Shown here: piece after piece, positions 1 to 32,000 of the stretch
Layout of the letters: the number at the start of each line of letters is the position of its first letter
How positions within the stretch are numbered: the first letter of the stretch is position 1
Notes under the pieces: generated by a model
The model's database searches: none
Seen by the model: only the letters and a program-made list of their open reading frames with translations
What the model was told of the DNA's origin: nothing
From: Candidatus Nitrospira inopinata
GTDB lineage: Bacteria > Nitrospirota > Nitrospiria > Nitrospirales > Nitrospiraceae
Length of the DNA: 32,000 bases
Assembly (NCBI RefSeq): GCF_001458695.1
Contig: NZ_LN885086.1
Location: forward strand, 150,001-182,000
Direction: 5' to 3'
Position numbers and translations under genes: made by a program

Positions 1-2285
1 CCGAATTTGACGAAGTCGTTGATGTAGAACGTGCCGAAGTACGCTTGCAACGTGTCGAAAATATCGGAGATGGGGATGCCCAACGCCTTCGCCCGCTCGC
101 GATTCACATGGGCGAAGAGCCGCGGAGACGACACCCGAAAATTGGTTCCGATTCGTCCGATTGCCGGCTCTTGCTGCGCCCGCTCCACGAACTGTTGCGC
201 CACGGCGGCGAACTGCTTGAAGTCGCCCCCGGTCGGGTCCTGCAATTGAGCCGAGAACCCTCCGACCACGCCCACGCCGCGAATCGGGGGCGGATTGAAG
301 GCCAGGAGCAACGCCTCGGGGATCTTCGCGAACTCGCCATAGGCCGCCCCCACCATCGCCTTGGCGTGATACTGAGGCTCGGGCCGTTCATCCCACAGCA
401 CCAGCGGCACGAACATGGTCGCCGCGTTGGGCCCCCTGGTGCCGAACACGAAGTTCTGGCCCGACAGCGCGTCCGTCGAATGGACGGCTGGAATCGCCTG
501 GAAGAACCGTTCGACCCGCTCAAGCACCGCGTCGGTGCGTTGCTTGGACGCGCCGTCCGGCAATTGCGCCACCACGATAAAGTACCCTTGATCTTCCTCC
601 GGCAGGAAACTTTGCGGAAGCCGCTCAAACAGTCCGACGGACAGAGTCACAAGCCCGCCGAACGTCAACATCACCAACACCGGCCTCGCCACCAACTTGC
701 CGACCGACCAGGCGTATCCCTGTTGCGCCCGGCCGAAGACGCGATCGAAGAAGCGCCAAAACCAACTCCGCTCTCCAGGGTGGTGAGTCAGAACCACCGC
801 GCACAGGGCCGGGCTCAACGTCAAGGCCACGAACCCCGAGACCGTCACCGAGATGGCGATCGTCGCCGCGAACTCCTTGTACAGCGCCCCGGTCACTCCG
901 CCGATAAAGCCGACGGGCACAAAGACGGAAACGAGCACCAGCACGATGGAGATGATCGGCGTGGTCACTTCGGTCATGGCCCGCTTGGCCGCTTCTTTGG
1001 GCGACAGCCGATCCTCCCGCATGTGGCGCTCGACGTTCTCCACGACCACGATCGCGTCATCGACGACGATCCCGATGGCCAAGACCATGCCGAACAGCGT
1101 GATGGTGTTGATGGAAAAGCCCAGGGCGGCCAACCCGATGAATGTCCCGATCAACGAAACCGGCACGGCCAGGATGGGAATAACCGTGGCGCGCCAACTC
1201 TGGAGAAACAGATACACGACGAGAACGACGAGCATCATCGCCTCGCCCAGCGTCTTGACCACTTCCTTGATGGAAATCTCGATAAACCTGGTCGTGTCGT
1301 AGGGAACGTCGTAGGACATGCCGGGAGGAAAATGTTTGGCCAGCTCGTCCATCTGCTCGCGCGTGCGACGCACCGTATCGAGCGCGTTCGCCCCCGGCGC
1401 AAGGAACGTCAAGATGAACGTGGTGGGTTTGCTGTTCCAACGACCCTCCAGCGAGTAGGACTGCGCTCCCAACTCGACTCGAGCCACGTCCTTGAGCCGG
1501 ACGAGCGAGCCGTCCGGCAGCGCCCGCACGATCAGCTCCTCGAATTCTTTGACGTCCGTGAGCCGTCCCTTGGTGATGATGGGAATCGTCAGTTCCGTTC
1601 CCTTCGGAGCCGGCTCGCGCCCGATCGTTCCCGCCGGATAGTCCCGATTCTGTTCGCGGATCGTGTTGATGATGTCGCTCGGCGTGAGGTCAAGCCGCGC
1701 CATGAGGATCGGATTCAGGATGATCCGCATGCTGTATTGCTGCTGGCCGAACACCAGCGCGTCGCCGACGCCTTTGACCCGTTTCAAATCGTCGACGAGT
1801 CGCAGCGTCGCGTAGTTGGAAAGATACACGGCGTCGTGCGTCGGATCGGTGGACTTGAGCGCGATGACGATCACCAGGTCCGGAGACAGTTTTTTGACCG
1901 AGATGCCCTGCCGGACCACTTCGGGCGGAAGCTGCGGCTCGGCCAGCTTCTGCCGATTTTGCGTCTGCACCTGCGCCATGTCAGGATCCGTCCCGATCTC
2001 GAACGTGAGCTTGATCGAGACGTGCCCGTCGTTGCTGCTGGTCGATTCGAAATACAACAGATTATCGACGCCGGGGAGCGTGACTTCGATCGGGCGCGCC
2101 ACCGCCTCGGCCGCGACTTCGGCGCTCGCGCCAGGATAGTCGGCGTCGATCTGCACCACCGGCGGGGTGATTTCAGGAAACTGCGCGATCGGCAGAAATC
2201 GCATGGCCAGGAGCCCCATCACCACGATCACGATGGAGACCACCGAGGCCGTAATCGGTCGATCGATGAACGTGTGCGAAATCAC
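1..2285 (-). CDS. RND (AcrB/HAE1-type) efflux permease. The N-terminal ~761 codons are present and the 3' end runs off the left edge.
   Basis: Absent from the ORF track because its stop lies outside the window. The reverse complement of ~2285->2160 reads (GTG)ISHTFIDRPITASVVSIVIVVMGLLAMRFLPIAQFPEITPPVVQIDADYPG, a typical AcrB N-terminus/TM1. The reverse complement of 120->1 reads LFAHVNRERAKALGIPISDIFDTLQAYFGTFYINDFVKFG, an AcrB-family motif. The GTG start lies 3 nt after the adaptor stop. The 889-aa plus-strand ORF 45..2714 is its antisense shadow. Confidence 0.85.
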   Translation of the reverse strand, partial: MISHTFIDRPITASVVSIVIVVMGLLAMRFLPIAQFPEITPPVVQIDADYPGASAEVAAEAVARPIEVTLPGVDNLLYFESTSSNDGHVSIKLTFEIGTDPDMAQVQTQNRQKLAEPQLPPEVVRQGISVKKLSPDLVIVIALKSTDPTHDAVYLSNYATLRLVDDLKRVKGVGDALVFGQQQYSMRIILNPILMARLDLTPSDIINTIREQNRDYPAGTIGREPAPKGTELTIPIITKGRLTDVKEFEELIVRALPDGSLVRLKDVARVELGAQSYSLEGRWNSKPTTFILTFLAPGANALDTVRRTREQMDELAKHFPPGMSYDVPYDTTRFIEISIKEVVKTLGEAMMLVVLVVYLFLQSWRATVIPILAVPVSLIGTFIGLAALGFSINTITLFGMVLAIGIVVDDAIVVVENVERHMREDRLSPKEAAKRAMTEVTTPIISIVLVLVSVFVPVGFIGGVTGALYKEFAATIAISVTVSGFVALTLSPALCAVVLTHHPGERSWFWRFFDRVFGRAQQGYAWSVGKLVARPVLVMLTFGGLVTLSVGLFERLPQSFLPEEDQGYFIVVAQLPDGASKQRTDAVLERVERFFQAIPAVHSTDALSGQNFVFGTRGPNAATMFVPLVLWDERPEPQYHAKAMVGAAYGEFAKIPEALLLAFNPPPIRGVGVVGGFSAQLQDPTGGDFKQFAAVAQQFVERAQQEPAIGRIGTNFRVSSPRLFAHVNRERAKALGIPISDIFDTLQAYFGTFYINDFVKF

Positions 2286-2288
2286 GGC

Positions 2289-3503
2289 TTACCCTTGTCC
2301 GGAGGCGGGAAAAGGCGCTTCGCTTGGCTGCGAACCCATGGGTGCGGCGGGGGGCACGGCAGGAAGCGCGGCTGGCACGGCCTTGACCGGCACGCCCGGC
2401 GCGATCCGCATCATGCCGTTGACAACCACCCGATCGCCGGCCTTCAATCCCTGATCGATCAGCCACTGCGTCCCTTTCCAATCCGACGCCATGACCGGAC
2501 GCATTTCGATTTTTTCTTCGCCGTTCACAACGAAGACGAATTGGCCCGCCGGACTGTGCAACACCGCCCGCTGCGGAATGAGAATGGCTTCGCTCTTGAC
2601 GTCCCCCTTGAAACGAACCTTGACGAACTGGCCCGGCAACAAGGTTCGATTGGGATTGGGGAACGTCATCCGGACCTCACGGGCCCCCGTTTCCGTCCGC
2701 AGGCCCGGCTCTAACAGATCCAGCACGCCCTCTTGGGGATAGACGGTGTCGTCCATCAAGGTGAGCACGCCCCGCAATTTGTAGACGCCGGGGTGTTGAA
2801 TGCGCTTCGCCTCGATATCGCGTTTTCGTTTCAGGATAAAGGTCTCCGGCACGCTGACGACGACGTACATCGGATCGACCTGGTGAATGACGGTCAGCAA
2901 ATCGGTTTGCGCCGACACCAATCGCCCCTCGTAAAAGCGGCTCCGTTCGATCAGTCCGTTGATCGGCGCCGTAATCGACGTATTGTCCAGATCGAACTGC
3001 GCCTTGATGAGCTCGGCTTGCGCGGCTTGAAGCTGCGCCCTCGCGGCCAGCTCCTGCGCCACCGCGTCATCGACGTCTTTTTGGCTCACGGCCTGCTCCG
3101 CCAGCAACGGCCTGACGCGGGCAAGATCTTGCGTTGCTTGGACCAATCGCGCTTCCGCTTGCGCGATCTTGGCCTTGGCGGCGGCCGCCGCCGCTTGAAA
3201 CGGCACCGGATCGATTTGATAGAGCCGGTCGCCCTTTTTCACATCGCGCCCCTCTCGATAGAGGACCGCTTTCAAAATGCCGGTCACCTGCGATCGAATC
3301 TCGACCGGTCGCGACGCCTCCGCCTGGCCGATGAATTCGGGCTCGTCCGGAACGGGCTGCGTCGAGACCGTGATAACCTCGACCTGCGGAATATCCTGCG
3401 CCGGCATCGAGCCGGCTTCCTGTTTGCAACCGGCCGCAAACATCAGCAGACTCCCGACCAGAACGACAACAACGGATGCGGACGGCATGTTCATGGGTAC
3501 CAC
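2289..3503 (-). CDS. Efflux RND transporter periplasmic adaptor (membrane fusion protein), lipoprotein
   Basis: 404-aa ORF. It has a lipoprotein signal (LLMFAAGC), an Ala/Gln-rich coiled-coil hairpin (AAAAAAKAKIAQAEARLVQATQDLAR...LQAAQAELIKAQFDL) and beta-barrel/MP domains typical of AcrA/HlyD-family adaptors. It sits directly upstream of the RND permease. The start is ambiguous: GTG 3503, or ATG 3494/3488. Confidence 0.85.
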   Translation of the reverse strand: MVPMNMPSASVVVVLVGSLLMFAAGCKQEAGSMPAQDIPQVEVITVSTQPVPDEPEFIGQAEASRPVEIRSQVTGILKAVLYREGRDVKKGDRLYQIDPVPFQAAAAAAKAKIAQAEARLVQATQDLARVRPLLAEQAVSQKDVDDAVAQELAARAQLQAAQAELIKAQFDLDNTSITAPINGLIERSRFYEGRLVSAQTDLLTVIHQVDPMYVVVSVPETFILKRKRDIEAKRIQHPGVYKLRGVLTLMDDTVYPQEGVLDLLEPGLRTETGAREVRMTFPNPNRTLLPGQFVKVRFKGDVKSEAILIPQRAVLHSPAGQFVFVVNGEEKIEMRPVMASDWKGTQWLIDQGLKAGDRVVVNGMMRIAPGVPVKAVPAALPAVPPAAPMGSQPSEAPFPASGQG

Positions 3504-3613
3504 TCGTTCAATTTCCCGACAGACGGCGACTGGTCAGTTTACCCCTCTGGGTTCTTCGTTCTCTACTGTGCGACGACCGACAGATGATGACCCCGCCGAT
3601 CGTCGTTCGATCA

Positions 3614-4132
3614 TCATTCTTTGAACCGATAGCCGGCCTTTTCGACGGCGCGCCGCACGGTATGGATGACCGCTTCCGTATCGGAGTGGGGCATCACGGT
3701 AACGTCCGGAGCCGCTTGCAGTCTGGCCAGAATCTGTTCGGCTTCCGCGCCGGCCAACTCATCGCCCGTTGCGTACAATCCCTCCGGTCCTTCCTCGACC
3801 CCGTTATGCTCGGCAAGGATGTCGCGGAGCGTGCCGATCACCGAAGCCGTGGGCGTCGGCATGAGCAAGGACGCAATGGCGCCGTGATCGAGCCGGAGCT
3901 TGGGGGCCATGGGCCACGGACTTCCGCCCCGCCATCGCTGGATGGCCGGCAGCAGGATCTTTTCTTCCATGCCGATGTGCCGGAGAAGGCCGGCCCGGAA
4001 TCGGTCGTACGATTCACGGTCCACCCGATCCGGATCGGCAACGGCCCTCTCAAGCAACCCGTCGAGCTGCCGGTGATCTTCCACGAGGTAAGTGGCAATG
4101 GGTCCCCTCGCTCTTCCGCCTTCCTCTTCCAT
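3614..4132 (-). CDS. Hemerythrin (HHE cation-binding) domain protein
   Basis: Internal ATG at 4132 of ORF 3614..4417 (MEEEGGRARGPIATYLVEDHRQLDGLL...). It carries H/E di-iron ligand-type motifs: LLRHIGMEEKILLP, LDHGAI, AEHNGVEEG. The upstream 95 codons of the track ORF are Arg-rich and overlap the STAS gene region, so they are probably not translated. Confidence 0.7.
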   Translation of the reverse strand: MEEEGGRARGPIATYLVEDHRQLDGLLERAVADPDRVDRESYDRFRAGLLRHIGMEEKILLPAIQRWRGGSPWPMAPKLRLDHGAIASLLMPTPTASVIGTLRDILAEHNGVEEGPEGLYATGDELAGAEAEQILARLQAAPDVTVMPHSDTEAVIHTVRRAVEKAGYRFKE

Positions 4133-4206
4133 CGGCACCCTGCTCTTTTGTTGTCCCGTCTTCGTCTCTTCGTCACAAGCACCGGCGCCCGACAAAATTG
4201 ACGTCC

Positions 4207-4494
4207 TCAATCCGCGTCGCGCTTTCCCGTGATCTCCTCCACGATGCACCGAGTCAAACAACCGGAAGCACGAAGCGTCGCTCCCTCGCGCCACAGTCGA
4301 TCTAGCAACGTTTTTCCGGCGGCGTCGATGAACGTCACCCCGGATAAATCGATCACGGCCGTCCGCTGCTGACTCGCGCTCAACTGACGCCAGTAGGTGT
4401 CGAGTTCGCTCACCCACGGTCCCGTGAGGCGCCCCTCGACAATGAGCGAGATCGATTCTTCACCGACACAATAGCGTCCGGTAATTTTCAACAT
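4207..4494 (-). CDS. STAS domain protein (anti-sigma-factor-antagonist-like). The phospho-acceptor Ser position is replaced by Ala.
   Basis: 95-aa ORF with a SpoIIAA/RsbV-like pattern: ...SISLIVEGRLTGPWVSELD...AVIDLSGVTFIDAAGKTLL. AGGTGAG lies upstream of the ATG. The canonical DSSG is DAAG here. Confidence 0.7.
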   Translation of the reverse strand: MLKITGRYCVGEESISLIVEGRLTGPWVSELDTYWRQLSASQQRTAVIDLSGVTFIDAAGKTLLDRLWREGATLRASGCLTRCIVEEITGKRDAD

Positions 4495-4605
4495 GCTTGG
4501 CTCACCTGGATATCAAAATGTACCGGCCGCGGATTGCCCTCCTCTGGTCTCGCCGCATATGTCATCGGCCGGCTCTCCTTGCCGCTTTCCTTCTTGTGAA
4601 AAGAG

Positions 4606-4621
4606 AGCAATTGGCGTTCCA
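4606..4621 (-). promoter_or_regulatory. Sigma-54 (RpoN) -24/-12 promoter
   Basis: The minus strand reads TGGAACGCCAATTGCT against the consensus TGGCACG-N4-TTGCW. GG and GC are at the correct 10-nt spacing with a single mismatch. It lies ~112 nt upstream of the STAS ATG (4494) and immediately downstream of a sigma-54 activator gene. Confidence 0.65.
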
Positions 4622-4861
4622 AGAAGCTTTCCCCGCGTCGCAGGGCAACGAGACGCGCGACATTCCGCCAAGTCCGGTCCCCTGTTCGACACCTGACCGC
4701 ATCAAACACCGGGCAAGAGCAGCCGGCAACTGCCGACGCGACGGCACAGCGCCGATCTGTCGGCGCTCGGCCGGCGGCCGGCGCTGAACAACCATTGACG
4801 CTACCGGGAAAGCCATTGTCGGGCAATGTGCCGCGGAAGGCCGAGATGGATGAGAGCCCTG

Positions 4862-6406
4862 TTAAGAAGGCCGTGAGATGCCGAGCTTTTTCATCTTGGA
4901 TTGAAGGGTGGTCCGTTTCATCCCCAATCGCGCGGCGGCCCCGGCAGGCCCGCCGATCACCCAGTCAGCCGCTTCAAGAACACGCCGGATATGGTCCCGC
5001 TCGGCCTCTTCCAAGGTGGTGGGCTGACTGACAGGTTGAGAAGCGGCCGCGGTCAGTTCCGCAAGCGGCACATAGAGGTCGGGGCCCTGGGAGAGAATGA
5101 CGGCTCGTTCGATCAAATTCTCCAACTCCCGAATATTGCCCGGCCAACTGTAGGCCGACAGAGCAGCCATCGTCTCGGCGGGAATCGTTTCGATCCGTTT
5201 GTCCATCCGACGGGCCAATTTCTGGGCAAAGTAGCGGACGAGCAAAGGAATGTCTTCCCGACGATCGCGCAGGGGAGGGAGTGTCACCGGAAAGACGTTG
5301 AGACGATAATAGAGGTCGCTCCTGAACTGTTTCTCGGCGACCATGGTGGCCAGATCTCGGTTGGTCGCCGCCAAGAGCCGAACATTGACCTTGGTAGTCT
5401 TGGTGCTGCCGAGTCGTTCAAACTCCTGTTCTTGCAGCACCCGCAGCAGTTTGGACTGCAAATCAAGGGGAATATCTCCCACCTCGTCCAAAAACAGCGT
5501 ACCGCCGTCGGCCAGTTCGAACCGGCCGATCTTTTGAGTGATCGCCCCGGTGAAAGCACCTCGTTCATGGCCGAACAATTCACTCTCCAAGAGTCCCGAT
5601 GGAATGGCCGCACAGTTCAATTTCACGAACGTCCGCTCCCGCCGTCCACTGAGGTTGTGGATGGCGCGGGCGATCAGTTCTTTGCCCGTCCCGGTCTCCC
5701 CGAGAATGAGCACGGTCGAGTCGGTCGGCGCGACGATTTCGACCTGTTTTAAGACCCGCTTCAGCGCGGGGCTCTCCCCGACGATTTTCTCGAAGTTGTA
5801 ATCGAGCCGAATTTCGTCCTCGAGGTACAGTTTCTCCTTCGCCAACTTGTCCTTGAGCTCGGCGATCTCTTTGAACGCCAACACGTTCTCCACGGCGACG
5901 GCCACTTGCTTGGCGACCAGTTGCAGAAACTCGATGTCCGCTTCACTGTAGGCTTCCTTTTCCAGACTCAGAAACCCCATGGCGCCCAACCGTCGTCTCA
6001 CCGTGGTCAGGGGAACGATGCAAAACGATTGGGCCCCATCCTCCCTCATGCACCTGACCACGTGGGGCCATCGGCATTCCTGCGACAGATCGGGCACGAG
6101 GAGCGCCTGCTGCGTTTGCCACACCAGTCCCGCAGGACTGTCATCGACCGGTCCTTCATGGCCTCCAATCAGATCGGCCGGCACGTTCGCTTGAATGGTC
6201 TGCAACCGCATGGTGTTCTTCGCAGGATCGTGCAGGGAGAGGGCGGCAAAATTGACTTGCACGACATGGGGGAGATAGCGGGCCAGGTCGCGGCACAGCT
6301 CGTCGAGATCTCGCTGCGCCGCGATCGCCTGGGTCACTTCCAACAGGCCTTGGTACCGTTCGGCCAGCCCCTCACAAGGAGAAGTCAACGCGCGCTTCAT
6401 AGGCAT
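4862..6406 (-). CDS. Sigma-54-dependent transcriptional activator (bEBP) with an N-terminal GAF domain (FhlA/NorR-like architecture)
   Basis: 514 aa. N-terminal GAF-like region, AAA+ Walker A GETGTGKE, the sigma-54 contact loop ERGAFTGA, and a C-terminal Fis-type HTH ([20 protein letters not shown]). Confidence 0.9.
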
Positions 6407-6481
6407 GCAGTATGACGCACCACGCGGCGCCGCCTCAAGGGGCGGAGGGATGATCGCCCCTGTTGCCGACCGCTCTGTCCG

Positions 6482-6733
6482 TCAGAGCGTCTGCCGTCTG
6501 AGGGTCTGGTGCGTGCCGTCGCAATAGGGAGGCGTCTTGGTGCGCTTGCACTGACACAAGGCCACCTCTTTCTGCTCCGTCACGGTGAACTCCACCGGCT
6601 CAAACTCCGTTCCTTGGTGAGAGCCGTCGCAAAAGGGTTGATCCCTCGACCGCCCGCAGGAACACCAGTAGTAGGTTCCCGGCTCCAACGACCGAACGGC
6701 TGGTTCTTTGGCTGCGATGCGGGGTTGTCCCAT
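6482..6733 (-). CDS. CDGSH iron-sulfur domain protein (two CDGSH motifs)
   Basis: MGQPRIAAKEP... with CSCGRSRDQPFCDGSH and CQCKRTKTPPYCDGTH. A GAGGGAGGG Shine-Dalgarno lies just upstream of ATG 6733. The longer track ORF (to 6889) adds a non-homologous N-terminus. Confidence 0.85.
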   Translation of the reverse strand: MGQPRIAAKEPAVRSLEPGTYYWCSCGRSRDQPFCDGSHQGTEFEPVEFTVTEQKEVALCQCKRTKTPPYCDGTHQTLRRQTL

Positions 6734-6907
6734 GGTTTGCCCTCCCTCTTTCAGTGGTTGGATCACCCAGAAGGGGACAAAGTATACCGTTTTCTCCTGA
6801 GCTTCGCACATCCACTTGTCAGGTTTTTCTTCTTTCTTGAATAAACCTCCGTCGGTGCTATGGCCAGACATCTGTACAGCGCACCACATTTAGTGAAAGG
6901 AGATGGC

Positions 6908-7192
6908 ATGAGGAGTATCGGTTTCATAATCATTGCGGTTGGAGTCTTTCTAGCCCTTGGGGAAGGAGGTGACCCATCGGCGTATGCAAAGACCATTGAA
7001 GCGGGAGATTCCAGTTCGAGTTGGAGTGGCACCGGTGAGCTCATGGAACTTGGCGACGGAGAACAGGTCGTCGATGGAATCAATGGAATCGTGGGAATCG
7101 TGAAGGGTGTGCTGATCTCGCGTCACAGAGACGCGAGGCAAGATGATCGTTCACTCATCCAAGCTGGCCTGTCCGGTACGCGTGAATCTTAA
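6908..7192 (+). CDS. Hypothetical secreted protein, possibly the N-terminal fragment of a split gene
   Basis: AAGGAG Shine-Dalgarno 6 nt before ATG 6908. Signal-peptide-like start MRSIGFIIIAVGVFLALG. Lies in a low-GC islet (~47-52% in the rows I counted, against ~63% in a flanking row). Confidence 0.45.
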   Translation: MRSIGFIIIAVGVFLALGEGGDPSAYAKTIEAGDSSSSWSGTGELMELGDGEQVVDGINGIVGIVKGVLISRHRDARQDDRSLIQAGLSGTRES

Positions 7193-7460
7193 TAGAACCA
7201 AGGACTTTCAAGCCATGAACGGGCTTTGCACAATCGTTGCTCACCAAGGCAAGGACATCGCCTCTGCTAGTTGTAAGTGCACAGGAAACTTGAAAGAGTG
7301 TGAGGGGGAATTTACATTGACAGGTGGGGCCGGTGGATTCACTGGCATCTCAGGGACAACTCCTTTCCAAACCAGTATCGTCTTTGAGCTACAGGAAGGG
7401 AAAACCGGCCAAGCAATCGGATATGCAGTCTGGCCGAATCTGACTTATACACTGCCCTAA
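7143..7460 (+). CDS. Hypothetical Cys-containing beta-rich protein, possibly the C-terminal fragment of the same split gene
   Basis: ORF ...CTIVAHQGKDIASASCKCTGNLKECEGEFTLTGGAGGFTGISG...GYAVWPNLTYTLP. Its frame is open from 7116 and overlaps the 3' end of ORF 6908..7192 in the +1 frame. No convincing RBS of its own. Confidence 0.4.
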   Translation: MIVHSSKLACPVRVNLNRTKDFQAMNGLCTIVAHQGKDIASASCKCTGNLKECEGEFTLTGGAGGFTGISGTTPFQTSIVFELQEGKTGQAIGYAVWPNLTYTLP

Positions 7461-7493
7461 CGATCTTCGCTGCCCGTTCCTATCCGCTTTCAA

Positions 7494-7534
7494 GGGGAGG
7501 AGCTTCCCTCAAACAAACGAAAGAAGCTCCCCCC
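7494..7534. terminator. Intergenic stem-loop between convergent genes (candidate bidirectional terminator)
   Basis: GGGGAGGAGCTTC (7494-7506) pairs with GAAGCTCCCCCC (7523-7534), giving a 12-bp stem with one bulged A and a 16-nt loop. There is no clear U-tract on either side. Confidence 0.4.
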
Positions 7535-7548
7535 GCACAAACACATAG

Positions 7549-7995
7549 CTACAAGCGTAACGGTTTGATCGGCGACAAGACCGCCGCCGGATCGTTCTTC
7601 CACAACGATTCGTCCGCGTCCACGTAGAGTTCCACTTCATTCCCGTCCGGATCGCGAAGATAGAGGCTCTGGCTGACCGTATGGTCGCTCATTCCATCGA
7701 TGGGGATCCCGGCTGCTTCAAGCTCGTTCTTGGCCGCGCGCAACTCAGCCAGACTGTCGCCGATTTTGATGCCGATGTGATAGAGCCCGCGCCGGCGGCC
7801 GACCGGAGGACCCGGCGCCTCGCCGACTTGAATCAGCAGCAGTTCATGGTGCGTGCGGCCGGACGTGAGCGCCGCCGCCAGACCATTGAAGATCCGCCCG
7901 ACTTCCTTGAAGCCCAGCAGATCGCGATAAAAGGCCAGCGACCGTTCGAGGTCCTTCACATAGAACACGACATGACCGAGATAGTGCGCTTTCAT
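7549..7995 (-). CDS. VOC family protein (glyoxalase/bleomycin-resistance/extradiol dioxygenase fold)
   Basis: MKAHYLGHVVFYVKDLERSLAFYRDLLGF...HHELLLI...LYHIGIKI...SLYLRDPDGNEVELY. A GAGGTGG Shine-Dalgarno lies upstream of ATG 7995. Confidence 0.8.
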   Translation of the reverse strand: MKAHYLGHVVFYVKDLERSLAFYRDLLGFKEVGRIFNGLAAALTSGRTHHELLLIQVGEAPGPPVGRRRGLYHIGIKIGDSLAELRAAKNELEAAGIPIDGMSDHTVSQSLYLRDPDGNEVELYVDADESLWKNDPAAVLSPIKPLRL

Positions 7996-8053
7996 CGAAC
8001 GTGCCACCTCGTTATCGAGCGGCCTCCCCATCTTCAGTCAAGGCTCGTCTCAC

Positions 8054-8740
8054 TCAACTCGCTCCGCAGATTCGACTTGCTCGCCTCGACACGGCCCCCG
8101 CTCCTTGTTTGCCGGCCGCGGCAATGGCGGTCCGCAAGACATCCGCCGGCTGTGCCCCAGTCAGCATAGATGTCCCGTTGAAGACAAAACAAGGAACCGC
8201 TCGGATGCCCAACCTGCGACCGACCGCTTCCGCCCGGCACACCTCATCCACCCCCTCGCTCCCGCCCAGAAACTCTTTCACCTCGCTTGCCGCGAGCCCC
8301 ACTTGTCCTGCTGCTTCGCTCAATGTCTCGGCACGACCGATATCGCGTCCCTCCACGAAATACAAACGAAAGAGCGTTTCCACCATGGCATCTTGCCGGC
8401 CCTGTGCCCCGGCATACCAAATCAGGCGGTGGGCAAGAAGAGTGTTCGGCGTGACCGTGATCCGGTCAAAAGCGAACGGAATCTCTTCTTCAGCCGCCAT
8501 CACCTGTTCTTCCAGCCGGCGATAGGCCTCGCGGCTTCCGAACTTGGCCTCGAGATACGCCGTCCGGTCCATTCCATCCAGCGGCATCCCAGGATTCAGT
8601 TGAAAGGGGCGCCACTGCACCGTGGTCGGCACCAAGCCGGCGAGATGCTGCAACACCCGCTCCAATCGCCGTTTCCCCACATAGCACCAGGGACAGATCA
8701 CATCGGAATAGACCTCGATCAGGACCGGATCCTGCGTCAC
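8054..8740 (-). CDS. DsbA family oxidoreductase (FrnE / 2-hydroxychromene-2-carboxylate isomerase-like)
   Basis: 228 aa with the N-terminal thioredoxin-fold motif IEVYSDVICPWCYVGKRRL. GTG start 8740 overlaps the pirin stop (GTGA). Confidence 0.8.
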   Translation of the reverse strand: MTQDPVLIEVYSDVICPWCYVGKRRLERVLQHLAGLVPTTVQWRPFQLNPGMPLDGMDRTAYLEAKFGSREAYRRLEEQVMAAEEEIPFAFDRITVTPNTLLAHRLIWYAGAQGRQDAMVETLFRLYFVEGRDIGRAETLSEAAGQVGLAASEVKEFLGGSEGVDEVCRAEAVGRRLGIRAVPCFVFNGTSMLTGAQPADVLRTAIAAAGKQGAGAVSRRASRICGAS

Positions 8741-9621
8741 GACAGATGTCCCATTTTGCCCGTCTGATAATCGCTGACAGCCTGCGCCAGCTCGGCCTTC
8801 GTGTTCATGACGAAGGGCCCGTAGCGGGCGATGGGCTCTTCGATCGGTTGGCCGCTCATGACCAGAATCTGGCTGAGGTCCCGACTTTCCACGAGAATCC
8901 GGGAACCGTCCCGCCCACAGACCACCAATTCGGCCTCTCCCGCTGCTTCAAATCCATTGACCGATAGGAGCCCAGAGAGCACAAAGAGAGCGACGGAATG
9001 GCCTTCCGGCAACGTCAATTCCCATCGAGAAGCGGCGGCAAGCTGAACATCGTACAATTCGATGGGCGTAAAGGTGCGGGCCGGGCCTCGGCGTCCTTCA
9101 TAGGATCCGGCAATCACGCGCACATGTCCCCTGGCATAATCCAGTTCGACCACGGGAATGTCGTCCTTGACAATCGTTTGGTAGTTGGGCGCCGTCATCT
9201 TGTGGGCTCTTGGCAAATTCACCCACAGTTGAATGGCATGCAAGGTCCCACCCTCTTTCGCCCAACTTCGCTCGTGCATTTCTTCATGGACGATTCCCGA
9301 GCCGGCCGTCATCCATTGGACGTCGCCCGGTCCAATTACACCGGCATGGCCTGCCGAATCTCGGTGCGCCACGACTCCTTCATACAGGATGGTGACCGTC
9401 TCGAATCCCCGGTGCGGATGTTCGCCGACGCCTCGGGGATGCTCAGTGGGAGGAAAGTATTGGGGCCCGGCGTAATCCAGCATCAGGAAGGGATCGACTG
9501 CCCGATCCAGATCGTTGCTCGGGAAGAGATTGCGCACAGGAAATCCATCGCCGACCATGTGCGTCGAGCCAGGCTGGTACAGGCCCACCACGGTTTTGTA
9601 CGTTGTCGTTCCGATGACCAT
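8737..9621 (-). CDS. Pirin family protein (bicupin)
   Basis: GFPVRNLFPS...DPFLMLD...HPHRGFETVTILYEG...DVQWMTAGSGIVHEE; pirin N- and C-terminal cupins. A GGAAAGGAGG Shine-Dalgarno lies before ATG 9621. Confidence 0.85.
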   Translation of the reverse strand: MVIGTTTYKTVVGLYQPGSTHMVGDGFPVRNLFPSNDLDRAVDPFLMLDYAGPQYFPPTEHPRGVGEHPHRGFETVTILYEGVVAHRDSAGHAGVIGPGDVQWMTAGSGIVHEEMHERSWAKEGGTLHAIQLWVNLPRAHKMTAPNYQTIVKDDIPVVELDYARGHVRVIAGSYEGRRGPARTFTPIELYDVQLAAASRWELTLPEGHSVALFVLSGLLSVNGFEAAGEAELVVCGRDGSRILVESRDLSQILVMSGQPIEEPIARYGPFVMNTKAELAQAVSDYQTGKMGHLS

Positions 9622-9656
9622 CGTCGCCTCCTTTCCCGTATCAGACACGGAGGGGC

Positions 9657-10514
9657 TCACACCATGTTCCGCAAGGCCTCCCGCAAGGTGACAGTCCCCC
9701 GCGCCACTTCGGCCGGCCTTTCATAGCCGATGGCGCCCTTCGCAAAGGACGTGTACATCTCCTCGAACAGCCGCGCCGCCTCGGTCGAAAACCCAAACGA
9801 TGTGAACGTCGGCACCACCGAACTCAAGGATTCAAGCTTCGCCGTAATCTCCCGTCCCAATATCGCACCTAGCTCCGCCGCCACCTGAGCGGGGCTATAG
9901 TCTTCTGGCCCGGCCAGTTCGAGCAGCTTCTTGCCGGCTCCACCGGCCAGAAGCTGCTCCGCCGCAATGCGACCGATGTCTTGAGTCGAAATCATGGGAA
10001 TCCTGGCGGATGGCTCAATGAATGTGGGCAACACGCCCTGAGCCTTAGCCAAACCAATACTGGGCGCCCAGTTGTCCATGAAATAGCAGGGCCGCAAGAT
10101 CGTGATATTCTCCGCTATGGCACTCAATCGTTGCTCTCCATAACGGGCCGCGCGAATGGGGCCGGTCCCCTCGGCAATCTGAGCACCGACTGAGGAGAGA
10201 AAGACAACGTGAGGCTTGCCGCTCGCGGCCAGGGCCTCCGCCGCCAGATCCATCGTGCGCCGCTGCTCCTCGAGCCACGCTTGCGCCTGATAATTCGGCG
10301 GCACCAACAGATAGACGCCCCTTGCCCCTTCAAACGCCTTTGCCATGGCCTTGATGTCCTGATAGGAAGCTACCGCCACATCCGCTCCCTTGGCTTTCCA
10401 AGCAGCACCCTTATCAGCCGACCGCACCACCACGCGAACCGGTTGTCCACGGCGCAACAACGTCTCCGCAGCCGCTGAACCGGTATGACCCGTTGCTCCA
10501 ACAAGGACGAACAT
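9657..10514 (-). CDS. NmrA-family / NAD(P)H-binding atypical SDR
   Basis: MFVLVGATGHTGSAAAETLLRRGQPVRVVVRS (Rossmann GxxGxxG). A GGGAGG Shine-Dalgarno lies 7 nt before ATG 10514. Confidence 0.8.
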   Translation of the reverse strand: MFVLVGATGHTGSAAAETLLRRGQPVRVVVRSADKGAAWKAKGADVAVASYQDIKAMAKAFEGARGVYLLVPPNYQAQAWLEEQRRTMDLAAEALAASGKPHVVFLSSVGAQIAEGTGPIRAARYGEQRLSAIAENITILRPCYFMDNWAPSIGLAKAQGVLPTFIEPSARIPMISTQDIGRIAAEQLLAGGAGKKLLELAGPEDYSPAQVAAELGAILGREITAKLESLSSVVPTFTSFGFSTEAARLFEEMYTSFAKGAIGYERPAEVARGTVTLREALRNMV

Positions 10515-10778
10515 CGTGTGACCTCCCTTCCAAGCCGACAATTCGGTCGGTTTCGCGCCGACCGCCCCGCATTAAATGGAACCATGCTGGGCTATGCTAC
10601 ACCGTATCCTTCCGGCAGACCAACCACTCAAGGCCAGTATAATAATACTAACTAGAACTATGTCAAGAGAGAAGGCGACCGAACGGCGAGCCCGGAGCGA
10701 CTTGATCAGGAAGGAAAGCCGATGCGAGGTTGACGGGAGTGTTGGAATTTGAACAGGAGGGAACGGTCAAAGCACTTT

Positions 10779-11213
10779 TTACTGCCACCCTCCGACTTCG
10801 TGACCCTTTTCCTTGAGACAGTGCGTCATCGCGTCGGCATACGGGGGGTCCGGCACCAAGGGCTTATAGGCGCCGCCGGCTAGACCGACGGCCAATCCCA
10901 ATCCGGCGCCGGACGCCGCGCCGATCGCCACCCCGGCCAGGCCACCGATCACGCCCGCCGACGCTCCCATGGCGCCGCCGAGCGTCACACCAAGCACGGC
11001 GCCGGTCGCGGCGTTGGCGCCTTGATACGCACCCGGACGAAGTCCTTCTTGCTCCACTTGTCGTCGGCAGGCAGCCACATCTTCCTGCGCCTGTTGTTTC
11101 CCGTAAAACAGCAGTCGCTTGGTCGGGCGCAACACCGGTTCCGGCGCGGCGCAGGCCGTGAGCCACGACATCAAAAAAACGACGACCACGAAAGCAGGGA
11201 GGGTTTTTCTCAC
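10779..11213 (-). CDS. Glycine-zipper lipoprotein (paralog 1)
   Basis: GTG start. Lipoprotein signal MRKTLPAFVVVVFLMSWLTAC, a long Gly/Ala zipper (GAVLGVTLGGAMGASAGVIGGLAGVAIGAASGAGLGLAVGLAGG) and the C-terminal motif CLKEKGHEVGGWQ. Confidence 0.75.
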   Translation of the reverse strand: MRKTLPAFVVVVFLMSWLTACAAPEPVLRPTKRLLFYGKQQAQEDVAACRRQVEQEGLRPGAYQGANAATGAVLGVTLGGAMGASAGVIGGLAGVAIGAASGAGLGLAVGLAGGAYKPLVPDPPYADAMTHCLKEKGHEVGGWQ

Positions 11214-11372
11214 CCATTGAGCTTACCCGACGAAGGGACACAAACCGAGCACATTCCATTTTCCATCCCCGCCCTGTTTCTCGTATGTGACGAATGGTCA
11301 TGTCCGTCCCGCGTCACTTGCCCCCTGCCATCGATGCTCCGCAACCGATGCGCGACTGCCGCTTGTTTTTCC

Positions 11373-11810
11373 TCACTGCCATCCGGTCACTTCATATCCC
11401 TTCTCTTGCAGGCATCGGTTGACGAAGTTTTTGTAGGCGGGCGCCGGTTCCGACGACCGGGACCCTACCGAGAACAGCCCGCTCAGAAATCCCCAGACCG
11501 CCCCGCTCGCGGCCCCGATCATCGATCCCCTGCCAGCCGACCCTGATATCGCCCCCCCGACCGCGCCGCTCGCCGCCCCGACTCCGGCTCCCATGGCCGT
11601 TCGTTTGGCCACCTCTCCGCCTTTTCCATTTCCCTCCTCTGCACCGGCAGCTTCCGCCTCCTTTCGACAGGCCTCAATATCCTGCTCGGCCGCCTCTCTG
11701 CCGACCGATTGGAGATGAGCATTGGGATACAGCACCGGTTTTGCCGTAGAGCAGGCCACAAGAAGAACGACGCCCGTTGCAATGCAGAGCCCCTTGCTTA
11801 TTTTTGTCAT
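11373..11810 (-). CDS. Glycine-zipper lipoprotein (paralog 2)
   Basis: Lipoprotein signal MTKISKGLCIATGVVLLVAC, a Gly/Ala zipper and the C-terminal motif CLQEKGYEVTGWQ. Same architecture as 10779..11213. Confidence 0.75.
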   Translation of the reverse strand: MTKISKGLCIATGVVLLVACSTAKPVLYPNAHLQSVGREAAEQDIEACRKEAEAAGAEEGNGKGGEVAKRTAMGAGVGAASGAVGGAISGSAGRGSMIGAASGAVWGFLSGLFSVGSRSSEPAPAYKNFVNRCLQEKGYEVTGWQ

Positions 11811-11817
11811 TGTGTAA

Positions 11818-12132
11818 TCATTCCTTTCCTTGCGGTGAGGCCAACCGAGCCAGCGCCCACTCGACGGATACCCCGGCGAGGTTTACTCGCTTCTGCCTGC
11901 TCGTCACCCCGCTCTGAATGGAAATGCGACTTTGCGGAATCCCGCACCGTTCGGCCAAAAATCGGATCAACTCGGCATTGGCCGAGCCATCCACCGGAGG
12001 AGCAGCCACACGAATTTTGACGGCGTCACCATGCACGCCGACAAACTCGGTACGGCTCGCCTTGGATTGAACGTAAACCCGAACCGTCACCCGGTCTTTG
12101 CTTTCCGAGGCAACGGCGCGACGGATATCCAT
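11818..12132 (-). CDS. yggU: DUF167 (YggU) family protein
   Basis: 104 aa; ...VYVQSKASRTEFVGVHGDAVKIRVAAPPVDGSANAELIRFLAERCGI..., the characteristic DUF167 core. Confidence 0.8.
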   Translation of the reverse strand: MDIRRAVASESKDRVTVRVYVQSKASRTEFVGVHGDAVKIRVAAPPVDGSANAELIRFLAERCGIPQSRISIQSGVTSRQKRVNLAGVSVEWALARLASPQGKE

Positions 12133-12152
12133 GAGGGACGGCTGTGGGTGCG

Positions 12153-12968
12153 TTAAAAGATCGCTTTCGCCAATTCCAGAATGCCGCGCTGCATGTCCGG
12201 ATCGTCGGTGATCGGACGGGCGATCGCCGCATCGCAGGCCTGTTCCGCCGGCACGCCCTGTTTCATCAACAGACCGGCGTAGATCAGCAGCCTGGTGCTG
12301 ACTCCTTCTTCGAGTCCATGGTTTTTGAGATTGCGGACCTTGCCGCCGAGTTTCACCAGACGCTCGGCAATCTCCCGATCGACTCCCGCCTCCCGCTGGA
12401 CCACCGAGGTTTCAATGTCCGACGGAGGATAATCGAACTCGATCGCCATGAACCGCTGCTTCGTGCTTTGCTTGAGATCCTTGAGCGCGCTCTGATAACC
12501 GGGATTATAGGAGATCACCAGCATGAACTCATCGGCTGCTTCGACAAGCTGGCCTTTTTTCTCGATCGGCAACACTCGGCGGTCGTCGCCCAAGGGATGG
12601 ATGATGACGGTGGTGTCCTTCCGAGCCTCCACCACTTCATCCAGATAGACGATCGCGCCGTGCTTGACGCCGATCGTCAGCGGGCCGTCCATCCACACGG
12701 TTTCTTGTCCTTGGAGCAGATAGCGTCCGACGAGATCCGAGGCCGTGAGATCCTCATGACAAGCGACCGTGATCAACGGCCGACCCAGCTTGTACGCCAT
12801 GTGCTGCACGAATCTGGTCTTGCCGCATCCCGTGGGTCCCTTGAGCATCACGGCCATTTTGTTGCGCGCCGCGATTGTGAAGAGGGTCACCTCCCCTCGA
12901 ACCTCGGCATAGAAGGGCTCCCGCTCGATCCGGTACCGCCCGATATCGATTTCCCGTCCCGATGACAT
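12153..12968 (-). CDS. CbbQ/NirQ/NorQ-family MoxR-class AAA+ ATPase
   Basis: 271 aa. Walker A GPTGCGKT and Walker B IVYLDEV. The length and the motif ...ISYNPGYQS...LKQSTKQRF... are typical of CbbQ/NorQ. Confidence 0.85.
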
Positions 12969-13079
12969 ACGTCAAACTCTTCGACCTGTACAGACGACTT
13001 CGTTCGCTTCCGCGAGCGATTGCGGGGTCACGATAAACGGAATCCCGTAGGAAGATCAAGCGCAAGCCGAACGAGGTCG

Positions 13080-15392
13080 TTACGCAACGTTGGCCCGATC
13101 CAGCACTTCTCTCACCTTTTGAGCCAGATTGACCGGAGTAAACGGCTTTTGGAGGAAATTGGTCTCCAGATTGACTTCGCCCTTCTTAAAGACCGGATGG
13201 TCGGGATAGCCGGACATATACAGCACCTTGGCTTCCGGTCGCAGCTCCGCCAGTTTGTCGGCCACTTCCGGCCCGCTCATTTGCGGCATCACGACATCGG
13301 TGATCAAGAGATGAATCGGCCCCACGTGTTTGGTCCCGACCAACAGCGCCTCGATACCGTGTCGAGCCACCAGCACGTGATAGCCGTTCATCCGCAAGGT
13401 CTCCTGCACAAGGCCACGGACACCCGGGTCGTCCTCCACCAGCAAAATCGTTTCATGTCCCCGCTCTCCACCGGCTCCCTGCTGAGGCGATTCACTGTCC
13501 TGGGTTCCTTCGACCAGGCGTGGAAAGAAGATCGTGCAGGTCGTCCCTCGCCCCGGTTCACTCTCGATTCCGATCAGACCTCCGCTCTGCCTCACGATAC
13601 CGTACACCGTCGAGAGACCGAGCCCCGTTCCCTTTCCGCTTTCCTTGGTCGTGAAAAACGGCTCGAATAAATGGGCCTGCACTTCCTCGCTCATGCCGTG
13701 ACCGGAGTCTTTGATCGCCAGCATCACGTAGGCGCCTTCTTCCAACGCGACCTTTCCCCGGCGCGTCTCTTTGGCCACCGTGACGTTTCGAGTCTCGATC
13801 GTGAGCCGGCCGCCGGTCGGCATGGCATCCCGCGCGTTGACGGCCAAGTTCATGATGACCTGCTCGATCTGCCCCGGATCGGCTTTGATCGGCCAGACTT
13901 CTTCCTGAAGATCCGTCCAGACCTCGATGATATCCTCGCCGACCAGACGTCGCAGCATACCGTCCATGTTCTTGATGACGGCGTTCAGATCGACGACCTT
14001 GGCCGACACGATTTGGCGCCGGCTGAACGCCAACAACTGTTTCGTGAGCCCGGCGGCCCGATCCGCCGCCTTTTTCACTTCCTCCATGTCCCGGCGCATG
14101 GGATCGCCATGCGGAAGGCGGGTCAAAATCAATTCGCTGTACCCCCGGATGACCGTGAGCAAGTTGTTAAAATCGTGCGCGACGCCGCCGGCCAGGCGGC
14201 CGATCGCTTCCATTTTCTGCGATTGCCGCAATTGGGCTTCCGCTTGACGCAGCGCGTCCTCGGCCCTCGCGCGCTCGCAGAACTGCCCGATTTTGAGAGC
14301 GATGTCCGCCACCATCTTGAGCAGCTCGTCATCGGGCTCCTGGACGTGGCGGCTGAAAAATTCGATCACGCCTTCGACTTCGCCGCCGACACGAATCGGA
14401 AACCCGACCGCGCCACGGAGCCCGGCCTGAGCCGCCACGGCCGACCGGGGTAAGGCAGTATTGTCGGCTACATCCCTCACCCAAATCGGAAATCCTCGTT
14501 CCCACACCCGACCGGGAATTCCCTCTCCCCGCTGAAAGACCAATTCCTCCGTCGCCTTGACGAATTCCTCGGGGTCGCACGACGGGGCTCTCCACTGATG
14601 GAGAGGGCGCAAGACTCCCGCCTGCGCGTCCACCTTCCAAAAGAAACCCAAGTCCCATTCCAAGCTGCCGCCGACCGCCTCCATAATCTGGGGAACGGCC
14701 TCTTGAAGCGAGGTGGCCACGCTCAGCACACGGGTGACGGCATATTGCGCGGCCAGACGCCGCTCGGCCTTGCGGCGGTCCGTAATATCGCGAATGAATG
14801 CGCTGAAAACATACGATTCACCGATACGAGCCGGCGACACCGACAATTCGACCGGAAAATCCCGGCCGCTCTTGTGCCGGGCCATGATCTCGATGCGGCG
14901 ATTCAAGATCGGCCCGACGCCGGTTTGGAGATAGTGGCGCAGCCCCTGTCTATGCGCCTCACGAACGGCCGGGGGAATGACCGTGTCGGCGAGCGGTCGT
15001 CCCACGGCCTCTTCTCTCGTCCAGCCGAAAATGGCCGTCGCTTGGGCGTTCCAATCCGTCACGACGCCGGCGGAGTCGATGATGATCACCGCGTCCAGCG
15101 CCGTCTCGATGATCGCCTGATTCCGTTCCTGACTTTGCAAGAGCGCCGTCTCGGCGGTCCGCGCCCAGGCGATCTCCTGCTGCGCCAGGCGGTACTCCGC
15201 GCGCACGCGAACGCCTGCCCAGACAAGCAGCGCCAACAACGGAAGCCAGACGGCCGCCCCAAGGCCGCGCACGGCGTAGTCAACGAGAAACGTCCCGACG
15301 CCCAACGCGACGACGGCGGCCATCATCGGAAAGGTCGCCCCCCCCTTCCGTCGAGACGCCGTCGAAGATTGTGCGGTCGGATTACGGCTCAT
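13080..15392 (-). CDS. Hybrid sensor histidine kinase (TM - PAS - GAF - HisKA - HATPase_c - receiver)
   Basis: H-box GGVAHDFNNLL; N/G boxes NLAVNARDAMP, DSGHGM, GKGTGLGLS; C-terminal receiver ILLVEDDP...LLITDVVMPQMSG...MSGY. The preferred start ATG 15392 forms an ATGA overlap with the upstream gene's stop. The track ORF extends to 15416. Confidence 0.85.
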   Translation of the reverse strand: MSRNPTAQSSTASRRKGGATFPMMAAVVALGVGTFLVDYAVRGLGAAVWLPLLALLVWAGVRVRAEYRLAQQEIAWARTAETALLQSQERNQAIIETALDAVIIIDSAGVVTDWNAQATAIFGWTREEAVGRPLADTVIPPAVREAHRQGLRHYLQTGVGPILNRRIEIMARHKSGRDFPVELSVSPARIGESYVFSAFIRDITDRRKAERRLAAQYAVTRVLSVATSLQEAVPQIMEAVGGSLEWDLGFFWKVDAQAGVLRPLHQWRAPSCDPEEFVKATEELVFQRGEGIPGRVWERGFPIWVRDVADNTALPRSAVAAQAGLRGAVGFPIRVGGEVEGVIEFFSRHVQEPDDELLKMVADIALKIGQFCERARAEDALRQAEAQLRQSQKMEAIGRLAGGVAHDFNNLLTVIRGYSELILTRLPHGDPMRRDMEEVKKAADRAAGLTKQLLAFSRRQIVSAKVVDLNAVIKNMDGMLRRLVGEDIIEVWTDLQEEVWPIKADPGQIEQVIMNLAVNARDAMPTGGRLTIETRNVTVAKETRRGKVALEEGAYVMLAIKDSGHGMSEEVQAHLFEPFFTTKESGKGTGLGLSTVYGIVRQSGGLIGIESEPGRGTTCTIFFPRLVEGTQDSESPQQGAGGERGHETILLVEDDPGVRGLVQETLRMNGYHVLVARHGIEALLVGTKHVGPIHLLITDVVMPQMSGPEVADKLAELRPEAKVLYMSGYPDHPVFKKGEVNLETNFLQKPFTPVNLAQKVREVLDRANVA

Positions 15393-16882
15393 ATCTCGAG
15401 TTCCGTCACGATCCAATTCTCAATGACGGCGACGGGATGATAGTGCCGTTTGGCCGCGCGCAATCCCGGCAACCCTGCATCATCCATGGCGTTCACGAAC
15501 GCCGCGCCTTCGGCGACCGCGGAGCGGCACGTCTCGCGAAACAGCCACTGGGACAAGCCGGGAATCGACCGATCCGCGACTTCCATCAACACACACCAGG
15601 TGCGCGGCGTGAGCCGGTACCCGAAGGTGTACGCCGCGATTTCATCGTTTGAAACCGCCACCGTCCCCGACAAACCGATGCGCCCATGTTCGGCGAACGC
15701 CAGCGCATGGGCCGCCATCGCATCCTCAAGAAACAGCGAGGCCGCTTCATCGAGAAACCCGGCTCGCTTCTGCTCCGCCCATCGTGCGAGCAGAGCCAGA
15801 CAGCCGTCCTGGTCTTGCTCCCGATACGGCCGCGCGATGACGGTCCGCTCCCGTTCGACGCGATTGCAGAGCGCCCGTTGCGGTTTGTATCGGTCTCCGG
15901 CCAACGTCGCGACGTGCTCGGTTCGGTACAGATAATCCCCTTCTTTTGGCCGACAGCGCAGCCCCAGCCGTTCCAAGATCGGTTTCTGATGGGTCGTCAC
16001 ATTTTCGATCCGGCCGACCGGCGATGTTCCGTTCCATTTTCGCATCAGTTCAAACGCTTCGCCCGCCGTTTCCTCCAACGGCCTCGGTCCCAACGGAGGC
16101 AGCGGCATGAACCAGCCGTCCGGCGATTGCGCGAAGAGAAAGAACGTCCCCCCCGATTCCATCCATCGGTACGACAACTGATTGCTCCAGACATAGTGAT
16201 AGGGGAATGCGTAGGCGGCCAATGTGTCGGGTTGCAACAGGCCCGATGACTCCAGCGCCCGCGCGAACCGCGGCGCGTCCGCCGGTGTAAGGGGATGAAG
16301 AGTGGATGGCATCCGTGTGAGACGGGTCGTCAATGTCGGAAGGGACCGCACAATCACCACGTCTTCCTGAAAAGGGCCGATCAACCGCGGATTGGCCGCG
16401 ATGATCTCAACCCACGATGCCTTCTCCAGCCAACCGGCGACCCGCTCCGCGTAGGCCGTGATCGCCGATGGAACGGAATCGCGCAGATGCGGACACTTGG
16501 CGTCCCATCCGAGCACGATTTCCTTATGGGACTCGTTCCACATGAGCGCCAAAGGATAGAGCCGACAGTCCAACGGCCGGGCATCATAGATGGTGCATCG
16601 ACCAGACAACACATCGAACGCCGGGCAGACGTAGCCCTCGCCCTGTGGATTTTTGACGAGATCGATCTGAGAGCCGGATCGGTCGGGGAAATATTCGCGA
16701 GAGAGACCGTGCGCTTCGGCCTCGGCGATCTCCTGTTCGGTAAAATAGGGACGAAGAAAGCTGTCGGCTTCCGGAAAACGGCAGCAGACGTCACACCGAC
16801 GACAAGCCGAATCGGGTACAAACTGCGGGAGCGCCTTCGGCGACACCGTGAGGAAAGAAGGTTCGCTCGTATGCGTGCCCAT
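15389..16882 (-). CDS. Fusion protein: N-terminal YkgJ-type Cys-cluster (CxxCxxCC) domain plus C-terminal DUF2156 (MprF/lysyl-PG-synthase C-terminal-like, GNAT-fold) domain
   Basis: N-terminus: CRRCDVCCRFPE...YVCPAFD..GRCTIYDARPLDCRLYPL (PF03692-like). C-terminal ~300 aa: FPYHYVW...FFLFAQSPDGWFMPLPPLGP...GDYLY...LAGDRYKPQRALCNR...FLDEA...YTFGY..., which resembles DUF2156. Confidence 0.6.
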   Translation of the reverse strand: MGTHTSEPSFLTVSPKALPQFVPDSACRRCDVCCRFPEADSFLRPYFTEQEIAEAEAHGLSREYFPDRSGSQIDLVKNPQGEGYVCPAFDVLSGRCTIYDARPLDCRLYPLALMWNESHKEIVLGWDAKCPHLRDSVPSAITAYAERVAGWLEKASWVEIIAANPRLIGPFQEDVVIVRSLPTLTTRLTRMPSTLHPLTPADAPRFARALESSGLLQPDTLAAYAFPYHYVWSNQLSYRWMESGGTFFLFAQSPDGWFMPLPPLGPRPLEETAGEAFELMRKWNGTSPVGRIENVTTHQKPILERLGLRCRPKEGDYLYRTEHVATLAGDRYKPQRALCNRVERERTVIARPYREQDQDGCLALLARWAEQKRAGFLDEAASLFLEDAMAAHALAFAEHGRIGLSGTVAVSNDEIAAYTFGYRLTPRTWCVLMEVADRSIPGLSQWLFRETCRSAVAEGAAFVNAMDDAGLPGLRAAKRHYHPVAVIENWIVTELEI

Positions 16883-16953
16883 TAAAAGTCATCATACGAT
16901 GCCGGCCTCTACGTAGCAAGCAAGGAGCGGCTTCTATGCGTCGGAGTAGCGTG

Positions 16954-16967
16954 CCGGCGGCCGCCGG
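16954..16967. repeat. Perfect 14-bp GC palindrome in the divergent intergenic region
   Basis: CCGGCGGCCGCCGG equals its own reverse complement. It lies between divergent genes 15389..16882(-) and 17072..18706(+). Confidence 0.5.
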
Positions 16968-16980
16968 ACGCCACGCGCGA

Positions 16981-17006
16981 CCTCTTCCCCTTTCTGCCTC
17001 TTCCCC
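16981..17006. repeat. Direct repeat CCTCTTCCCC x2 inside a ~50-nt pyrimidine-rich tract
   Basis: CCTCTTCCCC occurs at 16981-16990 and 16997-17006. The tract 16981-17028 is overwhelmingly C/T on the plus strand. Confidence 0.5.
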
Positions 17007-17071
17007 ACCATCTTGCCCGCCTTACTTATGAGAGCGCGCCCTCCTCGCCCTCTTGTCGAACGTTGAGGCCC

Positions 17072-18706
17072 ATGTTAGCATTCAATCGGTTTGCGCCTCC
17101 TGCACGTTTCAGACTGGCGGTCAAAAGGAACCTCCCGTTGGCTCAGACTGAATCCTCCTGTCCCTCACATCAAGAAGCCGAGACGGCGCTGAACCGTTGC
17201 CTTGCCATTGGCCGGTATCTGCGCGATGCCGGACTCTTCACGCCATTTCTCGACCATGATCCACCGGTCTCACCCCAAGCGGCGTCCTGGCGCATCAGTC
17301 CCCGGCCGTTTGTGTTGTCCGCCGACCACATGGCATTTTTCAAAGCCCTGGGGCCGCAGTTGTTTTCGTTCTATCGGGCGTTGAACCGCCTGTACCACGA
17401 AAGCGCCAAGGGAACTCAACCGGCCTGGATCGCCAGGTACCTGGATCAAGGCAAGCCGGACGGCTTGGTCGCTTACAGCCGCATGAAACGGTTCCGGGAA
17501 TCGTTGCCGACCGTCATTCGGCCCGACGTCATTCCCACGCAGGACGGCATGATCATCACGGAACTGGATTCGGTGCCTGGCGGCATCGGCCTGACCGCCG
17601 CGATGAGTCACGCCTACACCGATCATGATCGTGAACACACCGCGTTCAACGCGACTCCCCGATATGAACTGATCGGAGGCGGGGACGGAATGGTGCGCGG
17701 GTTCGCCGCGATGCTGCGGGCGGCCCAACGACAGAACGGCTGCATCGCCATTGTCGTCTCCGACGAAGCGAAGGACTACCGGCCGGAAATGGCCTGGTTG
17801 GCGATCGAGCTCAGACAACAGGGCGTGCCCGTTTGGTGCGTCGAACCGCGGGAGCTTCGTTTTACCGAGGGAGAACTTCGTCTCCATACCGACGAGGGCG
17901 AGCAACGTGTCGGTCTCATCTACCGATTTTACGAACTGTTCGATCTGCCCAACATCCCCAAAGCCGAACTGATCCAGTACGCGGCCAAGAAAGAGTGGGT
18001 GGCGATCACGCCTCCCTACAAACCGGCGCTGGAGGAGAAATCGGCCTTCGCGCTCCTTCATCACCCCGTGCTAAGATCCTATTGGGACAAGCAGCTTGGC
18101 GCCGACTGTTTTCTTCACCTCAGGACCGTTATGCCGAGAACCTGGATCCTTGACCCGGCGCCGATTCCTCCGACCGCCGTCATTGCGGATCTCTACGTGG
18201 GGGAACGCCCCGTTTCCGATTGGACGGATCTCGAGGCAGCCACTCAAAAGGAGCGCCACTTTGTGATCAAGCCGTCGGGCTTTTCGGAACTGGCCTGGGG
18301 AAGCCGAGGGGTATCGATCGGACACGACCTCTCTCAGACGGAGTGGGCCGGCACCCTTCGCCGAGCCCTCGCCTCTTTTCCGACGACTCCCCACGTGTTG
18401 CAGGAATTCCACAAGGGACGTCTGTTCGAAATGGACTATCTGGACGAGCGAACCGGATCAATGGCTCGTATGGCCGGGCGGGCTCGGTTGTCGCCGTACT
18501 ATTTCGTGACTGGCGAAGAGGTCCGGTTGGCTGGTATCCTGGCGACGATCTGTCCGGCCGATAAAAAGATCATCCACGGGATGCAGGACGCGGTGATGAC
18601 GCCCTGCGCCCTCGTCGACGACGCCGCTTCAGTGAACGGCGAAGACGCGCGACGCACGACGACGGATGGTCGGACCGGCTCCCCGGACAGAGGACGCCGC
18701 GCGTAA
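17072..18706 (+). CDS. Uncharacterised ATP-grasp-like ligase (glutathionylspermidine-synthase / circularly permuted ATP-grasp-like)
   Basis: ~545 aa. ...VIRPDVIPTQDGMIITELDSVPGGIGLTAAM..., then RHFVIKPSGFSELAWGSRGVSIG...HVLQEFHKG...ARLSPYYFV...KKIIHGMQDAVMTPCA, which follows the ATP-grasp strand/loop pattern. Family assignment is by eye only. The track ORF starts at TTG 17063; ATG 17072 is preferred. Confidence 0.45.
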   Translation: MLAFNRFAPPARFRLAVKRNLPLAQTESSCPSHQEAETALNRCLAIGRYLRDAGLFTPFLDHDPPVSPQAASWRISPRPFVLSADHMAFFKALGPQLFSFYRALNRLYHESAKGTQPAWIARYLDQGKPDGLVAYSRMKRFRESLPTVIRPDVIPTQDGMIITELDSVPGGIGLTAAMSHAYTDHDREHTAFNATPRYELIGGGDGMVRGFAAMLRAAQRQNGCIAIVVSDEAKDYRPEMAWLAIELRQQGVPVWCVEPRELRFTEGELRLHTDEGEQRVGLIYRFYELFDLPNIPKAELIQYAAKKEWVAITPPYKPALEEKSAFALLHHPVLRSYWDKQLGADCFLHLRTVMPRTWILDPAPIPPTAVIADLYVGERPVSDWTDLEAATQKERHFVIKPSGFSELAWGSRGVSIGHDLSQTEWAGTLRRALASFPTTPHVLQEFHKGRLFEMDYLDERTGSMARMAGRARLSPYYFVTGEEVRLAGILATICPADKKIIHGMQDAVMTPCALVDDAASVNGEDARRTTTDGRTGSPDRGRRA

Positions 18707-18713
18707 ACTTGGC

Positions 18714-19049
18714 ATGCCCATCACGCTGTACCACGTAGATTGGTGTCCCGACTGTCTCGTCGTCCGCCGCAAACTGGCCGACTTGGCGCTCGACTACCAT
18801 GCCGTGACCGTCCCGGACATCAGGCGACTGCGGACGCAAGTCCACCAAGTGTCGGGCCAATACTACGTGCCGGTTCTCCAAGACGGAGACCTCGTCCTGA
18901 CGGAGACCGCCGACATCCTGGCCTACCTGGATGAACGGTACGGGTCCGCCGGGACGAACGACGAGACCGAGCAATTCCGGTCGCAGGCGAGAACGACGCC
19001 GGAGTCGCCGGAAGCCGGCGACGACTACCCCTCTTGCCGAATCAACTGA
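18714..19049 (+). CDS. Glutaredoxin-like / GST-N-terminal thioredoxin-fold protein (CPDC active site)
   Basis: MPITLYHVDWCPDCLVVRRKLADLALDYHAVTV...YYVPVLQDGDLVLTETADILAYLDERYG. The CxxC is at 18744-18755. It starts 7 nt after the preceding stop. Confidence 0.7.
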   Translation: MPITLYHVDWCPDCLVVRRKLADLALDYHAVTVPDIRRLRTQVHQVSGQYYVPVLQDGDLVLTETADILAYLDERYGSAGTNDETEQFRSQARTTPESPEAGDDYPSCRIN

Positions 19050-19069
19050 TTCCAACCAAAGGCCGAGTC

Positions 19070-20263
19070 ATGGAAGACTGGAGAACAATCCTGGCACAGA
19101 GCATCGTCAAACCCAAAGACCTTGCGGATCGTTTCGGTCTGGACGCGGAGGAGATCGAAGCCATCGTCGGCCCCTACCCGATGCGGATCACGCCGACTGT
19201 GTTGAGCACGATCAAAGCCAAGGACGACCCGATCTGGAAGCAAGTCGTCCCCGACCCTGCCGAACTGGCCGATCTCGACGCGGAAGCCGACCCGCTGGAA
19301 GAAGACCTCATGAGTCCGGTGCCGCACCTGGTCCATCGGTACCCGGACCGGGTGTTGCTCATGGTCACGAATCAATGTCCCATCTACTGCCGGTTCTGCA
19401 CGAGAAAACGGCTGGTCGGCAAGCCGGGCTTTCTCAAGAAGGGAGAATTGGAGCGGGCCGTCGCCTACCTGCGGGAGCACACGGAAGTGCGGGACGTGAT
19501 TCTGTCGGGCGGCGATCCCTTGCTGCTCCCTGACCATTTGCTCGAACGGGTGCTGAAAGCGCTCCGCTCCATTCCGCATCTGGAATTGATCCGCATCGGC
19601 ACCAGGGTCCCCGGCACCCTGCCGCAACGGATCACGCACAAGCTCTGCGAAACGATCAAAAAATACCACCCGATCTACATGAACCTGCACTTCAACCATC
19701 CCGACGAACTGACGCCCGACGTCAAGGCCGCCTGCGGCATGTTGGCCGACGCGGGCGTGCCGCTCGGCGCGCAAACCGTCTTATTGAAAGGCGTCAACGA
19801 CGATCCGGATGTCATGAAGCGACTGGTGCATCAACTGCTGCTCGCGCGGGTGAAGCCGTATTACCTCTATCAAGCGGATCTGACGAAAGGCACCAACCAT
19901 TTTCGGACGACGGTCGAGACGGGCCTGAACATCATCAAATCGCTCCAAGGCCATACCAGCGGCATGGCGGTCCCCCACTTCGTCATCGACGCACCCGGGG
20001 GCGGCGGCAAAATCCCGTTGCTGCCCGGCGATTATTTGGTTCATCTCGACGAAGACGGAGTCGTCTTGCGCAATTACGAGAACAAGACCTACCATTATCC
20101 GCAACCGAGGACCGACGGTGGTCGGGAATTGCCCATGGTCGGCGCCCTGTCCTCGCGGGAGGGGCCGTCCGGCTCCTTCTCGCCGTGCGGAGACGGGCTC
20201 TCGGATTCCGACGGCTTCGCGGCCTGGGGCAACGGCTGCGCCGGAGACAGGGACGACCTGTGA
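19070..20263 (+). CDS. kamA: KamA-family radical SAM aminomutase (lysine 2,3-aminomutase-like)
   Basis: HRYPDRVLLMVTNQCPIYCRFCTRKRLVG (CxxxCxxC at 19376-19399), VILSGGDPLLL, RIGTRVP, NLHFNHPDE, PLGAQTVLLKGVNDD, YYLYQADL..GTNHFR, PHFVIDAPGGGGKIP. A ~55-aa low-complexity C-terminal tail follows. Confidence 0.85.
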   Translation: MEDWRTILAQSIVKPKDLADRFGLDAEEIEAIVGPYPMRITPTVLSTIKAKDDPIWKQVVPDPAELADLDAEADPLEEDLMSPVPHLVHRYPDRVLLMVTNQCPIYCRFCTRKRLVGKPGFLKKGELERAVAYLREHTEVRDVILSGGDPLLLPDHLLERVLKALRSIPHLELIRIGTRVPGTLPQRITHKLCETIKKYHPIYMNLHFNHPDELTPDVKAACGMLADAGVPLGAQTVLLKGVNDDPDVMKRLVHQLLLARVKPYYLYQADLTKGTNHFRTTVETGLNIIKSLQGHTSGMAVPHFVIDAPGGGGKIPLLPGDYLVHLDEDGVVLRNYENKTYHYPQPRTDGGRELPMVGALSSREGPSGSFSPCGDGLSDSDGFAAWGNGCAGDRDDL

Positions 20264-21417
20264 TCACCTCCTTGCCCCATGCCGGTATCCTCCCATCCCA
20301 GGACATCAGGCGGCTGATCGCCGGGCAGGCCATTGTCGCGTCTCCGGCGATCGAAGATCGCCAGATTCAGCCGGCGAGTCTCGATCTGCGTCTGGGGCGA
20401 AAAGCTTATCGGCTCATCAGCAGCTTTCTGCCGGAGCTGTCGGCCATCTCGTCACGTCTGGACGTGCTCGATTTTTATCAGTCCGACTTGGTGATGTACG
20501 AGATGGATTTGACGGAGGGCGCCATCCTGGAAAAGGGCCACGTCTATTTGGTGCCGCTGTTGGAGCGCCTGAACCTTCCGAAGACCGTCCACGCTCGGGC
20601 CAATCCCAAGAGCACGACCGGCCGGTTGGACGTCTTTACCCGCGTCGTCACGGATTTGACCTCCGGGTTCGACGAAATCCGTTCGGGCTATCAAGGCCCG
20701 CTCTTTTTGGAAGTGGTGCCCCGTTCGTTCGCGATCAAGGTTTCGACGGGCCAGTCGCTGAATCAGATTCGCTTCATCCGCGGAGACGCGACGGTTTCCG
20801 ACAGGGCGCTGCGTTCGCTCCATCGGCGGACCTCGCTCCTCCATCACAACGATGCGTCCCGATCCGTCGTGGAAACCAGCGACGTTCGCACCGACCACGG
20901 CCTGTTTCTCCGCATCGACCTCAAGGGCGAGGACCGGTCCGACGCCCGGATCATCGGGTACCGCGCGAAGAAAAACAGCCACGTCATCGATCTCGCCAAA
21001 GTCGGCCATTACGCGGCGACGGATTTTTGGGAGCCGCTCCGCCGACATCGGCAGGGCAGTTTGCTGCTGGAGCCGGAAGAGTTTTACATCCTCGCCTCGA
21101 AGGAACGGATCCGCGTCCCGGCCGGCTACGCGGCCGAAATGGTCGCCTACGAAGCGGCCTGCGGCGAGCTGCGCACCCACTACGCGGGATTCTTCGATCC
21201 GGGGTTCGGCTACGGAGGAAAGGGAGAGATCAAAGGAACCCAGGTCGTTTTGGAAGTCCGGCCTCACGACGTGCCCTTCCTCATTCACGACGGGCAAACG
21301 TTTTTCAAAGTCATCTATCACCGCATGGCCGACAAGCCGGATCGTCTGTACGGAGTGGGCCTCGGTTCCTCCTATCAACAACAGACGCTCACGTTGAGCA
21401 AACATTTCAAGGCCTAG
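20260..21417 (+). CDS. Long-form 2'-deoxycytidine 5'-triphosphate deaminase-like protein (PF06559-type, tandem dUTPase/Dcd beta-barrel halves)
   Basis: GTG 20260 overlaps the KamA stop (GTGA). ITSLPHAGILPSQDIRRLI...IQPASLDLRLG. There are two Dcd-like halves, FDEIRSGYQGPLFLEVVPRSF...LNQIRF and FDPGFGYGGKGEIKGTQVVLEVRPHDVPF...FFKVIY. The upstream 25 codons of the track ORF are probably not translated. Confidence 0.7.
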   Translation: MITSLPHAGILPSQDIRRLIAGQAIVASPAIEDRQIQPASLDLRLGRKAYRLISSFLPELSAISSRLDVLDFYQSDLVMYEMDLTEGAILEKGHVYLVPLLERLNLPKTVHARANPKSTTGRLDVFTRVVTDLTSGFDEIRSGYQGPLFLEVVPRSFAIKVSTGQSLNQIRFIRGDATVSDRALRSLHRRTSLLHHNDASRSVVETSDVRTDHGLFLRIDLKGEDRSDARIIGYRAKKNSHVIDLAKVGHYAATDFWEPLRRHRQGSLLLEPEEFYILASKERIRVPAGYAAEMVAYEAACGELRTHYAGFFDPGFGYGGKGEIKGTQVVLEVRPHDVPFLIHDGQTFFKVIYHRMADKPDRLYGVGLGSSYQQQTLTLSKHFKA

Positions 21418-21420
21418 CCC

Positions 21421-21831
21421 ATGACACAGTCCGATCCGCAACCGCCCGAAGAGAAAGAGCCGCAGCCGCTCGGCCGGTCGACCGGATCGGAGCAGGAAGG
21501 CGGCGATCAGCACATGAGAGTGCTGGGCAAGATGGTCGGCACGGCCTTCATGTTTCTCGGGTTTCTGCAAGTCTTTCTCTCGATCAGCGGCGGATTCGAG
21601 TTGAGCGGCGTCGTGGCCATGCTGTTGTATTTTTGCGGGCTGGCCATCTGGTCCAACGCGGTCATCGAACAGCCCTTGCTTCGATGGATCGTCACGGTCG
21701 GCGCGATCGGCGTGGCCGTCGGGTTTCTGCAGTTCGGGGAGATTCTTTTTTGGCACAAGCAGGTGGTGTTTTGGGGCACCGCCGTCCTCGTGCTCTACTT
21801 CATGTTCAACGAGCCCAAAAAACAGGCCTAA
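21421..21831 (+). CDS. Small integral membrane protein, hypothetical
   Basis: 136 aa. A hydrophilic Pro/Glu-rich N-terminus is followed by ~4 hydrophobic helices (MVGTAFMFLGFLQVFLSI, VVAMLLYFCGLAIW, IVTVGAIGVAVGFLQF, VVFWGTAVLVLYFMF). It starts 3 nt after the Dcd-like stop. An alternative start is ATG 21514. Confidence 0.5.
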   Translation: MTQSDPQPPEEKEPQPLGRSTGSEQEGGDQHMRVLGKMVGTAFMFLGFLQVFLSISGGFELSGVVAMLLYFCGLAIWSNAVIEQPLLRWIVTVGAIGVAVGFLQFGEILFWHKQVVFWGTAVLVLYFMFNEPKKQA

Positions 21832-21918
21832 CCGTCGAACAGGCTTGACCGATTATCGGATCGACCGTCACGCTTCACACCGCCGGCACCGGCCCGGCGA
21901 TCCTTACGCCATGGCGCC

Positions 21919-22611
21919 ATGATCGTTTCCGTCATCATCCCCACGTTGAACGAACAGGCAGTCCTGGCCGAGACCCTTGCCCACACGGGTGAGCTGGGTT
22001 TTGACGAGATCGTGGTCGTGGATGGAGGCAGTGTGGATGAGACCGTCGCGATCGCTCAAACCCTTTGCCCCGACCTGACCGGCGCACGGGTGATCACAGC
22101 CCCCCAAGGGCGGGCTCGCCAAATGAATGAAGGAGCCAAGGCCTGCCGCGGTGAAGGGCTGCTTTTTCTGCACGCCGACACGCGCTTGCCGCCGGACGCC
22201 AAAGGACTCATCATCTCGGCTCTGGCCGATTCCGGCGTCGCCGGAGGACGCTTCGATGTCCGATTCGACAGCCCTTCGCCGTGGGCGGGAATGATCAGCA
22301 CCCTGATGAATCTCCGCTCGCGATGGACCGGCATCGCCACCGGTGATCAAGCCATCTTCGTTCGCCGTCGGGTGTTCGAGGGCCTCGGCGGCTTTTCCGA
22401 CATTCCGCTTATGGAAGACATCGAGTTCAGCAAACGACTCAAACGAGCCGGTCGAATCGCCAGGCTGCGGCAGACCGTCACCACATCCTTTCGACGGTGG
22501 GAACGACAGGGTCCGCTCCGAACCATCACATTGATGTGGACCTTGCGATTGTTGTATTGGCTTGGTGTGAGTCCCCATCGGTTGAAAAACTTCTACGCGG
22601 TCGTCCGATGA
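21919..22611 (+). CDS. Family-2 glycosyltransferase-like protein of the TIGR04283 type ('transferase 2, rSAM/selenodomain-associated')
   Basis: MIVSVIIPTLNEQ...EIVVVDGGSVDET...GRARQMNEGA...LLFLHADTRLP...GGRFDVRF...TGDQAIFVRRRVFEGLGGF.DIPLMEDIEFSKRL...TSFRRW. Recognised from memory of this family's conserved pattern. Confidence 0.7.
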   Translation: MIVSVIIPTLNEQAVLAETLAHTGELGFDEIVVVDGGSVDETVAIAQTLCPDLTGARVITAPQGRARQMNEGAKACRGEGLLFLHADTRLPPDAKGLIISALADSGVAGGRFDVRFDSPSPWAGMISTLMNLRSRWTGIATGDQAIFVRRRVFEGLGGFSDIPLMEDIEFSKRLKRAGRIARLRQTVTTSFRRWERQGPLRTITLMWTLRLLYWLGVSPHRLKNFYAVVR

Positions 22612-23381
22612 AACCACCGGCTTCACGCTCAGCTCCGTCCCGCCACACCGCCGCGCTGGTCGTTTTCGCCAAAGCGCCGATCCCCGGCCAGGTCAAAACG
22701 CGGCTCTGTCCTGCCCTGATGCCTGACGAAGCGGCCACGCTCCACGGGAGCTTTGTCCTCGACACAGTGGAGCGTACGAAGGCCGCAGTCGGCCGATTCA
22801 ATCTGCCGGTCGATCGGTTCCTCGCCTGCGCTCCCTTTTCAACTCACCCTTTTTTTAAGGTCCTGGAGGCTCGACACGGAGTCCGGCTCATCGATCAAGA
22901 GGGAGACGATCTCGGACAGCGAATGGCCGGTGTGTTCGATCGGCTCTTTGCGCAAGGGTACCGATCCATGGTCCTCGTCGGCACCGATGTCCCGTCGCTG
23001 CCGCTCGAAGAATATCGACGGGCCTTCGGCCTGTTGGAATCGCATGATCTTGTATTGGGCCCGGCTCTGGACGGAGGGTATTATTTGCTGGGGCTCACCA
23101 GACCGGCACCGGCTCTCTTCACCGACATTCCCTGGTCTACCGGTGACGTGCGAAGGAGAACGGAGGAGAAGGCTCGTTCCTTGGGACTGACCATCGTCCT
23201 GACGGCTCCCTGGCGTGACGTTGATACGATCGAGGATCTCACGGCCTTGATCGATGCCAATAGGCTCGACGCCGCCAAGCCTAAACCGGAGCGGGTCTTT
23301 TCGAGCCGGACGACCGGGGCGTTGCAATTGATCGCCGAACGGCTGCGCGTCAGGGCCGCACGGCAATCGTCATGCCCTTAG
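22608..23381 (+). CDS. DUF2064 / TIGR04282-type nucleotidyltransferase-fold protein ('transferase 1, rSAM/selenodomain-associated')
   Basis: ATGA overlap with the preceding stop. ALVVFAKAPIPGQVKTRLCPAL.PDEAA.L...GDDLGQRM...VLVGTDVPSLP...VLGPALDGGYYLLGL...IPWSTGDV...DVDTIEDL. Confidence 0.7.
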   Translation: MKPPASRSAPSRHTAALVVFAKAPIPGQVKTRLCPALMPDEAATLHGSFVLDTVERTKAAVGRFNLPVDRFLACAPFSTHPFFKVLEARHGVRLIDQEGDDLGQRMAGVFDRLFAQGYRSMVLVGTDVPSLPLEEYRRAFGLLESHDLVLGPALDGGYYLLGLTRPAPALFTDIPWSTGDVRRRTEEKARSLGLTIVLTAPWRDVDTIEDLTALIDANRLDAAKPKPERVFSSRTTGALQLIAERLRVRAARQSSCP

Positions 23382-23394
23382 CGAGAGGACTATC

Positions 23395-24129
23395 ATGAAC
23401 CAGCACGTTGCGCTCATCACGGGCGGGGCCAAAGGCATCGGCCGAGCCATCGCCCTCGACTTGGCCGCCAGAGGATGGAAGATTGCTTTTTGCTATCGCA
23501 CCAGCGAAGCCGAGGCCCAGGCCACCGCGTCTGCCATTAGGGAGCGGGGTGGCTTGTCCCTGCCGATCCAATGCGATGTGTCGGACCCGGCCTCGGCCAA
23601 GCGGCTGGCGGCGCAAGTCGAAGAGACATGGGGAAGAATCGATGCGTTGATCAACGGCGCCGGCCCGTACCATCGAATCAATCTGTTCGAGGAAACCGTG
23701 GATGGCTGGAACGAGATGTTCGACGGAAACCTCCATCCCATTTTTTACCTGGCCCAGGCCGTGGCGCCCGGCATGAAGGCACGCAAGAGCGGCCGCATCA
23801 TCAATTTCAGCATGGCCAACGCGGACCAGATGGTGGCGCAACCGGACGTGACCGCCCATTATATCGCCAAGGCCGGCGTGCTCATCTTGACCCGCACCCT
23901 GGCCAAACTGCTGGCGCCGCATGGGATTACAGTCAACGCCGTCTCGCCCGGCTTCATCGACTCCGGGAGCGCGCCGCCGTCGGAACTGGCCGCCGTGGTC
24001 AAGCGCATTCCAGCCGGCTACATCGGCACGGTGGATGACGTGGTCGCCGTCGTGCGATACCTGTTGAGCGACGAAGCGCGATACGTCAACGGAGCGAACG
24101 TTCAGATCAGCGGCGCATGGGGCGTCTAG
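23395..24129 (+). CDS. SDR family oxidoreductase (FabG-like)
   Basis: ALITGGAKGIGRAI (TGxxxGxG), NGAG, YIAKAG (YxxxK), VNAVSPGFI. A GAGAGGA Shine-Dalgarno lies upstream. Confidence 0.85.
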   Translation: MNQHVALITGGAKGIGRAIALDLAARGWKIAFCYRTSEAEAQATASAIRERGGLSLPIQCDVSDPASAKRLAAQVEETWGRIDALINGAGPYHRINLFEETVDGWNEMFDGNLHPIFYLAQAVAPGMKARKSGRIINFSMANADQMVAQPDVTAHYIAKAGVLILTRTLAKLLAPHGITVNAVSPGFIDSGSAPPSELAAVVKRIPAGYIGTVDDVVAVVRYLLSDEARYVNGANVQISGAWGV

Positions 24130-24210
24130 AACAACGCCGGCAAGCGAGAACGATCGGCTTGTCTTGGCATGGGAACATACGATGAGGGCGGTGTGTTTGC
24201 CGGCGACTTC

Positions 24211-25110
24211 TCAATGCCCTCCCACTTTCTTTTCGAGCACGTGTTGCCACATGAACCCGATTTGAAAGGCATAGAGCGCCATCGTGAGCGACAACCCTCC
24301 TCCGTCCTGCTGAGCGTACATCGGCCCCCAGAAGGCGGAAAAGGCGATCGGCGAGACCAGAAACGGCCTGAACAGTTTGTTCCAGGTCGGCCACCGTCCC
24401 TGTTCCCCTCCGGTCTCGTCCCAGATGGCCTTCGCCACCATGCCGCCCAACATGACGACGAAGAGCACGACGGCCGAAATCGTCGAGTAATTCACCGCCC
24501 AGCCGACCAGCGGCAGCTCAACGAGATAGTCGAGATTCGCCGCAGCCCGAGGTCTGGGAAGGGGAAGAGCGACATCGTCAGGACCGGCGTCGGACGGTGG
24601 GAGCGAGTCTCCCTGAGCCCATGCCGAGGATACAAAGAACGATGCCAAGACGGATAGAAGCTCATCGTCCGACGGCTTGACGGCGGACATTTTGGGCGCC
24701 GTGTCTCCTCCGATGTAGTTGCCTTCATCCTTGTCTTTGGTTCCCGCCCATACCCAGCCGGTGCGCAGTTGCTTGGTCGAGTCAAGGTATCGAATCCAAT
24801 ACCAGACTTGGATCACACCGACTTCTTCGCGCTTGAGAACGTGGAGGCAGGTCCTCGGCGGAAGAATCCCCTGGACTTCGCCGAGAACCCACTGCCCGCG
24901 AACGAAAGAGTACTCCGGCGCCTTGGTCCGCACATAGACCGAGGTGAGGGTATAGGCCCGCGGGGTGAAGTTGGCCTGCGGATTGTCCAGCTTGGCGCAA
25001 TCCGGCACGACTGCTTCAGGTCTCGCGGCCCGCACCGAGTCGGCAAGCAACAGGGCCAAACTCAGGAACAGACAGCCCACGAGCCCCCATTGTTTCCCTT
25101 TTCGCCTCAT
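24211..25110 (-). CDS. Hypothetical exported protein: signal peptide, SH3-like beta domain, ~3 C-terminal TM helices
   Basis: AAGGAGG Shine-Dalgarno before ATG 25110. MRRKGKQWGLVGCLFLSLALLLADSVRA. The segment VYVRTKAPEYSFVRGQWVLGEV...VWYWIRYLD...GWVWAG resembles bacterial SH3. Hydrophobic helices are present at the C-terminus. Confidence 0.5.
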   Translation of the reverse strand: MRRKGKQWGLVGCLFLSLALLLADSVRAARPEAVVPDCAKLDNPQANFTPRAYTLTSVYVRTKAPEYSFVRGQWVLGEVQGILPPRTCLHVLKREEVGVIQVWYWIRYLDSTKQLRTGWVWAGTKDKDEGNYIGGDTAPKMSAVKPSDDELLSVLASFFVSSAWAQGDSLPPSDAGPDDVALPLPRPRAAANLDYLVELPLVGWAVNYSTISAVVLFVVMLGGMVAKAIWDETGGEQGRWPTWNKLFRPFLVSPIAFSAFWGPMYAQQDGGGLSLTMALYAFQIGFMWQHVLEKKVGGH

Positions 25111-25336
25111 GCAGTCCTCCTTGTTCCGAATCAAGGTAATGGCGTCATGCCGGACCTGTACGGTACGCCGTGCAAGAGGACCCGTCAATGGGAAGCCAGG
25201 GGGAAGCCGGGGCTGTCAAACGATGGCTCGCGGGACGCAGAAGACGCGGAATGAGACGAGATCGCGGCGAGAAGGGCGGAGCTACAGCGGTCGGAAGGAC
25301 GTCGAGGACAGCCGGTTGGCACAACGCCGGCCGACG

Positions 25337-26101
25337 TTACATCACCAGGGCTTTGGCGATGAATTCCCCCAGGCGGCGGAAATAGACTTCCCCTCCCACT
25401 TGATACGTATCGTTGTGGCCTGCGCCGGCGATGACGTACCACTCCTTGGGTGGTTTGGCCGCCTCGTACACCTGACGCCCAAGCGCCAGGGGGATGATGT
25501 CGTCCCGGTCGCCGTGAATGATCAGCTTGGGGAGCGAAACGTGCGGCAGGCGATCAACCAACCGAAACCTGGCGCCGAGGAACCAATGGACCGGCAGCCC
25601 CGCATAATGGTGCCGGGCGACCGCCTCGATCGAGGGAAAGGCCGACTCCAAAATCAGTGAAGAGGCCGGCCGTTGCACGGCCAGTTCTCCGGCGACGGCG
25701 GCGCCGAGCGACCGCCCGAACAGACAAATGCGGGCCGACGGAATCTTCCTGGTCCGTGTGAGCCAGTCATAGGCTCCCATCGCGTCCTGATACAGTCCGT
25801 TTTCGGAGGGATCGTACTTCTGGCTCTTTCCGTACCCCCGATAATCGAACAAGAACACAGACAATCCCATACGGTACAAGTGGCCCAAGTTATCCAGCCG
25901 ATGGATGATGTTGCCCGCGTTGCCGTGACACCAGAGCATGACCGGCCGGTCCGCCCGCGACTCGACATACCATCCGAAGAGCCGCACCCCGTCGCCGGAC
26001 TGAAACCACACATCTTGGAGCGGCAGCCCGCTGATCCTGGCCCAATCGTGATCCTGCCAGGGCTGTGGATAGTACACGAAGAATTGATCGAGGATGCCCA
26101 T
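25337..26101 (-). CDS. Alpha/beta fold hydrolase
   Basis: 254 aa. Nucleophile elbow GRSLG, acid HGDRDDIIP and His in GAGHND. A GGGAG Shine-Dalgarno lies upstream of ATG 26101. Confidence 0.8.
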   Translation of the reverse strand: MGILDQFFVYYPQPWQDHDWARISGLPLQDVWFQSGDGVRLFGWYVESRADRPVMLWCHGNAGNIIHRLDNLGHLYRMGLSVFLFDYRGYGKSQKYDPSENGLYQDAMGAYDWLTRTRKIPSARICLFGRSLGAAVAGELAVQRPASSLILESAFPSIEAVARHHYAGLPVHWFLGARFRLVDRLPHVSLPKLIIHGDRDDIIPLALGRQVYEAAKPPKEWYVIAGAGHNDTYQVGGEVYFRRLGEFIAKALVM

Positions 26102-26181
26102 AAAACTCCCGGCCCACCGGTCTTGGGCTGCTTCAGCAGATTGGACTTGAGTATGACAGGAATAATGAACGGAGGCGATGA

Positions 26182-26514
26182 TCAGTCGTTCAGCTTTTTA
26201 TCGATCTTGTCGCCGGCTTTTTTGAAACCTTGGGCCGTTTTATCGGCGGCTTTTTTCAACTTCCGTTCGACCTTTTCTCCGACTTTCTTTTCTTTCAACT
26301 TTCTGCCGGCCTTGGTAAAACCCTGTTCGATCTTGTCGCCGACTTTTTTGGCGGTATTGCCGATCCGTTCCAGCACCCCGGGACTCTTGCCCGCCTGGTC
26401 TTCGGCCGATGCAGAAGGAACCGCGCCCGTTCCACCCGGCCAGAAAGAAACCATCAGCCCAAGAATCAAAAACAATCGCGATGATCGCATCGTGTTTTTG
26501 GGGCGGCTTGCCAT
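26182..26514 (-). CDS. Small secreted Lys-rich repeat protein
   Basis: Signal peptide (MRSSRLFLILGLMVSFWPGGTGAVPSASA) followed by repeats containing KK(V/A)GDKI(E/D) and QGF(T/K)KAG. An alternative start is ATG 26490. Confidence 0.55.
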   Translation of the reverse strand: MASRPKNTMRSSRLFLILGLMVSFWPGGTGAVPSASAEDQAGKSPGVLERIGNTAKKVGDKIEQGFTKAGRKLKEKKVGEKVERKLKKAADKTAQGFKKAGDKIDKKLND

Positions 26515-26653
26515 GGAAATCGAAATACCTTTTTTTCAAGCATAGCACGAACCAGCGGAATCTCCTCAAGGAGAAGGGGGACCGGACAAGGAATCTCATC
26601 GGCACTGGCCATGATCGCGGCTCTTCGGTATACTGGCCCCGCGTTCACGAAGG

Positions 26654-28015
26654 ATGGAATCCATGGCCGCTACATCCATTCAACAAAATCACGACCGAAC
26701 CAGATGCGACGTGCTGGTCGTGGGGGGCGGCCCTGCCGGGGCGGCCGTCTCCACTTTGCTCGCGGAAAAGGGCTGGAACGTCCACGTCCTGGAAAAAGAC
26801 CGCCATCCGCGCTTCCACATCGGCGAATCGTTGCTTCCACATTCGCTCCCGATGCTCGAACGACTGGGTGTCCTGTCGGAAATCGAAAAAATCGGCATCG
26901 TCAAGTACGGAGCCGAGGTCGTCTCTCCCTACCATGGCCGATCCCGCATTCTGTACTTCTCCAAGGCGCTCGACGGCTCGCAACCGTTTGCATATCAAGT
27001 CAAACGGGCGGAATTCGACAAGATCTTGATCGACAACGCCGTGGCCAAGGGAGTCCAGCTCCATGAAGGGGTCCGAGCCAAGCACGTGGAGTTTCGTCCC
27101 GGCTCGACGCACTTGGTTCAGGCCGACGATCAAACCGGACGATCGCTGACGTACGAAGCCGATTTCGTGATCGACGCCAGCGGGCGCGACACCTTCCTCT
27201 CGGCCCAGCTCGGCGGCAAATCTCGCAACCCCCATCACAACAGCGCGGCGATCTTCGGCCATTTTGAAGGGGTCCGACGCCTGCCGGGACGGGACGAGGG
27301 CAACATCAGCATCGTGTGGTTCGACCACGGCTGGTGGTGGATCATTCCATTTAAGGACGGCACGACCAGCGTCGGCGCCGTGTGCTGGCCTTCCTACATC
27401 AGCACGAGAAAGGTCCCGTTGGAACAATTCCTGTGGGATACGATCGCCCTCTGCCGGCCGGTGGCCGAACGGATGGCGAGCGCGAAATTACTGGGACAGG
27501 CCTATGCCGCCGCGAATTATTCCTACCGGCGAACGACCATGAGAGGCGACGGCTATCTGATGGTGGGCGACGCCTTCGCCTTCATCGATCCCGTGTTTTC
27601 CAGCGGCGTCCACCTGGCGCTCAACAGCGCCACGCTGGGAGCCGAGGTCGTGGATGCCTACTTGAGAAAGTCGCCTGAATATCCGCATCGGGCGAGGGAG
27701 TTCGAGCGGCTCGTCCGCCTCGGCGTCAACACGTATTCCTGGTTTATTTATCACTTCACCCAACCGGCCTTCCGCGCCTTGTTCATGTCGGAAGGGTCGA
27801 TCTTCAAGATGGAAGAGGCCGTGCTCTCGATCCTGGCGGGCGATGCCTTCGGGAAGTCGCCGACCCAAATTCCGCTGTTCCTGTTCAAAACGGCCTATTA
27901 TCTGGTTTACCTGTTCAACTTCAGGGACAATCAAGCCGCGCATCGGCGACGACTCCGAGGCGTGCCGGAAACCGTCACCGCGCTGAAGGACTATGCCGTT
28001 CCGCCGCCCTCATAA
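26654..28015 (+). CDS. FAD-dependent halogenase-like oxidoreductase
   Basis: DVLVVGGGPAGAA (GxGxxG), PRFHIGESLLP, and the halogenase signature WxWxIP as WWWIIP (27332-27349). A Lys in ...GIVKYGAE sits at the expected position downstream of GES. An alternative start is ATG 26663. Confidence 0.7.
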   Translation: MESMAATSIQQNHDRTRCDVLVVGGGPAGAAVSTLLAEKGWNVHVLEKDRHPRFHIGESLLPHSLPMLERLGVLSEIEKIGIVKYGAEVVSPYHGRSRILYFSKALDGSQPFAYQVKRAEFDKILIDNAVAKGVQLHEGVRAKHVEFRPGSTHLVQADDQTGRSLTYEADFVIDASGRDTFLSAQLGGKSRNPHHNSAAIFGHFEGVRRLPGRDEGNISIVWFDHGWWWIIPFKDGTTSVGAVCWPSYISTRKVPLEQFLWDTIALCRPVAERMASAKLLGQAYAAANYSYRRTTMRGDGYLMVGDAFAFIDPVFSSGVHLALNSATLGAEVVDAYLRKSPEYPHRAREFERLVRLGVNTYSWFIYHFTQPAFRALFMSEGSIFKMEEAVLSILAGDAFGKSPTQIPLFLFKTAYYLVYLFNFRDNQAAHRRRLRGVPETVTALKDYAVPPPS

Positions 28016-28036
28016 CGCGATCGAGGAACGACGCGC

Positions 28037-29086
28037 ATGACATCGGCATCGACTCGCCGAGTGCTCTCCACCGGCCATGGCGTGCAACGGACACCGTCCC
28101 ATTTACACGTCTCGTACGTCGAACCGCGTACATTGCCGTCCCTGTTTCATTCGGTGTCGGCACCGAAACCCATGGCGGTCGTTTCTTTCGGGCAACCCCT
28201 GCCTTACGACGTCTCCTGCCCCGTCATCGCTCCCGACCTTCCTCAGATTGACGGCTCCCCGTTGATTGAAGTTTGGACGTCTGACCGGCCTGTTCACACC
28301 TCGACCGACGAGAGACTCTCTACGGCCGTGAACGGGGAATGGCTCATCGGTTCCCTCAGCCTGGACGAGCCGCCGGATCAGCCGCTGGACGCGCTGACCT
28401 ATGAGGCGTATCGGACGATCCTCCGCCATCTCAACGATGCCGGCTATCCACACCTGTGCCGCGTCTGGAACTACTTCCCTCGCATCAATGACGACCAAGA
28501 CGGACTGGAACGGTATCGGCGGTTCTGCGTCGGCCGGCACCGGGCGCTGGCGGAATCGCTGCCCGGCTTCCCCGGCTCTCTGCCCGCCGCCACGGCGGTC
28601 GGGACACAATCCGGTCCGCTCCAGATCATGTTTCTGGCAAACACCGAACCGGGCGCCCATCTCGGCAACCCAAGACAGATGAACGCGTACGAGTACCCCT
28701 CGGAGTATGGCCCCCGCAGCCCTTCGTTCGCGCGGGCGACCTTGTGCCAATCCGAACAGGGCACCACTCTTTTCATCGCCGGCACGGCCAGCGTCGTCGG
28801 ACACGCCAGCCGACACATCGGCCGACCGGCCGACCAGACGCGCGAGTCGGTTTGCAATATCCTGACCGTTCTCGAGCGGGCCGGAGCGATCGGCAACGCC
28901 GACTTTCTCGACGAGGCAGGCCATCCCATGTACAAAGTGTATGTGCGAGACGCCGGCTCTCTCCCTGAAATTCGCGGCGCGCTTGAGCGATCGCCCCTGT
29001 CCTCGCAGCTCCTTCTGTTCTTGCGGGGAGATCTGTGCCGAAAAGAGCTGCTGGTCGAAATCGAAGGCCTGATCTTTTCCGAGTAG
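28037..29086 (+). CDS. xanB2: FkbO/Hyg5/XanB2-family chorismatase (hydroxybenzoate synthase)
   Basis: 349 aa; ...YPHLCRVWNYFPRINDDQDGLERYRRFCVGRHRAL...PAATAVG...LFIAGTASVVGH...KVYVRD... matches the chorismatase/RidA-like family. A GAGGAA Shine-Dalgarno lies upstream. Confidence 0.7.
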   Translation: MTSASTRRVLSTGHGVQRTPSHLHVSYVEPRTLPSLFHSVSAPKPMAVVSFGQPLPYDVSCPVIAPDLPQIDGSPLIEVWTSDRPVHTSTDERLSTAVNGEWLIGSLSLDEPPDQPLDALTYEAYRTILRHLNDAGYPHLCRVWNYFPRINDDQDGLERYRRFCVGRHRALAESLPGFPGSLPAATAVGTQSGPLQIMFLANTEPGAHLGNPRQMNAYEYPSEYGPRSPSFARATLCQSEQGTTLFIAGTASVVGHASRHIGRPADQTRESVCNILTVLERAGAIGNADFLDEAGHPMYKVYVRDAGSLPEIRGALERSPLSSQLLLFLRGDLCRKELLVEIEGLIFSE

Positions 29087-29095
29087 TCACGCGCC

Positions 29096-30022
29096 ATGGA
29101 ATCCGGTTCCTTTCGACTCATCGGACAAGAAACCAACGAAGCCGCCGTTCGGCGGTTTCACTTCACGATCGACTGTGATTGGGTGCCCGGCTCGCAAGCC
29201 GGTCTGGAACGGCTGTTAACCCTTTGCGACGCGCATCGAATCAGGGGAACGATCTTTTTTGCCGGCCGATTCGCCGAATCTTACCCGGACCTGGTCCGGG
29301 ACTGTCATCGGCGCGGACATGAACTGGGCACTCACGGCTGGGCCCACGGCAGTTTGGAAGAGGATGAAGATTTTCGGCTGGCTGGCTACGAGCAACAGCG
29401 AGAGTGGATCCGGCTCGCGACCGACGCCGTCGAAAGCGCGTCCGGCATCCGCCCGATCATTTTCAGGGCGCCTAATCTTCGCATCGGCGAAGCGACCTTT
29501 CGGGCCTTGGCCGACGAAGGGTATCGATTCGATTCCTCCGTCCCCGCCAGGCGTTTCGACATGGGATTCGGACGAGTGCACTATACCGACTACTTTTGGG
29601 CTCCGCTCGCGCCGTATCGCCCCTCCGCTCAAGATCTGGGTCGACCCGGTCAACACGCCATCGTGGAGATCCCGCCCTCGGCCTGCCTGTTTCCCGTCAA
29701 TCTCGCCGCTCTGCGGGTGCTGGGGCTCCCGGCGCTCACCTCCATGATCCGTTGGATCGGCCGGCGGTCTCCTCACCTGGTGTTCTACTGCCATCCGTTT
29801 GAAGTGCTCCACGCCAAGGACCAGCGATTCCCCAAGAACATGTCCAAATGGAATCAGCGGGGCATGAGCCCGGCCAATCTCTCCCTCGTGGACGCTTTCA
29901 TCGAGTCGGTGCTCGACCTCGGCTATGCCTCGGACACGATCTTCGGCGCCGTCCCTCGGCAAATCGGCTTCCATCGCCCAATCGTACCGGAAGCCGTCGG
30001 CTGTCAATCCGATCATGCTTAA
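29096..30022 (+). CDS. Polysaccharide deacetylase (NodB-homology) family protein
   Basis: FHFTIDCDW..., GTIFFAGRF..., HELGTHGWAHG, FRAPNLRIG: NodB-type motifs. Confidence 0.7.
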   Translation: MESGSFRLIGQETNEAAVRRFHFTIDCDWVPGSQAGLERLLTLCDAHRIRGTIFFAGRFAESYPDLVRDCHRRGHELGTHGWAHGSLEEDEDFRLAGYEQQREWIRLATDAVESASGIRPIIFRAPNLRIGEATFRALADEGYRFDSSVPARRFDMGFGRVHYTDYFWAPLAPYRPSAQDLGRPGQHAIVEIPPSACLFPVNLAALRVLGLPALTSMIRWIGRRSPHLVFYCHPFEVLHAKDQRFPKNMSKWNQRGMSPANLSLVDAFIESVLDLGYASDTIFGAVPRQIGFHRPIVPEAVGCQSDHA

Positions 30023-30041
30023 CAATAAGGAGGGTCATGAG

Positions 30042-30452
30042 ATGAAACGGATGCGGTCCATCACGGTTTTGCTGTGCGTCATGTTCATCGCGGTCGTCGG
30101 TTGCCGCGGCGGAGGGCAGATTTATAACGTAAAAGACGCGCCGGTCGCGACCGCCACCGGCAAAGAGGCGACGATGGATCAGATCACCAAGGCCATCGTC
30201 GAGGCCGGATCGGGGCTGGGGTGGACCATGGCGGTGGTCAAACCCGGACAGATCGTCGCCACGCTTCACATCAGAAGCCACACGGCGATCGTCGAGATCC
30301 CCTACACGACCAAAACCTACAGCATCATTTACAAGGACAGTACGAACTTGAAATACGACGCCGAAAAACAAACCATTCACGAAAACTATCGCGGATGGAT
30401 TCAGAACCTGGATAAAGCCATCAAAAGCCGCTTGTCCGGGTTGGGAGTCTGA
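30042..30452 (+). CDS. Lipoprotein, hypothetical
   Basis: AAGGAGG Shine-Dalgarno 8 nt before ATG 30042. MKRMRSITVLLCVMFIAVVGC lipobox. Confidence 0.65.
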   Translation: MKRMRSITVLLCVMFIAVVGCRGGGQIYNVKDAPVATATGKEATMDQITKAIVEAGSGLGWTMAVVKPGQIVATLHIRSHTAIVEIPYTTKTYSIIYKDSTNLKYDAEKQTIHENYRGWIQNLDKAIKSRLSGLGV

Positions 30453-30472
30453 CCGCGCCTCGTTTCGCCGCT

Positions 30473-31279
30473 CTACTTCCGCAGCGGCGTGACGGACGCC
30501 CGCTCGCCGTAATGGCGGCGGTCGGGCGTCCGCCCGCCGAGGCGCCGATGCAATAGGCGATACAATCCCACCGGATACATCCCTCGACCGACCAGTTTCC
30601 ATGCCACCATTCTGGTGATTCGTACAATGTCCAGCAACGGCCGAAAGTGACTGGGGCTTGACGCTGATCGGCGACCGACGCTGACGGCCACGCTTTTGAT
30701 CACCATCCCTTGCCTGGCGGCTTCGATCAGGATTTCACTCTCGTACACGAAGCTTCGATCCGGCCCATGCGGGATCTTGACCGTCTGAAGCAACCGGGCC
30801 GGATACAGACGAAACCCCGACTGGCTGTCTTCAATCGCTTGTCCCGACGCCCAACCGATCCAAAAGTCGGCGATGCAGTTGGCAAGGTAGCGTCGAAACG
30901 ACGCGCGTCGATGATCTCGCCGCCTGGCGCCGATGAGAAAGACGTTCGGATCGTCCTGAGACCGCTCGATGAATGCGGGAATCTCTTCCGGCGCGTGTTG
31001 CCCGTCCGCATCCAGTGTAATAATCCCGACCGCCCCTCGGGACAAAGCATACTCAAAGCCTCTCGCCAAGCTGCCGGCCTTGCCTCGATTCGCCTCGTTG
31101 CGCAGCACCGTGACGTCCAAACCGGCCAGGGCTTGTTCGGTTCCATCGGACGACGCATCATCCACCACAATGACGTTCGGACAACGGTGCCGTGCGCGCG
31201 CGGCCACATCACGAATCGTCGCCGCCTCGTTATAAGACGGAATAACCACCCAATACGCCTCACGTGCCACCTTCGACAT
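30473..31279 (-). CDS. Family-2 glycosyltransferase
   Basis: VVIPSYNEAATI, VVDDASSDGT, ITLDADGQH (DxD). It starts 3 nt after the FabG stop. Confidence 0.8.
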   Translation of the reverse strand: MSKVAREAYWVVIPSYNEAATIRDVAARARHRCPNVIVVDDASSDGTEQALAGLDVTVLRNEANRGKAGSLARGFEYALSRGAVGIITLDADGQHAPEEIPAFIERSQDDPNVFLIGARRRDHRRASFRRYLANCIADFWIGWASGQAIEDSQSGFRLYPARLLQTVKIPHGPDRSFVYESEILIEAARQGMVIKSVAVSVGRRSASSPSHFRPLLDIVRITRMVAWKLVGRGMYPVGLYRLLHRRLGGRTPDRRHYGERASVTPLRK

Positions 31280-31282
31280 CCT

Positions 31283-32000
31283 CTACGCCATCCCGCCGTT
31301 GATCCCGATGACCTGGCCGGTGATGTAACCGGCTTGCTCCGAGATCAAAAAAGAAACCAGCGCGGCGACTTCGTCAGGCGTGCCCGCCCGTTTCATGGGC
31401 ACCAGCGCTTCGATCTGTGGCCGGGTGAACGACGCCTCGACCGAAGGAGACTCGATCAGCCCCGGCGCCACCACGTTGACTGTAATGCCGCGCGACGCCA
31501 CTTCCCTCGCCAACGACTTGCTCGCGCCGTGTAAACCGGCCTTGGCCGCCGCATAGTTGGTCTGGCCCCGGTTTCCGATCACGGCGGCCACGGAGGAGAC
31601 GGAGACGATTCGCCCCCAGCGCGTCCCGATCATCGGCAGCAGCAACGGCTGCGTCACGTTGAAGAACCCGTTGAGCGAGAGATCGATGACTCTCGTCCAT
31701 TGATCGCCGGTCATACCGGCCATGGGTGCGTCATCGTGCAGTCCAGCATTGTTGACGACGATCTGGATCGGCCCGTCGTTCAACAGCGATTCCAGCGCGC
31801 TTTTGGTTGCTTGCGCATCGGTCACGTCAAAATACACGCTCATGGCCTGTCGGCCCATGGCGAGAATCCTTTGCGTCACCGCCTCGGCCGATTCGCGGTT
31901 GCGGTATCCGTGCACGATGACTGAATGCCCGTCCGCGGCCAGCCGTTCGGCGATAGCCGATCCGAGCGTCCCGCTCGCCCCCGTGATTAACGCGCGCGCG
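31283..32000 (-). CDS. fabG: 3-oxoacyl-ACP reductase (FabG-type SDR); the 5' end runs off the right edge
   Basis: The reverse complement of 32000->31920 reads ...ALITGASGTLGSAIAERLAADGHSVIVHGYRN, in frame with ORF 31283..31915. Contains NNAG, YAAAKAG (YxxxK) and VNVVAPGLI. Confidence 0.85.
   Translation of the reverse strand, partial: ARALITGASGTLGSAIAERLAADGHSVIVHGYRNRESAEAVTQRILAMGRQAMSVYFDVTDAQATKSALESLLNDGPIQIVVNNAGLHDDAPMAGMTGDQWTRVIDLSLNGFFNVTQPLLLPMIGTRWGRIVSVSSVAAVIGNRGQTNYAAAKAGLHGASKSLAREVASRGITVNVVAPGLIESPSVEASFTRPQIEALVPMKRAGTPDEVAALVSFLISEQAGYITGQVIGINGGMA

Follow-up and report, generated by a model that had tools for sequence, protein, structure and literature searches.

Gene organization of the array

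Within a 32,000-nt window of the genome of Candidatus Nitrospira inopinata, we analyzed eight plus-strand open reading frames (g1 to g8), all of which are present where the initial annotation had placed them. The cluster opens with g1 (17138..18706, +), encoding an uncharacterised ligase with a circularly permuted ATP-grasp fold of the glutathione synthetase (GSS)/glutathionylspermidine synthetase type, followed by g2 (18714..19049, +), coding for a small glutaredoxin or GST-N-like thiol-disulfide oxidoreductase with a CPDC motif, and g3 (19070..20263, +), specifying a KamA-family radical SAM/PLP aminomutase with lysine-type substrate residues. These three genes are referred to below as the core module. 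Downstream lie g4 (20260..21417, +), for a tandem two-domain dCTP-deaminase-family (Dcd) protein; g5 (21421..21831, +), for a small hydrophobic, membrane-type protein of 136 aa; g6 (21919..22611, +), for a GT2 glycosyltransferase of the TIGR04283 family; g7 (22608..23381, +), for a DUF2064/TIGR04282 protein with a CofC-like nucleotide-diphospho-sugar transferase fold; and g8 (23395..24129, +), for a FabG-like short-chain dehydrogenase (SDR). The junctions originally listed, of 7, 20, −4 (GTGA), 3, 87, −4 (ATGA) and 13 nt, proved exact, with 4-nt overlaps joining g3 to g4 and g6 to g7, and with g6 as the first gene past the 87-nt gap. Such short or overlapping junctions bear out a tight, operon-like array. 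The g1 frame itself opens at 17063/17072; since homologues begin at 'MAQTE', matching a TTG at 17138, sequence comparison indicates that this codon, and not the ATG at 17072, is probably the true start.

Codon-position GC supported the eight frames, as their GC3 ranged from 0.65 to 0.80 versus 0.43 in a shadow ORF (20118-21848, 576 aa) that overlaps array genes. Scanning placed no terminator-like site inside any intergenic gap of the array, and the totals of both terminator-like (12 found, 8.6 expected) and promoter-like sites (2 found, 1.8 expected) were at chance level. Co-transcription with the core is probable for g4 to g8 and for the divergent DUF2156 and CbbQ genes. The family assignments held for seven genes upon Pfam and NCBIfam searches, including KamA, the tandem Dcd, the TIGR04283/TIGR04282 pair and the SDR.

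The ligase, glutaredoxin and aminomutase of the core module

To g1, Pfam and NCBIfam returned no match at E ≤ 0.01; the GSP_synth and CP_ATPgrasp_2 HMMs matched weakly and below family thresholds, each in 2 of 44 family members, and in UniRef the protein takes its name from the GspS pre-ATP-grasp domain. Nonetheless, Foldseek searches with its AlphaFold model (pLDDT 92.4, pTM 0.91) identified an ATP-grasp-type amide ligase by fold, in agreement with a call previously made by eye. All 43 PDB matches at E ≤ 1e-3 fell in the group comprising GSS, homoglutathione synthetase (hGSS), GspS, TryS, YgiC, YjfC, 3n6x and 3k1t, with GSS 5oes at the top (E 1.8e-16), followed by hGSS 3kal, human 2hgs, and then 3n6x, YjfC, YgiC, GspS and TryS; classical ATP-grasp enzymes reached E-values no better than ~1e-2. 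The eukaryote-type GSS/hGSS structures (2hgs, 5oes, 3kal) align near full length (E 1e-16 to 1e-14, TM 0.60-0.69) and share the circularly permuted ATP-grasp architecture, and local profile alignment places K378-P-S-G of g1 on the K364 glycine-rich loop of GSS. However, identity to these enzymes is just 12-14%, no GSS Pfam family matches, and g1 is a bacterial gene whose linked partner is a lysine aminomutase, not gamma-glutamylcysteine ligase. Similarity to GSS at the sequence level is indeed negligible (hhalign probability 0.3%), which makes substrate-site inferences impossible. Second-tier matches (E 5e-15 to 2e-7) came from the GspS/TryS group (E. coli GspS, YgiC, YjfC; Mfla_0391 3n6x), which couples the carboxylate of a peptide with a polyamine amine, a chemistry that would suit beta-lysine as the amine; unlike GspS, g1 has no amidase domain and occupies another gene context, besides its sub-threshold HMM matches. 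On the modelled fold, g1 would represent a new family in the ATP-grasp clade that includes glutathione synthetase and glutathionylspermidine synthetase, with a putative ligase activity. A diamino-acid ligase role is independently supported by a remote homologue (hhalign probability 98.9%, E 4e-17) located directly 3' of ectB, the diaminobutyrate transaminase gene, in a biosynthetic cluster on a Pantoea plasmid. Distant relatives also stand alone amid housekeeping genes, neighbouring rpmB and ruvA in locus L005 or with a class II aminoacyl-tRNA synthetase gene nearby in L088.

The g2 product exceeded the Pfam cut-offs of both GST_N_3 (54 bits) and Glutaredoxin (34.5 bits), and its best PDB matches were GSH-binding N-terminal domains of GSTs, plus Grx2. 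The CxxC and VPVL cis-Pro motifs are kept across 66 orthologues, the former as a classical CPYC in deep Nitrospirota. For its part, g3 passed the TIGR00238 cut-off (301 versus 199), matched PDB 2a5h at 1e-107 and fell short of the NCBIfam equivalog cut-offs for AblA, Glu, Arg and EpmB, AblA being the closest (437 bits, cut-off 525). Equivalents of CxxxCxxC, R134, D293 and D330 are kept in all 61 g1-linked orthologues, and that of K337 in 60 of them. We take R134, D293, D330 and K337 to mark lysine- and PLP-binding residues, following work on the C. subterminale enzyme, and their conservation suggests lysine as the substrate.

The claim that this KamA lies outside the ablA-ablB and epmA-epmB-efp contexts was substantiated by an ORF scan of the window, which revealed no GNAT AblB, LysRS paralogue or EF-P among the scanned ORFs; a crude motif scan likewise found no EF-P loop motif in the window or in 85 related loci. 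EpmB and EpmA pair an aminomutase with an ATP-dependent ligase, as do g3 and g1, which could accordingly form a non-orthologous counterpart that beta-lysylates a lysine of EF-P or another protein. A housekeeping protein modifier of this sort would fit the widespread g1 family, often found amid housekeeping or translation genes as in L005 and L088, and the high conservation of KamA across Nitrospirales (about 80%). We nevertheless consider it rather improbable: KamA scores far higher against AblA than against EpmB (241 bits, cut-off 369), the ATP-grasp fold of g1 differs from the class II LysRS paralogue fold of EpmA, g1 is structurally related to ligases of small peptides and not of proteins, no efp lies nearby, and the adjacent glutaredoxin would be left without a role.

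The proximity to AblA, with lysine-binding residues kept, would also be consistent with a compatible solute, that is, a beta-lysine osmolyte analogous to N-epsilon-acetyl-beta-lysine and capped by g1 or by the GNAT-fold DUF2156 protein encoded upstream. Marine Nitrospinota and Nitrospirales have the module in common, and it is not accounted for among the osmolyte genes in published NOB genome papers. Yet many carriers of the array are non-marine Nitrospira, some with MAG names that indicate groundwater or soil, and a ligase and a glutaredoxin, the latter unexpected in an osmolyte operon, stand where the AblB-type GNAT would be. To our knowledge, an ATP-consuming GSS-type ligase is foreign to all described osmolyte pathways, and we regard this reading as the least probable of those considered here.

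Conservation of the array and separate occurrence of its parts

Among 85 related loci surveyed for synteny, 53 were informative, and 34 of these carry the full eight-gene array across the nitrite-oxidising order Nitrospirales. The arrangement is shared with N. moscoviensis and 33 other species-level genomes and is therefore not due to chance. Its order, along with the DUF2156 and CbbQ genes, persists even where g1 identity has fallen to 52%, whereas the outer flanks vary. Co-conservation of the eight-gene set thus stood within Nitrospirales but did not extend beyond it, as other lineages keep three genes or fewer, Dcd-KamA in L069 aside. Specifically, Nitrospinota (L078, L082, L083) and deep Nitrospirota (L056, L066) have g1-g2-g3 alone, set amid unrelated neighbours, and no g4-g8 gene was found there within 10 kb. 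In Poribacteria, g1 is alone at its locus (~50% identity), yet it falls within the KamA-linked clades and shows hardly any residue changes specific to its group; hence, either g1 may not need the KamA product or KamA lies elsewhere in the genome. The module does not adjoin glutathione genes, including that for gamma-glutamylcysteine ligase, in any locus.

The remaining array genes are limited to Nitrospirales, bar the Dcd of L069. The g4 product (NF005734, 501 versus a cut-off of 283; DCD_N plus DCD_C; PDB 2r9q, 1e-100) is linked to KamA only in Nitrospirales and in this one deep lineage, so that the KamA-Dcd overlap is seen in two separate lineages; on alphaproteobacterial replicons, the tandem Dcd occurs by itself. 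No Pfam or NCBIfam family exceeded its cut-off for g5, which contains hydrophobic segments and whose orthologues (28-91% identity) are confined to Nitrospirales-type arrays that also carry g4. Both g6 (TIGR04283, 263.5 versus 182) and g7 (TIGR04282, 200 versus 134; DUF2064, 117 bits; PDB 3cgx, 2e-31) pass their cut-offs and overlap in the same GT2-DUF2064 order as on an Acinetobacter plasmid. In other bacteria this pair sits beside ArsS, not KamA, and NCBIfam naming relates it to arsenosugar biosynthesis; here, KamA is its sole radical SAM neighbour, and neither an ArsS gene nor an adjacent methyltransferase gene was detected among the scanned window ORFs or the called genes of L001-L004. We treat the g6-g7 pair as a separable module. 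The generic FabG-like g8 (adh_short_C2, 179 bits; best NCBIfam match TmpR-like, 226, below the cut-off of 325; best PDB matches, FabG reductases) is the least tightly bound member, being absent or displaced in several arrays (none within 9 kb in L050, L058 and L063). A GGDEF gene separates g7 from g8 in L028 and L049, and a restriction-modification cassette interrupts L045 between g5 and g6.

These insertions, the CbbQ and histidine kinase genes conserved beside or tolerated inside the array, and the independent life of g4, g6-g7 and g8 elsewhere could mean that unrelated housekeeping genes are simply held by inherited gene order in Nitrospirales. This is about as improbable as protein beta-lysylation, since g1-g2-g3 turn up again in deep Nitrospirota and in another phylum amid wholly different flanks, a pattern that inheritance alone would not produce, and the 7, 20 and −4 nt junctions suggest translational coupling.

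Upstream of g1, a divergent gene (15389..16882, −) encodes a YkgJ-type Cys cluster (CxxCxxCC) joined to LPG_synthase_C (DUF2156, MprF C-terminal-like) in Pfam, with a PDB match to 2hqy (2e-14). Of 33 full Nitrospirales arrays, 29 keep it upstream; it is split into two genes in L004, and is a possible partner of the array. This architecture presumably resembles that of BlsK, which adds to the blasticidin S analogy of the initial annotation an element it had overlooked. Three features of the Nitrospirales loci recall the blasticidin S system (BlsG aminomutase, BlsI ligase, BlsK aminoacyl transferase): an aminomutase of KamA type, an amide-forming ligase and a nearby gene of Cys-cluster/DUF2156 type, with the BlsI fold and BlsK architecture presumed. 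Unlike that system, g1 is GSS-like instead of a classical ATP-grasp enzyme, and the array shows vertical conservation across a chemolithoautotroph order. BlsK is a [3Fe-4S], tRNA-dependent leucyl transferase that targets the beta-amino group of the beta-arginine moiety (PMC12710036).

By the same logic, all eight genes had been proposed to serve one pathway toward a beta-amino-acid-decorated nucleotide, sugar or glycolipid, to which the DUF2156 gene might be added. KamA would make the beta-amino acid and g1 ligate it, the Dcd-like protein would supply or bind a pyrimidine nucleotide, GT2, DUF2064 and the SDR would build the sugar part, and the DUF2156 protein would add an aminoacyl group from tRNA. 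The collinear short-junction array retained amid changing flanks, the second KamA-Dcd overlap and the co-conserved DUF2156 gene argue for such unity, and the tight, conserved Nitrospirales array was indeed upheld. Conversely, g1-g2-g3 are the only genes to recur beyond Nitrospirales, some arrays contain a restriction-modification pair or GGDEF cyclases, the GT2/DUF2064 pair and tandem Dcd are independent elsewhere, g8 is dispensable in some arrays, and vertical order-wide conservation in chemolithoautotrophs is not what would be expected of a cluster for antibiotic synthesis. The fold of g1, furthermore, points to peptide and not nucleoside substrates; together with the identity of g2, it favours a glutathione-like peptide over a nucleotide, sugar or glycolipid product, for which we found no indication. 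A single product of all eight genes is thus unlikely.

A putative beta-lysine conjugation module

From the gene structure, the family and fold assignments, and the phyletic and synteny patterns described above, we tentatively favour a composite array, in which a g1-g2-g3 core for a beta-lysine conjugate has had other units added around it. The tandem Dcd, the membrane protein, GT2/DUF2064, the SDR, DUF2156 and CbbQ would be separate units fixed around the core in the Nitrospirales ancestor, with g4-g8 and the divergent genes dispensable for the core reaction and, we infer, functionally independent of it. The order-wide conservation of the array and the repeated KamA-Dcd overlap nonetheless hint at a functional tie that this composite reading leaves unexplained.

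The core itself, which appears undescribed in the literature searched, probably produces beta-lysine and couples it to a partner as an amide. In the proposed scheme, g3 would convert L-lysine into beta-lysine by KamA-type radical SAM/PLP chemistry, and g1 would use ATP to form an acyl-phosphate and then the amide bond between beta-lysine and its partner. This partner is possibly a glutathione-like thiol peptide, most likely of the gamma-glutamyl-cysteine type, because the enzymes closest to g1 in structure all elongate or cap gamma-Glu-Cys or glutathione and because g2 adjoins; homoglutathione synthetase, for instance, adds the beta-amino acid beta-alanine to gamma-Glu-Cys. The poribacterial g1 without KamA at its locus, the more distant relatives that stand alone, the absence of glutathione genes beside the module and the negligible sequence similarity to GSS count against this scheme. 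Alternatively, g2 could serve the oxygen-sensitive cluster of KamA. With a thiol peptide as partner, the product of the core module in these nitrite oxidisers would be a beta-lysine-capped glutathione analogue acting as the redox substrate of g2.

Reading frames of the array and fold of the g1 ligase

Eight plus-strand open reading frames (g1 to g8) were recovered between positions 17072 and 24129 of the window, at exactly the positions proposed in the initial annotation and with the same junctions of 7, 20, −4 (GTGA), 3, 87, −4 (ATGA) and 13 nt. All eight frames are backed by codon-position GC. A further plus-strand ORF of 576 aa (20118-21848) overlaps g4 and g5 out of frame, and its GC3 of 0.43, as compared with 0.76-0.80 in the real genes, therefore identifies it as a shadow ORF of the kind typical of GC-rich DNA. 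Homologues of g1 start at "MAQTE", which corresponds to the TTG at 17138 and not to the ATG at 17072. A terminator scan detected no terminator-like site in any of the intergenic gaps from g1 to g8, promoter and terminator scans of the window both performing at chance level, and no Rfam family was matched in the window or in the g1 leader (no riboswitch and no other RNA).

The first gene product, g1, is 100% identical to an N. inopinata "conserved protein of unknown function" and matched no Pfam or NCBIfam family at E≤0.01. CP_ATPgrasp_2 scored 12.6 bits on the g1 family (cut-off 32) and was matched by 2 of 44 relatives, as was GSP_synth (2/44, best E 4e-4); at sequence level, g1 fell below the gathering cut-offs of PF03738, PF14403 and the glutathione synthetase (GSS) families. 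Querying the PDB by sequence returned no match for the single g1 sequence and chance peroxiredoxin matches (E>1) for the family profile. The link of g1 to GSS is barely detectable in sequence: aligning the g1 profile to human GSS with hhalign (GSS sequence 100% identical to 2hgs) yielded only a 65-column local alignment with a probability of 0.3%, which puts g1 K378-P-S-G on the GSS K364 loop.

When 1.84 billion cluster representatives were searched exhaustively, 1,114 relatives of g1 (representative clusters at 50% identity) were collected at E≤1e-3, and the family, devoid of curated annotation, is present in at least 586 species-level genomes. An alignment of 14 close relatives produced an AlphaFold model with a pLDDT of only 46; that obtained with 88 sequences reached a pLDDT of 92.4 and a pTM of 0.91. 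Foldseek comparison of the g1 model with the PDB returned 43 matches at E≤1e-3 (top E 1.8e-16, TM 0.60-0.69), all within a single clade and with full-length structural similarity, encompassing potato, human and yeast glutathione synthetases, soybean homoglutathione synthetase, nematode GSS-like effectors, Mfla_0391 (3n6x), E. coli YjfC and YgiC, and the glutathionylspermidine (GspS) and trypanothione synthetases. Classical ATP-grasp enzymes matched the model at E ~1e-2 only. The "ATP-grasp-like ligase" label, originally assigned by eye, is thus right at the level of the predicted fold. Within this fold, g1 founds an uncurated family of the glutathione-synthetase/GspS branch.

Aminomutase and glutaredoxin partners of g1

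The third gene, g3, encodes a member of the KamA family (TIGR00238, 301.4 against a cut-off of 199.2) that carries the CPIYCRFC cluster motif and the equivalent of K337, the PLP lysine. It is homologous to the 2a5h enzyme of Clostridium subterminale (1e-107), with identical equivalents of Arg134, Asp293, Asp330 and Lys337. In the clostridial enzyme, Asp293 and Asp330 bind the lysine epsilon-ammonium, Arg134 the carboxylate and Lys337 the PLP; in glutamate 2,3-aminomutase both aspartates are replaced. The substrate residues of lysine 2,3-aminomutase are therefore all found in g3, and they are equally well kept in the g1-linked KamA orthologues (cluster cysteines and the R134, D293 and D330 equivalents in 61/61, K337 in 60/61). 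A g3 homologue search returned only Nitrospirota sequences, with at least 80% identity.

Scores of g3 against the characterized subtypes remained below their cut-offs, namely 437.3 bits for the AblA equivalog TIGR03820 (525.4), 241 bits for EpmB TIGR03821 (369.3), 405 for the glutamate 2,3-aminomutase model (650) and 322 for that of arginine 2,3-aminomutase (600). Moreover, the EF-P loop motif is absent from the window and from 85 loci, and no LysRS-like domain was identified among the window ORFs scanned. In agreement with the initial annotation, this KamA lies outside the ablA-ablB and epmA-epmB-efp contexts. We deem an osmolyte product and beta-lysylation of a protein each less likely than a single pathway spanning all eight genes.

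The small protein encoded by g2 matched GST_N_3 (54, cut-off 22) and Glutaredoxin (34.5, cut-off 22.9), which assigns it to the thioredoxin fold, and its closest solved structures are glutathione-binding GST N-domains and Grx2. Both CxxC and the VPVL cis-Pro motif are kept in 66/66 orthologues, the former as WCPxC in Nitrospirales, as CPYC, the classical form, in deep Nitrospirota and as CGYC in Nitrospinota. Low-complexity C-terminal tails extend the g2 (111 aa) and g3 (397 aa) proteins of N. inopinata (window 18950-19049 and 20110-20263, respectively). Several g2 orthologues are 79-81 aa long with no such tail and others also carry short tails; most g3 orthologues have ~374 aa and lack the tail of N. 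inopinata.

The Pantoea agglomerans plasmid pNBBC01-5 (NZ_CP099733.1) carries a distant homologue of g1 (hhalign probability 98.9%, E 4e-17) directly after ectB, the diaminobutyrate transaminase gene. The homologue lies in an apparent biosynthetic cluster (6626-17179 of the locus) made up of ectB, the g1-family ligase, ThiF, a TauD dioxygenase, GNAT, CapA, ATP-grasp, PurD-like, MFS and amidase genes. Pantoea is thus a second case of the g1 family adjoining a diamino-acid-forming enzyme.

Conservation and separability of the array

One genome of each GTDB species was scanned for g1 relatives with a degenerate pattern, and the window proteins were compared by tblastn with the 80 closest loci, out of at least 586 genomes with a relative, plus five loci chosen by protein identity. 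In 53 non-redundant loci, the sequence downstream of g1 extended for at least 9 kb. Of these, 34 contain g2 to g8 in the same order and strand, 3 lack only g8 (with or without g2 or g5), 5 carry only g2 and g3, one has g3 and g4, and 10 have none of g2 to g8. Full arrays all belong to Nitrospiraceae, Nitrospirales or Nitrospirota, with g1 identity down to 52% and variable outer flanks. Upstream of g1, a divergent DUF2156 gene (15389-16882, minus strand) is present in 29 of 33 full arrays and a CbbQ-type AAA+ gene in 32, so the conserved block comprises about ten genes, at least one of them without an obvious link. The CbbQ/NorQ-type ATPase (12153-12968, minus strand) is 71-95% identical across its 32 full-array loci, being tied to the array as strongly as g4 to g8 with no evident functional connection. 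In the DUF2156 gene, a Cys-cluster domain of the YkgJ type (CxxCxxCC) is joined to a DUF2156 domain like the C-terminal part of MprF, the two parts being separate genes in locus L004.

The initial annotation had read all eight genes as one pathway to a beta-amino-acid-decorated nucleotide, sugar or glycolipid. The comparison speaks against a single product of all eight genes: g1 to g3 occur without the others in other lineages, insertions interrupt the array at two points, and the GT2/DUF2064 and Dcd genes occur independently elsewhere. The three-gene form was found in Nitrospinota (L078, L082 and L083) and deep Nitrospirota (L056 and L066), flanked by unrelated genes for a Lon substrate-binding-domain protein, DUF502, a spermine-synthase-like protein, RNase G, endonuclease III, GDPD and CARDB. 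In one locus (L045, 15097-16802) an N4/N6 DNA methylase and a SmaI-like endonuclease, forming a type II restriction-modification pair, lie between g5 and g6, at the position of the 87-nt gap in the window, and in two others (L028, 16260-18302; L049, 16426-18456) g7 and g8 are separated by a Tll0287-GAF-GGDEF diguanylate cyclase gene that overlaps both of them. N. moscoviensis has a GGDEF gene between the DUF2156 gene and g1. A further candidate for a g1-g3 locus without g4 to g8, L053 (CP070743.1), was left out of the evidence because its KamA is cut to ~286 aa and abuts a RuBisCO large-subunit-like fragment (11690-13367); an assembly chimera or a recent rearrangement is the probable explanation.

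The distal genes can be assigned to families known from other contexts. The g4 product is a tandem dCTP deaminase (NF005734/PRK07559, 501.2 against a cut-off of 283) with DCD_N (226 bits) and DCD_C (261 bits) domains, homologous to the Agrobacterium structure 2r9q at 1e-100; the tandem Dcd gene of Bosea stands alone, and we know of no published enzyme assay of this long form. No family was matched by g5, a 136-aa hydrophobic protein. The g6 and g7 genes overlap by 4 nt and form an adjacent TIGR04283 (263.5, cut-off 182) and TIGR04282 (200, cut-off 134) pair, which NCBIfam names "arsenosugar biosynthesis glycosyltransferase"; g7 also matched PDB 3cgx. An arsenosugar system would be expected to have an ArsS radical SAM gene and a methyltransferase gene close by, but neither ArsS nor an adjacent methyltransferase was found in the scanned window ORFs or in the called genes of L001-L004. 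Conversely, the pair accompanies ArsS on an Acinetobacter plasmid, and a TIGR04282 gene adjoins ArsS with a GT2 close by on a Thiodictyon plasmid, KamA, g1 and Dcd being absent from both loci. The last gene, g8, encodes a generic FabG-like SDR. The Dcd link and thymidylate synthesis suggested a TmpR-like pteridine/dihydrofolate reductase for g8, which was rejected at 226 bits (cut-off 325) with all best PDB matches being FabG.

A single eight-gene pathway nevertheless keeps some weight, with order-wide collinearity, the coupling of KamA to Dcd and the Cys-cluster/DUF2156 gene upstream in its favour. The KamA and Dcd genes overlap in the window (20260-20263), in N. moscoviensis (L001, 13054-13057) and in a distant Nitrospirota locus (L069, 12485-12504), which suggests translational coupling; in the latter, g1, KamA and Dcd lie between cytochrome genes and a SurA-like gene. 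The architecture of the upstream gene presumably resembles that of BlsK. This protein is a tRNA-dependent Fe-S aminoacyl transferase of blasticidin S biosynthesis (PMC12710036, a review). At domain level the array and its upstream gene contain candidates for the aminomutase, amide ligase and DUF2156 transferase of a blasticidin-type cluster; such clusters are typically patchy, whereas the array is distributed vertically across an order. Order-wide conservation of an operon-like array is itself no proof of a single pathway. Mere inherited adjacency of the genes is considered less likely than the single pathway. The g1-g2-g3 module lies outside the AblAB, EpmAB and arsenosugar systems, and probably outside the blasticidin system as well.

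Downstream of the array, window positions 26654-31915 hold a second candidate small-molecule locus. Its plus-strand genes encode an FAD-dependent halogenase-like protein or monooxygenase (CmlS 192 and QhpG 157 bits, both under cut-off), an FkbO/Hyg5-type chorismatase (203 bits, cut-off 325) and a polysaccharide-deacetylase-like protein, and are followed by minus-strand GT2 and SDR genes.

A candidate beta-lysine conjugate

The three-gene core pairs an aminomutase with a ligase of a new family. We propose that KamA would convert lysine to beta-lysine, which g1 would couple through ATP-dependent amide ligation. The favoured partner is a thiol peptide, the product being a beta-lysine-capped glutathione analogue, and this is the weakest step of the scheme. 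It is favoured because, to our knowledge, the characterized structural relatives of g1 all extend or cap gamma-Glu-Cys or glutathione, one of them adding a beta-amino acid, and because the glutaredoxin is the constant third gene. Two findings point against it, namely the lack of a gamma-glutamylcysteine ligase nearby, with no GshA-like gene among the annotated genes of the loci examined, and the stand-alone g1 of Poribacteria. In nine Poribacteria genomes and in L081, g1 (47-51% identity) occurs alone among housekeeping neighbours, and remoter relatives (~32-37% identity) are likewise stand-alone. A neighbour-joining tree of g1 places the Poribacteria clade among KamA-linked clades, and KamA-linked and stand-alone proteins differ at 5 weak positions only, none clearly informative.

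Nitrospira and Nitrospina account for most of the nitrite oxidation that takes place in soils, wastewater plants and the ocean, and several of them have no catalase and superoxide dismutase though living in oxygenated water. In the NOB genome papers searched, glutaredoxins are listed, whereas neither glutathione nor beta-lysine nor this cluster is mentioned, and our literature searches found no description of an aminomutase-ligase-glutaredoxin module. It is a rather improbable proposal that NOB Nitrospirota (including comammox Nitrospira) and Nitrospinota use a new low-molecular-weight thiol that g1 builds from KamA-derived beta-lysine and g2 uses. Such a thiol may bear beta-lysine as C-terminal residue or cap, as in gamma-Glu-Cys-beta-Lys or glutathionyl-beta-lysine. 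The KamA-glutaredoxin context provides a first lead on the function of the g1 protein family, and the conserved ligase-glutaredoxin-KamA module is a concrete candidate for the thiol chemistry of NOB or, failing that, for a new beta-lysine conjugate.
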